Assembly: GCA_039191105.1 (NCBI GenBank)
Contig: JBCCXW010000001.1
Span: 23,353 to 87,352 of the forward strand
From: Pseudomonadota bacterium
Lineage (GTDB): Bacteria > Pseudomonadota > Alphaproteobacteria > Caulobacterales > Hyphomonadaceae
Length of the DNA stretch: 64,000 nucleotides
Reading direction: 5' to 3'
The notes under the pieces are model-generated. The model was not told the origin of the DNA, ran no database searches, and was given only the letters and a program-made list of their open reading frames with translations. A program made the position numbers and the translations under genes. Shown in pieces: positions 1 through 64,000 of this stretch; position 1 is the first letter of the stretch, and each line of letters starts with the position of its first letter.

Positions 1-192
1 GCTACAGTCCTAGCTCCATTCTTGCTTATGCAACCTGCGATGGGGGCCGGGGTGGCCGCCAGCTTGACACCTGATCCTATGGCAGCGCGCATCAGCAGTT
101 TCATCAATCACGCTTGCTTTGGGCTCTCACTTTATTTGGCAGGCCAGCTCTTGGCGCTCTGGGGACCAAAAACGGACCATCTACATGAGTAG
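1..192 (+). CDS. DUF2938-family membrane protein, 3' part (5' end outside window)
   Basis: Manual frame-1 translation ATVLAPFLLMQPAMGAGVAASLTPDPMAARISSFINHACFGLSLYLAG...HE* matches the APFLxMQPAMGAGxAAS..P.P..AR..S...H..FG pattern; not in the ORF track. Confidence 0.7.
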   Translation, partial: ATVLAPFLLMQPAMGAGVAASLTPDPMAARISSFINHACFGLSLYLAGQLLALWGPKTDHLHE

Positions 193-634
193 CTCTCCGC
201 TCTTATCCCCTGCGACCACAGGCATCATTCTCTGTTGCGACGATATTGTACGCCCTGTGCATGACTGGCTTTCAGAATTGAAAGACTCCTCGCTCAATTT
301 CGCGAAAGACTGTGGGATCTCATTTAAGGAGACTTTCGTAAACACCGCGGTCAGTAAACCGACTACTGAAACATCGCCCCTCGCGGCCCTCCATTTTCGG
401 TCTCTCTTGCTTGTTGGCGGAACACTCGAGCTAGCTGTTACGCAAATAGCTATCCAGGCGATTCTCGAAGGGCATGACGTATTCGTTCTAACCGACTTGG
501 TCTCTACACAGTCTGAAATTGACAAACCCGTGCTCTTAGATCGGCTTCGATTTCGCGGTGTCGACATCATAACGTCTGCTCAAGCCAGAATTGAGCTCAA
601 ATCCTATCCGGTTGATTTGCAGATCAATGATTAA
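185..634 (+). CDS. Isochorismatase-like (cysteine hydrolase fold) protein, probably divergent
   Basis: LLLVGGTLELAV...AILEGHDVFVLTDLVST...LDRLRFRGVDII resembles the isochorismatase C-terminal half; ATG 185 overlaps the upstream stop. Confidence 0.5.
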   Translation: MSSSPLLSPATTGIILCCDDIVRPVHDWLSELKDSSLNFAKDCGISFKETFVNTAVSKPTTETSPLAALHFRSLLLVGGTLELAVTQIAIQAILEGHDVFVLTDLVSTQSEIDKPVLLDRLRFRGVDIITSAQARIELKSYPVDLQIND

Positions 635-720
635 CTCTGAGCAGAGCGCGAACCATCGCAGTCTAAACAGCGACCAATGAATCTTCCCATCAGTCAGGTG
701 GGCGGACGGTGCGTCTGCCA

Positions 721-819
721 GAGCGCGGCCGCCGTGCAAGGGGGCGGGGCTTTGTGATCTGTGATCGTCTTTAGGCGTCCTACCTACGGCTTCCCCTTGC
801 GCGCCGCCCTGATGCGCTC
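721..819 (+). promoter_or_regulatory. Stem-loop leader upstream of ardA (ssDNA-promoter-like)
   Basis: Nested inverted repeats GAGCGC 721-726/GCGCTC 814-819 and GCAAGGGG 736-743/CCCCTTGC 793-800. Confidence 0.45.
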
Positions 820-887
820 CGGCTGAGCACCTTCTCGCCGCCCACCCGACTGTCGGGAAAAGAACGCGGGCGGGGAAGGAGACTGAC

Positions 888-1259
888 ATGACGTACCAAC
901 TCGCCACTGCTGCACCTGTTGCAGCCAGCGCTGCACCCGCGCGAACCGATAGACCGCGCATCTACGTGGCCTGCCTTGCAGCCTACAATGATGGCTGCCT
1001 GCACGGACGATGGATCGACGCGACCACACCTGACGAGATTTGGGAAAAGGTGCGCGCCGCCTTCGACGAATACGCGGGCGAGTATCGCAGCGCGGCAGAG
1101 TTTGCGGAGCAGCTGCATGAGGACGCCGGAACTGAGATTCCCGAAAGCCTTCGCTATTACATCGACTGGCAGGCACTGGCCCGCGACATGGCGCTGAATG
1201 GCGAGATCATGGTGTTCCAGACGGGCTTTGATGAAGTCCATGTGTTCTGGACCAAGTGA
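888..1259 (+). CDS. ardA: ArdA antirestriction protein, short (apparent in-frame internal deletion)
   Basis: PRIYVACLAAYNDGCLHGRWIDA N-terminal motif and YYIDWQALARDM C-terminal motif; AAGGAG RBS; only 123 aa. Confidence 0.85.
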   Translation: MTYQLATAAPVAASAAPARTDRPRIYVACLAAYNDGCLHGRWIDATTPDEIWEKVRAAFDEYAGEYRSAAEFAEQLHEDAGTEIPESLRYYIDWQALARDMALNGEIMVFQTGFDEVHVFWTK

Positions 1260-1433
1260 CTGAGATTCGCCAGGAGCGGACCTATAAGTAGTCTCGATCA
1301 GCGTTTTAGATGGGCGATCTTCGGACGCACGTCATGGGAACGTCAGATTCCAGAAACGGTGGCTTGGCGCGATTATTCAATACAATTGTTAGCGGTTGTT
1401 CTAGTTGGATCTGAATCCGACAAAGGAACGAAT

Positions 1434-2231
1434 ATGCTCCGAAACGAAATCGAAGTTCTTAACAACCACAAGCGATTCGCGGCATATGCGATTGTGTTAT
1501 TCGTTTGTGGTTCTCTCGTCGCCTATCTCGGCCTGGTGCAAGCCTTTGACTTTCCTGATATCCTGCGAAGGTCACCGCAAGAGATCCTTGTAAAATTCCA
1601 CGCGAACGAGACATGGGTAAGAGCGTTCTATTACATCTTTGCGGTTAGCCATTTGGTGCTCGCAGCAGCGGTGTTGGTGAGTGCGAGAGCCCTAAAAGTC
1701 GCGGAGGGACCATGGCTGACAATAGCGGTCGCTGGCGGTGTTGCTTATGCGCTTACACAAACGATCGGTTTCCTGCGTTGGCCCTTTCTCGTCCCTCAAT
1801 TTGCTGACATGGCAACCAACGCAGAGAGCACTGCATCCTTAGAGGCGGCACTTCCAATTCTAGAGGCCTTTCACCGCTATGCCGGTATCGCTATTGGGGA
1901 AAATCTAAGTTTCTGGGCGATGTCTGCGTGGCTTGTTGGAATGGGCGTCACCCTGCGGAACCCGATAATTGGACATCGGAAGATTGGTGGCTTGTGGATC
2001 GCCACAGGTTGCGCAGTTATGGTCTACACATTCGAGCAATTCGGAGGAGCATTTAGCGTCCTGTCGCCACTTCTATTAACGACGCATGGCATCGCATATG
2101 GGCTTCTAATCCTTTTTGCTTGGAGCACTTTAGAAAGCACAGACGGCGAAGCCATTGGCCGTATTCATCCGATGCCGTTAGTGCTTGTTAGCCTATTCAG
2201 TATCACGATAATCGCACCCGGGATTATCTGA
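1434..2231 (+). CDS. DUF4386-family multi-pass membrane protein
   Basis: FDFPDILRR.P.EIL..F motif and IGFLRWPFLVP; several TM helices; AAAGGA RBS before ATG 1434. Confidence 0.65.
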   Translation: MLRNEIEVLNNHKRFAAYAIVLFVCGSLVAYLGLVQAFDFPDILRRSPQEILVKFHANETWVRAFYYIFAVSHLVLAAAVLVSARALKVAEGPWLTIAVAGGVAYALTQTIGFLRWPFLVPQFADMATNAESTASLEAALPILEAFHRYAGIAIGENLSFWAMSAWLVGMGVTLRNPIIGHRKIGGLWIATGCAVMVYTFEQFGGAFSVLSPLLLTTHGIAYGLLILFAWSTLESTDGEAIGRIHPMPLVLVSLFSITIIAPGII

Positions 2232-2234
2232 TAG

Positions 2235-3164
2235 ATGTCTTTCACAAGCTCAATACTCGCCAATCTGTCGATGCAGTCGTTTCGAAAGAACCTGCCGGAG
2301 TTTGACGATCAATTGGGTGAACTTCCGGACCACTACGCAAATGCAAAAAGTGACGCAGACCAAAAAAAACAGGTGCTTGCATTTGTATTCGATCGCTTTG
2401 GCCCAGTTCCTATTCTGATGGTGGGGCGCTCAATTGGCTCAGTCGCAGAGATGCCGCCAGTTGAGGCCTTACTGTCTTCAAGCACGCCGACCGTACTTGC
2501 TGAAAAATGGATGCGTATGGAGCAGTATTATCACTCCAACCATCGAACCCAGATCAAGGTCAACTCTACGCAATTCACTTGCCACCGCACCACTAAGAGT
2601 GGTGCTGATTCGCACCCAGCAGAAGACATTTTGATCTTCGGTGTTCTTATCGGACTGCTCCGATTGTACGGATGCGAAGGCGTTCTAGGGCGTATGGAGC
2701 CAATAATCGACGATGGCCAGTCGCCGATAAAAACAATAGCTCGACCTTCTGATACGAAGAACTGGACTGTGACATGGACCTCAGCACCTGAACCCACTCC
2801 CAGGCTTCAACACGCAGCGGGGCGTACCGACGTTCCGATCGATACGCTACTGAAGCAGATGTTCATGAAGGACAGTGCACGGAATTGGTCGATCGCTGAG
2901 GCGGCGAGATCAGTCGGTCGATCTTCTCGCTCGCTTCAGCGTGATATCAAGCAAACGGGACACACTTTTTCGAGCATTGTGAGAGCGGCGCGCTCCCAAC
3001 AGGCCGGCAGGCTGCTTTCCCGAACAAACTGGGAATTGGCTGAGATTGGATTTTGCTGTGGTTACGCCGATCAAGCACATTTCCAAAGAGATTTCTGCCG
3101 TGCCCTCAATATGACACCAGCCGAATTTCGACGTTTGCAGTCTGTTGAACCTAGAACCGACTAG
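2235..3164 (+). CDS. AraC-family transcriptional regulator
   Basis: C-terminal double HTH: WSIAEAARSVGRSSRSLQR...LAEIGFCCGYADQAHFQRDF. Confidence 0.9.
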   Translation: MSFTSSILANLSMQSFRKNLPEFDDQLGELPDHYANAKSDADQKKQVLAFVFDRFGPVPILMVGRSIGSVAEMPPVEALLSSSTPTVLAEKWMRMEQYYHSNHRTQIKVNSTQFTCHRTTKSGADSHPAEDILIFGVLIGLLRLYGCEGVLGRMEPIIDDGQSPIKTIARPSDTKNWTVTWTSAPEPTPRLQHAAGRTDVPIDTLLKQMFMKDSARNWSIAEAARSVGRSSRSLQRDIKQTGHTFSSIVRAARSQQAGRLLSRTNWELAEIGFCCGYADQAHFQRDFCRALNMTPAEFRRLQSVEPRTD

Positions 3165-3233
3165 CCGGTAATCGATGTCTGGGAGAAATCGTCCCAAACG
3201 AAGCGTTGGAATTGCACGGCGTTCAAGGATCAT

Positions 3234-3761
3234 CTAGCGAAGTGGCTCTTCCTCCGTGGCCGCGGCCTCGAAATAGGATTTAAGAGCCGTATTCATGTCG
3301 TCATAGCCTTGTGTCAAGACGTCGACCGGCAGGTCGGCAAAGCCGATGAACAAACCGCTAAAGCGCTCCGTATGCGAAAGCTCTGTGATGTCGTCCGGTC
3401 CTAGCGCTAAGTCAAATCTGTGTTCGCCGCGAAATACGCCCGGCACGCCGCCACCCCAGACCAGCGTCCGACAGGGCTCAACCTCCAGCACGCGAACATG
3501 GGGAACATCAACAACCTTGCCGTCAGGCCGGGATACCCGAACCTCCAGCGGCGCACCGACCTCAAGCGTCCCCTCAACGCGAACATGATAGGGGTTCCAG
3601 TCAGGGTAACGATCAAAGTCTGCGAGAACATCGTATACCGCACAAGGCTGCGCATCGATTTCAATGGCCGTATCAATTGACTTTGTTGTCGTGCATGCGC
3701 TTGCCGCACATAAGACCGGCAACATCCAAAACCGTCGTAACCAGATAGCGACATTGATCAT
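3234..3761 (-). CDS. SRPBCC/polyketide-cyclase-domain lipoprotein
   Basis: Lipobox-like ASAC; IEIDAQP..VYDVLADFDRYPDWNP; LVWGG...FRGEHRF. Confidence 0.8.
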   Translation of the reverse strand: MINVAIWLRRFWMLPVLCAASACTTTKSIDTAIEIDAQPCAVYDVLADFDRYPDWNPYHVRVEGTLEVGAPLEVRVSRPDGKVVDVPHVRVLEVEPCRTLVWGGGVPGVFRGEHRFDLALGPDDITELSHTERFSGLFIGFADLPVDVLTQGYDDMNTALKSYFEAAATEEEPLR

Positions 3762-4651
3762 GAGCTTATTTCCTTTCCTAGCTTAGGATCGGAGATGACC
3801 TTCGCGATCAGGCCGGGAACGCGGTCCATCAATTCGAGATGGCCAGCGGACGGTAGCGTCATCAGGTAAGCTTGAGGCAGTCGATCGCGCTTCCACAAAG
3901 CGTAAGAGTGGGGCGCAAATAGATCATCCGTTCCATGAAAAATATGAACTTGTATTGCGATGTCTGCTAGGTCGAATCCCCAAGGCAGATATCGCAGGCG
4001 CGCGTCTGCAGCCCCTCCGGCAACGCCTTGATTTAACGCCTCAAGAAGGCTCTCTTGAAATCTCTGCAGATTGTCCGACGTACTTAGCCAGGTTCGGTCC
4101 GCCTCGCTGAGAGACGTCGACAGGAGACGCATGAGCCAGGTCGGAGATGTCGCGGCCCATTTTATCAGACGAAAGCTGACGCCGAAGAGCCAGGGCGTAT
4201 GCTGCGCAATCCAACGATAGGCTTTATCCAGTGGTGCCATCGACGATTTGAGCGCCGTATGTTCGCCTACCGGCGCCCAGCCTGCAACGTCAATTGCGAA
4301 CTGGATCCGGTCTGGCGCGATATAAGCGACGCTATAAAGAGTGGCCGCGCCGCCAGATAGACTGCTGATGCTGAACGTGCCAAAGCCAAGCGCATCGGCC
4401 ACCTCCAGTACATCACGAGCGTAGTCAAGCAGCGTGTAGGCGCCACAGAAATTGGATTGACCCATGCCGGGCCGGTCCATAGAAACAATCTGTAGCCCCG
4501 ATACACGCGCCTCCTCGTCGCAGTTTCTCAATTCAAGCCGCGATCCCGGCGATCCGTGGAAATAAAAGACGGGGTGTCCGCTCGGTGCTCCATACCTCGC
4601 ATAGGCGACACGCTGTCCTGAGCGTAGTTTGTGATAGTGGACTTTGCTCAT
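3758..4651 (-). CDS. Alpha/beta-fold hydrolase
   Basis: YFHGSPGSRL, DRPGMGQS, nucleophile elbow SLSGG, HGTDDLFAP, AGH. Confidence 0.9.
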   Translation of the reverse strand: MSKVHYHKLRSGQRVAYARYGAPSGHPVFYFHGSPGSRLELRNCDEEARVSGLQIVSMDRPGMGQSNFCGAYTLLDYARDVLEVADALGFGTFSISSLSGGAATLYSVAYIAPDRIQFAIDVAGWAPVGEHTALKSSMAPLDKAYRWIAQHTPWLFGVSFRLIKWAATSPTWLMRLLSTSLSEADRTWLSTSDNLQRFQESLLEALNQGVAGGAADARLRYLPWGFDLADIAIQVHIFHGTDDLFAPHSYALWKRDRLPQAYLMTLPSAGHLELMDRVPGLIAKVISDPKLGKEISS

Positions 4652-4665
4652 CGCCAGTAGACGCC

Positions 4666-5460
4666 CTATCCGATTCCGATCAGCGTCAAATGGAAACCAA
4701 TATGGGTCGCCATTGACGCTTCCAGAGAGTGCAAAACGAACACCACTGCGAAGAGCGAAGCGATCGCCGCATTCAGTAAGACCGTCTTTGCAAGGAATAT
4801 AGTTGGCGCATCAGGCACGAACGCCATGATCGCTGGCAAATGGCCTAAGCCAAATACAACCGACGATAGGATGATCGCGAGGCCAAGAGCCGATAATCTA
4901 CGTTTAAGCAGGGTATTGGCGGTCATCGCCACACCGCTCAACAAACCATACCGCGTGAGGATTTCTTCAGTAACGCCGCCATAGGCCAGCCGCATCATCG
5001 GCGTCGCTAGCGCCTCCAGTTCTGTTAGCTGAGCTTCATGTGCTGACTGAAACGACCCGAGGAGCGGCAGCTGTTTGGTCAGCGTCATGTCTATGAAACC
5101 AAAAGCTATGCCGCACACCATGCCGATAAAAAGAAAGATAAGCATCGAGGCGCCGAAGGGTGGGATGCCATCGACAATAATTGAACGCAGGCCCAGTTGG
5201 GGCGTCGCCCAGTAGCCGATACCGGCTGCGATCAGCGACAGCAAACTCACCTGAATTATCGACAGGGTCTTCAGCTGATACGGTTTAAGTCCTGTCTCTA
5301 AAACGATGTTAGTGGGTATCTCGAACGAGATTAGTCCGGCGCAGGCGCAAGCGACGCCAAGCGCGACAAGGGCAAAAGCGCCGAGCCGGCGACGCCGGGC
5401 GACCTTCGGTGAGCGCGCCATTCTTTCCGCCTCAAGCAACGGCGTTCTGTTGGGGCTCAT
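4666..5460 (-). CDS. CPBP-family (CAAX/Abi) intramembrane glutamic endopeptidase
   Basis: GGVTEEILTR, VFGLGHLP, HIGFH motifs; ATG 5460 overlaps the upstream TGA. Confidence 0.85.
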   Translation of the reverse strand: MSPNRTPLLEAERMARSPKVARRRRLGAFALVALGVACACAGLISFEIPTNIVLETGLKPYQLKTLSIIQVSLLSLIAAGIGYWATPQLGLRSIIVDGIPPFGASMLIFLFIGMVCGIAFGFIDMTLTKQLPLLGSFQSAHEAQLTELEALATPMMRLAYGGVTEEILTRYGLLSGVAMTANTLLKRRLSALGLAIILSSVVFGLGHLPAIMAFVPDAPTIFLAKTVLLNAAIASLFAVVFVLHSLEASMATHIGFHLTLIGIG

Positions 5461-5966
5461 GACGGCATCAGACCTTTTTCCGCCAGCACGGCGATCGCGG
5501 CCCAACGCTCAACCGGTTGGTCGAAATAGGCAATAATCGCACCGCTTGAGTTCCGGTAGCGCAGCGTTCGGCCGTCAAAGTGATAGAGGGCGGCGCCAGA
5601 ACGCACCGAGGCGCGCAGCGTGCGGTTGTCAAAATGGATGAGGCGCGCCCCCTTAGCGTTGTAGGAGCGGACGGTATCGCCATCAAAATAGTAGACTGAC
5701 GAGCCACGAAGATCGTGGTTGCGCAATCTCGCGCCGTCAAACGCGAAGATCTGCGCACCGCACGCGTCGCGATACCGCAGGATCGATCCGTCCACATAGT
5801 AGAGACGCGCACCCGTCGCATTCTGGTCGCGAACGGCGACTCCGGTGTTCGGCTTTGTACAGCCGATCTCCAACACTGAAGGCTGCTCGGATGTCGTTGC
5901 ACATGCGCCGAGAAGGAGAGCTGCAAACGTCGCGGCTAGTATATCGCTGTTCTTCATTAAGCTCAT
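5457..5966 (-). CDS. Lipoprotein with five tandem 18-aa beta repeats
   Basis: LLLGAC lipobox; repeats GARLYYVDGSILRYRDAC / GAQIFAFDGARLRNHDLR / GSSVYYFDGDTVRSYNAK / GARLIHFDNRTLRASVRS / GAALYHFDGRTLRYRNSS. Confidence 0.75.
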   Translation of the reverse strand: MSLMKNSDILAATFAALLLGACATTSEQPSVLEIGCTKPNTGVAVRDQNATGARLYYVDGSILRYRDACGAQIFAFDGARLRNHDLRGSSVYYFDGDTVRSYNAKGARLIHFDNRTLRASVRSGAALYHFDGRTLRYRNSSGAIIAYFDQPVERWAAIAVLAEKGLMPS

Positions 5967-6017
5967 ACCTGTTTGATTGCTATGTATTCAGTCGCCGCCG
6001 GAACGGCGCGTTCAAAG

Positions 6018-6560
6018 TCAAGATGGCTGATCGCCATCGTCCTCGCCGATCCATTCCGTCAGCAGGTTTTCAAATGTGGCAGGCACATCAGAGAGCGACT
6101 TCACCGCAAATGCGCCGCCCTCTTGTCGGCGCTCAGAGGCCGCAAATCTCAATTCTCCAGAGCCTACATCTGTGACACGAATCGTCGCGTGGACATCGGT
6201 GTTCGTGGACCAGAGAACAGGAACTGAAAGAACAAGTTCGGGGCCGAATTCCCGCAGCGTGATTTCGACGCGCGTATCGACGGCGCCTTTAACGGCGTCG
6301 TCTTCCTCAACATATTGGCCACATGGAATGTCTTGAAACACATTCCGAATGACGTCTCTTGCCATGCGTTCGCGTTCGATGGGCTCTTTCTGGTCGGAAC
6401 GCCATTGGGTCTTCAACATCACGTGCGTCACGCCTAGATCAACGCCGGGCGCACATATCGGCACTGATCTATCTTCAACGTGATGCCGTGTTTCCACGCT
6501 TGCGCAGCTACACAGGCTGGGCAAAGCGATGAACAAAAGACCTTTCATTGAAACGGCCAT
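6018..6560 (-). CDS. Hypothetical lipoprotein
   Basis: LCSC lipobox-like signal; first gene of the 6560-3234 minus-strand run. Confidence 0.6.
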   Translation of the reverse strand: MAVSMKGLLFIALPSLCSCASVETRHHVEDRSVPICAPGVDLGVTHVMLKTQWRSDQKEPIERERMARDVIRNVFQDIPCGQYVEEDDAVKGAVDTRVEITLREFGPELVLSVPVLWSTNTDVHATIRVTDVGSGELRFAASERRQEGGAFAVKSLSDVPATFENLLTEWIGEDDGDQPS

Positions 6561-7068
6561 GAGCGAAAAGCACCTTTCAATATTCAGTGGTGACGTTGCG
6601 TGGTCATATGGCGGAGTCAGAGCCCAGTATTGAAGGATCGCGCCAAAAGGCGTGCGCGTCGAGCAAGTGTCTGTTTTGGCGGGTCGGCCCGATCTCGATC
6701 ATGCGAGAAGTTTGACTGCGTCGAAGTCGATGGAGAACCGCGAATTTCACCCCACCGGGTCGCACCAGGACAACTGGTCATCCGAAGGCCCCTTGCATTC
6801 GGATTTTGAGCCACAAGGCCGTTTTGAGGCGAATGATCGTTAAAGCGCCACTGACTTTTTAAGGGTGCCGATTCAACCGCTCGCCCTGGCCATCACCAAT
6901 CACAGAAGAGGGCCAAACTCCGCCTGATAACGTTTTTTTCGTATCAATCCGAACTACCGGCCAGCGTGAGTTCATCCGTTTCGCGCTGATCGGCTCTCAT
7001 CCCCTTGTTCCCGTCTCATGCCGCGTGACCTGGCCGACGCCTGACGGTCTTTGAAACCAGCCATTCAA

Positions 7069-7230
7069 GAAAACTTCCCCGCCGCTTTGCGGCTCCTTGC
7101 GAAACAAGTTTTCTGGCATGACCGGTGCTCCACGTCGTTTCGCCCGCAAGCGGTTCAAGGCAGTCCGGCTCCGTCCTAACGGTCCGGCGTCGACGGGGAC
7201 AAGGGGTCCCCCAAGACACATGGAAACGAA
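7069..7230 (+). promoter_or_regulatory. Structured leader upstream of DUF736 gene
   Basis: GAAAACTT 7069-7076/AAGTTTTC 7106-7113 enclosing GCCGC-TTT-GCGGC hairpin; CCGC-AA-GCGG hairpin; AAAGGA RBS. Confidence 0.4.
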
Positions 7231-7242
7231 AGGAACCACACC

Positions 7243-7566
7243 ATGGCCAATGCACTCGGATATGTCAGCGAAACCAAAACCGGCTTCGAAGGTGCCCTCG
7301 CAATGTTGAACCTTGCAGCAGCAATCCGCATCGAGAAGAACGCGGAAGAAGCCGCAGACGGACAACCTGACTACCGCATCTTCGCCGGAGAGACTTCAAC
7401 CGAAATCGGTGGCGGATGGCTTCGCAAAGCCAAAGCGAGCGGCAGAGAATATGTCTCCATCACCCTCGCAGACCCACAGATCGGCCCGCGCAAGATTTAC
7501 GCGAACCTTACTCCCGTGAAAGGCACAAAAGGTCGTCACGTGATCCTCTGGAACCCGCGCGACTAG
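7243..7566 (+). CDS. DUF736-family protein
   Basis: QPDYRIFAG...EIGGGW...GREYVSITLADPQIG motif typical of ICE DUF736. Confidence 0.85.
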   Translation: MANALGYVSETKTGFEGALAMLNLAAAIRIEKNAEEAADGQPDYRIFAGETSTEIGGGWLRKAKASGREYVSITLADPQIGPRKIYANLTPVKGTKGRHVILWNPRD

Positions 7567-7743
7567 AGATCAAATTCATCCTCAATAAGCCGCTCCTGAG
7601 TGTATCTCTGGAGCGGCATGTCTTTGTTTATTGTGCGTCTTTGGCACAGAACTTGCCGTGCTCACCTAAGGTAAATGGCGACCTCCGGCAGGCCGCTCAA
7701 GTTAAAACCTGTCGGTGTCATCATCCGTGAGATGGGGAACGCG

Positions 7744-8550
7744 ATGACGGGCGGGTACGGCTGGAATTATACAAAACGCTACTTTGACAGACTGCTGTGG
7801 TTGTCCAATTCAGGCTGGGCTTGGGAGTTTCGGCGACGCTTGCCGGGCCTGATTGGCGAAAGCCGGACCACCCGCCTCAAACTTATTCGACTGCTCCGAG
7901 ATGACGGATGCGAGCTTGTTCGCTTGCGCGCGCGCAGTCGCCGCGCTGAGCGGCACGGCCTTCATTATCTTCCCGATCCGAACCTCTCGGCCTACGAAAC
8001 ACCGGTGTTTTGGCTGCCAGAAGTGATGAGTACCAACCTCGAAGCCGCAGCCACTCTCGATGATCGCCTAAGAGCTTTGCCAGAGCCATTGTCGTGGCAA
8101 GACATACCGGGAAAGAAGACGCTTCTGATCGTCCCGGGCCGAAGAACGAAGCTTGCAATAGCGTCGAGGGGGTATGCGGCCCAACTCACAATCAACGAAA
8201 CATCATCACCGCTACCGCTCTCGATTTATCTGACACTGCACATGCAGGCGGGGACACGAATGCTGAAAAACCTCCAATGTCTGGACTGGTTCGCGCGGCA
8301 TTGTGCAGGGCTAAACTTCGACATCACACCCAAGCGTGGGTGCTCGCCAATGAAGCTGCGCGCCGCTCTAGTTGCCCTTGATGGCTGGCGCGCTAACGCC
8401 TCCCAGAGACAAATCGCGGAGGTTTTGTTCGGTCACGACGTGATTGCGAAGGATTGGCAAACCGGCGTCCATTCTTACAAATCCCGGACAAGGCGGTTGA
8501 TAAAAAAAGGCCGTGATCTCATGGAAAGGGACTACCTGACACTTCTCTAA
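7744..8550 (+). CDS. fseA: FseA-like transcriptional activator (DUF6499-DUF2285 in one ORF)
   Basis: WAWEFRRR (cf. AWEFLRRN) N-terminal motif; C-terminal LVALDGWRANASQRQIAEVLFG...W HTH; lies directly upstream of the rdfS-like gene; alternative start 7675. Confidence 0.75.
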   Translation: MTGGYGWNYTKRYFDRLLWLSNSGWAWEFRRRLPGLIGESRTTRLKLIRLLRDDGCELVRLRARSRRAERHGLHYLPDPNLSAYETPVFWLPEVMSTNLEAAATLDDRLRALPEPLSWQDIPGKKTLLIVPGRRTKLAIASRGYAAQLTINETSSPLPLSIYLTLHMQAGTRMLKNLQCLDWFARHCAGLNFDITPKRGCSPMKLRAALVALDGWRANASQRQIAEVLFGHDVIAKDWQTGVHSYKSRTRRLIKKGRDLMERDYLTLL

Positions 8551-8566
8551 CCGCCCGAATACGGGT

Positions 8567-8593
8567 GTCGTTTTCAGCGTCGGCGAAAACGAC
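8567..8593. repeat. Perfect 9-bp inverted repeat upstream of rdfS
   Basis: GTCGTTTTC-N9-GAAAACGAC; candidate activator site or terminator. Confidence 0.6.
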
Positions 8594-8661
8594 TCTGCCA
8601 AGGTCCCGCAATCTTTCGCAAGCTCGCACGCATCTCAACCAATGCAAAAAGGAGATGCGAA

Positions 8662-8889
8662 ATGGCGACACATTCGAGCGGCGGAGCCCATGCCAGTCCA
8701 TTTTTAAGAGCCGAGGCTGCAGCGGAATATCTAGGCCTAACCCGATCCACACTGGAGCATTATCGATGGGTTGGCGGCGGCCCCTGCTACCGAAAACATG
8801 GCGGTCTAGTTTTCTATCATATCGATGATCTGATCGAATGGTCCGAACGCCGCCGCTACCGCGACAGTGGCAACAAGGCTCCGAAATGA
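8662..8889 (+). CDS. rdfS: AlpA/MerR-like HTH excisionase (RdfS-like)
   Basis: FLRAEAAAEYLGLTRSTLEHYRWVGGGPCYRKHGGLVFYHIDDL..W; AAGGAG RBS. Confidence 0.85.
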   Translation: MATHSSGGAHASPFLRAEAAAEYLGLTRSTLEHYRWVGGGPCYRKHGGLVFYHIDDLIEWSERRRYRDSGNKAPK

Positions 8890-9386
8890 AGCGCATACGT
8901 ACAATAATTTTTGGCGTCGGTGCAGTGTTTATCTTGTCTGTTGGCAGCGTGATTTCTGTCACTGAACCGTTGATCTGGAACCGCACCGAAAGCGCGCCAT
9001 TAGGGCTTTACTGGCGGAGCGACGGGCCACTCACCCTGAACATGTGGGCCGTCGTCTCTGCCAATTCGGAGGCTGCAAACTGGGCGGCAGAGCGAGGTTA
9101 CATAGGCGCTGATTGGCCCATAATAAAGCGCGTCCGGGCAATGGAAGGCGACGAGGTTTGCCGGAAAGACTATGCGATTTCGATCAACGGTGAGCCCGTC
9201 GCTATTGCTCGTGAGCACGATCGCTCCAGCCGGGAATTACCGGTTTGGCAGGGTTGTTTCAGGCTTAAATCCCATGAGGTTTTTCTCCTGAATGACCACC
9301 CAAACTCTTTGGATGGTCGTTACTTCGGGGCGACCGATATGGACGATGTTAGAGGAACGGCGGCATTATTATGGAGCCGGAGATGA
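8886..9386 (+). CDS. traF: S26-family pilin-processing peptidase TraF
   Basis: WNRTESAPLGLY, IIKRVRA..GD.VCR, SLDGRYFG; ATGA overlap with rdfS. Confidence 0.85.
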   Translation: MKRIRTIIFGVGAVFILSVGSVISVTEPLIWNRTESAPLGLYWRSDGPLTLNMWAVVSANSEAANWAAERGYIGADWPIIKRVRAMEGDEVCRKDYAISINGEPVAIAREHDRSSRELPVWQGCFRLKSHEVFLLNDHPNSLDGRYFGATDMDDVRGTAALLWSRR

Positions 9387-9389
9387 CTG

Positions 9390-9555
9390 GCCGTCTCGCA
9401 AGCGCTTGCAAGGATTGGCAGGCTTTTGGAAAGCGGACCCGGAGGGCAAGATTAAAGGGTTGGCGCCCTCGGGCTCCTAACACATTGTCTGCACATCTTT
9501 TTTCTGGCGCCTCTTGCAAAACCTTGTGGCGGCTTGCCTCTGAAGAATTCAAGGG
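9390..9555. other. Candidate ICE oriT
   Basis: Between traF and relaxase; minus strand TAATCTTG^CCC (plus 9444-9454) resembles the MOB_P nick motif TATCCTG^CCC; GAGGGC/GCCCTC inverted repeat. Confidence 0.5.
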
Positions 9556-11529
9556 ATGCCCGAGCCTTATGAGGGCGCCAGCGATTCAGCCCAGTCGATG
9601 AGCGATGATGTTCCGTTCACGCCGCGTCTCGGCAAACCCCGCGACATTGGTCGGTCCGGCGGGCGGCGGTTTAAGAAGCAGCTGAAACGCGCTGCAGCGC
9701 GTCTGTCAGCGAGCGGAGCTCGCAAGGCATTTTCGGGTGCGCATATAGGACGCGGTAGCGCGGCGGGTCGGGCTGCTTCATTTCGACGTCACCCCTTCGC
9801 CAAATTCCGAATGCGCCGGGTGATCATCAAAACCCATATCGCCCGCGCCGGAAAAGGTATCGGCCAAGCAGCATTCAAGGCCCACCTGAAATACATCCAA
9901 AGGGATGGTGTTGATCGTGATGGCCACGGTGGTGCTCTATACAGCGCAGACCGTGACCATGGTGATGATCGCGACTTCATCGCGCGAAGTGAAGATGATC
10001 GTCATCAGTTTCGGGCGATCGTGTCGCCTGAAGACGCTGACCAACTCGGCGACTTGAAAGAGAATACGCGCGCGCTGATGGCGCAGATGGAGAAAGACCT
10101 CGGCACCAAGCTCGATTGGGTCGCCGTCGATCATCATAATACTGGCCATCCGCATACCCATATTGTCATTCGCGGAAAGGATGCGCGCGGAAAGGACCTG
10201 GTGATCGCGAGGGAATACCTGACCAACGGGATGCGCCAGCGCGCGAGCGATATCGTTACAGAACGCCTGGGACCAAGGCGTGATCTGGAGATTGCGCAAA
10301 CCCAGGCAAAGGAGGTGGACGCCGATCGGTTCACTCGCATCGACCGACGCCTCGCTCGGGACGCAACAGATAATATCGTCCAACTCCAGCGCGAAGACAC
10401 CGCACACGGACGCTTCGAGCAAACACTAACTCGCCGACGCTTGCAGCACCTTGAGAGGCTTCATCTTGCCGAGTCAAACGATGCATCCGGGTGGCGTCTG
10501 AAAGACGGCTGGCAAGACACGCTTCGTATGATGGGCAACAAAGGCGATAAGACTAGAGAACTCGCCGCTGCCAGCCGGGATGGTTTTCAAGGCCCCCGGG
10601 CCATATTCGAACCGTCAGTCTCAAAGCAAAAAACCATACTCGGGCGCGTCGTAGGTGACGGCCCTGAAAACGAGCTTCAGGATCGTCGCTATCTGATTGT
10701 CGATGGCGTTGATGGAACACGCTGGCATGTTTCAATCGGGAACCGCCTGCCAGGAACACTTCCGCCGTCTGACGCCATCGTAGAAGTGACAGCCCTGCCA
10801 CCGAGAGCGCGCCGGGCGGATCACATTATAGCGCGCATCGCGACGCTGAATGGGGGCACATATTCGGATGATCTGCATACGGAGGCTGATCCTACAGCCA
10901 GGACTGAGTATCGCCGCGCCCATGTTCGACGATTAGAAGCCCTGCGCCGAGCCGGAATTGTCAGTCGCGATAGAGACGGAAAGTTCCATATTCCGAGTGA
11001 TTATCTCGACCGCGCGGCAGCCTTCGAAGCAACGCGTAGTGGGAGCGTCAATCTGGAAGTCAAATCCTGGATCGGTCTTAGCGATCAGATTGAGCGCCAC
11101 GCACCAACCTGGCTGGACGATGTCAGCAGCGTCGACAATTGGCACTCTGGCTTCGGGTGTGACGCTGCAAACGCCAAGGCAGCCCGCAACCATTTTCTGC
11201 ATGATAAGGGATGGGCTACGCCGGACGGGGGGCTTGATGCGGATCAGAGGCGACGGCTCGCGACAAGTGAACTGACCCGCGCAGCGCAGGCGCATTCGGG
11301 CAGCGGTGCTTATGTTCCTTTGCCCGAGGGGACGAGATTTGAGGGCCTCTACGAGCGATCCATTAATCTGGCTCAGGGCCGCTTTGCTGTCATCGCAAAG
11401 TCGAAGGAGTTCACGCTGGTACCTTGGCGACCGGAACTGGAACGCCATCGCGGGGCCTCATTCAATTTTCGAAAGACCGCAGGCGGTATCGACTGGACGG
11501 TCGGCAAGACCCGCGGGATTGGGCGGTAA
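9556..11529 (+). CDS. VirD2-like relaxase with DUF3363 (RlxS-like)
   Basis: HLKYIQRDG (catalytic Tyr), HQFRAIVSPED, WVAVDHHNTGHPHTHIVIRG (3H); possible start 9598. Confidence 0.92.
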   Translation: MPEPYEGASDSAQSMSDDVPFTPRLGKPRDIGRSGGRRFKKQLKRAAARLSASGARKAFSGAHIGRGSAAGRAASFRRHPFAKFRMRRVIIKTHIARAGKGIGQAAFKAHLKYIQRDGVDRDGHGGALYSADRDHGDDRDFIARSEDDRHQFRAIVSPEDADQLGDLKENTRALMAQMEKDLGTKLDWVAVDHHNTGHPHTHIVIRGKDARGKDLVIAREYLTNGMRQRASDIVTERLGPRRDLEIAQTQAKEVDADRFTRIDRRLARDATDNIVQLQREDTAHGRFEQTLTRRRLQHLERLHLAESNDASGWRLKDGWQDTLRMMGNKGDKTRELAAASRDGFQGPRAIFEPSVSKQKTILGRVVGDGPENELQDRRYLIVDGVDGTRWHVSIGNRLPGTLPPSDAIVEVTALPPRARRADHIIARIATLNGGTYSDDLHTEADPTARTEYRRAHVRRLEALRRAGIVSRDRDGKFHIPSDYLDRAAAFEATRSGSVNLEVKSWIGLSDQIERHAPTWLDDVSSVDNWHSGFGCDAANAKAARNHFLHDKGWATPDGGLDADQRRRLATSELTRAAQAHSGSGAYVPLPEGTRFEGLYERSINLAQGRFAVIAKSKEFTLVPWRPELERHRGASFNFRKTAGGIDWTVGKTRGIGR

Positions 11530-11663
11530 ATTGGCTTGTAGCTCTCAGTGGCAACAACCAGCTATTCGCCAAGTTTGCGGAAGCTTGCGAGTTTCCGAAC
11601 TAGCCCAAAGTGAAATCTCTTCCGATGCTTTAATCTGAGTCTTACTTGGATTGGAGTTCTTGG

Positions 11664-13634
11664 ATGACGGGCACGAAGTTTCTGATTGGTACTATCGCGC
11701 TCGTTTTTACTGTCATCGTCCTGACTGTATGGGGTGCGACCCAATGGACTGCACATGAGCTGGCTTATCAGCCAGCGCTTGGAATGCCTTGGTTCCATTG
11801 GAATGAAACGCCCATTTACCGACCTTGGCGACTGTTCCAGTGGTGGTATGCCTATGAAGCATACGCGCCTGGCGTATTCACTAAAGCAGGTCTCATGGCG
11901 ACAGGCGGTGGCGTGGTTGGCGCTGCCGTGGCTGTTATTGGATCATTGCTCCGAGCACGAACCCAGAAGCATGTGACGACCTATGGGTCAGCACGCTGGG
12001 CAACACGTCAGGATGTGCGCCAAGCCGGACTATATTGCGACGACGGAGTTTTTTTAGGGCAGAAATCAGGCAACTACCTCCGCCATGACGGCCCTGAACA
12101 TGTCATGGCGTTTGCGCCAACGCGCTCGGGTAAAGGTGTTGGTCTTGTCATTCCGTCTCTTCTGAGCTGGACCGGCAGCGCGGTTGTTCATGACATCAAG
12201 GGCGAGAACTGGGATCTGACAAGCGGCTGGCGGTCACGCTTTTCGCATTGTCTGCTGTTCGACCCAACCAATGCTGAGTCTGTGCGGTACAATCCTCTCC
12301 TGGAAGTGCGGCGCGGCGAGAACGAAATTCGCGATGTTCAGAATATCGCAGACATTCTCGTCGATCCCGAAGGTTCGCTTGAGCGCCGCAATCACTGGGA
12401 AAAAACAGGGCACGCACTGCTTGTCGGCGTGATCCTACATGTTCTTTATGCAGAAGAGGAAAAAACGCTTTGCGCCTGCGCGCGCTTTCTCTCTGATCCT
12501 CGCCGATCCTTTGAGACCACACTCAGCGTTATGATGAAGACGCAACATCTCAGCAGCGAACCCCATCCCGTCGTCGCACAAGCTGCCCGTGAGCTTATCA
12601 ATAAATCGGAGAATGAGCGCTCAGGCGTTCTCTCAACCGCAATGAGTTTTCTCGGCCTTTATCGCGACCCGGTTATTGCACGGGCGACGGCAGCCAGCGA
12701 TTGGCGTATTGCTGATCTGGTCGATGCGGCCAGGCCTTGTTCGCTCTATCTGGTCGTACCGCCGTCTGATATTTCTAGAACGAAGCCACTAGTACGTTTG
12801 ATCCTCAATCAGATCGGTCGAAGGCTGACGGAAACCTTGCCCGATGAAAACTCGAAACGCAACAAAGTGCTGATGATGCTGGATGAGTTCCCAGCTCTCG
12901 GACGGCTCGATTTTTTCGAGTCCGCACTCGCCTTTATGGCGGGCTATGGCATTCGCGCTTACTTGATTGCTCAGTCACTCAATCAAATCGAGAAGGCATA
13001 CGGTCCGAATAATTCAATTCTCGACAATTGCCATGTCCGGATCGCTTTCGCAGCCAACGACGAACGTACCGCCAAGCGGATATCCGACGCCTTGGGGCAG
13101 ACAACAGAACAGCGGGCCCAACGCAACTATGCAGGCCATCGTCTGGCGCCGTGGCTCAGCCATGTCATGGTTTCCAGCCAGGAAACGCAACGCGCTTTGT
13201 TGACGCCCGGCGAGGTCATGCAACTTCCACTCGACGATGAAATCGTCATGGTGTCGGGGGTTCGCCCGATCAGAGCGAAGAAGCTCCGGTATTTCACCGA
13301 TCGCAACTTCACACGCCGTATTGAACCTGCTGTAGACGCCTCAAATCCCCCTCCAAGTTCGCGAGATGATTGGCAGGATATGGCGACGCCCTCTGTTGCT
13401 GATCTTCCAATTTCCGGACGACATGCAAACGAGTCTTCCGACGAGGGCGGGCATGAACAAAAATTATCTCTCGACCCTCCCAAACAATCAGCGCCCAAAG
13501 TTGAGATCGAGCCTTCACCAGAATTGGCACCTAACACGGACGATTTCGACGAAGCTGCTCGCAATGGGCTTAAACCGGCGCAACGCGCGCTCGGCCTCGA
13601 ACAGGGCGGCAACGACGCTCTGCCAGATTTTTAA
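11664..13634 (+). CDS. traG: Conjugative coupling protein TraG/VirD4
   Basis: N-terminal TMs; APTRSGKG Walker A; MMLDEFPALG Walker B. Confidence 0.95.
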   Translation: MTGTKFLIGTIALVFTVIVLTVWGATQWTAHELAYQPALGMPWFHWNETPIYRPWRLFQWWYAYEAYAPGVFTKAGLMATGGGVVGAAVAVIGSLLRARTQKHVTTYGSARWATRQDVRQAGLYCDDGVFLGQKSGNYLRHDGPEHVMAFAPTRSGKGVGLVIPSLLSWTGSAVVHDIKGENWDLTSGWRSRFSHCLLFDPTNAESVRYNPLLEVRRGENEIRDVQNIADILVDPEGSLERRNHWEKTGHALLVGVILHVLYAEEEKTLCACARFLSDPRRSFETTLSVMMKTQHLSSEPHPVVAQAARELINKSENERSGVLSTAMSFLGLYRDPVIARATAASDWRIADLVDAARPCSLYLVVPPSDISRTKPLVRLILNQIGRRLTETLPDENSKRNKVLMMLDEFPALGRLDFFESALAFMAGYGIRAYLIAQSLNQIEKAYGPNNSILDNCHVRIAFAANDERTAKRISDALGQTTEQRAQRNYAGHRLAPWLSHVMVSSQETQRALLTPGEVMQLPLDDEIVMVSGVRPIRAKKLRYFTDRNFTRRIEPAVDASNPPPSSRDDWQDMATPSVADLPISGRHANESSDEGGHEQKLSLDPPKQSAPKVEIEPSPELAPNTDDFDEAARNGLKPAQRALGLEQGGNDALPDF

Positions 13635-13635
13635 G

Positions 13636-14061
13636 ATGCCGAAGCCGCGTGTGAATATCCGTCTCAGTCATGAAATGCACCGCACCCTTGAGCAGATGGT
13701 GCTGGCGCCTGGCGTCACGAAATCAGCAATCATTGAAGACGCGCTGCGCGCCTATCTCGATCCGACGAAAACGGGTGGGCGGGAACAAGCCCTCATGCAA
13801 CGTCTCGACCAATTCGATCTTCGTCAAAACGCGATCGAACGAGACGTCGCCCTGTCACTGGAAACGCTCGGGCAATTTGTTCTCTACTGGCTGACGCGGT
13901 CCGATCCGCTACCTGAGGGCGAGCGTGATGCAGCGCATGCGCTGGGGCAGAGACGCTTTGAGTACTTCATCGAGCAGGTGGCGCGGAAGATCGGTGCGGA
14001 TGAGAGCTTGTCTGCCCGCGCCTTTCCAAATCCCGAACAGGAGCCGATTTCGGACTTATAG
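13636..14061 (+). CDS. CopG-like ribbon-helix-helix protein of the trb region
   Basis: MPKPRVNIRL...TKSAIIEDALRAYLDP; follows traG as in this ICE family. Confidence 0.8.
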   Translation: MPKPRVNIRLSHEMHRTLEQMVLAPGVTKSAIIEDALRAYLDPTKTGGREQALMQRLDQFDLRQNAIERDVALSLETLGQFVLYWLTRSDPLPEGERDAAHALGQRRFEYFIEQVARKIGADESLSARAFPNPEQEPISDL

Positions 14062-14162
14062 CGAGTTTATGCTGGTATGCGTCCGTGCATACTACTGCAT
14101 ACCATCTTCGGCCACGAGCAAAGCGTCATATTTGATGCTTTAGGGTCTATTTTGATATTCAA

Positions 14163-14267
14163 TGCATCATAAATGACGCAATGCAGGGTATTGACAATCC
14201 CACCGTAATGCGTCATTTTTCCTGCATAATAAGCCCGGAATGGACTTGGTGCATCAAAAATGACGCA
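14163..14267 (+). promoter_or_regulatory. hipBA promoter with three 18-bp operators
   Basis: TGCATCATAAATGACGCA 14163-14180, TGCGTCATTTTTCCTGCA 14209-14226, TGCATCAAAAATGACGCA 14250-14267; TTGACA at 14191-14196. Confidence 0.7.
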
Positions 14268-14613
14268 TAAAATTGATTTTTCAACCGCTTCAAGCGAGTC
14301 GATCATTGATACCCTCTGCACGCGACTCGATGAGATAAGGCTGAGCCGGAACATCAGTCAGGCCGATCTCGCTGAGGAAGCAGGTGTCTCGCGAAGCACG
14401 ATGACACGATTGGCGGACGGCAAGCCAATATCACTCGATTCCTTCGTGCGTGTGATGACCGCCTTGCGTTTGACTGACCATCTTGCAGCGCTATTGCCCG
14501 ACCCAACCATCCGACCAATCGAGCGCGTACAGCTGGAGGGAACGGAGCGGCAACGCGCTAGCGCTAAAAAAGATGAGACATCGGAATGGACGTGGGGAGA
14601 CAGTCAAACATGA
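14260..14613 (+). CDS. hipB: XRE-family HTH antitoxin (HipB-like)
   Basis: IRLSRNISQADLAEEAGVSRSTMTRL; ATGA overlap with hipA. Confidence 0.8.
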   Translation: MTHKIDFSTASSESIIDTLCTRLDEIRLSRNISQADLAEEAGVSRSTMTRLADGKPISLDSFVRVMTALRLTDHLAALLPDPTIRPIERVQLEGTERQRASAKKDETSEWTWGDSQT

Positions 14614-15917
14614 CTGAAACAGCGCGCGTTCTACTCTGGGGAAGCGATATAGGCGCCGTCACATGGGTGCCTGACCGAGGTGTCGGCGTATTCCAATACG
14701 CACCCGATTTTGCGCGCTCAGGGATCGAAGTCTCTCCGCTCATGATGCCGCTCACAGATACGCCCTACGAGTTCCCGTCATTATCAAGAGAAACGTTCAA
14801 AGGCTTGCCAGGCATGCTGGCCGATAGCCTACCGGACAAATTCGGTAACACACTGATTAACGCCTGGCTCTCTCGGCAGAGCCGCGATCCAAGCAGCTTC
14901 ACGCCAGTCGAGCGCCTTTGCTATACTGGCACGCGCGGCATTGGGGCGCTTGAATTCAAACCGCGCCTCGCGGAAGCGACAACTTCCGCACGTAAAATCG
15001 AAATCGAATCCCTGGTGAGACTAGCCAACCGCGTTCTAGACGACAGGATTGCGCTCGAAGGTAAATTTACGGGCGACAACGATCAGCGCGTCATTGAGGA
15101 CATTCTCCGTGTCGGGACGTCTGCGGGCGGCGCCCGCGCCAAAGCCGTGTTGGCCTGGAACGAAGCCACACAAGAATTTCGGTCTGGGCAAGCGCCGGCC
15201 ACAAAGGGTTTCGGCCAGTGGCTGATGAAGTTCGATGGCGTTACCGGAAACAAAGACAAAGAAATCGCCGACCCTCAAGGATTCGGGCGCATCGAATATG
15301 CGTACTATCTCATGGCAAAGGCTGCTGGCGTTGAAATGAATGAGTGCCGCCTTCACGAAGAAGGCGGACGCGCGCATTTCATGACGAAGCGTTTTGATCG
15401 GACGCAAGATGGCGACAAACTTCATATGCAGTCATTCGGCGCAATGATGCATTATGACTTCAATGTTGCTGGTGCTTACGCCTACGAACAAGCGCTCCAA
15501 ACTATCCGTCGATTGCGGTTGCCGAGAAGTGATACCGAGCAGCAGGTTCGGCGAGCCTATTTGAACATACTCGCGCGTAATCAGGATGATCACGTCAAGA
15601 ACATTGCATTCTTGATGAACCGCAAAGGCGAATGGCGTCTTTCACCAGCATTCGACGTTGCCTACTCATACAATCCGACCGGAGCTTGGACCAGCCAACA
15701 CCAGATGAGTTTGGCTGGAAAACGGGACGAATTCTCAATCGATGATCTCATCGAGTTTGCGGGTGTCGGAGACGTCAAAAAAGCCAGAGCGAAGAGTATT
15801 CTGTCTGAGGTCTCCAATGCTGTTGCAGACTGGGAGACATTCGCGCGTGAAGCCGACATCCCTGACAGCGATATAGACCGGATTATGAAAACGCACCGCC
15901 GCGAATTGTTCGTCTAG
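14610..15917 (+). CDS. hipA: HipA-family Ser/Thr kinase toxin
   Basis: LADSLPDKFG N-terminal domain; SAGGARAK; NQDDHVKN; LSPAFD. Confidence 0.93.
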   Translation: MTETARVLLWGSDIGAVTWVPDRGVGVFQYAPDFARSGIEVSPLMMPLTDTPYEFPSLSRETFKGLPGMLADSLPDKFGNTLINAWLSRQSRDPSSFTPVERLCYTGTRGIGALEFKPRLAEATTSARKIEIESLVRLANRVLDDRIALEGKFTGDNDQRVIEDILRVGTSAGGARAKAVLAWNEATQEFRSGQAPATKGFGQWLMKFDGVTGNKDKEIADPQGFGRIEYAYYLMAKAAGVEMNECRLHEEGGRAHFMTKRFDRTQDGDKLHMQSFGAMMHYDFNVAGAYAYEQALQTIRRLRLPRSDTEQQVRRAYLNILARNQDDHVKNIAFLMNRKGEWRLSPAFDVAYSYNPTGAWTSQHQMSLAGKRDEFSIDDLIEFAGVGDVKKARAKSILSEVSNAVADWETFAREADIPDSDIDRIMKTHRRELFV

Positions 15918-16178
15918 CGACTTCCTACGCTCAAATTGGTTATCACATTTGTGCCAGTTCTCGTATCTCAACAGAATGGCAGCTGCTCGCCAATTTCAGA
16001 AGTTGATCTGAAATTGGTCAGTGTCTGGCTTGAGGCGAGAGTAAGCCGCTCGTTGAACACAGTGACTGAACGGTTTGTCTCTAAGTCGATGTCCGCTTGT
16101 GCAATCCGGTGCCGTTCTCTTGTTCGGCATGTAAGACCAACGAAAGCCGACCTCTGCGTTTTGCCGGAAAACTAGGTC

Positions 16179-16796
16179 CTACCTTAAGAAACGCAGATCC
16201 ATCTCTTCATATACAACGAGACCTTTCTGCGCTGGTCTGATCTTCTTTTGATCCCAGCATCGTTTTGCTTCTTCGTGCGTCAAATCTGGATGGGCATCGC
16301 GGATGTCTCTGAGGTAGTTCAAGTAATTGTTGCACTCGGCGATCTCTCGACGAAACTCCGGGTCGTCCTTGCGCGCTTCTAAAGCTTCCCAAGCCATCAC
16401 AGCATCATTCAGTGTCAGACCCGGATGAGCACGCACCCAATCCATGAAATCGGAATGGCAAACGAAGCGCTTACCGACTCTGTGCTTGAAATAGCCACGG
16501 ACATTGCGCCCGAAGGTGATCGTCTCTGTAATGACTGTTCCATCAGTCAGCGCCCCCTTGGCCCAATCGAACGACGGTGCAGATGGTTTCAGCCTTTGTT
16601 TCCGAACAGGTAGTTTTTCACCACTAAGCGCCGCAGCTACTCGCTCTCTAAGTTCTGCCTTGCGGCCAGAGACGGAGACGCCGAGGCGCTGGCAAAACTC
16701 TTGGAGTTCTGCTACCGGCCAGTACCAGCGTTCAAACTCATTTACATCCAAGTCTAGGCTAACACCTGGACGGATCGGATCGAGGTCGTCGTTCAT
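16179..16796 (-). CDS. SAP-like/DUF6434-domain protein
   Basis: WYWPVAELQEFCQRLGVSVSGRKAEL (SAP-like); FDWAK..LT..TVIT; conserved N.Y..D and AKRCW. Confidence 0.6.
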   Translation of the reverse strand: MNDDLDPIRPGVSLDLDVNEFERWYWPVAELQEFCQRLGVSVSGRKAELRERVAAALSGEKLPVRKQRLKPSAPSFDWAKGALTDGTVITETITFGRNVRGYFKHRVGKRFVCHSDFMDWVRAHPGLTLNDAVMAWEALEARKDDPEFRREIAECNNYLNYLRDIRDAHPDLTHEEAKRCWDQKKIRPAQKGLVVYEEMDLRFLR

Positions 16797-16813
16797 AGGC
16801 CTTGCCGTAGGGA

Positions 16814-18322
16814 TCAGTCGAAAGGACCGCTGTTCGAACGCTCGGTGATACGGTATCCGTCACCAAGCAGCTTTCGAGCGACCTCCAGACCTCTATCAGT
16901 TTCAGCTATGGGCGGTCTACGTCCGGCATCGACAACAACATTCGGGAGAACACCGCGGCCGTCAGGCGACGGTTGATCGCGCTCAAAGCGAACGAGTGGA
17001 ATATCAACCTTGATGCCGGAGGATGGTAAGATCAGTGTACAGTATCCGAAGGCTGTCGCACCTGCTGCAGCACCGCCAGTCTCTTCGCCTACAAACTGGG
17101 CGCGCTCCTCACGGTCTAAGACGGAGGCAACCTTCACGGCAGCAGACCCAGTCGCGCCAGAGATGAGAACCACGATCCGGCCTTCAAATGCATCAGGGCG
17201 AGGTGCGCGCTGGCTTGCTCCCGTGATTAGGTGCCCGAAGGTATCTTTGAGCCGATACAGCGATTCCGCGAACGGCTCAGACCAGGAAGGATCGAACGCG
17301 ACTTCGTTGGCATTCTCACAGTGCTGGGTAGCAGCGGGACGACCAACAAAACGTGTCAGAACGCGATCATATTCCTGAAACGGACGGTTCAGTAGGTTGT
17401 CGAGCAAGAGGGAGGAGATGTCACCTCCACCTTCATTCCGGCGCAGATCGAGGATCAAACTTGCACCTGGCCTCTCAGTAATATCATCGAAGATCGCGTT
17501 GAACTCTGTTTCCGCATCGAGCTTGTGCTCGTCGAAGTACCAATCATGAAAAGAGTTGATCGACAGGTACGCGACGCTTTCGTCCAGCCAGCGGAATTGG
17601 ATGGGAGCTGCACGCGGAAGACGGCTACGATAGAAGTTCGAAAAATCGACCCAATCGAGCGCATCAGAATAGACGGTTTGGACTGTGCCTTCTTCATTCT
17701 CGATGCTGATCGAATATCGACCTCTCTCTCCAAACCAGATCGGATAATTGAGATCGAAGTAGTTCTCGTTTTGCGTGGGTGTGAAGTCCTGCAATCTGCG
17801 GAGGGCAAAGGTCTCACTGAGCCCATCACTCGGGATGGTCATACGCAGTATCTCTTGCACCTCTCGAGCAGAGCGTCCGTCAAAAGCTGTGATCTCGTTA
17901 CCAACTAGGTGCTGAAGATCAGGATCAGCGACAGCCGCGACGTAGGGTGACGCATCAATCCATTGCACCGTGTAAGGAACCATCATGCGTCCCTCACGCC
18001 GTGAGGCGCGATAGGCATCTGGTGGGAATGGAATGACGTGCTCGTCTCTTGTGGCAACAGCTACACCCACAACAGCTTGGTAGAACTCCATCGGCTCCGG
18101 CGAGCGGGACGCTAATGCGTCTATTCCATCCAGCGCAGCCAAAACGTCCTCACGCTGCCCATACCGATCGAGGCTAGGATAGAGCTCGATCAGAGCTTCT
18201 CGTAAGATCGCCGCATCGTCCTCTAGAGCTTGTTTGGCTGGCGCTAGCGCTACGTCTGGCGCAGCGCACGCCGTAAGCAGCGCCGCACCAAAAGGAAGAA
18301 GTTTTGAGTAAAGACTATCCAT
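16814..18322 (-). CDS. S41-family peptidase lipoprotein
   Basis: ALLTAC lipobox; LILDLRRNEGG; TGSAA catalytic Ser; VGEETGG. Confidence 0.85.
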   Translation of the reverse strand: MDSLYSKLLPFGAALLTACAAPDVALAPAKQALEDDAAILREALIELYPSLDRYGQREDVLAALDGIDALASRSPEPMEFYQAVVGVAVATRDEHVIPFPPDAYRASRREGRMMVPYTVQWIDASPYVAAVADPDLQHLVGNEITAFDGRSAREVQEILRMTIPSDGLSETFALRRLQDFTPTQNENYFDLNYPIWFGERGRYSISIENEEGTVQTVYSDALDWVDFSNFYRSRLPRAAPIQFRWLDESVAYLSINSFHDWYFDEHKLDAETEFNAIFDDITERPGASLILDLRRNEGGGDISSLLLDNLLNRPFQEYDRVLTRFVGRPAATQHCENANEVAFDPSWSEPFAESLYRLKDTFGHLITGASQRAPRPDAFEGRIVVLISGATGSAAVKVASVLDREERAQFVGEETGGAAAGATAFGYCTLILPSSGIKVDIPLVRFERDQPSPDGRGVLPNVVVDAGRRPPIAETDRGLEVARKLLGDGYRITERSNSGPFD

Positions 18323-19268
18323 TTTCCTGAAACCTATTCTGATAAAAACTCGGACTGATACTGATGACGCGCTCAAAGGCCCGCCTGAAGCTATCTGGAC
18401 TATTGAAACCGACAGCTGCGCTTACGGATGATATTGACGTACTTGGGTTTTTGAGAAGCTGTTGGGCGTGTTCAATGCGAAGTTGCTCAACGAGCGTGGT
18501 AGCCGGGACACCGAGTTCTTTCTTAAACTGTCTTTGAAAGTGTCGCTCACTCATCCCAAGTCGAGCAGCCAAAACAGAGATCGAAAGGTCCGCCGGTAGG
18601 TTCGCTCTGATCCAGTCTAATAGCTCTGAAAACATACCCGACGTGCCAAGCTGGACGCGTAATCCCTCAGCATATTGATTTTGCCCCCCCTCACGGTGAA
18701 GATAGACGACCAATTGACGTGCCACACCCGCAGCAACAGCATCGCCTAGGTCTTCGCGCACAAGTGCCAAAGCGAGATCAATCCCAGCCGTGACACCCGC
18801 TGACGACCAAAACTTCCCGTCAGAGGTGTAGAGCCTGTCAGGCTGTACAAAAGTTCTTGGATATCGCTCCTGAAACTCTTCTTGGTGTCGCCAGTGTGTT
18901 GTTGCAGCTTTGCCGTCAAAGAGGCCCAACTCCGCAGCCAAGAACGCCCCAGTACATATCGAAACAACGCGTTGCGAGGAATTGGCCAAATTGAGCAAAC
19001 GCTGGCGCTCAGTAGCGGAAGGATTGAGCTTTCGGGCGCCTGGGCCACCAACAAAGACGAGTGTATGTGGTGGTTCCACAGACTGGATTGATAGATCTGG
19101 AATAATCCGTAGGCCTGCGTTTGATTTAATTGGTCTCTCGCTCAATCCGACAGTCTCGAGTTCATAGGCATCTCGGGATAGATCGCTAGCGCTCGAAAAA
19201 ACGGCCATCGGCCCCGCCAGGTCGAGTGCCTGATAACCATCGGGAAGAAAAAAACTAATACGCTTCAT
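18315..19268 (-). CDS. GlxA-family regulator (DJ-1/PfpI + AraC)
   Basis: LDLAGP..VF; SICTGAF; TTHW; SSAGVTAGIDLAL; AraC HTH; ATG 19268. Confidence 0.92.
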   Translation of the reverse strand: MKRISFFLPDGYQALDLAGPMAVFSSASDLSRDAYELETVGLSERPIKSNAGLRIIPDLSIQSVEPPHTLVFVGGPGARKLNPSATERQRLLNLANSSQRVVSICTGAFLAAELGLFDGKAATTHWRHQEEFQERYPRTFVQPDRLYTSDGKFWSSAGVTAGIDLALALVREDLGDAVAAGVARQLVVYLHREGGQNQYAEGLRVQLGTSGMFSELLDWIRANLPADLSISVLAARLGMSERHFQRQFKKELGVPATTLVEQLRIEHAQQLLKNPSTSISSVSAAVGFNSPDSFRRAFERVISISPSFYQNRFQENG

Positions 19269-19490
19269 TCCTCGAAAATAGTTTATTACTTGACTTTGGC
19301 GCAATGACAAATATCCGACATTAAGCGCCACGCCATCGGGAATTGCGACTAGCCGGGTTGAGTAAGGTGCGGACCGTATGAGACGGAGAACGTTCGCAGC
19401 ACTCGTGAGATCGGAAAGGAAACGAGGTGGGTTTGGCACAAGCGGCACCGGGTACCTCGAAGACAAAGTTGAGTATCGACGAAGAAGCGC

Positions 19491-19565
19491 GAACGTCCGC
19501 TTTAGGGCGCTTCAAGTCATTAGTTCGGGTTGGCTGAACGTCAGTTTGGGGCCAACCAAGTCATT
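19491..19565. repeat. Two degenerate ~30-bp direct repeats
   Basis: GAACGTCCGCTTTAGGGCGCTTCAAGTCATT (19491-19521) and GAACGTCAGTTTGGGGCCAACCAAGTCATT (19536-19565). Confidence 0.55.
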
Positions 19566-19742
19566 CTGATTGATATAGGCCCCAGGAAGGTTGTCTTGAG
19601 CACATCTTCTCAAACAACCGATCACTCACATTTGTGAAGACTACCGAACCCTGCTGAGGGTTTGCGACATTCCGAACTATCGGAATCCCTATGAAATTCA
19701 GAGGATTGGTCCTGTTGAGCCAGCACAGGAGCCTCTCCCCCG

Positions 19743-20738
19743 ATGTCCGCACCCGCCCGAAACGCAGAGACCGATCACCGTCGATTATCTATGCTGCGGT
19801 CTGCCTGCCAAGGCGCGGTGCGGGCAGCGCTCGACGCTGACGATGTTATCGAAATCCTCGCCAATCCCGACGGATCGATCTGGATCGAACGGGCCGGGCG
19901 CGGGATCGAGATCGAACCATCAGAGATTTCAGCCGCCGCGCGGGAACGGATAATCCGTCTCGTTGCTAGCAGTATCGGCGAGACCTGCGATCGGTCCGCC
20001 CCCATCATATCAGCCGAGCTGACCGGCACCGGCGAACGCTTTGAAGGCTTGTTGCCGCCCGTATCCGAAGCGCCGTGTTTCGCCATTCGCAAACCCGCTA
20101 CCGTGCCCTTCACGCTCAGTGACTATGTCGATCAGGGCGCGCTTTCGCCCGCCATGGCTGAAGCCATACGGCAGTCACTCGAAGACCAAGCAAACATTCT
20201 GATCGCTGGCGGCACATCATCCGGCAAGACAACCTTCACCAACGCGCTCCTGTCCGAACCCGTGCTCAAAGCTGATCGCGTAGTGATCCTCGAAGACACC
20301 CGCGAACTAAAATGCGCCGCGCAAAATGCAGTGTCGCTGCGAACGCATCGTGGGCGGATCGACCTTACCGATCTTGTGCGCTCAACCATGCGGCTCCGAC
20401 CGGACCGGATCGTCGTCGGCGAAGTGCGAGGCCCCGAAGCCCTCGATCTTTTGAAGGCCTGGAACACTGGCCACCCGGGTGGGATCACAACGCTGCATGC
20501 AAATTCAGCACGCGCTGCACTTGAACGGCTCGAACAGCTGACCTTGGAAGCGACGAACACAGCGCCATGCGCGCTGATCGCCGAGGCCATCGACGTTGTT
20601 GTCTTCATGAGCCGTTCTGGCGGGCAGCGCCGGGTCGAAGACGCTCTGCGCGTCACTGGTTTTGACGGCGGCGGTTACGTCACCGAGCCGCTGCTTTCGC
20701 GCTCGCTTTCCCTCGTCACCAAAGGAGACACTATATGA
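19743..20738 (+). CDS. trbB: P-type conjugative ATPase TrbB (VirB11-like)
   Basis: GGTSSGKTT; ILEDTREL; RLRPDRIVVGEVRG; TGHPGGITTLHA. Confidence 0.95.
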   Translation: MSAPARNAETDHRRLSMLRSACQGAVRAALDADDVIEILANPDGSIWIERAGRGIEIEPSEISAAARERIIRLVASSIGETCDRSAPIISAELTGTGERFEGLLPPVSEAPCFAIRKPATVPFTLSDYVDQGALSPAMAEAIRQSLEDQANILIAGGTSSGKTTFTNALLSEPVLKADRVVILEDTRELKCAAQNAVSLRTHRGRIDLTDLVRSTMRLRPDRIVVGEVRGPEALDLLKAWNTGHPGGITTLHANSARAALERLEQLTLEATNTAPCALIAEAIDVVVFMSRSGGQRRVEDALRVTGFDGGGYVTEPLLSRSLSLVTKGDTI

Positions 20739-21070
20739 TCCTCTACAATTTCACACGGGCGATAAACCGAACGGTTCAAGTCGCTGTTGCGATCGGCATC
20801 GGCATGTTGGTTGTGGGGCCTGCCCACGCTGCTGGCTCCGGCATGCCTTGGGAAGGGCCGCTTGATCAGATCCTGCAATCTATCGAAGGGCCGGTTGCCC
20901 GGATCGTTGCCGTCATCATCATTACCCTGACGGGGTTGACGCTCGCCTTTGGTGAGACGTCAGGCGGCATGCGCAAGCTGATCCAGATCGTGTTTGGCCT
21001 CTCGATCGCTTTTGCGGCCACCAGCTTCTTTCTTACCTTCTTCTCGTTCGGCGGCGGAGCGCTCGTCTAA
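20735..21070 (+). CDS. trbC: Pilin TrbC/VirB2
   Basis: AHAAGSGMPWEGPL..I..SI.GPVA. Confidence 0.92.
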   Translation: MILYNFTRAINRTVQVAVAIGIGMLVVGPAHAAGSGMPWEGPLDQILQSIEGPVARIVAVIIITLTGLTLAFGETSGGMRKLIQIVFGLSIAFAATSFFLTFFSFGGGALV

Positions 21071-21324
21071 TGGCCGAGGGCTATGAAATCCCCCTCCATC
21101 GCTCGCTTACCGAGCCGATCCTGATGGCGGGCGCCCCGCGCAGCGCCGCCATCGCCATCGGGACGCTCGCTGCAGCGCTCGCCCTTGGCCTTCGGCTCTG
21201 GATACCCGGCCTTCTCTTATGGGTGATCGGCCATTCAGCCGCCGTGTTCATGGCGCGAAGCGATCCGGATTTCATGGCGGTCGCCGCTCGATCAACCCGG
21301 CACAAGGAACATCTCTCATGCTGA
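21070..21324 (+). CDS. trbD: TrbD/VirB3
   Basis: PLHRSLTEPILMAGAPR; ARSDPDF. Confidence 0.9.
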   Translation: MAEGYEIPLHRSLTEPILMAGAPRSAAIAIGTLAAALALGLRLWIPGLLLWVIGHSAAVFMARSDPDFMAVAARSTRHKEHLSC

Positions 21325-23783
21325 ACCTTCGCGAATATGCCGACACGCCGAGGCTTCTGGCCGACTATCTGCCCTGGGCGTGTCTCGTCGCGCCAGGAGT
21401 CATCTTGAACAAGGACGGATCGTTCCAGACCACTTTCAAATATCGTGGACCTGATCTTGAAAGCTCAACTGAGGAAGAACTCGTTTCCGCCATGGCGCGG
21501 GTCAACAATGTGCTGCGCCGCTTCGGCTCTGGCTGGGCTTTGTTCTTTGAAGCGCAACGAGGTGAAGTCCACGATTATCCGGACAGTGATTTTCCTAATC
21601 CGATGTCATGGCTAGTGGATCAGGAACGGGCGCTGCAGGCCGAAGAAGCTGGCAGCCGGTTTGAGAGTTCTTATTGTCTCACGCTTTTGTGGCTGCCCCC
21701 AGCCGATGCGACAGGCCGCGCCGAGAAAGCGCTGATCCAACGCGCCGAAACTGAAGACGCTGCAACATGGCGACATCGGTTGGAGACGTTCGAGCAACAT
21801 GCCGCTCGCGTCTTCGATCTTCTGGCTATATGTCTGGCTGACATCGCCCGCCTTGATGATGATGAAACGCTGACCTTTCTGCACTCGACGGTTTCGACCA
21901 AACGGCACCCCGTCGTGACGCCGGAACTGCCAGTATTCCTCGACGCGATCCTTGCCGATGAGCCCTTTGCTGGCGGTCTCGAGCCCATGATCGGAGAGGC
22001 ACACCTACGCACGCTGACCATTCTCGGGTTTCCAGCCTCGACACTGCCCGGCATTCTCGATGAGTTAAACCGGCAAGGCTTTGCCTATCGCTGGTCAACT
22101 CGCTTCATCCCCATGGACAAAGCTGAAGCAGAAAAGGTTCTTGGCAAGAAACGCCGCCACTGGTTTGCTAAGCGCAAATCCATCGGCGCGGTTCTGCGCG
22201 AGACCATGTTCAATGAACAAGCCGCGCTGGTCGACAATGACGCCGACAATAAAGCATTAGACGCCGATGCAGCGTTGCAGGAACTTGGCAGCGATCTCGT
22301 TTCCTATGGTTATGTGACGACGACGATCACGGTCGCGGACACAGATCGACGCGCTGTCGATGAACACATCCGCATTGCCGAGCGCATCATCAATGGACGC
22401 GGCTTCACCGCGATCAAGGAGACTCTCAACGCGGTTGAAGCCTGGCTGGGCTCATTGCCGGGTCATCCGTACGCCAATGTCCGCCAACCCATACTGCACA
22501 CACTAAACCTTGCCCATATGGTGCCGCTTTCGGCGGTCTGGGCGGGGGAGGATACAAACCGGCATTTGTCTGCTCCCGCTCTGGTCCAGGCACAAACGGA
22601 CGGCACCACGCCCTTCCGCCTGAACCTGCATATCGAGGATGTTGGCCACACGCTCGTTGTTGGTCCCACCGGCGCGGGCAAGTCGGCGCTGCTCTCGCTG
22701 CTCGCCATGCAATGGCAGCGCTATGACCGCGCGCAGGTATTCATCTTCGACAAAGGTCGCTCCGCGCGCGCAACAACGCTCTGCATGGGCGGCGCGCATA
22801 TTGATCTAGGCAGCGCCAATGCACCGAGCCTTCAGCCCCTTCGTGAAATAGACACCGAGGCAGGGGCAAGTTTCGCAGCCGATTGGCTCGTTGGACTTTC
22901 GACAAGCGAAGGCGTTGCGATGACGCCGGACCTGAAAGCATCGCTATGGGAAGCGATCCAGGCGCTCGCCTCAGCGCCTGAAGCAGAACGCACCCTGACC
23001 GGCCTAACCCTGATGCTACAGGCTGAGACCCTGAAATCAGCACTCCATCCCTACACATTGGAAGGGCCCCGTGGGCGCTTGCTGGACGCCGATCATGAGA
23101 GCCTAACACTCGCGAGGACGGTCTGCTTCGAGATGGAAGAGTTGATGCATGCAGGCGCAGCCGCCGCGCCGGTCATCACCTATCTGTTCCATCGGCTGGA
23201 GGATCGCTTCGATGGAAGACCGACATTGCTCATTCTCGATGAAGCCTGGCTCTTTCTGGACAATCCGCTGTTTGCCTCCCGTATTCGCGAATGGCTCAAA
23301 ACACTCCGTAAGAAGAATGTGTCGGTCGTGTTCGCGACACAGAGCCTTGCAGATATTGCGAACTCATCGATTGCCCCGGCACTCGTCGAGAGCTGCCCCA
23401 CACGGATCTTTCTGCCGAACGAGCGCGCTCAGGAACCACAATCAAAAGAGACCTATGAGCGGTTCGGCCTCAACGCCCGCCAGATTGAGCTGATCAGCCG
23501 GGCGACGCCCAAGCGGGACTACTATTACCAGTCTCCGCTCGGTGCTCGTGTCTTCGATCTCGGCCTTGGCCCCATCGCCCTTTCAATCTGCGGAGCCGCA
23601 TCGCCGGAAGATCAGAAATTGATCAACCGGGTGTGGGCGGAAACCGAAGGGGACGGCTTCGCCGAATGCTGGCTCCACGAGAAAGGCCTGCCGTGGGCGG
23701 CTGAGCTTTTGGAGCGTTGGCCGGGGCATGCACGGCGATCCAAAGACGCCTTTCCGCCTCACCATGCCGTCGCCGCTGAATAG
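21318..23783 (+). CDS. trbE: TrbE/VirB4 ATPase
   Basis: MLNLREY start; GPTGAGKS; ILDEAW; LRKKNVSVVFATQS. Confidence 0.95.
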   Translation: MLNLREYADTPRLLADYLPWACLVAPGVILNKDGSFQTTFKYRGPDLESSTEEELVSAMARVNNVLRRFGSGWALFFEAQRGEVHDYPDSDFPNPMSWLVDQERALQAEEAGSRFESSYCLTLLWLPPADATGRAEKALIQRAETEDAATWRHRLETFEQHAARVFDLLAICLADIARLDDDETLTFLHSTVSTKRHPVVTPELPVFLDAILADEPFAGGLEPMIGEAHLRTLTILGFPASTLPGILDELNRQGFAYRWSTRFIPMDKAEAEKVLGKKRRHWFAKRKSIGAVLRETMFNEQAALVDNDADNKALDADAALQELGSDLVSYGYVTTTITVADTDRRAVDEHIRIAERIINGRGFTAIKETLNAVEAWLGSLPGHPYANVRQPILHTLNLAHMVPLSAVWAGEDTNRHLSAPALVQAQTDGTTPFRLNLHIEDVGHTLVVGPTGAGKSALLSLLAMQWQRYDRAQVFIFDKGRSARATTLCMGGAHIDLGSANAPSLQPLREIDTEAGASFAADWLVGLSTSEGVAMTPDLKASLWEAIQALASAPEAERTLTGLTLMLQAETLKSALHPYTLEGPRGRLLDADHESLTLARTVCFEMEELMHAGAAAAPVITYLFHRLEDRFDGRPTLLILDEAWLFLDNPLFASRIREWLKTLRKKNVSVVFATQSLADIANSSIAPALVESCPTRIFLPNERAQEPQSKETYERFGLNARQIELISRATPKRDYYYQSPLGARVFDLGLGPIALSICGAASPEDQKLINRVWAETEGDGFAECWLHEKGLPWAAELLERWPGHARRSKDAFPPHHAVAAE

Positions 23784-23793
23784 GAGCCAATCG

Positions 23794-24504
23794 GTGAAAC
23801 GCATGATCATGTCCGTAGTCCTATCGTGTTTGCCGCTGACGCTGATCTCCACACAGCCAGCGGCCGCGCAGTTCGGCTTTGGCGGGGTCGTCTATGACCC
23901 CGCCAATCACGCCCAGAATATTCTGACAGCGGTCCGGACGCTCCAACAGATCAATCAACAGATCCAGCAACTCACCCATGAAATCGAAATGCTCGAAAAC
24001 ATGGCGCGGGATCTGGAGAACCTGCCGGACAGTATTGCCGATGATATTTTACGCCGTATGCATCGCATCGATGAATTGATGCGGGAAGCCGAAGGCATCG
24101 GCTACGGCATCGAAGAAATCGAACGCGAATATGAGGTGATCTATCCAGAGGATTATGGCGCCGAGCCGCCAAGCCAGGCCGTCCTCGTCGAAGAAGCCCG
24201 CGCGCGGTGGCGTCAGTCCCGCTCAGCCTATCGCGAAAGTCTCCTGGTCACCGCAGAAGTGGTTTCAACGGCGCGCGCCGACAGTGAAAATCTCGACCGC
24301 TTGATCGGTGACAGCCAATCGGCTGCAGGAAATCTACAAGTCCTTCAAGCCGGAAATCAGATCGAGGCGCTGCAGACGCAGCAGCTCATGCAGATCGAGT
24401 CCATGATGGCCTCGCACTATCGCGCAGAAGCCTTGGAACGCGCCAGAGAGCTTGCTGAAGCCGAGCGTGGCCGCGCGCGCACCCGAAGCTTTCTCGGGAA
24501 CTAA
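23794..24504 (+). CDS. trbJ: TrbJ
   Basis: GVVYDPANHAQNILTAVRTLQQINQQI; AAGNLQVLQAGNQ; AGGAG RBS before GTG 23794. Confidence 0.9.
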   Translation: MKRMIMSVVLSCLPLTLISTQPAAAQFGFGGVVYDPANHAQNILTAVRTLQQINQQIQQLTHEIEMLENMARDLENLPDSIADDILRRMHRIDELMREAEGIGYGIEEIEREYEVIYPEDYGAEPPSQAVLVEEARARWRQSRSAYRESLLVTAEVVSTARADSENLDRLIGDSQSAAGNLQVLQAGNQIEALQTQQLMQIESMMASHYRAEALERARELAEAERGRARTRSFLGN

Positions 24505-24510
24505 TGCGCC

Positions 24511-25818
24511 ATGGATGTGATCGACACCTTTCTTGCGACCTTTATCGCTTACATTGACTCAGGTTTCGGCCTGCTGGCGGGCGATGTCGCTTATCTGTCG
24601 ACCACGCTGATCGCTATCGACATCACCCTGGCGGGCCTCTTCTGGGCGCTGTCTCAGAACACGGATGTAATTGCAGGCCTCCTAAAGAAAGTCCTTTATG
24701 TTGGCTTCTTCGCCTTCATCATTGGTAATTTCTCGCTCCTCGCAAACATCGTCTTCGACAGCTTTGCCGAACTTGGCGTAACCGCGGGCGGCGGGACCAT
24801 GACTGCCGCTGACCTTCTGCGGCCCGGATTCATCGCCAGCGTTGGTTTCGATGCTGCGCAGCCTTTGCTTGCCGAGATCAGCGACATGCTCGGCCCAATC
24901 TCATTTTTTCACAACTTCATCATGATCGCGGTGATGTTCATCGCTTGGGCCATCATCATGATCGCCTTCTTCATCCTGGCGGTGCAGCTCTTCATCACCA
25001 TCCTTGAGTTTAAGCTGACGACACTGGCTGGGTTCATTCTGGTGCCCTTCGCGCTCTGGAACAAAACGACTTTTCTGGCAGAGCGTGTCCTCGGCAATGT
25101 CATCACCTCGGGCATCAAACTGATGGTGCTCGCGGTGATCATCGGCATTGGCTCGACGCTGTTTGCATCGGTCACGGATGCGTTCCGTACCGGAACTGAT
25201 GTGACACTGGCGCAGGTCATGGGCACGGTCCTCGCAGCGATCGTCTTTTTCTGGATGGGGATCTTCGCGCCGGGTGTCGCCTCAGGTCTGATCACTGGCG
25301 CGCCGCAACTTGGCGCCGGGTCCGCCGCCGGCGCTGCCGCCGGTGTCGCGGCGGGAACTTATGTCGCTGGGATGGGCGGGCGGGCTGCTGTCGGTGCAGC
25401 GGCAGGCGGCGCATCAAGCGCTGTCAAAGCTGGCGCAAGCATGGCGGGCGCAGCCCGCACCTCGTACAAACTTGGCTCTGTTGCGTCGGGCGCGACAGGG
25501 GCTGGTGCTGTAGCCGCCGGTATTGCGGGCATGGCACGCGCAGGCGGTGACGCCATTCGCAGAACCGCAAGCCGTCCCGCCCAATCCCTCCAAGATGCTT
25601 ACCGACGTGGCAGCCAGGGCGCCTGGCGCGCCACCGGTGGTTCGGGCGGAAGCGACCTCTCCACACCATCCTCTGCAAGCGGGGGCCCCGGATGGGCGCG
25701 CCGCTTTCGAACCGAACAACGCATGGGTCAAGCCAGCCAGATGGCGGCCCATTCCTTACGCGATGGCGATGCAGGCTCTTCCGGCGCTGCGCCCCAACTC
25801 AATGACAAGGACGAGTAG
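24511..25818 (+). CDS. trbL: TrbL/VirB6
   Basis: IDSGFGLL; LEFKLTTLAGFILVPFALW; Gly/Ala-rich C-terminus. Confidence 0.93.
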   Translation: MDVIDTFLATFIAYIDSGFGLLAGDVAYLSTTLIAIDITLAGLFWALSQNTDVIAGLLKKVLYVGFFAFIIGNFSLLANIVFDSFAELGVTAGGGTMTAADLLRPGFIASVGFDAAQPLLAEISDMLGPISFFHNFIMIAVMFIAWAIIMIAFFILAVQLFITILEFKLTTLAGFILVPFALWNKTTFLAERVLGNVITSGIKLMVLAVIIGIGSTLFASVTDAFRTGTDVTLAQVMGTVLAAIVFFWMGIFAPGVASGLITGAPQLGAGSAAGAAAGVAAGTYVAGMGGRAAVGAAAGGASSAVKAGASMAGAARTSYKLGSVASGATGAGAVAAGIAGMARAGGDAIRRTASRPAQSLQDAYRRGSQGAWRATGGSGGSDLSTPSSASGGPGWARRFRTEQRMGQASQMAAHSLRDGDAGSSGAAPQLNDKDE

Positions 25819-26508
25819 ATGTTCAAACGATCTTCCACTTCCTATGGGCCAAGCCCGTTTCCTGAAACGCCCTACCAGAAGGCAGGTCAGATCTGGGATG
25901 AGCGTATCGGGTCGGCCCGCGTGCAGGCAAAGAACTGGCGGTTAATGGCGCTTGGCTGCCTCGGGCTTTGCTTTGTCACCTCCGGCGCGCTGGTGTGGCG
26001 GTCAATGCAATCGACCGTCACGCCCTATTTGGTCGAAGTCGATGAAACTGGCGCCGCTCGCGCCGTCGGACCTGCAACGGAACGCTACACGCCAAGCGAC
26101 GCGCAGATCGCCCATCACCTCGCAGGCTTCATAGAGAATGTGCGTGGATTATCCGTAGACCCGGTTGTGGTGCGCGAGAGTTGGCTGCGCGCCTACGACT
26201 TTGTCACCGACCGCGCATCAACAACCCTTAACGAATACGCCCAGGAGAGCGACCCTTTCGCCGATGTGGGTCGCAAGTCCCGCACCGTCGATGTGGTCAG
26301 CGTCGTGCGCGTTTCCGATGACAGTTTTCAGGCGCGCTGGATCGAGAAGGCCTATGAGAACGGCGCGTTGATCGGCGCGCAGCGCTTCACCGGCAATTTC
26401 ACCCTCATCACCCAGCCACCAACGGATGCGGAGACCCTCCGCGCCAACCCCCTTGGCCTTTATGTCCATTCCCTCAACTGGGGACAGGACCTCGTTACAG
26501 GAGAATGA
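25819..26508 (+). CDS. trbF: TrbF/VirB8
   Basis: TPYQKAGQIWDERIGSARVQAKNWR; NPLGLYV. Confidence 0.93.
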   Translation: MFKRSSTSYGPSPFPETPYQKAGQIWDERIGSARVQAKNWRLMALGCLGLCFVTSGALVWRSMQSTVTPYLVEVDETGAARAVGPATERYTPSDAQIAHHLAGFIENVRGLSVDPVVVRESWLRAYDFVTDRASTTLNEYAQESDPFADVGRKSRTVDVVSVVRVSDDSFQARWIEKAYENGALIGAQRFTGNFTLITQPPTDAETLRANPLGLYVHSLNWGQDLVTGE

Positions 26509-27506
26509 TCCCCATGCCGCGTTTTTTGATTTCCGCTTCCGCTTTGATGCTCATATCAGCCTGCGCAACGACGACTGAATTCGAACCGATTGATCCGGGT
26601 GCATTTGTAGCGGCCACCGCCGTCAACGACGATTATGACCTGCCGATTGAGATCGTTGAGACGGCCGTTGCGCTGCCCCTGCCGGGACAGATGAAAGCGA
26701 TTGAGTCGGCGCCGCCAGCGCCGCGCCTGTCACCAACACAGGCGATCAGGGAAGGCAGAGAGGGTGCGCTCATTGAGCCTTCGGTCGATGGCTATGTGAA
26801 CGCGATCCAGATTTATCCCTATACCGAAGGGGCGCTTTATCGACTGTATGCGAGCCCTGGCCAGGTTTCCGACATTGCGCTCCAACCAGGCGAAGAACTC
26901 GTTTCTGTTTCCGCGGGCGACACGGTGCGCTGGGTTGTCGGCGACACGAGTTCCGGATCCGGCGCAACGTCGCGCGCCCATGTTCTGGTCAAACCGATCA
27001 GTTCAGGCATCCGCACCAATCTGATGATCGCGACCAATCGGCGAACCTATCACCTGGAACTGGAAAGCGTATCCGGCGGCTATATGGCGGCCCTCTCATG
27101 GCGTTATCCAGCTGATGAACTCGCTGGGCTCACGGCGAGGAATGATCGCGCCATCGCTCGCGAAACCGGGTCTATCGAGCGTGGACTGACCCTTGAAGGT
27201 CTCAATTTCGACTATCGGATGAGCGGTGACAATCCTGCATGGAAGCCAGTCCGCGTCTTTGATGACGGGCGTCAGGTGTTCATCCAGATGCCAGACTCGA
27301 TCATCGCGACTGATCTACCGCCGCTCTTCGTCGTCGGCGACGATGGCGATGCCGAGCTCGTCAACTATCGCATCCGCGGCAATTATTATGTCGTCGACAG
27401 ACTGTTCCGAGCCGCCGAGCTTCGCCTTGGTGAACGGAATCAAACAGTCGTGCGGATCACACGCGTCCAACGCCGCACGGGCCTTGCAGCGATATTCGGG
27501 AGTTGA
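26505..27506 (+). CDS. trbG: TrbG/VirB9
   Basis: YPYTEGALYRLYASPGQVSDIALQPGE; VRVFDDGRQVFI. Confidence 0.93.
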   Translation: MIPMPRFLISASALMLISACATTTEFEPIDPGAFVAATAVNDDYDLPIEIVETAVALPLPGQMKAIESAPPAPRLSPTQAIREGREGALIEPSVDGYVNAIQIYPYTEGALYRLYASPGQVSDIALQPGEELVSVSAGDTVRWVVGDTSSGSGATSRAHVLVKPISSGIRTNLMIATNRRTYHLELESVSGGYMAALSWRYPADELAGLTARNDRAIARETGSIERGLTLEGLNFDYRMSGDNPAWKPVRVFDDGRQVFIQMPDSIIATDLPPLFVVGDDGDAELVNYRIRGNYYVVDRLFRAAELRLGERNQTVVRITRVQRRTGLAAIFGS

Positions 27507-27513
27507 TCGGCAG

Positions 27514-28767
27514 ATGACTGAACCGATTCCCTTCGACGAACATGCAGAGCGTTTGAAAATCCGCTCCAATCCGAAACCCGTCACACGGATCAATCGAAAG
27601 GTGTTGATGGTGGGCGCAGGTCTTGGTGTCTTAGGTCTCTTTGCGGCCATGAGCATCGCTTTGAAACCGCCCACAGCCGTCGCTCCGAATGAGCGCCGTG
27701 AACTCTACAACGTAACGAACAAGCGGACCCCCGATGGCCTTTCCACATTGCCAGCAAGCTACAGCGATGTTCGGCCTGATCCCATACCTGTACTCGGACC
27801 ACCGCTCGCGGGCGATCTGGGGGCCACAGTTCTACGGGCAGAGCGCGATCTCGGTATTGAGCCGGAATATGTACGCACCTTCGAAGATGACTTCAGGCCC
27901 AACCCGGTCGATGAAGCCGAACGCGCCCGGCGCATGCGTGAAGCTGCCCTCCAGGAAGAAGCCGCCCGTGCGCCTGTCTTTTTTCAGCTTCAATCGCAAA
28001 CAGGCAGCGAACGTGCAGCAGGCGCGACACCGACCTATCGCGACCCTGCACTCGATCTCGGGTCAGAACTTCTCGCACTCGCCTCGCTGCCGCCGGGCAC
28101 GCCGTCGGCTTTCGGGCAGGCAACTGACCCCAATCTTCAGTCGCGAAAGCTGGCTTTTGCAGGCGAAGGCGGGGGGGCGGATATCTACAATCCACACCAG
28201 ATCGAAGATCCTGCCTCGCCCTATCAGGTCATGGCGGGAACACTGATCCCGGCAAGCCTCGTCACTGGCATCAATAGTGATTTACCCGGAACGATTATCG
28301 CGCAAGTGACGCAGACCGTGTACGATACGGTCTCCGGGCGGTACGTTCTGATCCCGCAAGGCTCGCGTCTGATCGGGCGCTATCAGTCGGAAGTTTCCTT
28401 CGGTCAGGACCGAACGCTCGTGACTTGGGACCGGGTCATTTTTCCCGATGGGTCTTCTATTCAGATTTCGGCTCCCGGCGCTGATGCGCACGGCTATTCG
28501 GGTCTCTCTGATCGCACCGATCATCATTGGGATCGCGTCTTCGTGGCAGCAGGTCTTGCGACCATCTTAGGGATCGGCGCCGAACTTGGCAGTGATGGCG
28601 ACGGCGATATCGAACGCGCGATCAGGCGCGGCACGTCCGACACCGTGAATCAGGCCGGCCAACGCGTCGTCGATCGATACTTAGGCATTCAGCCGACCAT
28701 CCGTGTGCGTCCCGGCTGGCCGGTCCGCGTCATTGTCACCCGCGACCTTATTCTTCGTCCCCATTGA
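27514..28767 (+). CDS. trbI: TrbI/VirB10
   Basis: AGTLIPASLVTGINSDLPG; LIPQGSRLIG; PTIRVRPG. Confidence 0.93.
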   Translation: MTEPIPFDEHAERLKIRSNPKPVTRINRKVLMVGAGLGVLGLFAAMSIALKPPTAVAPNERRELYNVTNKRTPDGLSTLPASYSDVRPDPIPVLGPPLAGDLGATVLRAERDLGIEPEYVRTFEDDFRPNPVDEAERARRMREAALQEEAARAPVFFQLQSQTGSERAAGATPTYRDPALDLGSELLALASLPPGTPSAFGQATDPNLQSRKLAFAGEGGGADIYNPHQIEDPASPYQVMAGTLIPASLVTGINSDLPGTIIAQVTQTVYDTVSGRYVLIPQGSRLIGRYQSEVSFGQDRTLVTWDRVIFPDGSSIQISAPGADAHGYSGLSDRTDHHWDRVFVAAGLATILGIGAELGSDGDGDIERAIRRGTSDTVNQAGQRVVDRYLGIQPTIRVRPGWPVRVIVTRDLILRPH

Positions 28768-28780
28768 ACAGGAAACCGCC

Positions 28781-29017
28781 ATGTCCCTTCGTCTCCAAAA
28801 ACTCCCCGATCGAACCCCGGTGCGCATGAACCTAGCCGTCGATCCTGACCTTGCAGCAGCGCTTGCCGATTATGCTGAAATCTATCGTCAAACCTACGGA
28901 GCAGACGAAAAGCCGGAAGCACTGATCCCGGCCATGCTGGAGAGTTTTCTCAGGCAAGACGCCGGGTTCAAACGGGCGCGCAAAGCCCTTCACGCCAACG
29001 CCAGACAAGGAGAATGA
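28781..29017 (+). CDS. DUF2274-family protein
   Basis: LRLQKLPDRTPVR...LADYAEIY...LIPAMLESFL..D.GF; typical after trbI. Confidence 0.85.
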   Translation: MSLRLQKLPDRTPVRMNLAVDPDLAAALADYAEIYRQTYGADEKPEALIPAMLESFLRQDAGFKRARKALHANARQGE

Positions 29018-29322
29018 CCATGGCGACCATCGGTACATTTACAGAGAAGGACGGCGCCTACACCGGAACGATCCGTACCATGACGATAAACATCAAGGCT
29101 CAGCTCGTTCCAAACGACCACAAAGCGAGTGACGGTGCACCTGACTTTCGCCTCTATGCTGGAGGCGCCGAACTTGGTGCCGCCTGGCGGCAGGAAAGCA
29201 AAGATGGTGAGAAGCCATATCTTGCGGTGAAGCTGGACGATCCTAGCTTTGCCGGGCCTGTCCGAGCGGCGTTCTTTGAGAACGAGGCTGAAGGGACCGG
29301 CGTGATAGTCTGGAAGCGATGA
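29014..29322 (+). CDS. DUF736-family protein (second copy)
   Basis: MATIGTFT...YTGTIRT; APDFRLY; ELGAAW; YLAVKLDDPSF. Confidence 0.88.
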   Translation: MTMATIGTFTEKDGAYTGTIRTMTINIKAQLVPNDHKASDGAPDFRLYAGGAELGAAWRQESKDGEKPYLAVKLDDPSFAGPVRAAFFENEAEGTGVIVWKR

Positions 29323-29341
29323 GTCTGGCGCCTCGTTTCCA

Positions 29342-31933
29342 CTACGCCAAATGTACTTGATTGCCGCCAAGATCGCGGAATGCTCGCTGGCGGCACGATA
29401 GTACCAGTATCTGTAAATCTCCAGCCTGCCTGTGTAGAGCGTCGAACATTAACTCGATCCGATCATCATCTGTGAACACGAGCGCGTCATCGAGAATAAT
29501 TGGCGCAATTTGTCCGCGCTTCGCCAGCATTCTCGCGAAAGCGAGGCGAACCAGCAGAGAAATCTGTTCTTTGGTCCCGCCTGAGAGGATATCTATTGGT
29601 TCTTCTTGGCCATTCCGAATTAGGGACGATGGCAATAGTGTTTGGTCACCCCAGGACAGCTCTGCATCCGGCCAAAGCAGCTGAAGGAGCGGCTTTAGTT
29701 CATTGGCGACGGGTTCGAAATATCGGTCGCGGGCCTCACTGCGGGCGTCTTCCAAGACTGATTGCAGCTTTTGTAGAACGGCGACTTCCTTCTCGATCCC
29801 TGCAAGCTTAGCCTCCGCTAGCTCAAGTTGCTGTTTCGTTTCCGCCAGACGTTCCTCAACAGCCTCTTCCGCGGTTCGAGAGATATTCGCTTCTAACGCC
29901 GCGAGCGCTGGCTTTAGGCGGGCAATCTCTGACCTAGCGGCATCCTCGACAGATTGAACGCGTTTTAGCGTTGCTTCGGCAGCGCGAACATCCGGCGCGA
30001 GTTTCGCTTTTTCTGAATAAAGCGCTTCGGCGGCCTCAAGCGCAGTTACGGCGCGACTTAGCTCATCCTCAAGCCGCGCTTCGTCTGTATCGCCATGCCG
30101 CGCCAAAGCGGTTATCGCTCTTGCTTCACGCGCTTGTGCGGCCTCAAGCGCTGCATCAAGCTTTGACGATTCTGAGCGCGCGTCAGAGAAACGTTCTGTC
30201 TCGACCGTGCGGGCCGTGTCTGCCGTTAATCGATCTTCTTCCGCTTTAGCAAAGCGTGTTTCCGCATCTTCAAGGGCCGGGAAGTCTGTTTCAGCGGCAT
30301 CGAGTTGGGGAATAGCGGTGAGTATTTTGCGTAGATCTTCTATACCGTTTGGAGCAAGGGACTCAAAGATCGCATTAGTCTCAAGTCGGCTTTGTTCTGC
30401 AGTGTCGCGCTGAATAGCAGCATCGCGCGCATCGTCTATGGTCGTGCAGTCAAAACGTTTGAGTTTTTCAATCAGCGCGTTTTTCGCGGTCTCAACAGAA
30501 TCGTCTTTATGATCACCGACTCCAGGGTGGATACTTAATGTTCCGATTTGTTCGATGACCAGATCAGTATCCCCCCTTATCGACACTGGCATGTCGCCCG
30601 GGAGTTCCTCATCGTTCTGTTTGATCTTGCCTTGCCCACCCTCGGCATACCTAATGAGGAGATTTGCCGATTTGCTATCGTGGATCGCCTGCACAGTCTT
30701 TAGAGCCCCCGCGAGTTCTTCCAGCTCGCGCATGGATCGGGGATCAGGACCTTGTGCAGCCTCAGCGGCAGCTGTTTCCATGCTGACGCGAGCAGTCTCC
30801 GCCTTTTCGATGCGTTCCTTTAGCTCTTTGCGCCTTTCGGCACCATCAAGCGCTGCCTGGCGACGCAGAGAAACACGTAGCGAATCTTGCGCGGATTGGT
30901 ACTCTTCTAGCGCCTCATTAAACTCCCGCTGCGCTTTTGTGTGAGAGTCCTCGGCAGCTTTCAGGGACAGCTGGGCGGCCTCGGCGTTTTCTGCGACGGC
31001 CTGACGCGCTTCAACGGATGCGTCACGTTCCTTTAAGTCTCTACGCAAACCCTCGAGACGAGATTTAACATTTGTGACCGCAAGCCGCGCCGCATCAACT
31101 TTGCGTGCTTCTGATTCGACGGCGTCGGCATGACGCTGTGCGGCTTGCAGTTCTGCTGTGGCGTCCGCCACACGTTTCTTCCGCACAGCGCTCGCCTCGG
31201 GGCTCTCGAGTTCTTCAAGCTCACGACGCTTTCGCTTGCGTTCATCCAATTGGTCGCGAAGCTGAGCAACCTGACCGGCCAATTCGGTGTGTTGCAAACG
31301 GAGTGATTCAACATGTTGTTCCGCGTCTTTCCAGGGTCCGCCAGTTTTTGGTCGACCGCCAGCGGTCGCAAAATTGCTTAGCTCTTCTTTGCAGCGTGAC
31401 AGCGCCAGATCCATTCGTCTTCCACCTGTCATCGCTTCAACTTCTCCGGTGACAGATGAAAGCAGATCACGCCTGGCCTCAAGTGCGGCTTCTTTTTCTT
31501 TCTTTGATCCTTCCGATAAGGTGGTCAGGCCTTGCCGGACCCACAGCAGCCCCGATGGTCCGCCGTCTCCTCCACCCAAAAGTCGGCCAATCCATGACTC
31601 GGCTTCATCAGCTTGAGCAATCAATCGTCCGTCCTGCTCTATCTTGGCGGCAGGCTTTGACATCCATCTTTTTGTTATGACGAAAAGACCGGCGTCCGTC
31701 TCGACTTCGACGACGACTTCTGGCGCACCGCCAGCATGCGGGCGAAGCGCTTTAACGTCTTTATCGCTCGAGGTGTGAGCTTTGAAGAAGACCGCTTGTA
31801 GTGCATCGAACAGAGTCGATTTTCCGAACTCATTCGGCTCGCACAAAACGTTCAATCCGTCGCTCAATCCTTCTATACGAGCCGTATCCGTGAAACGCCG
31901 AACATTGGTGAGCGTGATAGATCGTATCCGCAT
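29342..31933 (-). CDS. SbcC/Rad50/YhaN-like ABC ATPase with long coiled coil
   Basis: EPNEFGKST Walker A; LSGGTKEQ signature; ILDDALV Walker B; no CxxC hook seen. Confidence 0.88.
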   Translation of the reverse strand: MRIRSITLTNVRRFTDTARIEGLSDGLNVLCEPNEFGKSTLFDALQAVFFKAHTSSDKDVKALRPHAGGAPEVVVEVETDAGLFVITKRWMSKPAAKIEQDGRLIAQADEAESWIGRLLGGGDGGPSGLLWVRQGLTTLSEGSKKEKEAALEARRDLLSSVTGEVEAMTGGRRMDLALSRCKEELSNFATAGGRPKTGGPWKDAEQHVESLRLQHTELAGQVAQLRDQLDERKRKRRELEELESPEASAVRKKRVADATAELQAAQRHADAVESEARKVDAARLAVTNVKSRLEGLRRDLKERDASVEARQAVAENAEAAQLSLKAAEDSHTKAQREFNEALEEYQSAQDSLRVSLRRQAALDGAERRKELKERIEKAETARVSMETAAAEAAQGPDPRSMRELEELAGALKTVQAIHDSKSANLLIRYAEGGQGKIKQNDEELPGDMPVSIRGDTDLVIEQIGTLSIHPGVGDHKDDSVETAKNALIEKLKRFDCTTIDDARDAAIQRDTAEQSRLETNAIFESLAPNGIEDLRKILTAIPQLDAAETDFPALEDAETRFAKAEEDRLTADTARTVETERFSDARSESSKLDAALEAAQAREARAITALARHGDTDEARLEDELSRAVTALEAAEALYSEKAKLAPDVRAAEATLKRVQSVEDAARSEIARLKPALAALEANISRTAEEAVEERLAETKQQLELAEAKLAGIEKEVAVLQKLQSVLEDARSEARDRYFEPVANELKPLLQLLWPDAELSWGDQTLLPSSLIRNGQEEPIDILSGGTKEQISLLVRLAFARMLAKRGQIAPIILDDALVFTDDDRIELMFDALHRQAGDLQILVLSCRQRAFRDLGGNQVHLA

Positions 31934-33060
31934 TATTCCGCCTCCTTAATATATGCGTAGAGGCGCGACAGTGCTCCGGCCGAAACAGACCGCTCATCGG
32001 TCGAGAGTGTTTCAGATTCTGCGTCATCTTTTAGTCGGTTTGCAGCCAGCCGAAGGGCACCTGCTTTGTCGATCTCGTCGATGTCAGCTTCATCATACGT
32101 CGTGCCAAGATCATCCAAGTTGAGATCCATGAACCCGAAATCCGCCCCCAGACGCTCCGACGCCTGGCGCAGCTCCGCCTGTTGCGCGAGACTGGACCAT
32201 CCTGTTGCTCTGACACGCATCAAGGCATTTCGCTGGTTATCTTCAGGAAGAATACCTTCGAATGCTTCGACTGCGTCGGCCTCCGGCAAAAGCGGGAGTT
32301 CGGTCTTGGCCCATAGGAACTCTCCGGTTTCGATTTCATCGATCTCGGGTTCCGCCCCAGGGGCTACGATTGATACGGCGAGGCAAACACCTCGCTTGCC
32401 ATGTTTGAAGCGATCTTGCTCTGGGCTACCGCTATAATGTGTTCGGGGGCTGACAGCGACGCGGCCGTGCCAATCGCCGAGCGCTAGATAATCGAGCCCT
32501 GCGCTTCGATCTCTGTCAGGCGGAATGTGACCACCACTGTCGGTGAAATCGACGACGCCCGCATGAGCGAGGCCAATTCGTATATCGCCATCGCCGGTCT
32601 GCATTGATGCGAGCTCAGCGGTTGGATCTCGTCCCGATGAACGAAAGGCGACAGGGCACGGCAATAGCTGAACACCCGCGCTTAACTCGATCGGTGCGTT
32701 ATCCGCAATAAGCTGGACGTTTTGTGGGGCGTCTCGCAAAACCTTATCCCAAAGAGGTTCTGCATCTCTGAGGTTGTCATGGTTGCCCGGTATGATCCAC
32801 CAGTAGACATCGGTGCAATCTGCCATAGCCGTCAGGGCTTGTTGAACGATCGACGCCGAAGGCGTCGCCGTGTCGAATGTATCTCCAGCGAGCAGAATGT
32901 GGTTCGCGCCTCGCTCACGCGCGACTTTCGCCAAACGCGATAACGAGGCGTGTCGTGCCTCCATTAGCCGTCCACGAATGTTTCCGTCTGGCGGTTGGGG
33001 AATATTAGAGAACCGACGTCCTAAATGTAGATCAGATGTATGGATAAATCGAAAGCTCAT
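31933..33060 (-). CDS. SbcD/Mre11/YhaO-like metallophosphoesterase nuclease
   Basis: HTSDLHLG, AGDTFD, PGNHD, LAHAG, LALGDWHG; stop shares a base with the ATPase start. Confidence 0.9.
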   Translation of the reverse strand: MSFRFIHTSDLHLGRRFSNIPQPPDGNIRGRLMEARHASLSRLAKVARERGANHILLAGDTFDTATPSASIVQQALTAMADCTDVYWWIIPGNHDNLRDAEPLWDKVLRDAPQNVQLIADNAPIELSAGVQLLPCPVAFRSSGRDPTAELASMQTGDGDIRIGLAHAGVVDFTDSGGHIPPDRDRSAGLDYLALGDWHGRVAVSPRTHYSGSPEQDRFKHGKRGVCLAVSIVAPGAEPEIDEIETGEFLWAKTELPLLPEADAVEAFEGILPEDNQRNALMRVRATGWSSLAQQAELRQASERLGADFGFMDLNLDDLGTTYDEADIDEIDKAGALRLAANRLKDDAESETLSTDERSVSAGALSRLYAYIKEAE

Positions 33061-33194
33061 CCTCGCCCCCAATAAAGTTGAATTTGAATAAAAGAAACTT
33101 CAAAACACTATAGACGGTTTTGTGCTTTTGCGGTGAACGGCGTTTGGCACAAGTCGTAAAAGGGTGCGGATGACTTGGATTGGGAAGTATGGAT

Positions 33195-33563
33195 TCAACT
33201 TTCATCTTCGACCTCTTGTGGCCGACCGCCTTTACACCAATCAACACGACCTTCTTTCACCCAGAAATGACATCCGCACGAATTTTGCTGATGCACAGAC
33301 GGCGTTATGGTCGGACGCCGCCACCAATCGAGAGATACACGCCAGTACGGGCGCCTATTTGGGTTGAGCGATAGCTCAATTCGTTGACCGCACCCTCCGG
33401 GACATGGAAAAGCGGCCCATTTGGATACGCCGTCGGGACGAACCAGAATGAACTCATTGAGCCCACCTGTTTCTCGAGCCGGCAACTGCGGATGTATTGA
33501 AGCAACAAGATCACCTTTAAGAAGACCGAGCCTTTTGAGGAATCGAAAGAACGCTGTCTTCAT
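33195..33563 (-). CDS. DUF6527-like Cys/His metal-binding protein
   Basis: WAAFPCPGGCG...PTITPSVH...CGCHFWVKEGRVDWC; ATG 33563 is 1 nt after the E1 stop. Confidence 0.75.
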   Translation of the reverse strand: MKTAFFRFLKRLGLLKGDLVASIHPQLPARETGGLNEFILVRPDGVSKWAAFPCPGGCGQRIELSLNPNRRPYWRVSLDWWRRPTITPSVHQQNSCGCHFWVKEGRVDWCKGGRPQEVEDES

Positions 33564-33564
33564 T

Positions 33565-34965
33565 TCAGAGCACCATGTTAAGTAGGGGTTCAATATCGCC
33601 GCGCCCCAGCGTCTCAGGTGTCTCACAGGCTGGACAACCATGCATTCGTTCGATGAGGGGGAAGCGATCGTCGCACGCATGGAATCGGCGGATGCGGGTT
33701 GGCCGCATACCGTCGTGACCGTGGAACCCTGTGATCGCGGCAAGAAGTTCGTTTACCGCCATGCACGCCGCTTCCGTCGTGAAAGTCACAACCGCTGGCG
33801 ATGGATCACCTTCTCCGAGAACATATGCCTCCTCTTTCAATAAGGCATAGCTATCCGGGTCTCGACGTTTCAGCGCCTCTTCACTGGCCCGCCTCGGGTC
33901 AATATGGCCTCCGCAAATAAGGCAAGGATGTCCGTCGACAAGTGTCGATGTACGAGCAAAAAGATCGAAGCTGCCGGTTTCACGCTTCTGCATTGCCAAG
34001 CCAACGTCTATCACGGGGATTGAGTAGAACCGGCTGAAACGATTGAGCACCAAGCGTCCGGCGTGATCATCCGTGCACGAAAATACAATATCGCACGCCT
34101 TTAGCGCCTCGACACTGCCTGGGTCGCCGACGAATGCGTCAATTGTGACGAGGCGCATACCAAGATTGGTTTCTGCCACAGTCCGACTGTGAACGTCAGA
34201 CTTACGGGCGCGGTTTTCCGCATCAATACGTCGAGCGCCATGAAGACGATTGAGGTTTGAGTGCTCGACTATGTCTTTTTCAAGAAGAAGCGCATCGCAA
34301 ACGCCAAGCCGCATTAGTAAAGCGAGTACCGCGCTTCCCGTGGCTCCGCCGCCGGCGATGCCGATACGCAGCGAGGCGATAAGTTCGTTCGCAGCATCAC
34401 CGAACAAGCGAGCCTGCCGGTCTAAATAGTCTATGTTGGACTGCGATTTATCCGTATTTGACAGGCTGACTCGGGCGCCTACGTGGAAAATGCGATCAAT
34501 GGACTCGTACGTGTTTGCACTAGTCCAAACCCGCGCCAATATCTGCTCATCGCCGGTAATCACAATACTGATGAATCCTCGGCATCCTTTTAGGAATGCC
34601 GTGCGCGCGAGCTCGGCTTCGTTCTTGTCATCTTGCGCAGAAAAAGCCGCAGGACCGTTTGGGTGAGTATGGACAATTCCGGGGACGAAGCCTTCGTCAC
34701 TCGCCCGACCAAAGAGGCGCATAAGACTATCTGTCCCCCAGGTGATGTGGGCGGGAGAAGCGTCGACCAGTTCATGCTCTTTGATCGGAACTACAACATG
34801 ACTCATCAAGCGTCGGCGCGGCATGTTTGACCAAGGATCACAGCTGATTTCAGCGGACCCGAAAAGCATCGTCGCCGCCGCCTCATTCCCGCCGTCCGCG
34901 GCGAGGAGCGACTTGATCGCTTCGCCGTGCACGGCTTGTAGTATGATATCAACGGTTGCCATCAT
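33565..34965 (-). CDS. JAB/MPN+ peptidase fused to ThiF/E1-like adenylase
   Basis: JAB: E27 and HTHPNGPAAFSAQD (HxH-x7-S-x2-D). E1: GGGATGS, DIVEHSNLNRL, SCTDDHAGR, CLIC...CPAC zinc site. Confidence 0.9.
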   Translation of the reverse strand: MMATVDIILQAVHGEAIKSLLAADGGNEAAATMLFGSAEISCDPWSNMPRRRLMSHVVVPIKEHELVDASPAHITWGTDSLMRLFGRASDEGFVPGIVHTHPNGPAAFSAQDDKNEAELARTAFLKGCRGFISIVITGDEQILARVWTSANTYESIDRIFHVGARVSLSNTDKSQSNIDYLDRQARLFGDAANELIASLRIGIAGGGATGSAVLALLMRLGVCDALLLEKDIVEHSNLNRLHGARRIDAENRARKSDVHSRTVAETNLGMRLVTIDAFVGDPGSVEALKACDIVFSCTDDHAGRLVLNRFSRFYSIPVIDVGLAMQKRETGSFDLFARTSTLVDGHPCLICGGHIDPRRASEEALKRRDPDSYALLKEEAYVLGEGDPSPAVVTFTTEAACMAVNELLAAITGFHGHDGMRPTRIRRFHACDDRFPLIERMHGCPACETPETLGRGDIEPLLNMVL

Positions 34966-35891
34966 GCGCCTGCCGAAGCCAGTGCGACCTGAACACGCGC
35001 GATCATCGTTTGGAGCCCATCAATCCCTGGGCGCCAAGCCTGACAATGCCGCGACCAGCGTTGCCATGACCGCCCTGCGAAATTGTGGGCGACATTAGCC
35101 GCACGCGGTTCGCGTCCGCTGACCGACAGGCGCAGCCAGGGTGAGGCATAGAACATATCTGGAGCGATATCTGGGTAGCCTGCGGGCAGAATGATCAGGA
35201 TGTCTGCCGTTTCATGATCATATTTTCCCGCGGGCAGCGGGAATGCCTTCAGAATGACCCCTGGAGTGGTTCCGTGTTCGACAATATCGAATGTCAGGTT
35301 ACGGCTCTCCAGATACTGAAGATCGGAGGACGGGATAAGCTCCCGTCCCTCCGTTGTTTGATCAATGATTGAGATGAAACGCTCTACGCCGGGCTTATCC
35401 AAGTCGATAAGATCGCAATCATCGATTTTCTGGTCGTGCCCGCCCGGCACGTCGAGCCACAACGCATAGTTGGCTGCAAGCGAGGCCAGTTTTTTCAAAA
35501 CGAAGCCTGTGATGAAGCGCCGCGGCCATTCGAGGTCACGGTCGTCAATCTTGAACAAGTATTTCCGATCAGTTCGGGCGACAAGAATGCGCTCTGCTCC
35601 GCGACCCCGAAGATCATAAGGCTCATCGAGACGAATATCTTCGAAGTCCCCGTTGGGCAGGATCGCGATCGCGACGTACTCATGAACAGGCGCTCCGCCC
35701 GTCACTTCAATCAGTTGACGACCGAGTGGAAGCGGATCGTCGAGAACGAATGGTGAGAAGCTGAGGGTCTCATTTGCGATTTGCACACGAAAGCGCCGTC
35801 TTGGCTTCAACGGCCGACCAGCGTGAACCGCTTCAGCGAGATCGTCGATATCTGGCTCATCGCCGTTTTGGGGGGAATTAAGGGAGTCCAT
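34962..35891 (-). CDS. Two multi-ubiquitin-like domains fused to a prokaryotic E2 (family E-like)
   Basis: Repeated D.LDL...G.ERF/I Ubl motifs; internal TTEG (aa 179-182); E2: LPAGYPDIAPDMFY, WQRWSRH, WRPGIDGL. Confidence 0.85.
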   Translation of the reverse strand: MDSLNSPQNGDEPDIDDLAEAVHAGRPLKPRRRFRVQIANETLSFSPFVLDDPLPLGRQLIEVTGGAPVHEYVAIAILPNGDFEDIRLDEPYDLRGRGAERILVARTDRKYLFKIDDRDLEWPRRFITGFVLKKLASLAANYALWLDVPGGHDQKIDDCDLIDLDKPGVERFISIIDQTTEGRELIPSSDLQYLESRNLTFDIVEHGTTPGVILKAFPLPAGKYDHETADILIILPAGYPDIAPDMFYASPWLRLSVSGREPRAANVAHNFAGRSWQRWSRHCQAWRPGIDGLQTMIARVQVALASAGA

Positions 35892-35907
35892 TTGATTTTC
35901 CTTCTTG

Positions 35908-35937
35908 CTGAGGGAAGCCTCATGCTTCCGCTCTCAG
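35908..35937. repeat. Bulged hairpin between helicase and Ubl-E2 genes
   Basis: CTGAG/GGAAGC-CTCAT-GCTTCC/(GCT)/CTCAG. Confidence 0.5.
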
Positions 35938-35972
35938 AAGGGCAATCGCGTCGGTTTCGAAGAACCGGTAAG

Positions 35973-38900
35973 CTAGTTGAGATTTTTTTTCGTCAGGACC
36001 CCGGTTGGTGCCTCACCGCAGATAAAAAAATGAGGACAGCGTGGACATGTGCGGTCTGGTTTGGGCGGAAAGCGACCGTCGGCAATGGCTTTTCCGGCTT
36101 CGCCGATACGCTCGCGCCGGGTCTGCAGCTTCTTGTCGGTCAGATTAACATCTGACACGTCTGCATCAGCCAAGAAGACAAACTGAACATCGGCATGGTG
36201 CCCAACAGCCAGTTGATAAGCCGCTGCATCAAGACTGTCCGTCGCTTTTGAAGTCTTTCTGCCGGTCCATATGCGCCGCACGACGGTTCTGCCATCTGAC
36301 GTCCGAACTTTTTCATGCGGCGTAACAACGATTCTTGCAACGCCGAGATCAATTTCGAGGTCCGCCGCCTCTATGGTCTCGTCACCATCTTTTAAAGCCA
36401 GCAGCACATCGAACAGGCGTGTCGCCGCAGACTTGTAAAACGACGCATTTGGGTCATCCACAGGCCCCCGACTTTGCCAAAATTTGTCGAAGTCGAGAGC
36501 GGTATCAGGCTCGGCCAGAAGTGCGTCGACCGCACCCTGCACGGCCCCGTGCATCTTCATGAAAGGTGTTTCAGTTCGTCGGCCCCCGAGTCGAAGGACA
36601 TGTGTGTACAGAAAGCGGCGGGGACACTTCTCGTAAAGAGCCAGTTGAGACGGCGTAACAGCAAGTTTTTCGTCGAACCGAAGGTCGATGTTTAGCCCGC
36701 TCAGGTCGACGTCATCAGGCGCAGCGATGGGTGGTTGCCTAGTAACGCTTGATCCGAGACGCTCGATAAAAGGGGAGGGTTTTTGATTTCGCCCTCCTTT
36801 CTGTTTGGTTGGCGCATATAGCAGAAGATCATCTTCGGCGCGTGATAACGCCACGAAGAAAAGACATTCTTGTTCTTCTTCGTGTCCTGACTTCAGCGCA
36901 TCGAGGCCGGAGCCCTGGACCCCTTCGATCATTCCATCTGGCGGAGGTAGAGCATTCATTTGATTAGCAGACTGAGGGATGGATGCGGCAGTTAACGAAG
37001 GAACGTGGACGGCTTTGAACTCGAGTCCCTTGCTTTTGTGGATCGTAAGTAGGTTTACCGCATCGAGCGCTTGCGCCGCGTCGGGTAGATCACGCAAATC
37101 GCGTTCATCTGATAGGATGACAAGACGACGGATATGATCAAGCAGGTTACTGGTTGGATACCCTCGACTATCCAAGCGGACAGTACGGAGGAAATTCTGC
37201 AACTGCCATAACGCTATAGCTGGCAATGGCGCTCCATTTAGCAATTCACCGGCATATTCAGCGGCCAACCGCGTATGGTCCAGATAAAGTGATGCAAAGG
37301 CTCGCCATGGTGTCGTACCGGGTTCGAACCCGTTATATGCGCCGCTGAGGTTCCGAAAGGTGTCACGACCCGCTTCGGAAATCTGCCCCTCGCTTGGGAG
37401 AAGGGATCTCCACTGCAAAGGCTCCAGGGATGAAGCTTCGGAGAGTACTTTGGCTGCGGCTGCGACATCGTCGATAGAAATTGGGAAAGCCGAACTCGTT
37501 GCTATTTTGGCTATTCCCATTGCTCTCGGATCAACAAGCAGCGATAGAAACGAAAGCGCTTCTTTTACTTCTGCACGGTCGAATAAAGGGCCAAGGAATA
37601 GGACGGGAATTCCGCGCGCATCGAGATTAGCGGCAATCTCAGCTAATCGATCATTGGCCTTGCATAGAACCGCTTGATCACGAAACGCGCAGCCACTTTC
37701 CCGTTTTTCGCGGATTCTTGCGGCGAGTTCGTTTAGCTCATCATTCTTTGTACCGACCTCTACATAGGAAGGCGTGACACCGGAAGCACCACGCTCGGCG
37801 ATCGCTTCGAAACCGACTTCCGCAGCTCGCATGTCGCACTTTGCGAAACCAGCGAAGGCGTCGCAAATTTCCTGGGTTGAACGATAATTCGTGGACAGGT
37901 TCTTTATGACGCCGCCGGAAAAATCCGTGTCTCCAAAACGTTCCATATTGATCGAAGAAGCTCCGCGGAAGCGATAGATGGATTGTTTCGCATCGCCTAC
38001 GACCCAGAGCCCGTCTCCGCTCGGTTTGAGCGCGGTCAACAGCCTAACGCTGGCGCGATTGACGTCCTGATACTCGTCGACAAGCACATGTTCGAAACGC
38101 GCTTGAAGCTGCTCGCGTACGATTTTGTCACTCTCTAACAGCGCAACAGCTCGCGCCACCAAGTCACCAAAGTCGAGTATGCCATGTTCAGCTTTTAGCG
38201 CTTCGTATGCGGAGTAGACTTTTGAGATCTCCGTGCATTTTTCGCCAAGCAAACGGGCATCGTCATTCCCGGCGGTGTCGAGCATCGTTTTCGCGAGCGC
38301 AGCGTATTGCTCATGATCAACCACCTCGTCTTTGGCGCGAGAAATCGCCGCCAATAGGTCCCGCAGTTTGTCAGTTGGATCGCGAAGCTCGCGGAAATGC
38401 TCTAGTTCAAGGCGAACATATTCGTTTTCGAGGAGCGCTACTGCTTCCGCAGTGTCTACAAGCCTGGGATCTTCTGGCAGTCCGGCGCGGTCGCTAAATC
38501 GCCTCAAGAGATCGAGACCAAACGAATGAAACGTGCCGAGGGTGATCTCGCCAGCGGCTTCGGGCCATATAGAGAGGGCACGCTCGCTAAGTTCGCCAGC
38601 CGCTTTGTTCGAGAAAGTCAAAACAAGAATTGAACTGGGGTCGACGCCTTGGCTTTTTAGAACGCTCAGCCTGCCGATGAGCGTTTGTGTTTTTCCAGTG
38701 CCGGGCCCCGCGCGCAGAAGAAGAGGGCTTCCATTATGGTTCGCCGCATCTGCCTGTTCAGAGTTGAGCGGCTTTGGAGGGCGCTTTTCAGTGGGCGTAA
38801 TTTTTAAAGCTGGAAGCCAAAGAGCATCGAATAGTTGAACGGCAACCATGTCGTAAGGGGCACCCAAACACTCAGCAATCTCCTTTGCGGTTCGTCCGTC

Positions 38901-39356
38901 TTCAAGGTGCCAGCTCCGCGCAAGAGTGCGTGGAAACAAGAACTCACGCGCGAAGAGGTCCATTTGAACCTCCTGTCGGGCTTTCTGGCTGTAGTCTACG
39001 ACACGCTCCGCGCCAGACGCGTCGGTCCCATCGCTCGATCGTGCAGGGTCGATGTCTGTGGACGGCGCGAACATCACATGCCCGCCAAATTCAGCATGTC
39101 CTATTTCATGCGCAACGAAGAACGCGTTGATAAAGCTATCGCTGGTGTCTTCGTGGCGGATCGTGCCGGCAGGATCGTAGAGCGCCCGCCCGCCATCCAG
39201 CATTTCATGGCCCGCTGGATAGATGCGAACTTCTATGTCTCGACGCCGCGCTTCTTTAAGGACGAACGCATACGGATCGGTTGGATCGCCGCCCGCCGCA
39301 ACAATCTCCGCGTGCAGCTCGGCGGCGCGTTGGCGGATAAGCTCAATTTGAGCCAT
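35973..39356 (-). CDS. ImmA/IrrE metallopeptidase + UvrD/PcrA helicase + degenerate PD-(D/E)XK (Fe-S) domain fusion
   Basis: AHEIGH...[14 protein letters not shown]; [55 protein letters not shown]; CPRRF...[10 protein letters not shown]. Confidence 0.92.
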
Positions 39357-39906
39357 CAGATTGCGCGAGGCGACTTAAGGCGGCCTCTTCTTCCGATGTT
39401 AAGGCGAGTCCTTCGATGAACGCAGCGTAATCCATTTGCTCCGCCCGAGCGGGCTTCCCATCAGCTTTGAACGCTAAAGCGGGACCAGTGGCATCACCGC
39501 TGGATAAATAACGAACAAAGTCATGAAGACGCACACCGATCATTCGCGAAAGGCCCGAAAGCACTGGCTCCGGCGTCGATCCAAAACGAATACGTCGGTC
39601 GCGAAAGCCTGCCAGAAAGTCTCGCGGCAAACCAATCTGTTTGGCTAATTCGCGAATGCCTTCGTTTGAAAATGCCGCTTGCAATTTTCCTACAGCAACC
39701 ATCTGGGGCTGCGCTGATTTCGTCTCGAAGCGAACCTCCTCCGCACCCGCGCGCGCTTCCGCTAAAGTGATTTCATGGAATAAATCGGTGAGCTCAATGG
39801 CGAGATCGGGATATCGGTCAATGTATGTTTTGAGGAGGGCGTGAGAGATTTCTTCCTCCATCGTGAACTCCTCAAAAACGTCTTCTGGATCAAGGTTCGG
39901 GCTCAT
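39343..39906 (-). CDS. Hypothetical protein with central XRE-like HTH (candidate anti-sigma/repressor)
   Basis: [16 protein letters not shown]-terminus; [23 protein letters not shown]-like segment; overlaps both neighbours. Confidence 0.55.
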
Positions 39907-40715
39907 TTCTTCACCTCGATTCCAAGCTCTTCGCGAATTGTTTTGAAAGCGCTTTTGCGGCGGTTTCTGACCGTCTTGTCGGTGCAGCCGAGGATTTTAG
40001 AGATCGACGGATCGCCAGGAGCTTTAGCTTGGTCTTGAATTCCGGCTTCCTGCATATCGAGTATTCTCCTTTCGTTCTCCGGGAGTTTGTCAATCGCAGC
40101 ACGGAGCTGAAACCGGTAAGTCACTGTTTCTTCCGGCGTCATATTAGATGGGCTGTAGCGATCAAGACTCTCTTCAACCTCCGACGGGACGTCGCCCGTT
40201 TCATCGTACTCTAGCGGCGTGAGCGGTTTGTTCTTGCCATAGACTTTGCGCCCCGCGCTTGCCCTGAGCTTGGCAACAGCGCGATCGAACACAACCTCAA
40301 AGATATCAAGCCGCTCTTCATAGCTTTGTCGGTCTTGAAGAATAAGCATGGTGAAGCGCTCTAGGACGTTTTCTTGAAGGTCGGCTAAGGTGCCAATTTC
40401 CCCGATGCCGCCTGCAATCGTAACGTCTTTTTGCGGACACACGCGCCTTATTCGATCTTCGAGAATTTCGAATAGCAGGCCAAATCCCACTTCTGAATTG
40501 TGCTGCCGCGTCAGTCTTAAACGATGGACCAAGAGTTCCGACGGCACGTAGTCAGGTGACTTTCGATTGTGGTTTTTCGCTCTGTCGGCCAATTCATTGA
40601 TTGGTAACGCGGCGAATTCTTGGAGCAGCTTTTCGGTCCTAGGCAGCCGTTTGTACGGCTCTCCAGTTTTTCTGACTTTTCGGAGTGGCGGTGGTTCGTA
40701 GGTCGTGTCAGCCAT
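39903..40715 (-). CDS. Divergent sigma-70/ECF-like factor
   Basis: Region-4-like IDKLPENERRIL...ISKILGCTDKTVRNRRKSAFKTIR; alternative start 40760. Confidence 0.7.
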   Translation of the reverse strand: MADTTYEPPPLRKVRKTGEPYKRLPRTEKLLQEFAALPINELADRAKNHNRKSPDYVPSELLVHRLRLTRQHNSEVGFGLLFEILEDRIRRVCPQKDVTIAGGIGEIGTLADLQENVLERFTMLILQDRQSYEERLDIFEVVFDRAVAKLRASAGRKVYGKNKPLTPLEYDETGDVPSEVEESLDRYSPSNMTPEETVTYRFQLRAAIDKLPENERRILDMQEAGIQDQAKAPGDPSISKILGCTDKTVRNRRKSAFKTIREELGIEVKK

Positions 40716-40958
40716 GTTCTGCCCATCAGTATGAACATCAAGAATTGAAGGGCGTAACACTCCGATGTTTGTATTTGGACGGCATTACACGCGGAGTGAG
40801 TTTAGTTCGATTCTCGATCGACACGCGCGATTTATTTCAGAGTACTTCGTCTTTCGATCGTTGTCTAAATAGCAGGCGCTGAAGTTGATTGCCCTCCGTC
40901 CAACCCGAAAAATACGACTACGCGGCAATCTAAAAACGGCTCCGTGAGGTCTCAATGA

Positions 40959-41058
40959 TCGTGCGCCAAATCACGCCCCAGAACGTGTCCCAAATTTCGA
41001 GAAACCGAATCTACAAAATTGTTTTTATTATATATTTGTTGAATTATCGAGCGCATCG
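40959..41058 (+). repeat. att-like direct repeat, copy A
   Basis: Ungapped 100-bp match to 49547-49646, including exact AATTGTTTTTATTAT and TTATCGAGCGCATCG. Confidence 0.85.
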
Positions 41059-41187
41059 TCCGACTAGATTCTATAGTGATCACCACGATCAATAGACTGC
41101 TCTAAACGTATACAAAACAACGTCCTTGCTCGATTGCGAATAAGCCGAACAGCAGTGATTTCGTAGAACGCAAGCACGACTTCGAAC

Positions 41188-44100
41188 TTATATCACGCGC
41201 CTATGCGGAGCTTCGGCCAATGCATGTTGAGTGTCCGGATTTGGCGCGAACCAGCGGTGCAAAGCTGGCAAGACCAGAAGCGTAAGCACAGTCGATGACA
41301 CTAGCCCGCCGATAACAACAGTCGCGAGCGGTCTTTGCACTTCAGCGCCGACGCCGGTTGCAAACAATAAGGGCGCGAGTCCCAGCGCTGTAGTCATTGC
41401 CGTCATAAGCACCGGCCGTGCCCGCAATCCTGCCGCTTCAATAGCAAGTTCGTCGCGGTCGCGGCCTTCGCGCGCAAAACCATCCATAAAACTCACCAGC
41501 ACCATCCCGTTGCCGAGTGCGATGCCGAACAGGGCGATGAAACCGACGGTCGCAGGCACGGACACCGGCTGACCGGTCAGCCAGAGCGCCAGCGCGCCGC
41601 CGGTGAGCGCCAGCGGGATGTTAAGCAGGATCAGGATTGCAGATTTCAAGCGCCCGAACGCCAAAAGCAGCACAAGCAGAACGATGCCGAGTGTGATCGG
41701 AATGACGACGGCGAACCGGGCATTGGCCTGCTGCTGGAGTTCAAACTGTCCGCCCCACTCGACTCTGTATCCAGCTGGAAGATCAAGCGCAGCGTCGGTC
41801 GCTGCCTGAGCGTCGGCGACAAAGGAGCCGATGTCTCGTCCGCGGACATTCAGTTGAACGGTGATAAACCGCTCGCCATTCTCTCGCGTGATCTGCCGGG
41901 GACCAATCACCTCACGGATGTTGGCGACCGAAGATAGCGGCACCTGCGCCCCGCTTTCGCTTTTCAAAATCAGACGACCAATCGTTTCGGCGCTGTCGCG
42001 GCGGTCTTCTTCAAAACGGACAATGACCGGGAACTGGCGTACGCCCTCAAACAACGATCCGGCTTCCGCGCCGCCGACGGCCGCGCGCAGCGTATCCAGC
42101 GCGTCCTCGACCGTGAGGCCGTACCGTCCAAGTGCGGTCCGGTCGACGGAAACGACCAGTTGCGGTGCACCGGTGATTTGATCCGCCTGCACATCACTCG
42201 CGCCCGAGACGCCTTCGAGAATCTGTTGCAGGTCCTGCGAGCCTTCCAGAAGAATATCGGCGTCAGGCCCGAAGATTTTTACGGCGAGCTGGGCCTTAGT
42301 CCCGGTGAGCAGTTCGTCGACAGACATGGCAATCGGCTGACCGATATTTACCCGTATGCCGGGGAAGCTTTCGAGGTCTTGGGATATTGCGGCGCGCAGC
42401 GCATCTGGGGACAGCCCGGATCGCCACTCGGAACGCGGTTTCAGCGCGACAAAGGCTTCGATGCTGTTGACGGGATCAGCATGAGCGCCGACCTCGCCGC
42501 GCCCGATCCGGCTGACAACCGACTCGATTTCCGGAAAGCGGTCGAGCAAGCGGCGTTCCACTCGCGTCGATGTCTCCCGCCCCTCTGTCAGCGAGATCGA
42601 TGGCGCCATAGTGACCCGCAGCAGAATATCGCCTTCCTCAAGGGCGGGCGTGAACTCCGAACCGAGACGGGAACCGGCGAGACCGCCCACCAGAAGCAAG
42701 CCGATGGCGAGCGCCACGGCGGCAAGCCGCACACGGATGAAAAAGGCTGCGAGCGGCTTTACAAGGTCGGCTATCCTACCGCCGTCAGACGTCTGCTGTT
42801 TCGGAGGCTTTATCAGTCCATACGCCATCGCGGGCGCAATCAGGGCAGCGTAAATCAGTGAACCCGTCATGGCGAGCGCGGCGGCAGCCGCCAGCGGTCG
42901 GAACGTCTTGCCTTCCACGCCCTGCAGTGAAAACAGCGGCAGGAAGACGATGATGACAACAGCAACCGCGGCGATCAGCGGTGCGATCACTTCAGCGGTC
43001 GCGCGCGCGATCACATCGCGGTCAGTTTCATCGGGCCGCCGCTCGCGGAATCGCCGGTCGGCATTTTCAGCGATGACGATCGCACCGTCTACCATCATGC
43101 CAATGGCGATCGCGACGCCGCCGAGCGACATCAAATTGGCGCTAATCCCCAGCATGCCCATGGCGATGAAGGCGAAGCCGACCGAAAAAGGGATCGACAT
43201 GACGACGACGAGACTGGGCCGCCAGCCGCCGAGGAACAGGAACACAATCATCGCGACCAGCAAGGCGCCCTGCCAGAGCGCTGTCGTGACGGTGGATGCT
43301 GCACGCTGAACCAGCGTGCCCTGATCATAATAGGGCACGGCGCGGACGCCATCCGGCAATGCCGCGTTGATTTCGTCAAACCGGGCATGGGTGCGCTCAA
43401 TGACATCGGAGGTATTGGTGCCATAGAGTTTGAGCACCAGTCCCGCGACTGTCTCGCCTTCGCCATTGGCTGTGGCAAGCCCCTGACGCGCGCCGCCGCC
43501 AATGGCGACGGTTCCAAGATCACTGACGCGCACGGTCCGCCCGTCTACGGCTTTAACCGGGGTCTCAGCGAGATCGGCGATGGAACGCGCAAGCCCAACC
43601 CCGCGCACGGTATATTGCTCAGCGCCAACTTCGATGAACTGGGCGCCGGTTGTGCGGTTAGCGCTCTCCAACGCGCCGATCACATCCGCAACCTGCAGGT
43701 CATAGGCGATCAGAAGATCAGGATTGAGGCGGACCTGATACTGCTTTTCGAAACCGCCCAAGGCGAGAACCTCAGTGACGCCCTCGACCGATTGCAGCGG
43801 ATACTTGATCATCCAGTCAGCGATCTCGCGCAATTCCGTGAGATCATAATCGCCGGTCTCATCGACCAGGCGGAAATACATGATGATGCCGAGCCCGGTT
43901 GAAATCGGTCCCATTTTCGGGGCGCCGAAGCCATCCGGAATGCCTTCGGCCGCTTCCGGCAGGCGCTCGCCGACAACCTGGCGAGCGAAATAGACGTCCG
44001 TGCCGTCCTTAAAATAGACGTTCACAATGGATAGGCCGAAATTGGAGACCGAACGAACCTCTTCGACATTCGGCAGGCCGGACATGGCGGTCTCGACCGG

Positions 44101-44298
44101 GAAAGTGACATAACGCTCAACCTCTTCGGGCGAGAGACCTTCGGTTTCGGTGAAGACCTGCACCAGCGAGGGCGAGGGATCCGGAAAGGCGTCGACTGGC
44201 AGCGCGCGAAACGCGAACAGTCCGCCAATCGCCAGGGCGAGCGCCGCGATCGCGGCCAGCAGTCGGCCGCCAGCAAGACGGTACATGATATTTTGCAT
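41188..44298 (-). CDS. czcA: CusA/CzcA heavy-metal RND efflux transporter
   Basis: LPVDAFPD; AIGMMVDGAI; GFIALFGIALGNGMV; RARPVLMTAMTT. Confidence 0.95.
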   Translation of the reverse strand: MQNIMYRLAGGRLLAAIAALALAIGGLFAFRALPVDAFPDPSPSLVQVFTETEGLSPEEVERYVTFPVETAMSGLPNVEEVRSVSNFGLSIVNVYFKDGTDVYFARQVVGERLPEAAEGIPDGFGAPKMGPISTGLGIIMYFRLVDETGDYDLTELREIADWMIKYPLQSVEGVTEVLALGGFEKQYQVRLNPDLLIAYDLQVADVIGALESANRTTGAQFIEVGAEQYTVRGVGLARSIADLAETPVKAVDGRTVRVSDLGTVAIGGGARQGLATANGEGETVAGLVLKLYGTNTSDVIERTHARFDEINAALPDGVRAVPYYDQGTLVQRAASTVTTALWQGALLVAMIVFLFLGGWRPSLVVVMSIPFSVGFAFIAMGMLGISANLMSLGGVAIAIGMMVDGAIVIAENADRRFRERRPDETDRDVIARATAEVIAPLIAAVAVVIIVFLPLFSLQGVEGKTFRPLAAAAALAMTGSLIYAALIAPAMAYGLIKPPKQQTSDGGRIADLVKPLAAFFIRVRLAAVALAIGLLLVGGLAGSRLGSEFTPALEEGDILLRVTMAPSISLTEGRETSTRVERRLLDRFPEIESVVSRIGRGEVGAHADPVNSIEAFVALKPRSEWRSGLSPDALRAAISQDLESFPGIRVNIGQPIAMSVDELLTGTKAQLAVKIFGPDADILLEGSQDLQQILEGVSGASDVQADQITGAPQLVVSVDRTALGRYGLTVEDALDTLRAAVGGAEAGSLFEGVRQFPVIVRFEEDRRDSAETIGRLILKSESGAQVPLSSVANIREVIGPRQITRENGERFITVQLNVRGRDIGSFVADAQAATDAALDLPAGYRVEWGGQFELQQQANARFAVVIPITLGIVLLVLLLAFGRLKSAILILLNIPLALTGGALALWLTGQPVSVPATVGFIALFGIALGNGMVLVSFMDGFAREGRDRDELAIEAAGLRARPVLMTAMTTALGLAPLLFATGVGAEVQRPLATVVIGGLVSSTVLTLLVLPALHRWFAPNPDTQHALAEAPHRRVI

Positions 44299-44310
44299 AT
44301 GTATCGCCTC

Positions 44311-45627
44311 CTAGTGAACGTGGCCGTCGCCGAAGGCGTCTTTTTCGAGCTGGGCTTTCAGCGTAAAGGCGCCTTCGGTCACATACCGCTCGCCCTCGGT
44401 GAGCCCGGACCGGATGATTGTCTGGTCGCCGATCTGCCGTCCTGGCGTGACGGGCCTCGGCTCAAAGCCGTCATCGGTCGGGACGAAGACGACGGTGCGG
44501 CCTTCGACCTGAACGATGGCGCTGGAGGGCGCCATGACGGCCGGTTCGCCGTTTCCGGTTTCGATCTGTGCAGTGACGAACTGACCGGGCCTCAGCCGAC
44601 GCTCGGCATTGTCGACAATCATGCGTGCAGTGACGGTTCTTGACGTCTCGTCGAAGGATGGCAGGACCAGCGCGATCTCGCCAGATGCGAGCGCGCTGCC
44701 TGTGTTTGAGACCAGCCGAACCGGAACGCCGGGTTGCACAGCAGCGATATCCTGCTTGTAGACCGCAATATCAGCCCAGAGCACGCTGTCATCGACAATA
44801 GTGAACAAAGCCGGCGCGCCGGGGTCATCAGCTGACACAGTTGCGACGAGCATCGCTGTGCGCTGTGCAATAGTACCGCCAATCGGCGCGCGCAGGCGCG
44901 TTGTCGCGAGCGAGCCGTCCGGAGCGTCTGCGAGCGCGGCGAGTTCCGCATCACTGACGCCGACAGCGTGCAACTTGTTTTCAACGCCGCCACGCTGCGC
45001 GCGCGCCGCCGCCAGCGCGGCCCGCGCCGTTTGCAGATCCGCTTCGGACGTGATCCGGTCGGCGAAGAGTGTTTCTTCGCGCTCCAGCGCCTGACGCGCG
45101 AGTGTCTCCGCCGTTGCAGCCGACAGATATTCAGCTTTCAAATCGGCGAGTTCACGGCTGGCGAGGACGGCCAGCGTGTCGCCGCGTGAGACGGTATCGC
45201 CTTCGCCCTTCGTCAGCCTTTCGATCCGTCCGCTAACCAGCGGCGAAACGGCGGCGACACGATCAGCGTCAAAGCGAAGTTCCGCTGGCAGGCTGAGCGA
45301 GCCGTTGGCTGTGTTCATCTCTGCTGCGGCAACGATAATGCCGGCTTCGCGCGCCGCTTCGGGGCTCATTTCGACATGATCTGAATGTTCATCATCTCCA
45401 TGGTCATGACCTGCGTGCTCTTCCCGATCGCTGTGATCATCGTGGTCATGGCCATCATGTCCATCATGTCCATTATGATCGTCTTCATCGACGTGATCGT
45501 CATGGGCATGCCCGTCATGATCATTGTGATCATGCTCGGACGCAGACGGCGATGGTGCGTTGTTTCCGCAGGCCGGAAGGGACAAGCCTGCAAGAGTTAG
45601 GAACATCAGGGTAAAGATCAGTCTCAT
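44311..45627 (-). CDS. czcB: CzcB-like membrane fusion protein with His/Asp-rich N-terminus
   Basis: HDHNDHDGHAHDDH...; LRAPIGGTI; LRPGQFV; KDAFGDGHVH. Confidence 0.93.
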   Translation of the reverse strand: MRLIFTLMFLTLAGLSLPACGNNAPSPSASEHDHNDHDGHAHDDHVDEDDHNGHDGHDGHDHDDHSDREEHAGHDHGDDEHSDHVEMSPEAAREAGIIVAAAEMNTANGSLSLPAELRFDADRVAAVSPLVSGRIERLTKGEGDTVSRGDTLAVLASRELADLKAEYLSAATAETLARQALEREETLFADRITSEADLQTARAALAAARAQRGGVENKLHAVGVSDAELAALADAPDGSLATTRLRAPIGGTIAQRTAMLVATVSADDPGAPALFTIVDDSVLWADIAVYKQDIAAVQPGVPVRLVSNTGSALASGEIALVLPSFDETSRTVTARMIVDNAERRLRPGQFVTAQIETGNGEPAVMAPSSAIVQVEGRTVVFVPTDDGFEPRPVTPGRQIGDQTIIRSGLTEGERYVTEGAFTLKAQLEKDAFGDGHVH

Positions 45628-46910
45628 TGGAGACCTCCATCAAAAGGGACGGCGCCGATCAGGGCGCGAAGGCGCAAATCTTCGGCAAAGACCGCGCGCT
45701 CGGCTTCGATGACGGCGATTTGAGTCTCCAGCAACGCCGCGCGGGCGTTCAAAGTTGTGGTGAGGTCGAACCGGCCGACCTGATAGCCGCGCTCGGCGGC
45801 CGCAAAGGCGCTTTCCGCTTCCGGCAGGGCGTCTTCGGTAAGAATATCGAGGCGGGCCTGAGCGGCGCGGCGCGAGGCCACGGCGCTGCGCTGCTCCGAA
45901 AGCAGACGCTGCTCGATGACGCGGCGGTCGAGCGATGCCGCATCGGTGCGAAACGCGCTTGCGCGAGCAGCGTCACGACCGCGATCAAAAAGCGGCAGCG
46001 GCACACTGACCCCGGCGATGAACGCTTCGTCGCCGGTTTCTTCAAAACGCCGAAACCCAGCCGAAATCGTCACGTCTGGCAAGACTGCGCTGCGGGCGAG
46101 CTTTGTCTCGGCCTCTCGCGCGCGCAGCGCTGCATCGGCGGCGTCGAGCCGCGGATTGTCGGAGACGCCTTCCCTGGCTTCGACTGAACGGAAGGCGCCG
46201 CCAGGAATGGGCGGCCCGAATCGTGGATCAGCGTCGCCCCACAAAGAAGCGAGCGCATATCGCCGCGCATCAATCTCGGCTTCTGCGCCAGCCGCGCTTG
46301 CGCGCAGGGCTGCCGCATCCGCGCGGGCGCGCGACAGTTCAGGCGGCGCGGCCGCCCCGGCATCAACACGGCGTTCGACGGTCGCCGCGAGCCGGCCCGA
46401 AATTTCTGAACTCTCTGCAGCAAGGTCACGCAACGCCTGCGCCGCGAGAAGATCGGCATAAAGGAGCGCGGCCTGAAGCTCGACTTCCCTTAGGATGACC
46501 GCGCATTCGGCGCTCGCCAGCGCCTGACGCGCGCGCGCCGCTCGTTCGCTGAGACCACGCTTGCCCCCCAAGCGGAAGGTTTGCTCGATTGCTATCGTCG
46601 TCTCGGTCTGATCGAAACCCGACAAGGCGCCGCTGCCAGAGAAGTTCTCCAGTTCTATAAGGATACTGGGATTGAGCGGACGCGCAGCTTGATCGGCCTC
46701 CGCGTCAAGCGCGTTTGCTTCAAGGCCCGCCGCACGCACTTCGGGGCTGGCGCGGCGAATTTCGTTCAGCACAGCGCCAAGTGTCAGCGGCGCTCCGCTT
46801 TTGATATCGCTGGCATCGCCTTCGCGTCCGTCGCATGGCGCGGCTTTTGCGCCTGTCGCGGCGGCGACCAGCGCAAGGGCGACGGCAGCGCCCCGAAAAA
46901 TAGATGACAT
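45624..46910 (-). CDS. czcC: CzcC/TolC outer-membrane factor
   Basis: Signal peptide; LNPSI; VSVPLPLFDRG; AERGYQVG. Confidence 0.92.
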   Translation of the reverse strand: MSSIFRGAAVALALVAAATGAKAAPCDGREGDASDIKSGAPLTLGAVLNEIRRASPEVRAAGLEANALDAEADQAARPLNPSILIELENFSGSGALSGFDQTETTIAIEQTFRLGGKRGLSERAARARQALASAECAVILREVELQAALLYADLLAAQALRDLAAESSEISGRLAATVERRVDAGAAAPPELSRARADAAALRASAAGAEAEIDARRYALASLWGDADPRFGPPIPGGAFRSVEAREGVSDNPRLDAADAALRAREAETKLARSAVLPDVTISAGFRRFEETGDEAFIAGVSVPLPLFDRGRDAARASAFRTDAASLDRRVIEQRLLSEQRSAVASRRAAQARLDILTEDALPEAESAFAAAERGYQVGRFDLTTTLNARAALLETQIAVIEAERAVFAEDLRLRALIGAVPFDGGLQ

Positions 46911-46980
46911 TTGAGTTGAACTCCTCGAAACAAACCAGACCAGACGCCCGGCAATTCGGCCGGACGCGCATCAGGGCTGG

Positions 46981-47322
46981 CTAGGATCGAGGGGGACGAA
47001 AAAGTCCGCCGGGAGGTGCGCGGGTGATAACCGAAATCAGCGCCGGGCGGAGTTTAGCCGGAAGCCCCAGAGGGGCGAGCTCGGCTGCGACGTCCCGGCG
47101 GATGATATGGATATGGCAGGTTCCGCAATTATGAACGTGATGCTCATGTTCGCCTGACGTATCGTCCTCGGGCGCCTCAGCGTCGTGGTCAATCGAGCAG
47201 GAGACAACCGAGCCATCATCGGCGTGCGCCGCAGACGCTATGGGCGCGAGCGTAAAGGTCAACGCGATCAGCGCAGCAATGCAAAGCCTCAGGGCCGGAA
47301 AGATCGACGTTAAACTCATCAC
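46981..47322 (-). CDS. Small His/Cys-rich periplasmic protein (CzcI-like position)
   Basis: Signal peptide; EHEHHVHNCGTCHIH; C-terminal LFRPPR. Confidence 0.65.
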   Translation of the reverse strand: MMSLTSIFPALRLCIAALIALTFTLAPIASAAHADDGSVVSCSIDHDAEAPEDDTSGEHEHHVHNCGTCHIHIIRRDVAAELAPLGLPAKLRPALISVITRAPPGGLFRPPRS

Positions 47323-47363
47323 TCTAAAATACTATACCAATATCTTAAAATCGTTAATCCTGA

Positions 47364-47780
47364 TTAGTGATTTCCATGCGCGTCATGGTCATGGCCGAGC
47401 GTCAGTTCGATATCCGGACAACGAACCCTTGACCGCTCAGCGCCTTCTGCGTTCCGGGTAATGAAGCGCGTCTCGCTGAGTTCCAGGATCGTCAATTCGA
47501 CAGGCGTTTTTGATTGTCCGTCATCGCTGAGCGGAAAATCATTATGAGTCATGGTCAGCGTATCGTCGCTCGTATACCACGATCCTAACGAATGCAGGTC
47601 GCCATCCTTTGACAGGAAGACTGCAACAACGCCGTCCGACATCAACAAAGTGATCGGAGCGGTCTCGCAGGCACCCGCCGTGTCGCCGCTCGCCCAGGCG
47701 CCTGTCGCCATATCCGACGGCGTTTCTGCAGCTGCGCTTTGCGCCCAGATCAGCGCCAAAATGAGAGATAGAGTTCGCAT
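47364..47780 (-). CDS. Secreted hypothetical protein with His-rich tail
   Basis: Signal peptide ending ASA-like; C-terminal HDHDAHGNH; first gene after a MerR promoter. Confidence 0.65.
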   Translation of the reverse strand: MRTLSLILALIWAQSAAAETPSDMATGAWASGDTAGACETAPITLLMSDGVVAVFLSKDGDLHSLGSWYTSDDTLTMTHNDFPLSDDGQSKTPVELTILELSETRFITRNAEGAERSRVRCPDIELTLGHDHDAHGNH

Positions 47781-47801
47781 ATCGTGTTTCCTTCGACCTT
47801 T

Positions 47802-47832
47802 CTTCTACACGCTACAGTGACTGTAGACGCAA
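47802..47832 (-). promoter_or_regulatory. MerR-type promoter/operator for the czc-like operon
   Basis: Minus strand TTGCGT-19 nt (CTACAG-TCA-CTGTAG dyad)-TAGAAG. Confidence 0.75.
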
Positions 47833-47840
47833 GGCGTAAT

Positions 47841-48281
47841 TTACATAGGCTGCAATCGCTCATGCGCGTCGCTCAGACATTCGCCATGATCGTTAAGCGC
47901 GGCCATCACCTGGCAACTGCCGACCTTGCCGCCTTCGCATGAGGTGATCATGCGTTTCAGTTCCGCCTCCAGCGCTTCGAGCTGGTTCAACCTTTTGCGC
48001 ACATCGGCCAGCTGATGCCGGGCGATCGTATCGACGGCGGCGCAGTCATGGTCAGGCTCGGTCTGCAACTCGATCAGATCCCGTATCGCCTCCATCGGAA
48101 AACCGAGATCGCGGGCGTGCCGGATGAAAGACAGGCGCTGAACCGCATCGTCGCCATATTGCCTCTGGCCGCTGTCGCTTCGGTCCGGCGTACCCATAAG
48201 ACCGATGGACTCATAGTAACGGATAGTCGTCACCTTGACGCCTGCAGCCTTCGATAACCGCCCGATGGTCATGGATTTCAT
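47841..48281 (-). CDS. MerR-family divalent-metal sensor (ZntR/CadR/PbrR-like)
   Basis: TIGRLSKAAGVKVTTIRYYESIGL; three Cys: HDCAAV and SCEGGKVGSCQ. Confidence 0.93.
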   Translation of the reverse strand: MKSMTIGRLSKAAGVKVTTIRYYESIGLMGTPDRSDSGQRQYGDDAVQRLSFIRHARDLGFPMEAIRDLIELQTEPDHDCAAVDTIARHQLADVRKRLNQLEALEAELKRMITSCEGGKVGSCQVMAALNDHGECLSDAHERLQPM

Positions 48282-48300
48282 GAAACGCCCCCTTAGGGTC

Positions 48301-48331
48301 TTGCCTCTACAGCCACTGTAGACTGTAGAGT
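48301..48331 (+). promoter_or_regulatory. MerR-type promoter/operator for the CDF gene
   Basis: TTGCCT-19 nt (CTACAG-CCA-CTGTAG dyad)-TAGAGT. Confidence 0.8.
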
Positions 48332-48365
48332 TTAAGAAATCGAGTCGCGTTAGGGAGCCTGAACC

Positions 48366-49010
48366 ATGGCCGGATGTTGTGAAAACAAGAGTTTTGATGG
48401 CGTATCGCCCGCCTATAGACGCGCCTTGCTGACGGTCATCGCAATCAACGCCGTCATGTTCGTCGTCGAAATGAGCGCTGGCATGCTGTCCGGGTCGCAG
48501 GCTCTAAAAGCCGACGCGCTCGATTTCGCCGGAGATACGGCGACTTACGCCCTCAGCCTTTTTGTTATCGGGGCAAGTCTCAGAACACGGGCGATCACCT
48601 CATTGATCAAAGGCGGCTCGCTCGCTGCGATCGCTATTGCGGTTCTTACCATGACACTACTTCGCGTGTTGGATGGCGCGCCGCCGGAGGCGGCGACGAT
48701 GGGCGTCGTCGGCTTTCTCGCGCTGACGGCCAACGTCGCGAGCGTGCTGATCCTACTCAGATGGCGCGACGGCGACAGCAATGTGCGCTCGGTCTGGCTT
48801 TGCTCGCGCAACGACGCAATCGGCAATGTCGGCGTGATCCTCGCTGGCGGGCTCGTCGCCCTAACCGGAACGGCCTGGCCGGACCTGCTTGTCGCTGTTC
48901 TTTTGGCAGGCCTGTTCCTGAAATCAGCGAGTGCGATCACGCTCCAGGCCATGAATGAGTTAAAGTCGGCCGATTATTCCCATTCGGCCGAAACCGGGAG
49001 CGCCTCATGA
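48366..49010 (+). CDS. Short CDF-family cation transporter
   Basis: SQALKADALDFAGD; SVWLCSRNDAIGN; N-terminal CC. Confidence 0.9.
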   Translation: MAGCCENKSFDGVSPAYRRALLTVIAINAVMFVVEMSAGMLSGSQALKADALDFAGDTATYALSLFVIGASLRTRAITSLIKGGSLAAIAIAVLTMTLLRVLDGAPPEAATMGVVGFLALTANVASVLILLRWRDGDSNVRSVWLCSRNDAIGNVGVILAGGLVALTGTAWPDLLVAVLLAGLFLKSASAITLQAMNELKSADYSHSAETGSAS

Positions 49011-49459
49011 CCCTCCGTATTCCCCCAATCATTCAATTCCTGGTTTGCGGCGCGCTCGGTTGGGGCCTGTCCCGGCTTGCCCCGTTTCTGGCGTTCGAAG
49101 GCGCGTGGCGTAATGTGGCGGCGTTGCTTTTCTTCAGTGCAGGCGCGGTTATCCTGGCGCTGGCGCTCAGCGCATTCATTCGCGCCCGCACGACCGTTAA
49201 CCCGCTCGCGCCCGAAGAAGCAGAATCGCTTGTCACCTCCGGGCTCTACCGGATCAGTCGCAACCCGATGTACCTGGCAATGGCGCTGGTCTTGACGGGC
49301 TGTGCATTCCTGTTTGGCAATCTCGCCGCCTTTGCCGGGCCTCTTCTTTTTGTTTCGTTCGTGACGCTGTCCCAGATCAAACCGGAAGAACACGCGCTGC
49401 AGGCAAAATTCGGCGCCGCGTTCGCAGCCTACCGCCAGTGCACGCGGCGATGGATTTAG
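49007..49459 (+). CDS. Isoprenylcysteine carboxyl methyltransferase-family membrane protein
   Basis: LVTSGLYRISRNPMYL; QIKPEEHALQAKFG..F..Y...TRRW. Confidence 0.88.
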   Translation: MTLRIPPIIQFLVCGALGWGLSRLAPFLAFEGAWRNVAALLFFSAGAVILALALSAFIRARTTVNPLAPEEAESLVTSGLYRISRNPMYLAMALVLTGCAFLFGNLAAFAGPLLFVSFVTLSQIKPEEHALQAKFGAAFAAYRQCTRRWI

Positions 49460-49546
49460 TACTTGGATTCCCAGATGAGTTTTATCGGACCGCTTTACAT
49501 TAGGCAGCGAAATGCACCTTGGCCGGAACAAGTTGTATGAAGTTTT

Positions 49547-49646
49547 TCGTGCCCCAAGTCACGCCTCAAAACGTGCCTCAATTTCTAGAAGGACTCATCT
49601 AAGTAATTGTTTTTATTATGTTATTATTGCGTTATCGAGCGCATCG
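49547..49646 (+). repeat. att-like direct repeat, copy B
   Basis: Matches 40959-41058; its last 5 bp (CATCG) run into a tRNA-Gly-like 3' end. Confidence 0.85.
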
Positions 49647-50796
49647 CCCGCTCCAATGAATTCAATGACTTAGCAGAATGCCCAGAAGAAGACTGGCCAC
49701 GAATTGGCCACGACATGAGCGGCCGTTCGCTTGGCGGGATGAGCAATTCTCGAAGAAAATTATCAATGGCGACAACGGCTTGCGCCAGATAAGATGGGTC
49801 GAACGGGGCGTAAATCTCGGTAATCGACATTTCCCGCTTCTTATGACCCAGTTGGGCGGCTACTTCCCAGGCCGGGACGCCGGAAGCCCGTAAATGCCGC
49901 GCCATGGTGTGGCGCATGGAATAGGGCTGAACTTGGTCGTCGAACCCGCAGATTTTGCGTTGGTTTCGCCAAGCGGTTTTGATCTCCATCACCGGCTTAT
50001 CGCGAAAGCTGACTTGGAAGCCTTCTTTCACATGGTCTTTCAAAACCGGCGGGAGCTTCACGGTCGGACGATGCTTTTTCGTCTGAGTGCGCCCAATAGG
50101 GTTCAGCTCGATCAATTCCCGTTCAACATCGATCCGTCCCGAATGGAGATCTAGCACCGCTTGCGGTCGGGCGGCCGTTCCTAACGCCCAGAGGATGAAA
50201 GCCTTCAAATGATCTGACGGGGCGGTGTGATAAAAAAGCCGAAGCTCCTCCATCTCCATCGGCCGCCCCATGGGGCCGGCGGCCTCCACGGGCAGAGATT
50301 TGATGAAGGGCGCGGTAGTGAGGATGCCTTGCTTCCAGGCCCGATTGATCGCGGCCCGTCCGGTCATAAGGATGCGGTTGATATAGGCGTTGCTCCGGTC
50401 GCCTTTGCTGCGCAGATCCGCAATGAATTTATCGATCTGCTGCGGCCGCGCGGCGTCTTCCACTGTCGTTTCGGGCGGAAAGAATTCCAGCCAAAAGGTG
50501 AGGTTCAGCCTTGCGGATTCATGGCTGGCGATGTGCTGTCCGTGCTCTTCGTAATAAATCCGGATGACGTCCGAGAGGAGAACGGAGCCCGGCGCGCCTT
50601 CCTCGGGCGTCTTGTTCAGAACGATCCATTCGCTCAGTCGGACTTTGGCTTCTTCAAAGTCTGATGTGCCAAGCGATGCGCGTCGTGTGGATTTCGATCC
50701 TGTATCGTACCAGAACCGATACCAGACGGGGGAGCCTTTCCTTTGGGCGAGCCAGTATTCGCCGATCTTGAAGGCGGGCTCTGAGGTTCCTCCCAT
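49624..50796 (-). CDS. int: Tyrosine recombinase/integrase
   Basis: TAARP (R), TKK (K), SMRHTMAR (HxxR), LGH, IY (catalytic Tyr); tail reads through the att site. Confidence 0.92.
   Translation of the reverse strand: MGGTSEPAFKIGEYWLAQRKGSPVWYRFWYDTGSKSTRRASLGTSDFEEAKVRLSEWIVLNKTPEEGAPGSVLLSDVIRIYYEEHGQHIASHESARLNLTFWLEFFPPETTVEDAARPQQIDKFIADLRSKGDRSNAYINRILMTGRAAINRAWKQGILTTAPFIKSLPVEAAGPMGRPMEMEELRLFYHTAPSDHLKAFILWALGTAARPQAVLDLHSGRIDVERELIELNPIGRTQTKKHRPTVKLPPVLKDHVKEGFQVSFRDKPVMEIKTAWRNQRKICGFDDQVQPYSMRHTMARHLRASGVPAWEVAAQLGHKKREMSITEIYAPFDPSYLAQAVVAIDNFLRELLIPPSERPLMSWPIRGQSSSGHSAKSLNSLERAMRSITQ
49642..49655 (+). other. tRNA-Gly 3'-end fragment at the IME left junction (not a complete tRNA)
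   Basis: CATCGCCCGCTCCA; no upstream cloverleaf; followed by TGAATTCAATGACTTAG and GGCCAC repeats (arm-site-like). Confidence 0.6.
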
Positions 50797-51041
50797 GTCA
50801 TGCTCCCCAATAGATAATCGACGATGTTAAAGCCGAAATAGGCGATGCTTCGACGACCAATGCGCAGAAATTGAATCCTGCCCGCCAGACGCGTTTGTTT
50901 CAATGTTTGCGGGTGAATTCCGATGATCTCAGCGGCTTGCGCCTCAGAATATCGCTTGAAGAGATCAACGCCATTCGCCTCAGCGATGCGTGCGGACAAG
51001 TCGAGGCGCGCTTCAGGCGTCTGATCTGTCTCTTCACTCAT
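50634..51041 (-). CDS. Excisionase-like HTH protein overlapping int
   Basis: YSEAQAAEIIGIHPQTLKQTRLAGRIQFLRIGRRSIAY; 163-nt overlap with int in another frame. Confidence 0.7.
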   Translation of the reverse strand: MSEETDQTPEARLDLSARIAEANGVDLFKRYSEAQAAEIIGIHPQTLKQTRLAGRIQFLRIGRRSIAYFGFNIVDYLLGSMTWEEPQSPPSRSANTGSPKGKAPPSGIGSGTIQDRNPHDAHRLAHQTLKKPKSD

Positions 51042-51127
51042 TGCTGTCTTTTGCCAGGTCTGCGCATAAATGTTAGCTACGCCATTGAGCAAAGCCCGGC
51101 AAACCTGCCGCAGATTTGGACCGATTT

Positions 51128-51571
51128 ATGAGCGAAGCGCCGCCCATTCTTCTTGATCGCATGACCGGACAGAGCGGCGACAATGAAGAATTGGAGGTCG
51201 GCCTCTCATTCGAACAGCGCTTTAATCAATATGTTGGTGCTGAAAACAGCCTATTGATGGCCGAAGCGGCTGCCGCTCGAGGCTATTCGGAAACCGACGC
51301 AGACGGCGAGCGGACAAACGTCGAAGACGCCATCCGCATTTTAGAGGCGAGCGCGCGCTATCGAGCCGCTGAAATCACGGCTCAAGAGCTGAGCGACGCC
51401 AAGGCGGAAGGCAAGTATGACGACGCCGAATTGGCGATGCTCGAAGCGCGCCATAACGAACAAAAGCAAGCCAAAGACGGTCCCGATTATCTCCAGCTTT
51501 ATCGGGACCAATCGACGGCGTCCGAACGCTCGAAAGAAGCCGACAAAGATATCGATATTGCGGACGATTAA
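51128..51571 (+). CDS. Acidic hypothetical protein with relaxase-like C-terminal tail
   Basis: Ends GPDYLQLYRDQS...DKDIDIADD; shares TTAA with the convergent relaxase stop. Confidence 0.65.
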   Translation: MSEAPPILLDRMTGQSGDNEELEVGLSFEQRFNQYVGAENSLLMAEAAAARGYSETDADGERTNVEDAIRILEASARYRAAEITAQELSDAKAEGKYDDAELAMLEARHNEQKQAKDGPDYLQLYRDQSTASERSKEADKDIDIADD

Positions 51572-52998
51572 TCGTCGTCGGAGATGTCCTGGTCCTTCGT
51601 ATTGTCCTTATCCTGTTCGTCCGAGCGCCCTTTAGCGGCGTCGCTCAACGAGCTTTGGCGGTACAGGTCTAGATAATCGGACGGTCCGGCGTTCGGATTG
51701 TCAGCTCTCTTCGTGAACTCTGATCGCGCCTCTCTCGAGGCTTGGGCGTTTGAAAGCTGAGCATAGGCCGTATCGCGCTCCTGATTACGGGCAGACCAAG
51801 CTCGGCTGTTGGCGCGGCGCTCGACCTCTTGGCGCTTCGTCAAATCGATCCGCGCCGTTTCAAACGCTGTTCTGTTTTCCGCAAGTTTCGCGGCCGCTTG
51901 CTCTTTGAGCTTGGCGCGTGCGTCCGCCATTTTCTGTCGATGGACCCGCCGCAAGGCTTCCCGCTCCTGGGCTTGCGACGCATGAAACGCCTCTTCGCGT
52001 TTTCCGGCATTGCCGAGAATGCCGAAGGTTCTTTTGAGCAGGCCTGAGCGTTCCGACCGAAGCGCTTCGGCCGAGATTCTCAAGGTGCGGGCGATGTTGG
52101 AGGTGCGCCCAAACAGCGATGTTTCGAGCGCGTCGAAGGTGTGCTGTTCGGCGGCTTGGCGGCGAATGAGGGCGATAAACTCAGGCCGCATGTCTTCGAG
52201 GATCGCCGCCTCAGCCTGGGCGACATCCTTTTTGAGCTGCGCGCCGATATTCGCTCGGGCGCGGCGATGACCCGCCTCCAGCTTATCCCAGGCGCCTTGA
52301 TGCTGCTTGACCATGTTCCGCGTGCGCAGCGATAGGGCGTGGTCCTTGGCGCGCTGTGCGGCGATTTCGTCGCCTTGGTCGGAATTGTCATTCGCGACCC
52401 CATCCTGCTGCGCTTCAAAGATATGGCGCGCGACGTTCTTTTCGCCGCGCACATATTGGCCGGCGTCGCGCATGGCGTTGTTGAGTACGCGATTGTCGCA
52501 ATAGATCACAGTCTCCTCTTCATAGGCCTGCGCCCATTTCGAGAGGTTCAGCTTTTCCTTGGAGCTGGACAGCATGCGTCCGTCCTGGGGCGAGACGCGA
52601 TTGATCAAGAGGTGAAGATGCGGATGGTCTTCGTCATTGTGGCAGACCATCAGCGTTTGGCGGTCTTCCGCGCCGAGCGCTTCAAGCGCCCCTTCGCCGG
52701 CGGCGATCATCTCATCCTTGGAAGGATCCTGTTCGGGGTGCCAGGACAGGGTGAGGTGAAGCACGGCTTGGTTGGATTTCCGTCCGCTTGATCGAACGCC
52801 GGCACGGGATTTCAAACGGTCCTGATCCATGGCCGTGGCGATCATGACTTTCCAAGCCAAATGCGGATCGTCGCTCGTCAGATTGCGCGTGTCCGTCCAG
52901 GCGACGCGTTCCGACGATGCAAGCGTGTCCTTGTCATGCAGCAGATATTGCGCGGCCCCTTTGAAGCTGGAGCCTTTGGCGTGCAGCTTAGGGATCAT
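51568..52998 (-). CDS. MOB_P-type relaxase
   Basis: SFKGAAQYLLHDK (Tyr), HLTLSWHP, HNDEDHPHLHLLINRV. Confidence 0.92.
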   Translation of the reverse strand: MIPKLHAKGSSFKGAAQYLLHDKDTLASSERVAWTDTRNLTSDDPHLAWKVMIATAMDQDRLKSRAGVRSSGRKSNQAVLHLTLSWHPEQDPSKDEMIAAGEGALEALGAEDRQTLMVCHNDEDHPHLHLLINRVSPQDGRMLSSSKEKLNLSKWAQAYEEETVIYCDNRVLNNAMRDAGQYVRGEKNVARHIFEAQQDGVANDNSDQGDEIAAQRAKDHALSLRTRNMVKQHQGAWDKLEAGHRRARANIGAQLKKDVAQAEAAILEDMRPEFIALIRRQAAEQHTFDALETSLFGRTSNIARTLRISAEALRSERSGLLKRTFGILGNAGKREEAFHASQAQEREALRRVHRQKMADARAKLKEQAAAKLAENRTAFETARIDLTKRQEVERRANSRAWSARNQERDTAYAQLSNAQASREARSEFTKRADNPNAGPSDYLDLYRQSSLSDAAKGRSDEQDKDNTKDQDISDDD

Positions 52999-53326
52999 GG
53001 TGCGCCGCCACTTTGGCCAGAAGCGTGTTCAGCTCGACGCCGATTTCCCGCCAATATTCTTGGAAGGCGCTGTCGCGATGAACCGATCTTGCCAGCTGGT
53101 TCACATTGACGCCGATGCGGTTGAGCTCCGACACAAGAGCGGCGTTCGCCGACAACTGCGCCTTGGCGACGACTTCATAGCCGAGGGCGCGGCGACGCAG
53201 ATATTCGGATGGTTTAATCCCCGCCATTTCGGCCTGGGTGCGAATATACTCCTGCTCAGCCACAGTCGCCCGAAACTGCATCGGGGTGGATCGCTTTTCG
53301 TGCTGCTCCTTTCGCGGCCGCGCCAT
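52988..53326 (-). CDS. mobC: MobC relaxosome accessory protein
   Basis: PSEYLRRRALG; ELNRIGVNVNQLAR; AAGGAG RBS; overlaps the relaxase start. Confidence 0.88.
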   Translation of the reverse strand: MARPRKEQHEKRSTPMQFRATVAEQEYIRTQAEMAGIKPSEYLRRRALGYEVVAKAQLSANAALVSELNRIGVNVNQLARSVHRDSAFQEYWREIGVELNTLLAKVAAHHDP

Positions 53327-53567
53327 CAGCTGCTCCTTTTCATCGTCCGGGGATGCTCCCGGTCGCCGTGCAGGGGGCGAACCCCTTGCGAGCTGGTTTT
53401 TAGGGGTAGCGATAGACCTTTGAAGCCATGAGTTTGGTCCGGTGAGAGATGGCGATCTTTCAATTCCGGTCCATGGTTCGGCGTCGGTGGAGAGGGATGT
53501 CTCCAAGCCCGACGAGTAGGTCTTGAAAGGGTGGCGAAACACCCTTCACCAGATGCGCGATAGCGTC

Positions 53568-53600
53568 GTTTTTGTAATACAAAAACACATCTGGCTACCC
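53568..53600 (+). other. Candidate IME oriT
   Basis: Perfect GTTTTTGTA-A-TACAAAAAC inverted repeat followed immediately by ACATCTGGCT, like the IR + ACATCCTG layout of MOB_P oriTs. Confidence 0.6.
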
Positions 53601-53710
53601 AACAAGACGATAGAGTGCCACAAGAACCGAAAAATTGCAATTTATGGAAAGACAAGGGTCGAAAAGCTCAAGGACTGAACTTTGTATGCGTGCCGAACTG
53701 CAAGCATAGA

Positions 53711-53742
53711 AACTGGGTAGACGAGATTTCGTCTACCCAGTT
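53711..53742 (-). terminator. Perfect 14-bp hairpin, probable terminator
   Basis: AACTGGGTAGACGA-GATT-TCGTCTACCCAGTT, 25 nt past the stop of 54012-53767. Confidence 0.55.
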
Positions 53743-53766
53743 CAGTGCGTCGGATTGGGCCTCGAC

Positions 53767-54012
53767 TTAGGCGTCTTCCAGCTGGCCTGCTTGTCGGCGA
53801 AGTTCGCCGATGCGGCTGTAGGCGGCTTTCGCCAATACTGAGACCTTCAAGAGCTCGGTCGGCGAAAAGCTGTTCGTCTCCTTCCAATCGCCGTCGATCT
53901 GATAATTGCGGGCCAAAGTGATGGAGTACCGGACTTTGCCTTCATCGTTTGCGTTCATCCAGATGGTGGCGCAAAGCAATCCGTCTTTGAGTTTTTCTAT
54001 TGGTTTCGTCAT
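53767..54012 (-). CDS. Small protein, possible PC4/Sub1-like ssDNA-binding fold
   Basis: ATIWMN...YSITLARNY...DGDWKETNSF...LLKV beta-beta-beta-alpha pattern; AAGGAAG RBS. Confidence 0.55.
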   Translation of the reverse strand: MTKPIEKLKDGLLCATIWMNANDEGKVRYSITLARNYQIDGDWKETNSFSPTELLKVSVLAKAAYSRIGELRRQAGQLEDA

Positions 54013-54052
54013 GTCTTACTTCCTTCGTTTGGGTTGAAGGCCGAGTCAGTCT

Positions 54053-54188
54053 CAGCCGATGCAAACAAAACAAGGATGAGCCCGGCCGGCCGCGCATGGC
54101 CGACACGGATTTTCGGCGCGGGCTGACCATTGCGCGCCCGCTTGCGGGTCCGCCGGCCGGGATAAGCCTAGATTGCATCACTTGGCTG
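54053..54188 (-). promoter_or_regulatory. Long multi-stem hairpin leader (ssDNA-promoter-like)
   Basis: CAGCC/GGCTG, GATGCAA/TTGCATC and CCCGGCCGGC/GCCGGCCGGG nested pairs. Confidence 0.5.
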
Positions 54189-54627
54189 TAGCTGGCCTCG
54201 GCGCGTCCCAAACCAGATCGAACTGAAGGCGCGAATGCTCACCAAAAATGAAATCGCCGGCGACTTTTGGAAGACTTAGATTTCGCATCTCGAAGCTACT
54301 CGTTTATCAGCTTCTAGTGGGGGCTCTCCACCGGATTTGAAATTCCCGATCTTTAAACACAATCTACCGGATAAATTGGCCGTGAGCAGGTGAAGCCGTT
54401 CGAATTCTTGATATCATTTCTATCGCGGACAAGCGCTTGGAGGACTGAATTCAGGGAAACGGTCGTTAACAAAATCACCCACGTTGTTTCAATTGGGAAG
54501 GACGCGAATAAGGTTGGAGCGCCTGGTTAGACATGCAAGGAAAGATTTTGTATGTCAAAATACGATATTGATATGTGATGAGTAAAGGTCAATTGAGCTC
54601 CAATAATAAATCGCGAGACACTTAAAA

Positions 54628-55884
54628 ATGGCCGATGTATTCTTGAGCTACAAAAGAGAAGACGAGCAAAAGGCGCATAAAATACTTCAGGCCCTCGAAG
54701 GGCAGGGTATCAGCGTCTGGTGGGATCAACGACTTACACCAAAAAGTCACTGGGATAAGCTAATCGAGACAGAGATAAGCAAAGCTAAGGCCGTGCTGGT
54801 TCTTTGGTCTTCCCATTCATCCGATTCCGACTGGGTCCGCGCCGAAGCCAATTATGCGATTGAAAACGACAAGCTTGTACAAGCGCGCTTCGACGATCGC
54901 AGACCGCCCCTACTTTTCGCGATGCGCCAGTATGCGGACCTGCAAGACTGGAGTGGCGATTCTTCAGAGCCCGTATTCGTCAAGCTTCTTTATTGGATTT
55001 CGCTGCTATTGGGTCGAGACGCGCCGACGTCCGACCCCCGTATCGACGTGATAAGAAGCCGGTATGAGCAGTCGAAGCCGAGCCTCTCGCCCGACTTCGT
55101 ATCCGGTGACGAAAACGACCGGTTTGCATCGGCCGCCGATATCAAGCCTGATGCAATGGCAGGGACGACTTTCCGTGACGCGCCTTGGTCTCCGCTGCTG
55201 AGTGTTATTCCAGCCGGCGAATTCAACATGGGGAATGTCAGCGGCCCCGGGCGAGAATCCGAGCTTCCAGTCCATAAAGTCGCCTTCGAGAGACCCTTTG
55301 CGATCGGCGTCTATCCCACGACATTTCTCGAGTGGGACATTGGTCTTAACAGCGGCAAGCTGAGTTATTCGCCCAAAGACATGGGTTGGGGCCGAGGAGA
55401 CCGGCCGGTAATTCACGTGTCCTTCGAGGATGTGGTTGGATTTATTGAATGGCTCTCGTTCGAAACAGGGAACCGATATCGTCTGCCAAGCGAAGCGGAG
55501 TGGGAGTATGCATGTCGAGCTGGAACAACAACACCCTTTTTCTCCGGCGACCAGCTAAAGCGGAACGCGTCTTCAACGGATTCGGCAACAAGTCATGCAG
55601 CTCGCTCGACGCAACCGGTCGGACAGATTGGGCCAAACGCTTATGGTCTATACGACATGCATGGAAACGTCTGGGAGTGGGTCGCCGATACTTGGGTCCC
55701 AAATTATGAAGGCGCACCGAGCGACGGGTCGCCGAGGGCTTCCGATAGTTTAAACGCCGACAAGGTTATTCGCGGCGGATCATGGGGTTTTTCCGATAAT
55801 TGGCTTCGTTCGTCCGCACGCGATGCGGCGCCGGTTGGTTCTCGACTTCACAATCTCGGCTTTCGCGTCGTTCGCGAACTTTAA
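54628..55884 (+). CDS. TIR domain + FGE-sulfatase (SUMF1/EgtB/PvdO-like) domain protein
   Basis: DVFLSYKRED...WVRAEA (TIR Glu); RLPSEAEWEYACRAG, NAYGLYDMHGNVWEW, RGGSW, LGFRV; no TM seen. Confidence 0.92.
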   Translation: MADVFLSYKREDEQKAHKILQALEGQGISVWWDQRLTPKSHWDKLIETEISKAKAVLVLWSSHSSDSDWVRAEANYAIENDKLVQARFDDRRPPLLFAMRQYADLQDWSGDSSEPVFVKLLYWISLLLGRDAPTSDPRIDVIRSRYEQSKPSLSPDFVSGDENDRFASAADIKPDAMAGTTFRDAPWSPLLSVIPAGEFNMGNVSGPGRESELPVHKVAFERPFAIGVYPTTFLEWDIGLNSGKLSYSPKDMGWGRGDRPVIHVSFEDVVGFIEWLSFETGNRYRLPSEAEWEYACRAGTTTPFFSGDQLKRNASSTDSATSHAARSTQPVGQIGPNAYGLYDMHGNVWEWVADTWVPNYEGAPSDGSPRASDSLNADKVIRGGSWGFSDNWLRSSARDAAPVGSRLHNLGFRVVREL

Positions 55885-55885
55885 G

Positions 55886-56644
55886 TCACGATGCTGCAAT
55901 AGAGACGACGGTTGTATTATCCTGATCCGGGTCCGCTTTCGCGTCGCATAAGTTTATGAGCGTCTTTGAAATGTCGTCGGCGCTGAACTTCGGACTGGAG
56001 CATGCGGCTTCGATTTCAGCGTCTTCAAGCGTGAATAATCCGTCGCTTGCGGCCAGGACAATATCGCCAGGCTTCAGTATGAGCGGTTTTTTGGAGATAT
56101 CCAGGAGTTTGGGCGGAGCGCCGTTCATCGACGCTGTAAGCGTGTTTCGCCTGGGATCGTTTCGCACGTCTTCAGCAGAGATCAGTCGCTTTTCGACGAG
56201 CTTTTCCAACGCAGCGCGCATCGAATGATCGGCGTTCAAACGCTTAAGCTTGCCTCGCCGAACTAAAGCCAAGGGCGAATCTCCGACGCTCGCCCAGAAC
56301 AACTCGTCATCCCGAACAAAAACGGCGAGCAACGTGGTCGCCGCGGATGATATGTCGGGGTTCCGGGATTTGAGGCCAGAAAGAGCGTTGGTCGCGGCTT
56401 TAAAAGTATTCAGAAGTCCTAGACGTGGGTCCTCGCAATCGAGATCCATCGACGCCTCGACCGCGCTAACGACGCATTCGGCGGCTAGGCGCCCGCCGGC
56501 TTGTCCTCCGACGCCGTCAGCGACTATGGCGAGCCCGCGCGATCGGGATGCGCCGACGACTGAGACCATGTCCTGCTGCTCCGTGCGACGCCCGATCCAT
56601 GATGCGGACGCGAAATCGAATATCAGTTCGCGTTTACCAAACAC
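55886..56644 (-). CDS. PP2C-family Ser/Thr phosphatase
   Basis: RTEQQD, VADGVGG, SVGDS, ASDGL, DNTT. Confidence 0.92.
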   Translation of the reverse strand: MFGKRELIFDFASASWIGRRTEQQDMVSVVGASRSRGLAIVADGVGGQAGGRLAAECVVSAVEASMDLDCEDPRLGLLNTFKAATNALSGLKSRNPDISSAATTLLAVFVRDDELFWASVGDSPLALVRRGKLKRLNADHSMRAALEKLVEKRLISAEDVRNDPRRNTLTASMNGAPPKLLDISKKPLILKPGDIVLAASDGLFTLEDAEIEAACSSPKFSADDISKTLINLCDAKADPDQDNTTVVSIAAS

Positions 56645-56735
56645 GCATTGTGTCCTTTGGGATTACTTGAGGCAAAGGTTAACTGGGGTTAATACTAGCT
56701 TTGGACGTCGTCTTTGAGAAGCCGAGGGGATCGGG

Positions 56736-58667
56736 GTGATGAGTGCTTATCCAGATGCATTGTCGTCCGGCGACGTGGTCGGTGAAATCGTAGTCGGGGA
56801 CGTTATTGGGCAAGGCGGCTTCGGGATCGTCTACGAAGCACGCCACCCCGAGTATGGAGATATCGCGCTAAAGGAGTTTTTTCCGAAAGCCGTTGCAAGC
56901 AGGTCTTCGAGCGGGCGTCTCGTTCCGTCCGGTCCGGATCGAACCGCAGCTTTCGAAAAGGGCGTCGCCCGACTGATCGAAGAGGGCGAAAAGCTTCGCG
57001 GGCTGGACCATCCGGGCATTGTTCGGGTGTTCGACATTGTTCAGGACAACGGCACCGCGTATTTGGCGATGGAGCGCGTGGCGGGGCCGACGCTTCAGAA
57101 GCTGGTGGACGACAAACTCGCGCGCCTTGACGCTCGCTTCGTTCGAGATTTTTCCGAACAGCTGGTGTCAGCGCTCAAGCACATCCACGACAGAGATCTG
57201 ATCCATCGCGATATCGCGCCCGACAATATTCTTTGCGCCCAGGACGAAGACGGGTCGTGGCGCTTTGTGTTAGTTGATTTCGGCGGTGCGAAACGTCTCG
57301 TCGTCGACATGTCGCGGACATCGACGACGACCCTTGTGAAGACGGGCTATTCGCCCGTAGAGCAATATAGTCGTGAAGACGGCGACGGGCTTAAGCCGGG
57401 CGCTTGGTCAGATATTTATGGCGCGTCGGCCGTTCTGTACTGGCTCGCGACGGGCTCTCCGCCCGAGGATTCCGTGGCGCGCGGCGCGAAAGACACGCTC
57501 ATTCCCGCCCGGAAAGCGGCGAAGCCGGGGTTCGCGAAGGGATTCCTAGACGCAGTTGATTGGGGTTTGGAAGTGCGCGCGGATAGGCGCCCGCAGACCG
57601 TGGTGCGCTGGCGGGACGCGCTTCGCGGCGATAGGAAACGCCCTAAACCCGGCAGGTGGTCTAGGCGCATCGCCGCTGTGCTTTTGTTTTCTATGGTGTC
57701 GGCGGGCGGTGCGTTTGCTTATTTCTATCTACAGAATCCGGACGCCGTTTCGGCTCGGCTCAATGATTGGCTTCCACTCGATCGGGCGCGAGCGGAGGAT
57801 CGCGACTATTGGGCGGCATCGGGCTGCACGACGAGCCGTGCTGGCTGCACCGCGTATCTAAGTCGCTATCCTGACGGCGAGTTTGCCGACAACGCGAGAA
57901 ATCGCATCGCCGCATTCGACGTCGCGGAGGTCGACGCCGCTTTCCGATCCGCCGATACCGTCGTTGCTTGGAGAGCTTTTTTGGAGAATTTCCCAAATAG
58001 CAAATACGAGACGAGCGCGCTGGCGGCGTTGGCCGACGCCGAAGCCGATCAAGATCGCAATCGATGGGCCGCAACGAATACGTCGAGGAGAAGTTCGCTA
58101 GAGAGCTATCTGGATGAATACCCGAACGGCTTGTTCTCTAGGCGTGCGCGGGAGTTTTTGTCTGACATGGAATCGCGTGAAGAAGAAGAACGAGAACGCG
58201 CGCAGGCCGAAGCCAGCCGAGCGGCGGCTGAGGCGAGAAGTCGGGCTGTTTCAGTCCCCGCACCGCAGCCCGTTGTTCGTGAGCCAGTCTGTCGAACAGT
58301 TTATGACAATGAGCAGGTTTGCAACGATGTGACCCGATATCGTCGTGAATGTAACGACCAACGCGACGAAGAATACATCGACTACTCTTACTCCGACAGG
58401 TGGTATAGCCCTTTTGTAGTGTCTATATATGAAGCGGAACAAATATGCGAAGATCAGGCTGAGTCTAAACTTCTAAGGGGACTCAGAAATAGATGTGATG
58501 GCTCCGTCCGAGACGTAGATATTTACTGTAGCTGTTCTTCAAGCTCTCAAAGGTGCAGAGCCGAAGCGGACGCCACATGTGTAACGACGCGCGAAGTATG
58601 CCAGAACGTCCCCTATACGGATCGAGAGTGCCAAACGCAGCGCGTACCGCGGCAAGTCTGTGAATAG
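56736..58667 (+). CDS. Membrane Hanks-type Ser/Thr kinase with helical repeats and Cys-rich ectodomain
   Basis: GQGGFGIVY, ALKE, HRDIAPDN, DFG; TM near aa 312-333; three Y/FL..YP.G/S repeats; 12 Cys in the last 125 aa. Confidence 0.92.
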   Translation: MMSAYPDALSSGDVVGEIVVGDVIGQGGFGIVYEARHPEYGDIALKEFFPKAVASRSSSGRLVPSGPDRTAAFEKGVARLIEEGEKLRGLDHPGIVRVFDIVQDNGTAYLAMERVAGPTLQKLVDDKLARLDARFVRDFSEQLVSALKHIHDRDLIHRDIAPDNILCAQDEDGSWRFVLVDFGGAKRLVVDMSRTSTTTLVKTGYSPVEQYSREDGDGLKPGAWSDIYGASAVLYWLATGSPPEDSVARGAKDTLIPARKAAKPGFAKGFLDAVDWGLEVRADRRPQTVVRWRDALRGDRKRPKPGRWSRRIAAVLLFSMVSAGGAFAYFYLQNPDAVSARLNDWLPLDRARAEDRDYWAASGCTTSRAGCTAYLSRYPDGEFADNARNRIAAFDVAEVDAAFRSADTVVAWRAFLENFPNSKYETSALAALADAEADQDRNRWAATNTSRRSSLESYLDEYPNGLFSRRAREFLSDMESREEEERERAQAEASRAAAEARSRAVSVPAPQPVVREPVCRTVYDNEQVCNDVTRYRRECNDQRDEEYIDYSYSDRWYSPFVVSIYEAEQICEDQAESKLLRGLRNRCDGSVRDVDIYCSCSSSSQRCRAEADATCVTTREVCQNVPYTDRECQTQRVPRQVCE

Positions 58668-58793
58668 ATGAGTATCGGCGGAGCAAAGCTTACGAAGTCC
58701 GAAAACGAACCTCTCCAACGCGCTCGCGCTTTACGAAAAAGGGAATAAGCGCAATGAATTCAATCAACGGGTTGAGGAAAAGAGCGCGAGTTT

Positions 58794-61376
58794 ATGGCGC
58801 AGCGTTATGTTGCAAACACCAATGCGGACATTGTCGATGAGCCGCTAATTGGAACCGCCACCTGGCTGACGCCGCATCAGGTGGCGGAGCAATACCCCTA
58901 TGAGAACGGCGCGGTCTGGCTGGGCCGCAACGTAGACGACGAGCAAAGCCGCGTCGGCCGAGCCGACGATTCCCATGTCCTTTTGTGCGCAAAGACGCGC
59001 GCCGCCAAGGGCCGCTCGATCATCATTCCCAATCTCATCACCTGGCCGGGATCGCTCTTTTGCTATGACCCCAAGGGCGAGAACGCCTCGATCACCGCAC
59101 TCATGCGCGGCAATCCAAGCGATGGTCCTTCAGTCCAGGTCAACAAGCATCAAGGCCAGAACGTCGTCGTGCTGGACGCGCACCGAACCGCGTCCGTGCC
59201 TGATGCGCTGCGCGGTTATTTCAATCCGCTTGCCGAACTAGAGCCCAATGATCCGGCCACGCCGTCGCGGGTCGCCATTATCGCTGAATCCTGCGTCGCA
59301 AAGGAAAGCCGCACGGATACGACTTGGGATGAGAAGGCGGAGACCTTCATCAAGATATTGGCCTTACATATTTCCAGCTCGAAATTCGTGCCGGGCGATC
59401 AACGCGATCTGATCACGCTTCGGCGTTTTATCGTCGCCGGCGACGTCATCGCTCTGGAACACGTACGGGCGCATCTCTCCCCGGAGGAGCTTGAGGCTAA
59501 GCCTCCAGATCCCTTCGAAATGCTGATCTTGGCGATGCGTCAGAACACAGCCTATGGGAACATTATCGCCGACCAGGCTGAGAGCTATCTGGGCTCGTTG
59601 AAATCGCAGCCCAAGCTTTGGAACTCCATCCGAACATCGGCCGAGCAGCACACGGCTTGGATCGATGATCCGCAGCTTCGCGCCTGTTTGCGGTTGTCCG
59701 AGGACGGGCCGCAGCGGACGTTCCGCGCGGGTGACCTACAAAGCGCCCCTGAAGGGTTGAGCGTCTTTCTTTGCTTGCCGTCGTCGCAAAAAGAACCCCT
59801 AGCGGCGTGGCCGCGCATGGTCACCAATTTGATCCTCTCCGCAGCCCAGGAGCGCGGACACAAAGAGCCCGCAACTGGCTTTCAGACGCTGATGATGCTG
59901 GACGAGTTCGCGTCCCTCAAACGCATGCCGAAGATTGAAAGTGCGGCCGCCGACATCGCCGGCGCGGGCGTGAAATTGTTCTTCGTCGTCCAATCCTTGG
60001 TGCAGTTGAAGAATGTCTATGGAGAGGGCTGGGAGGCCTTTCTCTCATCGGCAGACACCCATGTGTATTATGGCTTCAACGACAATTTCACCGCCGAGTA
60101 TGTGTCGAAGCGGTTAGGTGAGATCGAGGTCATCCGAAAAATGCGCTCCGGCTCGAGCGCACAATCGCAAACCCGATCCGTGGCCGATCAAACCGGCGGA
60201 TCTAAGGGACAGACCCTGTCTTCGACGGAGGGGGTCTCTTCGAGCCTATCCGCGGCGCGCGGCGGCGGACGCGCCTCGACCTGGGGGTCGGTCTCCGGCC
60301 TAAATTCGACCACCGGCTGGGGGCCGTCTTTGGTGTTCCGTACTTTGGAGCGCAGCCACCAAGAGGGGCGGTCGTTTTCAAGAAGTAGAGGCGGGTCGCG
60401 GCAGAAGAATTGGACCAAGACCAAACAATCCGGGCGTTCCTCAACGAGCGGCAGTAGCACGTCGTACAGTGAAACCTGGTCGAGAACGTTGACCGAATCT
60501 GAAGCCAGCACCAACACCGACGGGTGGAGCGAGCAGCTGCACCGGAAACCTCTGGCCACGGTCAACGAGCTGATGACACTCTTCGCGTCGATCGATGATG
60601 CCGACAATCCGATTCATCCGGGGATTGCGCTTGTGTCTCCCGCGTCTGGGATCCCGTTTGTAGTTCACAAGGCATTTTATGATCGCGACTACGCCTTCAG
60701 GGGTACGTTCGAAGCCCACCCCAAACATGGCTTTCTGGCGCTCCCGCCGCCGCCCAAACGATATGGCCCAGAGCATTTCCAAACGCTCGCTCTCAAGCTC
60801 GAAGAAGGCGCGGTTCAGGTAAAGCTTCGCGACGGCTTAGCACCTGGAGATCTGATCCAAAAAGGACAGGATTTTCTGAGTGTTGTTGTCGGCGATGATG
60901 AACTCGATCAGTTCAAAGCGCCGTGCGATGCGCTGATCAGCTATAATTTTCCCCATTATCTACGAGCGCGTCTCGACGACGAGGTTATTGCGTTCGACGA
61001 CTATGAGGATTGCGCCCAATTTCAGGCCGAACACCCTGAAGCGGTCATGGAAAATGAAACACGGATTGTCGAGTTGAGGCTTGAAGAACCGGTTTCAAAA
61101 GAAGCGTGGAAAAAAATGATCTTGCCGCTGTTGGAATCCGCAATACTTGGTCAAGATATCTGGCGCGCCAATCGTGAATTGGGAAAGGCCGTTGTGGATG
61201 AAGAGTTGTCGGCTGGCTACTTCCATAACAAATGGCCGAACCCGGCTCTGTTCCGAAAAAATGAGCAGACGCGAGACCTTGAAAGACTTGAGGAGGTGAG
61301 ATTCCGACTTGATCAAGCTCGGAATACGCGGCGCGCTTTGGGCTATGACCACGTCAGAGCGGGCCGCAACGACTAG
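58794..61376 (+). CDS. VirD4/TraG-like coupling protein, atypical
   Basis: AKTRAAKGRSIIIPNL, YDPKGEN, MMLDEFASL, VVQSLVQL..YG, DNFTAEYVSKRLG. Confidence 0.85.
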   Translation: MAQRYVANTNADIVDEPLIGTATWLTPHQVAEQYPYENGAVWLGRNVDDEQSRVGRADDSHVLLCAKTRAAKGRSIIIPNLITWPGSLFCYDPKGENASITALMRGNPSDGPSVQVNKHQGQNVVVLDAHRTASVPDALRGYFNPLAELEPNDPATPSRVAIIAESCVAKESRTDTTWDEKAETFIKILALHISSSKFVPGDQRDLITLRRFIVAGDVIALEHVRAHLSPEELEAKPPDPFEMLILAMRQNTAYGNIIADQAESYLGSLKSQPKLWNSIRTSAEQHTAWIDDPQLRACLRLSEDGPQRTFRAGDLQSAPEGLSVFLCLPSSQKEPLAAWPRMVTNLILSAAQERGHKEPATGFQTLMMLDEFASLKRMPKIESAAADIAGAGVKLFFVVQSLVQLKNVYGEGWEAFLSSADTHVYYGFNDNFTAEYVSKRLGEIEVIRKMRSGSSAQSQTRSVADQTGGSKGQTLSSTEGVSSSLSAARGGGRASTWGSVSGLNSTTGWGPSLVFRTLERSHQEGRSFSRSRGGSRQKNWTKTKQSGRSSTSGSSTSYSETWSRTLTESEASTNTDGWSEQLHRKPLATVNELMTLFASIDDADNPIHPGIALVSPASGIPFVVHKAFYDRDYAFRGTFEAHPKHGFLALPPPPKRYGPEHFQTLALKLEEGAVQVKLRDGLAPGDLIQKGQDFLSVVVGDDELDQFKAPCDALISYNFPHYLRARLDDEVIAFDDYEDCAQFQAEHPEAVMENETRIVELRLEEPVSKEAWKKMILPLLESAILGQDIWRANRELGKAVVDEELSAGYFHNKWPNPALFRKNEQTRDLERLEEVRFRLDQARNTRRALGYDHVRAGRND

Positions 61377-62200
61377 AAATCATCATCCAGAATAGAGGCC
61401 GCCTTATCGATCCGCCTTTGAGTCTCGGCAGGGACGTCCGGTGCCACCTCAGGCCGGCCGGACTCGGGAGGCGGTGTTTTCACAATTGGGGGATCTGGGA
61501 GTTCGACTTTGGGTGGGCTGTTTTCTGCTGGTGTGGCGTTTTCGCGTGGCTCCGGAAAAAAGAAATAGTCTAGAGCTCCTTCGTCGCGGACCTTCGTTTT
61601 GATGTAGTCGAGCCAATAATTCGAAAGCTGCTTGGTTTTCGTTCCCTTCGGGCGATAACCTAAGATGATTTGAAGATTGATCCCGTAAAACGCACCATTT
61701 TCATACTCTCTTGCGCCCCACCCCGCCACGAGACCGGCGACCGGCATTGATAGAATCCTTGCTTCATTTTCAAACTCTAGCCGCAACGCCGGTTCATCAG
61801 AATCCAGGAAGTAAACGCCTTTTCCAAGCTGACGCGTATCCTTCAAGATCGCTTTTCCCTGGAGATCCGGGAAGGTCATATCGAAAGTCACATGGACAAC
61901 CATCTTTTCCTTCGCGAAGGTAACGTTCGCCGTATCGCGCTCGAACGCATCCTTCGGCCAGATTTCCAGCAAGAGGTATAGGTCATCAGACCAGTCACGA
62001 AGGGCTGGTTGTTTGGGAGTGCCGAATTCAAGTACAACGCCTTCGATTGGCGAGCGAATCGTCTTCTCGTCTCCGTTCTCAAGTATAGTTGCGATGGGAT
62101 CGCCGGCACTGACATAGCACCCCGCCTCGCTATGGTATTCCTTAGCGAGGATTCCGCCGCTACGGCTGTACTTGAATTGCCGGATTTTAAGCTCGATCAT
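61373..62200 (-). CDS. Hypothetical protein with two biotinyl/lipoyl-like segments and a Pro-rich tail
   Basis: YVSAGDPIATI...IRSPIEGVV and YFLDSDEPALRL...LSMPVAGLV; 4-nt overlap with the VirD4-like stop. Confidence 0.55.
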   Translation of the reverse strand: MIELKIRQFKYSRSGGILAKEYHSEAGCYVSAGDPIATILENGDEKTIRSPIEGVVLEFGTPKQPALRDWSDDLYLLLEIWPKDAFERDTANVTFAKEKMVVHVTFDMTFPDLQGKAILKDTRQLGKGVYFLDSDEPALRLEFENEARILSMPVAGLVAGWGAREYENGAFYGINLQIILGYRPKGTKTKQLSNYWLDYIKTKVRDEGALDYFFFPEPRENATPAENSPPKVELPDPPIVKTPPPESGRPEVAPDVPAETQRRIDKAASILDDDF

Positions 62201-62212
62201 CCGCGCGATGGC

Positions 62213-62650
62213 CTATATCGACTGCTGAAGATCGTCGCCGCGATCTTGCTCGTTTGCGGCTTCTTTGTCCTCGGCATTGTCGCGATAGCTTTGGAGCAGC
62301 GCCTGGTAATCGTCGGCGTTGGCCTGCTCGTCTTTCCACTTTTCGTCAAAGCCTTGGCGCTGCACCTCTTTGGTGCCTTCCAACTCGTAGGAAGGCGTGA
62401 GCTCGGCGCTAGCTGAATCGTCTTTGACCATTTGCGAGCCTCGACCCTTGGTCTCAGCTTCAGGCTCCTCCAGCTCGAGGTGTACGTAGGCGCGATGCGC
62501 TTCAGAGAAGGCTTTTTGAACGCCGGGATGCTCGTCGAGCACGGAGTCCTGGTCCGCCTCCAGCTTCACATTCCGCCCATAAGAGGTCGCCATGTCGCGC
62601 TCCAAACTCCGCTCTCCGCGCAGCCTAAGCGTGAAGTCTGAGAGAGTCAC
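62213..62650 (-). CDS. Acidic hypothetical protein with mobilization-protein-like tail
   Basis: RGSQMV.D...L.PS...R..F..KW..EQ; DDYQALLQSYRD plus acidic end; start uncertain. Confidence 0.55.
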   Translation of the reverse strand: MTLSDFTLRLRGERSLERDMATSYGRNVKLEADQDSVLDEHPGVQKAFSEAHRAYVHLELEEPEAETKGRGSQMVKDDSASAELTPSYELEGTKEVQRQGFDEKWKDEQANADDYQALLQSYRDNAEDKEAANEQDRGDDLQQSI

Positions 62651-62726
62651 GCGTGTATTCGATGCCGTGAAGTTTGCGTTTCAAAGACCGGATCTGGCAA
62701 AATAGACCAAGAAGAAAAGAGTAGAT

Positions 62727-63230
62727 TTGAAAGATACGAAAACCTCTTTTGATGAGGGTCGCTATCCTTTCACTTACATTCTGAACATACCCGCCGGCGG
62801 GCGAATAAAGGCCGCCGAGGTGAAGGAGACTTTGTCAGATATCGTAAGCTCCGAAGGGATCGATGCGCTCATCCTCTCACAATACACGCAAAACTCAGGA
62901 GGCGGCGTAACGGCCATCGGACTGGGCTTCACCCAAGAGGCCCATTATGGGCGCGTCATGGACCGGCTGGACGATGCGATCTATCGGCGAAACAAAGACC
63001 TCATCCATTGGGATGCGGACGCCGGCCAGCACTATCTGGGCCTTTATCGGGGACAAATCATGCGCGACGACGCGACGTCGCGTAGCGATCGCCGCGCATG
63101 GGGACGCGCGATCGAGCGGACGATCGAGCAGTGCGATGCGAAGCGCTTCCAAGCGCTTGCGGAATTGGAACGAGAGCGCTGCAGCGATGCTGCTCCGGAA
63201 GGGCTTCCAAGGCCCGGTGATTTGTCATAA
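62727..63230 (+). CDS. Hypothetical protein
   Basis: 167-aa ORF, TTG start, divergent from 62650; no family recognised. Confidence 0.45.
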   Translation: MKDTKTSFDEGRYPFTYILNIPAGGRIKAAEVKETLSDIVSSEGIDALILSQYTQNSGGGVTAIGLGFTQEAHYGRVMDRLDDAIYRRNKDLIHWDADAGQHYLGLYRGQIMRDDATSRSDRRAWGRAIERTIEQCDAKRFQALAELERERCSDAAPEGLPRPGDLS

Positions 63231-63804
63231 CGCCTGGCGCTCCGAGAATTATCAAAACCAAGACGTTATGGAACATCTCAATGCTATCAATGGCTTGGTC
63301 ATTTTCCGTAATTCTGATTTTCCAATTTGTGGAGACCTATTGGCCTGAAACAGGCTTAAATTGTTGATCTAATTGGAAAAGTGGGATTTTCGTAATGTAA
63401 ATTATCACTCATCGAAATAGTCAGTATACAGATAAATTTGCATTCCATAATTCGACTATGATATTTTGCTTGCTCCATTAGAAAATATGAGACGTGCGAG
63501 CCGAATTTGAAGCGCGACAACGGGAGATAGCCCCGGCCCCTGGAATGGAATTCAATCAACATCGAGAACAAAGCGATGAGGAAGCTTGGCGCTTGCTCGA
63601 GCAAGATCTGCAAGACAATCCGCACCTTTGGCAGTTGATCGACTATGAGGCGCTTGAATGAGACGCCTCGGACCCGAATTTAGAACGCAAAGTTCGAAAC
63701 TGCCGCCACGGCGCTCCGGCCATAAATTTGCGAGCTCGAAGTTTCAGCCGCGTGTGCGCTCGACAGTGAAGCATAAATTCAGAAGGCCGGACTGGCAGGC
63801 CTGA

Positions 63805-63999
63805 TCAATCGCTGAAATCTGAGAGCTGCCGGATGATCGCGGTCACCTCGATGACATCGCCGACGACTTCATAGCAGATCCAATGCTGCGCGACGCGGAA
63901 GGCTTGATGCCCGCTTGGAAGCGCCCGATCCGCCATTCCGATGCCTGGAAATCGGCGCAGCGACACAAAGCCTTGCCTCAGCTGGCCTTCATAATGGAA
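63805..63999 (-). CDS. parE: ParE/RelE-family toxin, 3' part (5' end outside window)
   Basis: Manual translation ...YEGQLRQGFVSLRRFPGIG...GHQAFRVAQHWICYEVVGDVIEVTAIIRQLSDFSD*. Confidence 0.75.
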   Translation of the reverse strand, partial: FHYEGQLRQGFVSLRRFPGIGMADRALPSGHQAFRVAQHWICYEVVGDVIEVTAIIRQLSDFSD

Positions 64000-64000
64000 C

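Follow-up and report, generated by a model that had tools for sequence, protein, structure and literature searches.

The window analysed here is a stretch of 64,000 nucleotides from a Hyphomonadaceae genome (Pseudomonadota; GenBank assembly GCA_039191105.1, contig JBCCXW010000001.1, positions 23,353 to 87,352), and it carries, on the minus strand, a cassette of three genes followed by a Type I Bub operon. The first gene of the cassette (40760..39903) encodes a protein that we read as a diverged sigma-70-family (ECF-like) factor. Its longest open reading frame is 285 aa from a GTG codon at 40760; because homologues begin at M16 of this frame, the gene probably starts at ATG 40714, giving about 270 aa. 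The second gene (39906..39343) encodes a partner protein of 187 aa and overlaps the first by 4 nt, the ATGA junction that the initial annotation had described (gaagaaATGAgcc; both genes on the minus strand). The third (35973..39356) overlaps the partner gene by 14 nt and encodes an M78/IrrE-type peptidase-UvrD fusion of 1127 aa. The cargo operon (33195..35891) has three genes, also on the minus strand: a BubAB-like gene (35891..34962) with Multi_ubiq and Prok-E2_E domains, a BubCD-like gene (34965..33565) with JAB and ThiF E1 domains, and BubE (33743..33195), a DUF6527 protein. This content, Multi_ubiq-E2, JAB-E1 and DUF6527, is like that of described Type I Bub operons (BubAB, BubCD, BubE); in related loci, Type II Bub cargo consists of Multi_ubiq, DUF6791-ThiF and DUF6527.

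Locus counts were obtained from a scan of genome contigs. In about 75 of 80 loci, from several phyla, the genes for sigma, partner and M78-UvrD fusion stand in this order 5' of Type I or Type II Bub operons. Between sigma and partner the overlap is 4 nt in 47 of 77 loci and 11 nt in a further 20 (67 of 77 together), and since homologues keep both order and overlap, the two genes are real. Literature searches found no published description of the sigma/partner/M78-UvrD trio, which is a widespread putative switch, apparently undescribed, with its own promoter before the Bub operon.

The sigma-like protein and its predicted promoter

In the 285-aa protein, an N-terminal extension (about 57 aa, up to residue ~72) leads into a sigma2-like helical domain (residues ~73-177), which a disordered linker (178-204) connects to sigma4, the HTH domain with which sigma factors read the -35 element. 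Sigma4 here has an insertion of ~10 aa at about residues 241-251 (IQDQAKAPGDP). The initial annotation had pointed to a region-4 HTH, a short insertion within it, and an unusual N-terminal extension, and all three hold. The extension is conserved among homologues (PPLRK..G..Y.R.P..E and PDYVPSE) and is modelled with pLDDT >90. The AF2 model aligns to region 4 of SigE with a Z score of 10.1 (rmsd 1.6 Å over 66 residues) and its sigma4 part to that of WhiG with a Z score of 10.4, sigma4 alignments overall giving Z of about 10 and rmsd of 1.6-1.8 Å. The family profile matches region 4 of FliA (E=2.8e-5), with a 6-residue gap in FliA.

Curated sequence models score the protein low. The Pfam models Sigma70_r4_2 (22.9 bits, cut-off 25.7) and Sigma70_r4 (17.3 bits) both match under their cut-offs, TIGR02937 fails at 22.5 bits (cut-off 42.9), and among the 22 matches in its own genome the 285-aa protein comes last, 18 of the others passing. 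The Pfam search of the protein gave no Sigma70_r2 match, and PADLOC holds no model for it. Alignment of the family with two ECF sigmas of the same genome by hhalign covered region 4 only, at a probability <2%, and with single-sequence templates is uninformative for region 2. Foldseek, run with the model, returned sigma-70-family proteins exclusively, and the ECF factors SigE, AlgU, SigW, SigK and SigH were matched at probability 0.99-1.0 across ~200 columns (E 4e-3 to 2e-2). Two-domain structural alignments of the model have large rmsd (11-20 Å), so the assignment of sigma2, the domain that binds core polymerase and recognises the -10 element, comes from the Foldseek local alignment only.

The protein might instead be a LuxR/GerE-type DNA-binding activator or repressor that reads the bipartite motif described below alone and is not an RNA-polymerase subunit. 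Its C-terminal HTH is the sole part detectable by sequence, LuxR/GerE and NarL-type domains align at Z 5.5-7.5, it passes no curated sigma threshold, and its public annotation reads "response regulator transcription factor", PGAP likewise giving homologues on plasmids the name of response regulators; we nevertheless find this quite improbable, as at Z 9-10 sigma4 domains clearly outscore the LuxR-type domains, Foldseek aligns whole ECF sigmas, the protein is without a receiver domain, and the motif is asymmetric and -35/-10-like in spacing and position, in contrast to LuxR-type palindromes.

The suggestion in the initial annotation that this sigma is private to the locus is strongly supported by a conserved bipartite promoter-like motif, TT[A/T]CCGG-N16-CGATTG, which is non-palindromic and has a spacer of fixed length and variable sequence. 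On the minus strand of the window it lies before the cargo operon, directly after the stop codon of the M78-UvrD gene (35943..35971; TTACCGG at 35971-35965, a 16-nt spacer, and CGATTG at 35948-35943), and again inside the sigma gene (40091..40119; TTACCGG at 40119-40113, a 16-nt spacer, and CGATTG at 40096-40091), where it encodes YRFQLRAAID. The cargo site was found in 66 of 74 loci across phyla, 53-74 nt 5' of the cargo start codon and with the 16-nt spacer in 63 of the 66, and the internal site in 73 of 81 loci, of which 71 keep the 16-nt spacer. In 23 loci, this window not being among them, the motif also occurs 5' of sigma. A strict search of 2.89 Mb matched 131 sites, and 121 of them fall at these three expected places (cargo, internal, and upstream of sigma), and the TTACCGG form is present in the 3.78-Mb genome of origin at the cargo and internal sites only. 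The cargo, internal and upstream promoters have the -35 and -10 elements as their sole common sequence, and in 58 of 63 loci the cargo site and the internal site have the same A/T variant of the -35 element.

Synonymous positions at the internal site are near-fixed (R216 as CGG in 43 of 44 sequences, A222 as GCG in 45 of 45, and I223 as ATT in 42 of 45). Codon bias was ruled out as the source of this fixation because mixed codons are found where Arg, Ala and Ile are conserved elsewhere in the sigma gene; at eight other conserved Arg columns the share of the top codon is 0.28-0.55.

The comparison of loci strongly supports TT[A/T]CCGG-N16-CGATTG as the predicted cognate promoter of the 285-aa sigma. 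As the motif recurs both 5' of the Bub genes and within the sigma gene, the private-sigma reading is well supported; that the 285-aa protein is a diverged sigma factor of ECF-like build is likewise strongly supported by comparison. Judged by its position, the internal site would drive the partner and M78-UvrD genes only, with a 5' UTR of ~180 nt; the feedback promoter of this window being inside the sigma gene, sigma itself would thus be excluded from the feedback.

The leader of the Bub operon (35889..35942, minus strand) ends with the BubAB start codon (35891-35889) and contains an anti-SD sequence, CCTTCT (35941-35936), that pairs with the SD sequence AGAAGG (35905-35900) and encloses an inner GC-rich hairpin. 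The pairing was assessed by per-sequence folds and by the energies of cognate versus non-cognate duplexes; RNAalifold predicted no structure on a MAFFT alignment of 26 leaders, because that alignment is full of indels. The anti-SD strand sits in the discriminator of the cargo promoter, and we therefore propose that it is present only in read-through transcripts. Transcripts reading through from the sensor genes would alone carry the anti-SD and stay untranslatable, and sigma-initiated Bub transcripts would begin past it and be translated.

The partner protein and the peptidase-helicase fusion

The model of the 187-aa partner has three N-terminal helices (residues 7-57), a five-helix domain (65-135), a stretch without secondary structure (136-158), and two C-terminal helices (160-182); a variable linker separates the N-terminal three-helix domain (1-57) from the HTH domain. 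The N-terminus, at first described as short and helical, is helical but not short, since its three helices form a whole domain, and this domain is the best-conserved part of the protein. Its structural matches are generic helical ones only (Z up to 6). The description of the middle part as an XRE-like HTH stands as regards the five-helix domain, but the matches to XRE proteins are weak, with Z scores of 3.2-5.2 (NGO0477 5.2, SinR 3.4) and sub-threshold Pfam matches to HTH_26, Phage_CI_repr and HTH_3 in some members of the family, which numbers 1658 representatives at 50% identity. This middle domain resembles the DNA-binding XRE HTH of true repressors, an observation that counts against an anti-sigma role.

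No Pfam, NCBIfam or PADLOC family fits the partner as an anti-sigma factor and no anti-sigma fold was detected in it; the family alignment has no conserved Cys/His motif, H-x3-C-x2-C being the zinc motif of class I ASD/ZAS anti-sigma factors. Its profile found nothing meaningful among PDB sequences, with no similarity to the solved CapH or CapP chains, and Foldseek gave no PDB match below E=2.4. A PADLOC match to Csx1/Csm6 (E=0.0057) was marginal and was taken as chance. Longer forms of the partner fused to sigma or to the protease were searched for and none was found, which is weak evidence.

The segment of the partner that had looked exposed in the initial annotation, G141-G150, is the least confident loop of the model (pLDDT 59) and is without secondary structure, in agreement with that description. 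The codons for G141-P152 (39451..39486, minus strand) include AFKADGKP, the local form of [F/Y]-K-[A/S]-D-x-K-P, which is the most conserved short motif of the partner family; in 148 representatives of the family, the columns of K147, A/S148, K151 and P152 rank with the most conserved.

The M78 domain of the fusion covers residues ~37-175 (bases 38832-39248, minus strand), with the HExxH motif H83-E-I-G-H87 at 39110-39096 and a Peptidase_M78 match at E=8.6e-9. Across 71 sequences the HExxH motif is conserved together with a downstream acidic motif (E..D.FA.EFL.P), and the helicase motifs are conserved too. After the M78 domain comes no GAF domain but a UvrD-type SF1 helicase and then, at the C-terminus, a PD-(D/E)XK/Cas4-like domain in which four Cys are conserved. 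Residues 1-190 contain no conserved Cys that could form a cysteine switch. The fusion is presumed to be both DNA sensor and protease.

A proposed switch and its alternatives

In CapH + CapP and the related pairs DdrO + IrrE and ImmR + ImmA, an HTH repressor is cut by an M78 peptidase activated by ssDNA, and CapH + CapP accompany CBASS, Bil and Bub operons. CapH is cut between F82 and R83. The substrates of such pairs are XRE-type HTH proteins in which a cleavable linker precedes a dimerisation element at the C-terminus, and they repress by binding an operator at the promoter under their control. The GAF domain of CapP docks the HTH domain of CapH; in CapP-type peptidases this C-terminal domain forms an ssDNA groove, and CapP also has a cysteine switch loop.

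For the present locus we propose, with a probability of about 0.45, a three-gene switch in which the private sigma is held by the partner, is freed when the M78-UvrD fusion cuts the partner, and then fires Bub, the internal promoter resetting the system. In the resting state a weak upstream promoter would supply all three gene products, and the partner would keep sigma inactive, the most likely contact being its conserved N-terminal three-helix domain. On meeting abnormal DNA (ends, ssDNA, or phage or damage intermediates) with its UvrD/nuclease-like part, the fusion would cut the partner through its M78 peptidase in the exposed linker, most likely between F146 and K147, as CapP cuts CapH. The freed sigma would then take RNA polymerase to the cargo promoter and turn Bub on, and the internal promoter would renew partner and sensor, a negative feedback by which the switch is reset.

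We infer that the partner may be an anti-sigma factor and that, by analogy with CapH, it may be cut between F146 and K147 (bases 39469 and 39468). The initial annotation had likewise suggested an anti-sigma factor cleaved near AFK, and the data are consistent with this: the M78 motif is conserved, and AFKADGKP offers an aromatic-basic site placed like F82 and R83 of CapH. Loss of the 40 C-terminal residues would not obviously release a sigma held by the partner's N-terminus.

The partner could alternatively be a CapH-like repressor acting at an operator of the primary promoter 5' of sigma, in which case M78 cleavage would derepress the regulatory operon and the extra sigma would amplify the response through the cargo promoter. 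This would suit the XRE-like HTH domain of the partner, its CapH-like layout, in which HTH, linker and C-terminal helices follow one another, and the habit of M78 peptidases of known substrate (ImmA, IrrE, CapP) of cutting HTH repressors; an 18-nt direct repeat beginning with the palindrome CGATCG is also found 5' of sigma (40803-40820 and 40843-40860). Two-copy repeats, however, are often due to chance, and the sequence 5' of sigma is not conserved, even in the closest loci. None of the three promoter sites has a conserved palindrome, and that two promoters share the sigma elements alone is evidence against an operator-binding repressor. The N-terminal three-helix domain, which has no counterpart in CapH as described, would also be left unexplained despite being the best-conserved part of the partner, and we consider a repressor role unlikely.

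It is quite improbable that the partner is uncut and serves as a positive co-factor or adaptor (e.g. docking sigma or DNA on the helicase fusion), with the M78 peptidase targeting another substrate, for example the Ubl precursor or a phage protein. Such a role would agree with the missing GAF domain, the site at which CapP docks the CapH HTH domain, and with the tie of the cassette to a cargo whose own products must mature by proteolysis. In Type I systems, however, the JAB domain of BubCD has been shown to mature BubAB, an HTH gene that adjoins and overlaps an M78 gene marks a protease-substrate pair, and the conserved exposed aromatic-basic motif would have no explanation.

Relation to described regulators

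The module resembles CapH + CapP in its position 5' of a Bub-type immune or stress operon and in having the gene for an M78 HExxH peptidase adjoin and overlap that for a small HTH protein, and the partner, like CapH, has an HTH, a linker with an aromatic-basic pair, and two C-terminal helices. Unlike CapH, the partner has an extra conserved N-terminal three-helix domain, and unlike CapP, the peptidase lacks a GAF domain and conserved cysteine switch and shares its polypeptide with a UvrD helicase and a Cas4-like Fe-S domain. A dedicated sigma gene comes first in the module, and its output promoter would be sigma-specific, in contrast to the operator control of CapH + CapP.

Like the ECF (group 4) systems SigE-RseA and SigW-RsiW, the cassette combines a two-domain sigma (sigma2-like and sigma4) with an overlapping partner gene that follows it, and the bipartite promoter has the -35, N16, -10 geometry of ECF systems. 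As in ECF autoregulation, the cognate promoter would feed back on the module, in the 23 loci noted above also from 5' of sigma; in this window, unlike in ECF autoregulation, the feedback promoter is inside the sigma gene. The sigma also differs from ECF factors in failing all curated ECF models and in its ~57-aa N-terminal extension and sigma4 insertion. RseA and RsiW, the anti-sigma factors of those systems, are co-transcribed with the sigma gene and released by regulated proteolysis. The partner here is soluble, has an XRE-like HTH, and is without the ASD/ZAS signature, and in place of a site-1/site-2 membrane protease there is presumably a cytoplasmic M78 peptidase borne on a helicase.

Three regulator types, CapW, CapH+CapP and CapK+CapS, were described for 544 Bub operons by the Corbett laboratory, and the CapH+CapP class among these operons may include some of the present loci. 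In the main text of the Bub regulator papers, no sigma factor is mentioned and no peptidase fused to a helicase. We tentatively suggest a fourth, undescribed regulator class, in which a cytoplasmic helicase senses DNA and, through the M78 protease that forms part of it, destroys an anti-sigma factor of soluble HTH type, so that a private sigma is freed for Bub/Bil operons. The anti-SD of the leader would be an added layer that blocks read-through transcripts. We hold this composite with less than even confidence.

According to the Bub papers, the biological role and triggers of these operons are still unknown. The cassette provides a defined promoter and factor for Bub, together with a candidate sensor. 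If the proposed switch is correct, the ImmA/IrrE/CapP logic would be extended from the cutting of repressors to the release of a sigma factor, and an M78 protease would be tied to an ATP-driven helicase as DNA sensor. Cultured carriers of the cassette include Hyphococcus luteus and plasmid strains of rhizobia and Acinetobacter. Among known plasmids 78 carry it, and Acinetobacter accounts for 45 of these. Their annotation gives the sigma gene as a response regulator, and in the single record that was inspected the partner is a hypothetical protein.

Cassette organization and distribution

The window carries a tight minus-strand operon comprising a sigma-like ORF of 285 aa (40760..39903), a partner ORF of 187 aa (39906..39343), a 1127-aa ORF in which an M78/IrrE peptidase is fused to a UvrD helicase and a PD-(D/E)XK-like domain (39356..35973) and, beyond an 81-nt gap, the cargo, a Bub operon of Type I (Multi_ubiq + Prok-E2_E, JAB + ThiF, DUF6527). 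The first two ORFs lie at the coordinates given in the initial annotation and share ATGA, as it described, and the partner and fusion genes overlap by 14 nt. A one-genome-per-species scan returned 131 relatives, from which 80 loci were retained, and the order sigma, 182-202-aa partner homologue, M78-UvrD fusion is found in about 75 of the 80. Among the hosts are Alpha- and Gammaproteobacteria, Planctomycetota, Verrucomicrobiota, Acidobacteriota, Cyanobacteria and Myxococcus. The overlap between sigma and partner is 4 nt long in 47/77 loci and 11 nt long in 20/77. The downstream cargo is a Type I or Type II (Multi_ubiq, DUF6791-ThiF, DUF6527) Bub operon, except for a ubiquitin-plus-E1 pair in one locus and unknown genes in another.

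A plasmid collection contained 78 plasmids with the sigma homologue (45 from Acinetobacter, many rhizobial), 64 of them mobilizable or conjugative; an example is NC_015258.1 (locus L095:8926-10358). On these plasmids the sigma homologue bears the annotation response regulator transcription factor, and in one plasmid record inspected the partner is labelled hypothetical. At locus L069 (9917-14342) the sigma homologue keeps the motif found inside the gene and is followed by no recognisable partner or M78-UvrD genes; this cassette may be decayed or rearranged.

The main text of the Bub papers names CapW, CapH with CapP, and CapK with CapS as regulators and mentions neither a sigma factor nor a helicase-fused peptidase, and we found no published description of the sigma, partner and M78-UvrD trio. 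The promoter-like motif of the cassette is new evidence for a private sigma.

The sigma-like protein and its putative promoter

We estimate a probability of about 75% that the 285-aa protein acts as a dedicated sigma factor with a bipartite motif as its promoter. The fusion-cargo intergenic regions of the loci look unrelated apart from two blocks, cTT[A/T]CCGG and CGATTG (window 35971-35965 and 35948-35943, minus strand), separated by exactly 16 nt of variable sequence in 63/66 cases and positioned 53-74 nt ahead of the cargo start codon. In asymmetry, spacing and position the motif matches an ECF-type promoter. Identical motif and spacing recur inside the sigma gene in 73/81 loci (window 40119-40091, minus strand), where the site encodes YRFQLRAAID. 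Among 46 loci sharing less than 80% amino-acid identity, codon choice at the motif positions is near-fixed (R216 CGG 43/44, A222 GCG 45/45, I223 ATT 42/45), whereas control columns are mixed, with top-codon shares of 0.28-0.55 at eight other conserved Arg columns and 0.36-0.40 at two Ala columns, and ATC preferred at I253; selection at the internal motif thus acts on DNA, not on protein. In 58/63 loci the cargo and internal sites carry the same A/T choice in the -35 block. At the internal site this choice falls in sigma codon 215 (40118-40116) and swaps Tyr and Phe, so that residue 215 tracks promoter specificity, the protein sequence following the DNA there.

A copy upstream of the sigma gene occurs in 23 loci, mostly of sphingomonad and Caulobacter types (including, among the loci of other genomes, L045, L048, L050, L052, L054-L059, L060, L064, L065, L066, L067 and L071-L077), with the -10 block lying some 25-120 nt ahead of the predicted sigma start and a spacer of mostly 15 nt. 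This copy implies positive autoregulation in those loci; it is absent before the sigma genes of the window and its nearest relatives. The cargo, internal and upstream sites account for 121 of the 131 strict matches across 2.89 Mb of locus sequence, and several of the remaining ten are displaced cargo promoters. A loose pattern gave 8 matches in the window's own 3.78-Mb genome vs 3 for the control, and the TTACCGG form occurs there solely at the two sites of the operon.

A strict copy also lies about 120 nt upstream of an SbcD-like phosphoesterase gene located after the cargo in another genome (L062:17059-17086), and this nuclease may belong to the sigma regulon in some loci. The SbcD-like gene of the window (33072) has no strict copy ahead of it.

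Pfam and NCBIfam returned sub-threshold region-4 matches alone for the sigma-like protein. A database search identified 47 homologous clusters of about 270 aa, conserved over their whole length; these begin at M16 of the window protein, which makes ATG 40714 the more probable start. The family profile matches FliA region 4 (E=2.8e-5); the query has additional residues between its first two HTH helices. The short insertion in region 4 (about residues 241-251) and the unusual N-terminal extension (up to about residue 72) noted in the initial annotation are both real and conserved. In the AF2 model (mean pLDDT 77, folded parts mostly above 85), the C-terminal domain superimposes on sigma4 domains with Z of about 10 and rmsd of 1.6-1.8 Å. 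All Foldseek matches are sigma-70-family proteins, and ECF sigmas align across about 200 columns with probability 0.99-1.0. The model lends moderate support to a putative sigma2 domain, which sequence methods did not detect; two-domain superpositions on sigma factors gave large rmsd.

The Bub cargo leader

The Bub leader (35889-35948, minus strand) has its match at the corresponding place in about 60 loci, and folds with an anti-SD strand paired to the Shine-Dalgarno sequence, the two enclosing a GC-rich inner hairpin. The Shine-Dalgarno core is paired in the minimum-energy fold of 51/60 distinct leaders, and in 49 of these 51 the pairing strand occupies leader positions 7-13, 1-7 nt after the -10 block. 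Anti-SD/SD duplexes average -11.0 (cognate), -7.7 (non-cognate) and -5.8 kcal/mol (shuffled), and paired, compensatory changes between clades include CCTTCT/AGAAGG, CCTTGTG/CACAAGG and TTACTCCT/AGGAGTAA. A transcript cannot start so near its own -10 element, so the anti-SD should be carried only by read-through transcripts from the sensor genes. Removal of positions 1-12 freed the SD in 39/60 leaders. The anti-SD would thereby block translation of the cargo as long as the private promoter is silent.

The partner as putative anti-sigma factor and peptidase substrate

The partner belongs to a large unnamed family (1658 representatives at E<=1e-3 in a profile search, nearly all 180-205 aa, none of them fused). 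Its model (pLDDT 86) contains three N-terminal helices (7-57), a poorly predicted linker, a five-helix domain (65-135), an unstructured stretch (136-158) and two further helices. The N-terminus is thus helical, as the initial annotation proposed, though hardly short. The XRE-like HTH it described agrees with the structural neighbours of domain 65-135, which are XRE-type only and weak (NGO0477 Z 5.2, SinR Z 3.4, 3f6w Z 3.2); a few family members have sub-threshold HTH_26, Phage_CI_repr and HTH_3 matches, and HTH_31 is present in a neighbour cluster from the ESM Atlas. The pLDDT of the model reaches its minimum (59) at 141-150, the segment that had looked exposed. Among 148 representatives, the best-conserved positions are E8, V10, L11, F14, E17, L25, Y28, Y32-P33, L39, D41-L42 and E45 in the N-terminal domain, and K147, A/S148, K151 and P152; the residue ahead of K147 is usually aromatic (33-locus alignment).

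CapH is an HTH protein that CapP cuts between F82 and R83, a position that separates the HTH from a C-terminal dimerisation element of two helices. From residue 65 on, the partner shares this layout, including an aromatic-basic pair in the equivalent position, so the cleavage near AFK suggested in the initial annotation is reasonable by analogy; we place the putative cut at F146|K147. The highly conserved N-terminal domain, in contrast, has no counterpart in CapH as described. The M78 domain of the fusion retains HExxH and a downstream acidic motif in 71 sequences, and the helicase motifs are conserved as well. Unlike CapP, the peptidase part lacks both a GAF domain and a conserved cysteine, so its activation must differ. 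The fusion's C-terminal domain (35973-36330) conserves C911, C1104, C1107 and C1113 in the 71 sequences and has almost no conservation where PD-(D/E)XK acidic residues are expected; an Fe-S DNA-binding module would fit better than an active nuclease.

The complete model of the initial annotation, with the partner as both anti-sigma factor and M78 substrate, is tentative, at somewhat below even odds. The anti-sigma reading is favoured by the extra N-terminal domain, by translational coupling to sigma, by the three promoter sites sharing sigma elements alone with no palindrome, and by a sigma-dependent promoter that drives the partner, not sigma, which makes sense as inhibitor feedback. That the partner is a CapH-like repressor with sigma as an amplifier would suit its XRE-like domain and the fact that all known M78 substrates are repressors, and is less likely. 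Smaller shares still go to the partner as an uncleaved co-factor, set against its CapH-like aromatic-basic pair, and to the 285-aa protein as a non-sigma activator, set against its sigma-70-family structural matches.

Upstream of the sigma gene, an 18-nt direct repeat (40803-40820 and 40843-40860; 78% identical, 40 nt apart), each copy beginning with the palindrome CGATCG on the gene strand, may be an operator or chance.

Follow-up and report, generated by a model that had tools for sequence, protein, structure and literature searches.

The relaxase of a putative mobilizable element and the small protein encoded convergently with it (hereafter family A) end in similar C-terminal tails, and across related elements the two tails change in concert. 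The reading that best fits these sequences, to which we give a probability of about one half, is that the tail is a tag common to both proteins and read by the element's coupling protein. All coordinates below refer to the window, the whole 64,000-nucleotide stretch of DNA that was analysed (Table 1).

Table 1. Features of the putative mobilizable element and the neighbouring secretion system, with positions in the window.
Feature	Position	Strand	Basis
Trb-type (P-type) T4SS of neighbouring ICE	19743-29322	+	TrbB, TrbC, TrbE, TrbL, VirB8, CagX and TrbI families
Tyrosine integrase, left end of the element	49624-50796	-	PF00589, 9e-11
HTH_17 (excisionase/AlpA-like) ORF, divergent from family A gene	50634-51092	-	weak PF12728 match
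Family A small acidic protein, 147 aa, net charge -19	51128-51571	+	helical body plus C-terminal tail
Family A tail, GPDYLQLYRDQSTASERSKEADKDIDIADD	51479-51568	+	z 6.3 against own relaxase tail
Palindrome GACGATTAATCGTC	51563-51576		two Asp-Asp-stop ends with TTAA in common
MobA/VirD2-type relaxase, 476 aa	51568-52998	-	PF03432, 2.9e-24
Relaxase tail, GPSDYLDLYRQSSLSDAAKGRSDEQDKDNTKDQDISDDD	51571-51687	-	aligns with family-wide relaxase tail module
NikA/MobC relaxosome accessory protein	52988-53542	-	PF21983, 3.6e-19; PF05713, 5.6e-7
VirD4/TraG-like coupling protein, 860 aa	58794-61376	+	PF02534, 8e-43; PF12696
Ser/Thr/Gly-rich insert of coupling protein	60201-60600 (approximate limits)	+	40-aa charge window; similar inserts in homologues
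Family B small acidic protein, tail DDYQALLQSYRDNAEDKEAANEQDRGDDLQQSI	62213-62650	-	homologues convergent on coupling protein

From its gene content, the region is predicted to be an integrative mobilizable element (IME) that lacks a mating channel of its own. The backbone consists of an integrase, an HTH protein, family A, a PF03432 relaxase, NikA/MobC, the element's own VirD4-like coupling protein and a second small acidic protein, family B. As expected of an IME, it encodes an integrase and a relaxase, here with NikA and a coupling protein, and no T4SS-like gene lies from 51 kb to the end of the contig; a search for T4SS genes in the 19 kb that follow the window on its right found none. The only mating channel on the contig is the Trb system of the neighbouring ICE, which may act as helper for the present element. 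IMEs with a relaxase and a coupling protein and without a T4SS are known (PMC5704250), and the present element resembles those covered there in having an integrase, a relaxase with its accessory protein and its own coupling protein while mating-pair genes are absent. It differs from them in that families A and B and the common tail match no annotated family (Pfam, NCBIfam). The integrase is 50-62% identical to the integrases that adjoin each family A gene of the related loci, where the HTH_17 ORF is also kept throughout, at 39-59% identity. The relaxase N-terminal domain scores 86 bits against PF03432 (cut-off 24.6) and contains the histidine-cluster sequence HNDEDHPHLHLLINRVS, which is invariant in the alignment. 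The protein also partially matches the NCBIfam TraI/MobA(P) model, and 406 homologues were found.

The preliminary description of this DNA proposed that the relaxase and a convergent small protein have homologous acidic tails, and this is borne out. The two genes lie tail-to-tail with their stop codons overlapping in TTAA, and in both proteins GP(S)DYLxLYR precedes a terminal Asp-rich run, the common segment making up the last 30-40 residues of each. When the two proteins are compared by BLASTP, only the tails align (20/38 identical, E 5e-4), and the family A tail exceeds composition-preserving shuffles in its match to the relaxase tail with a z of 6.3. The last 15 residues carry a net charge of -4 in family A and of -5 in the relaxase, where they contain no Arg; the last 20 residues include 5 Asp and 2 Glu in the former, and 8 Asp and 1 Glu in the latter. 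That two charged, low-complexity ends merely resemble each other by chance is hardly credible. Of 6,139 long ORFs, 43 do end in a charged tail, defined as 9 or more charged residues among the final 15, and the family A tail matches the relaxase tail with an E of 0.71 at whole-genome database size. Against this, that match is the best non-self hit when all 55,562 ORFs from the six frames of the genome are searched, it runs end to end, and it falls on the adjacent gene. The six-frame ORFs, 4.97 million residues in all, contain YLxLYR just five times, three of them in this element, and the pattern recurs in other elements. Chance is contradicted by the comparative statistics across elements, given next.

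Ten pairs of family A protein and relaxase were compared, with relaxases that share 30-60% identity in most cases. Adding up the scores of the cognate pairs gave a total that 7 of 2,000,000 random pairings reached, and in a nine-pair version 13 of all 362,880. Family A tails scored 63 (window), 62 (L097) and 58 (L114) against their own relaxase, and at most 33, 43 and 32, respectively, against any other family A tail. Shuffle z values at other loci were 7.0 (L097), 6.6 (L114), 4.3 (L127), 3.6 (L116) and 2.8 (L100); the remaining four pairs (L096, L098, L099 and L121) show nothing sequence-specific beyond composition or a five-residue end. Charge follows the pairing too, with net values over the last 15 residues of -4/-5, -3/-2, -3/-5, +4/+4, +2/0 and -2/-2 within pairs. 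Tails of relatives can be mixed (EQDN..DRDDD.ER) or Arg-rich (RSRKR), examples of the latter being RSRKR in L098 and L118 and RGRARTRTRKR in P0139, and segments shared within other pairs include YDALVDLFE/LDALVDKFE and DSYYSDLEERL/DEYFKDLERRV. The tails are conserved in homologues, and across ten elements they co-vary with the cognate relaxase. A family-wide relaxase tail module can be written as LxRYxRxxEFxKA..EQDNxRDRDDDxER. From 50 relaxase tails a profile of 42 positions was made; it detected relaxases alone and left the window relaxase and family A tails unscored, with the family B gene at 8.3 bits and about rank 17 of 55,562 ORFs; as a generic detector it was rejected, the family-wide consensus being too weak.

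Convergent genes invite a neutral explanation: the two 3' ends would have undergone inverted duplication or gene conversion time and again, leaving tails whose likeness has no function. As a rule the genes meet at their 3' ends with an overlap of 4 nt, a 22-nt inverted repeat of 77% complementarity spans the tail motif, and between L114 and L116, whose relaxase bodies are 82% identical, both 3' halves have been exchanged together as one cassette. We nevertheless consider this origin highly unlikely. In the window, 12 of the 17 identical residues are encoded by different codons, as are 10 of 17 in L097, and nucleotide identity of the tails is 49-53% (53% in the window); synonymous positions are essentially randomised, yet 50-57% of residues are identical. 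Codon usage thus excludes a recent inverted duplication or gene conversion. Tail differences between the window and its relative L001 are synonymous except for a D-to-E change in family A and S452G and S473A in the relaxase. Matching pairs also persist where the genes are 1-6.5 kb apart (6.5 kb in L097), and in L127 another gene intervenes. Finally, had one ancient duplication been followed by unconstrained drift, cognate scores should show no excess, whereas an excess is seen. The likeness is accordingly more than a local inverted duplication, and no refuting outcome named in the preliminary description that computation can address was observed.

The palindrome GACGATTAATCGTC, pointed out earlier at the junction of the two genes, does exist, and it arises because both genes end in Asp-Asp-stop with a common TTAA. 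No sign of a function accompanies it, and it reads as a coding by-product: in L001 it is shortened to GAAGATTAATCGTC, the region folds no better than shuffled sequences (z -0.57), and a search for a terminator-like site found none. We therefore rejected it as a terminator or structured element.

Coupling-protein homologues accompany the relaxase in 30 loci, and over these loci the charge of the relaxase tail correlates with the length of the cognate coupling protein (Spearman -0.75, p 1.6e-6, uncorrected for phylogeny). This charge-length correlation suggests a link between the tails and the element's own VirD4-like protein. The coupling protein of the window has a long C-terminal extension and lacks the N-terminal membrane segment, its maximum hydropathy over the first 200 aa being 0.81, compared with 2.38 for the TraG of the ICE. 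Its insert contains Lys/Arg and is poor in Asp/Glu, the 40-aa window of maximum net charge (+8) being WGPSLVFRTLERSHQEGRSFSRSRGGSRQKNWTKTKQSGR, and several long coupling-protein homologues carry a similar basic, Ser/Thr-rich insert. The insert is a candidate reader of acidic tails. The earlier proposal of an acidic DY-x-x-L-Y-R signal read by the element's own VirD4-like protein is partly supported, in that a link with that protein is suggested; as a general form of the signal it does not hold, DY-x-x-L-Y-R being the variant of a single lineage.

Taken together, we propose that the tail is a bipartite signal of 30-45 residues, in which an aromatic/hydrophobic helix motif (DYLxLYR) would precede a charged, probably disordered run that is Asp-rich here. 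Selection would keep both tails alike by way of a single partner that reads both, most likely the element's coupling protein. This protein would dock the relaxase-DNA complex, and family A too, onto a T4SS that is not the element's own, for instance the neighbouring Trb system, and family A would reach the recipient, or at least the channel, along with the DNA. That the window's coupling protein lacks a membrane anchor counts against this role. More tentatively, the convergent 3' ends may form an exchangeable address cassette whose swapping, as between L114 and L116, would re-address both proteins at once to another coupling protein; the Asp-rich aromatic form may represent a new class of type IVA signal, read by the basic insert of a long, anchorless VirD4-like protein; and family A may be a passenger that acts in the recipient, for example by protecting or establishing the element. 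This fuller picture is possible and, to our mind, clearly less probable than the tag itself.

The same co-variation and charge data would also suit docking without export, in which family A stays in the donor, its tail fills the site that the relaxase uses on the coupling protein or the relaxosome, and the protein serves as an adaptor, timer or competitive brake. The family A gene is divergent from the integrase/excisionase pair, a place typical of regulators. We regard such mimicry as rather unlikely: no DNA-binding or regulatory domain was detected in family A, and a brake would not obviously be retained as a backbone gene in most of these elements, although sequence analysis is unable to separate this alternative from export. 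Less probable again is self-association of the aromatic helix motif, through which family A would bind the relaxase tail as a chaperone or assembly factor, or join relaxase oligomers. The best-conserved part of the common segment is indeed a short amphipathic stretch, modelled by AF2 as a helix with low confidence. The like-charged terminal runs (acidic with acidic, RSRKR with RSRKR) would, on the other hand, repel each other, hetero-association does not need identical sequences, and the correlation with the coupling protein would stay unexplained. A tag read by the coupling protein thus remains our preferred reading.

The family A gene is genuine and under purifying selection. Its likeliest start is the ATG at 51128, which gives 147 aa, because a TTG upstream reads TGG in L001. 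Compared with this 97%-identical relative, family A has 22 synonymous and 9 non-synonymous codon changes and a dN/dS of 0.096. The family is rare and unannotated (27 clusters among 1.84 billion representative proteins), and its body is conserved across the 27 clusters as a helical region of about 100 aa with the pattern DRMTGRS..LS..ER..F..AE...SA.YHA..I...EL; the window protein matches the body HMM with an E of 1.7e-32. Family A usually lies between integrase and relaxase in one type of IME, and an integrase is its neighbour in every inspected locus carrying one. The AF2 model has a pLDDT of 68-89 over the body (residues 21-110) and at most 60 in the tail, where a low-confidence helix is drawn over the aromatic motif. 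Searches of family A against Pfam, NCBIfam and PDB sequence profiles, and with Foldseek against the PDB, gave no match; in a plasmid collection family A was unmatched and the relaxase gave distant matches only. Several family A genes (L087, L124 and L113) have no relaxase of the present PF03432 family within 4-10 kb, and some adjoin another relaxase type. One of these, the TraA-type relaxase of L125, was considered as a tail partner and set aside, its tail resemblance being just weak.

A third gene, now family B, had been described as a weaker match. Its likeness to the family A tail in the window stands (score 56, z 5.0, p 0.0005); its tail does not resemble that of the relaxase significantly (z 1.6), nor does it track it, as 6,169 of 40,320 permutations reached the cognate score of family B and relaxase tails in eight elements, which is not significant. 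Co-variation of all three tails was therefore dropped. In L096, L100 and L123, BLAST identifies family B homologues that converge on the coupling-protein gene, and genes in the same arrangement in L127 and in Phycisphaerales loci were assigned by position and tail resemblance.

The choice of substrates by coupling proteins is still poorly defined in conjugative type IVA systems; few signals have been described there, most of them carry positive charge, and they are difficult to recognise in a sequence. To our knowledge, an acidic, Asp-rich signal is undescribed for any type IVA conjugative system. The Agrobacterium VirB/D4 system reportedly uses an Arg-rich C-terminal signal, found by Vergunst et al. 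in 2005 on VirD2, VirE2, VirE3, VirF and VirD5. The putative signal described here is likewise a short and probably unstructured extreme C-terminus on a relaxase and on proteins that would be transported with it, and family A proteins and relaxases of relatives have Arg-rich variants (RGRARTRTRKR, RSRKR). The Agrobacterium signal is of the R-x7-R-x-R-x-R type; the window tails, in contrast, have charges of -4 and -5, with positive charge in relatives only, and their charged run is preceded by an aromatic helix motif. The Agrobacterium transport signal is summarised in PMC3937733 and PMC6509941, and the Arg-rich tails of relatives resemble the positively charged C-terminal type reviewed in the latter.

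Another well-known signal, a BID domain plus charged tail, is carried by alphaproteobacterial relaxases, toxins and Bartonella effectors, and relaxase-type signals of this kind have been copied onto proteins of the same element, such as VbhT and PezT/Zeta-BID (PMC6509941, PMC5675462). The signal is thought to be read by, and to co-evolve with, the coupling protein, and that of VbhT is nearly identical to those of TraA relaxases (PMC6509941, PMC5675462). As in BID systems, a candidate C-terminal signal is found here on the relaxase and on non-relaxase proteins of one element, with cognate matching over ten elements. Unlike the BID fold of about 100 aa, the shared part comprises 30-45 residues, and the Pfam search matched the relaxase to PF03432 alone and gave no hit for family A. 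The window tail is acidic and not positive, the relaxase is of the PF03432 and not the TraA type, and family A, unlike BID-carrying proteins, is a new family of 120-170 aa without a toxin or enzyme domain.

Acidic tags are known from the Legionella Dot/Icm system, in which basic patches of DotM read Glu-rich E-block tails (PMC5802825). The present tails are similar in being acidic and C-terminal, with a chemistry that co-varies with the putative receptor, and they would likewise be recognised electrostatically by a component of the coupling complex. The Legionella system differs in being type IVB (DotL/M/N) with Glu-rich tails, whereas the window has Asp-rich tails, a P-type conjugative T4SS and a VirD4-like protein. 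Co-transfer of plasmid proteins during conjugation has been described for PsiB, SSB and ParA/B of F-type plasmids (PMC8406263, PMC11288057). The present element would similarly send a private set of proteins through the channel with the relaxase-DNA complex; its defining feature, unlike in the F-type substrates, is the shared and co-varying tail. We know of no recognisable tail that the F-type substrates have in common with their relaxase.

These elements provide a natural co-variation series, in which the tails of two unrelated proteins per element shift jointly from acidic to basic. Since tail charge tracks the architecture of the coupling protein, they also offer paired positive controls and ready-made natural tail swaps. 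A testable role is thereby assigned to two unannotated backbone families of a widespread class of mobilizable elements from marine settings. Should the tags function in the proposed way, they could allow prediction of the proteins that travel with mobile DNA.

The 3′ ends of two convergent genes lie within positions 51470-51700 of the window, and their stop codons have a TTAA in common. In translation, the small plus-strand ORF ends in ...GPDYLQLYRDQSTASERSKEADKDIDIADD and the minus-strand relaxase in ...GPSDYLDLYRQSSLSDAAKGRSDEQDKDNTKDQDISDDD. The preliminary description held these ends to be similar, and BLASTP bears this out: the alignment of the two proteins is confined to their C-terminal ends (20/38 identical, E 5e-4), and a composition-preserving shuffle of the small tail gives z 6.3 against the relaxase tail. 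In a search of all the genome's 55,562 six-frame ORFs, the top non-self match of the small tail is the adjacent relaxase, aligned end-to-end, with a database-size E-value of only 0.71. The motif YLxLYR occurs five times in the 4.97 million residues of these ORFs, three times within this element. Third of the five is an internal HYLGLYRGQ in a 167-aa ORF, for which we found no family match and no homologue in related loci. The palindrome GACGATTAATCGTC is present as described, but it is a by-product of two Asp-Asp-stop ends sharing TTAA; a close relative has it in shortened form, and its region folds no better than shuffled sequence and is not terminator-like.

Table. Features discussed; locations are in the window unless another sequence is named.
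Feature	Location	Strand	Description
Separate ICE-type module			DUF3363 relaxase, TraG, complete Trb-type T4SS (19.7-29.3 kb)
Tyrosine integrase	49624-50796	-	Left of small gene
HTH_17 ORF	50634-51092	-	Left of small gene
Small gene (family A)	51128-51571	+	147 aa
Relaxase	51568-52998	-	476 aa; PF03432, MobA/VirD2-type; NikA/MobC accessory gene precedes
TIR-FGE gene, PP2C phosphatase, Ser/Thr kinase			Right side
Coupling protein	58794-61376	+	Right side; 860 aa, VirD4/TraG-like
ORF convergent on coupling protein	61373-62200	-	Right side; 275 aa
Third gene (P0003, family B)	62213-62650	-	Right side
167-aa ORF	62727-63230	+	Just right of third gene
Type I restriction-modification system	contig C1 89774-96135		Beyond right end of window; HsdR-, HsdM-, HsdS-like, from reading translations
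Second family A copy	contig C87 566-1051	-	Same genome
Integrase ORF beside second copy	contig C87 1189-2484		57% identical
Family A beside TraA-type relaxase	L125 7136-7519, 9836-12937		Also L126; 1,033-aa MobA_MobL/TraA-type relaxase, 550-aa coupling protein
Family A copy with in-frame TAG	G491:C5:155444-155830 (L121)
Coupling-protein homologues	L096 13809-16886; L100 1975-4680
Mosaic segment	L114 1780-2950		Compared with L116

With its own relaxase and coupling protein and no T4SS of its own, the locus is an integrative mobilizable element, and its channel must therefore be borrowed. Cargo and defence genes lie between it and the ICE-type module, and no T4SS occurs in the 19 kb of contig right of the window; the type I restriction system there may be part of this element's cargo. 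Although the HTH_17 ORF and the annotated 5′ end of the integrase share ~160 nt, this ORF is kept in all related loci; the integrase probably starts downstream of its longest-ORF start.

The small ORF is a genuine gene under purifying selection. In a Logan contig with the same gene arrangement and 97% nucleotide identity (L001), it differs by 22 synonymous and nine non-synonymous codon changes, giving a dN/dS of 0.096, near the relaxase's 0.071. Its start is placed at ATG 51128 because an upstream TTG reads TGG in L001. All tail changes are synonymous except for D-to-E on the small-protein side and, on the relaxase side, S452G and S473A. Neither Pfam nor NCBIfam has a match to the small protein, and a word-based search returned only one close relative. 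A locus fetched via the relaxase (L008) carries a convergent ORF whose stop overlap is 4 nt and whose body is homologous (E 5e-19 over 95 residues), and profile searching across 1.84 billion representative proteins yielded 27 clusters, here called family A, with a conserved body of ~100 residues and highly variable tails: acidic (DYADLYDQ...DKDIDIADDI), mixed (EEQSRDDDQER) or basic (RGRARTRTRKR). Family A is present in 16/262 genomes of the same bacterial family and in 6/401 sampled from the order, usually divergent from a same-clade integrase, with the relaxase next and often convergent. AlphaFold2 predicts for the strongly acidic window protein (net charge -19) a helical body (pLDDT 68-89 at residues 21-110) with a low-confidence tail; no resemblance was found among solved structures. 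A second copy in the same genome, ending in ...GKMGSARSKAERERE, lies on a 13.8-kb contig (C87) that lacks a PF03432-family relaxase, pointing to another element, of the kind paired with TraA-like relaxases. Family A also stands beside such a relaxase in L125 and L126, with only a weak likeness between the tails of the two proteins, GKMRDTLDKAPKERD and GRMLQPPRSRDRGRDLD.

We compared tails across ten non-redundant elements in which a family A gene occurs together with a relaxase of the same family as the window's. The paired ends, family A first, read QMKDSYYSDLEERL...DDGQER and QMTDEYFKDLERRV...DDGQERS in L097, where the genes are 6.5 kb apart; SRLSDEYRQEIARGEKSESIWSDEPVSEQ and SRLSDEYKREILGGKSLKEEFIWSDKKPAPEQ in L114; and SNYDALVDLFEK and SNLDALVDKFEQ in L127, where another gene intervenes. 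Both tails end in ...RSRKR in L098. The cognate score, summed over local alignments of the last 40 residues, was reached by 13 of 362,880 permutations of nine pairs and by seven of 2,000,000 random pairings of all ten. Composition-preserving shuffles gave z 6.3, 7.0, 6.6, 4.3, 3.6 and 2.8 for six pairs; for L096, L098, L099 and L121, nothing significant remained once composition or a short identical end was allowed for. The L121 family A copy, whose tail is unlike that of its own relaxase, may be decaying. In the three strongest pairs the family A tail is far nearer that of the cognate relaxase than that of any other family A protein, a pattern of concerted evolution. Net charge over the last 15 residues is likewise concordant between partners.

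A less probable reading is that the likeness is a neutral by-product. A local inverted duplication, named in the preliminary description as a possible source, does not suffice as sole cause: the two tails are ~50% identical at the DNA level, identical residues use different codons at 12/17 positions in the window and 10/17 in L097, and the sole DNA repeat is a 22-nt inverted segment over the motif with 77% complementarity. Had one old duplication been left to drift freely, there would be no cognate excess, and an excess is observed; recent gene conversion would leave synonymous identity, and the codons mostly differ. L114 and L116 form a mosaic, with flanks 80-90% identical and a central 1.2 kb over both genes' 3′ halves at 35-60%. 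Recombinational exchange has thus replaced both tails together, and the tails are also inherited and exchanged as one cassette, which accounts for their co-inheritance but not for their likeness within the cassette.

Exact DYLDLYR is kept only in the nearest of 120 relaxase homologues (60% identical), but the same position carries, family-wide, a conserved module in which a hydrophobic/aromatic motif, LxRYxRxxEFxKA, precedes a charged run, EQDNxRDRDDDxER. More distant homologues have Arg-rich ends, and family A tails cover the same acidic-to-basic range. The third gene, described as a weaker match, is a member of family B, another backbone family of small acidic proteins. Its tail does resemble that of family A in two loci, the window (z 5.0) and L127 (z 3.7), but not in L096 or L100; it is of a different kind, with its own conserved (D/E)RGDD motif and no tracking of the cognate relaxase (eight elements, p 0.15). 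In L096, L100 and L123, BLAST homologues of family B converge on the coupling protein, and in L096 the two stops overlap by 4 nt; same-position ORFs in L127 and Phycisphaerales loci were assigned either from position plus tail likeness or from a pairwise match (L021, E 2e-4). In the window this position is occupied by the 275-aa ORF, which ends in ...ILDDDF, overlaps the coupling-protein stop by 4 nt tail-to-tail and has no homologue in relatives, as though it had been inserted between the coupling-protein and family B genes.

Coupling-protein homologues accompany the relaxase in 30 loci. Over 30 non-redundant loci, uncorrected for phylogeny, net charge of the last 15 relaxase residues falls with coupling-protein length (Spearman -0.75, p 1.6e-6): tails are neutral to basic (0 to +9, mean +2.9) where the coupling protein is below 800 aa (327-780 aa) and neutral to acidic (mean -1.7) where it measures ~810 to 1,150 aa. 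Several long coupling proteins, including that of the window, have a Ser/Thr/Gly-rich insert with Lys and Arg, poor in Asp/Glu. This trend, a correlation only, and the insert would fit the coupling protein as receptor of the tails. The window coupling protein has no N-terminal membrane segment, and its homologues in L096 and L100 have hydrophobic, membrane-like helices at the C-terminal end; in this clade the anchor has apparently either shifted to the C-terminus or disappeared from it.

The best-supported reading of these sequences is that selection from a shared partner holds one tail on two unrelated element proteins. Substrates are usually marked by short C-terminal signals (PMC6509941), and toxins and effectors carry a BID-plus-tail signal copied from relaxases (PMC6509941, PMC5675462); DotM reads an acidic E-block (PMC5802825), and F-type plasmids co-transfer proteins (PMC8406263, PMC11288057). 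From the BID-plus-tail signal, the E-block and F-type co-transfer alike, the present case differs in signal size, charge, carrier family and its clear pairwise co-variation. Given that coupling proteins canonically take relaxases as substrates, that such short signals are usual, that some variants here are classical Arg-rich tails and that charge tracks coupling-protein architecture, the most likely mechanism, at a probability of roughly one half and ahead of a donor-side docking mimic, direct tail-to-tail pairing of the two proteins and a neutral by-product, would be a shared coupling-protein tag, export included.
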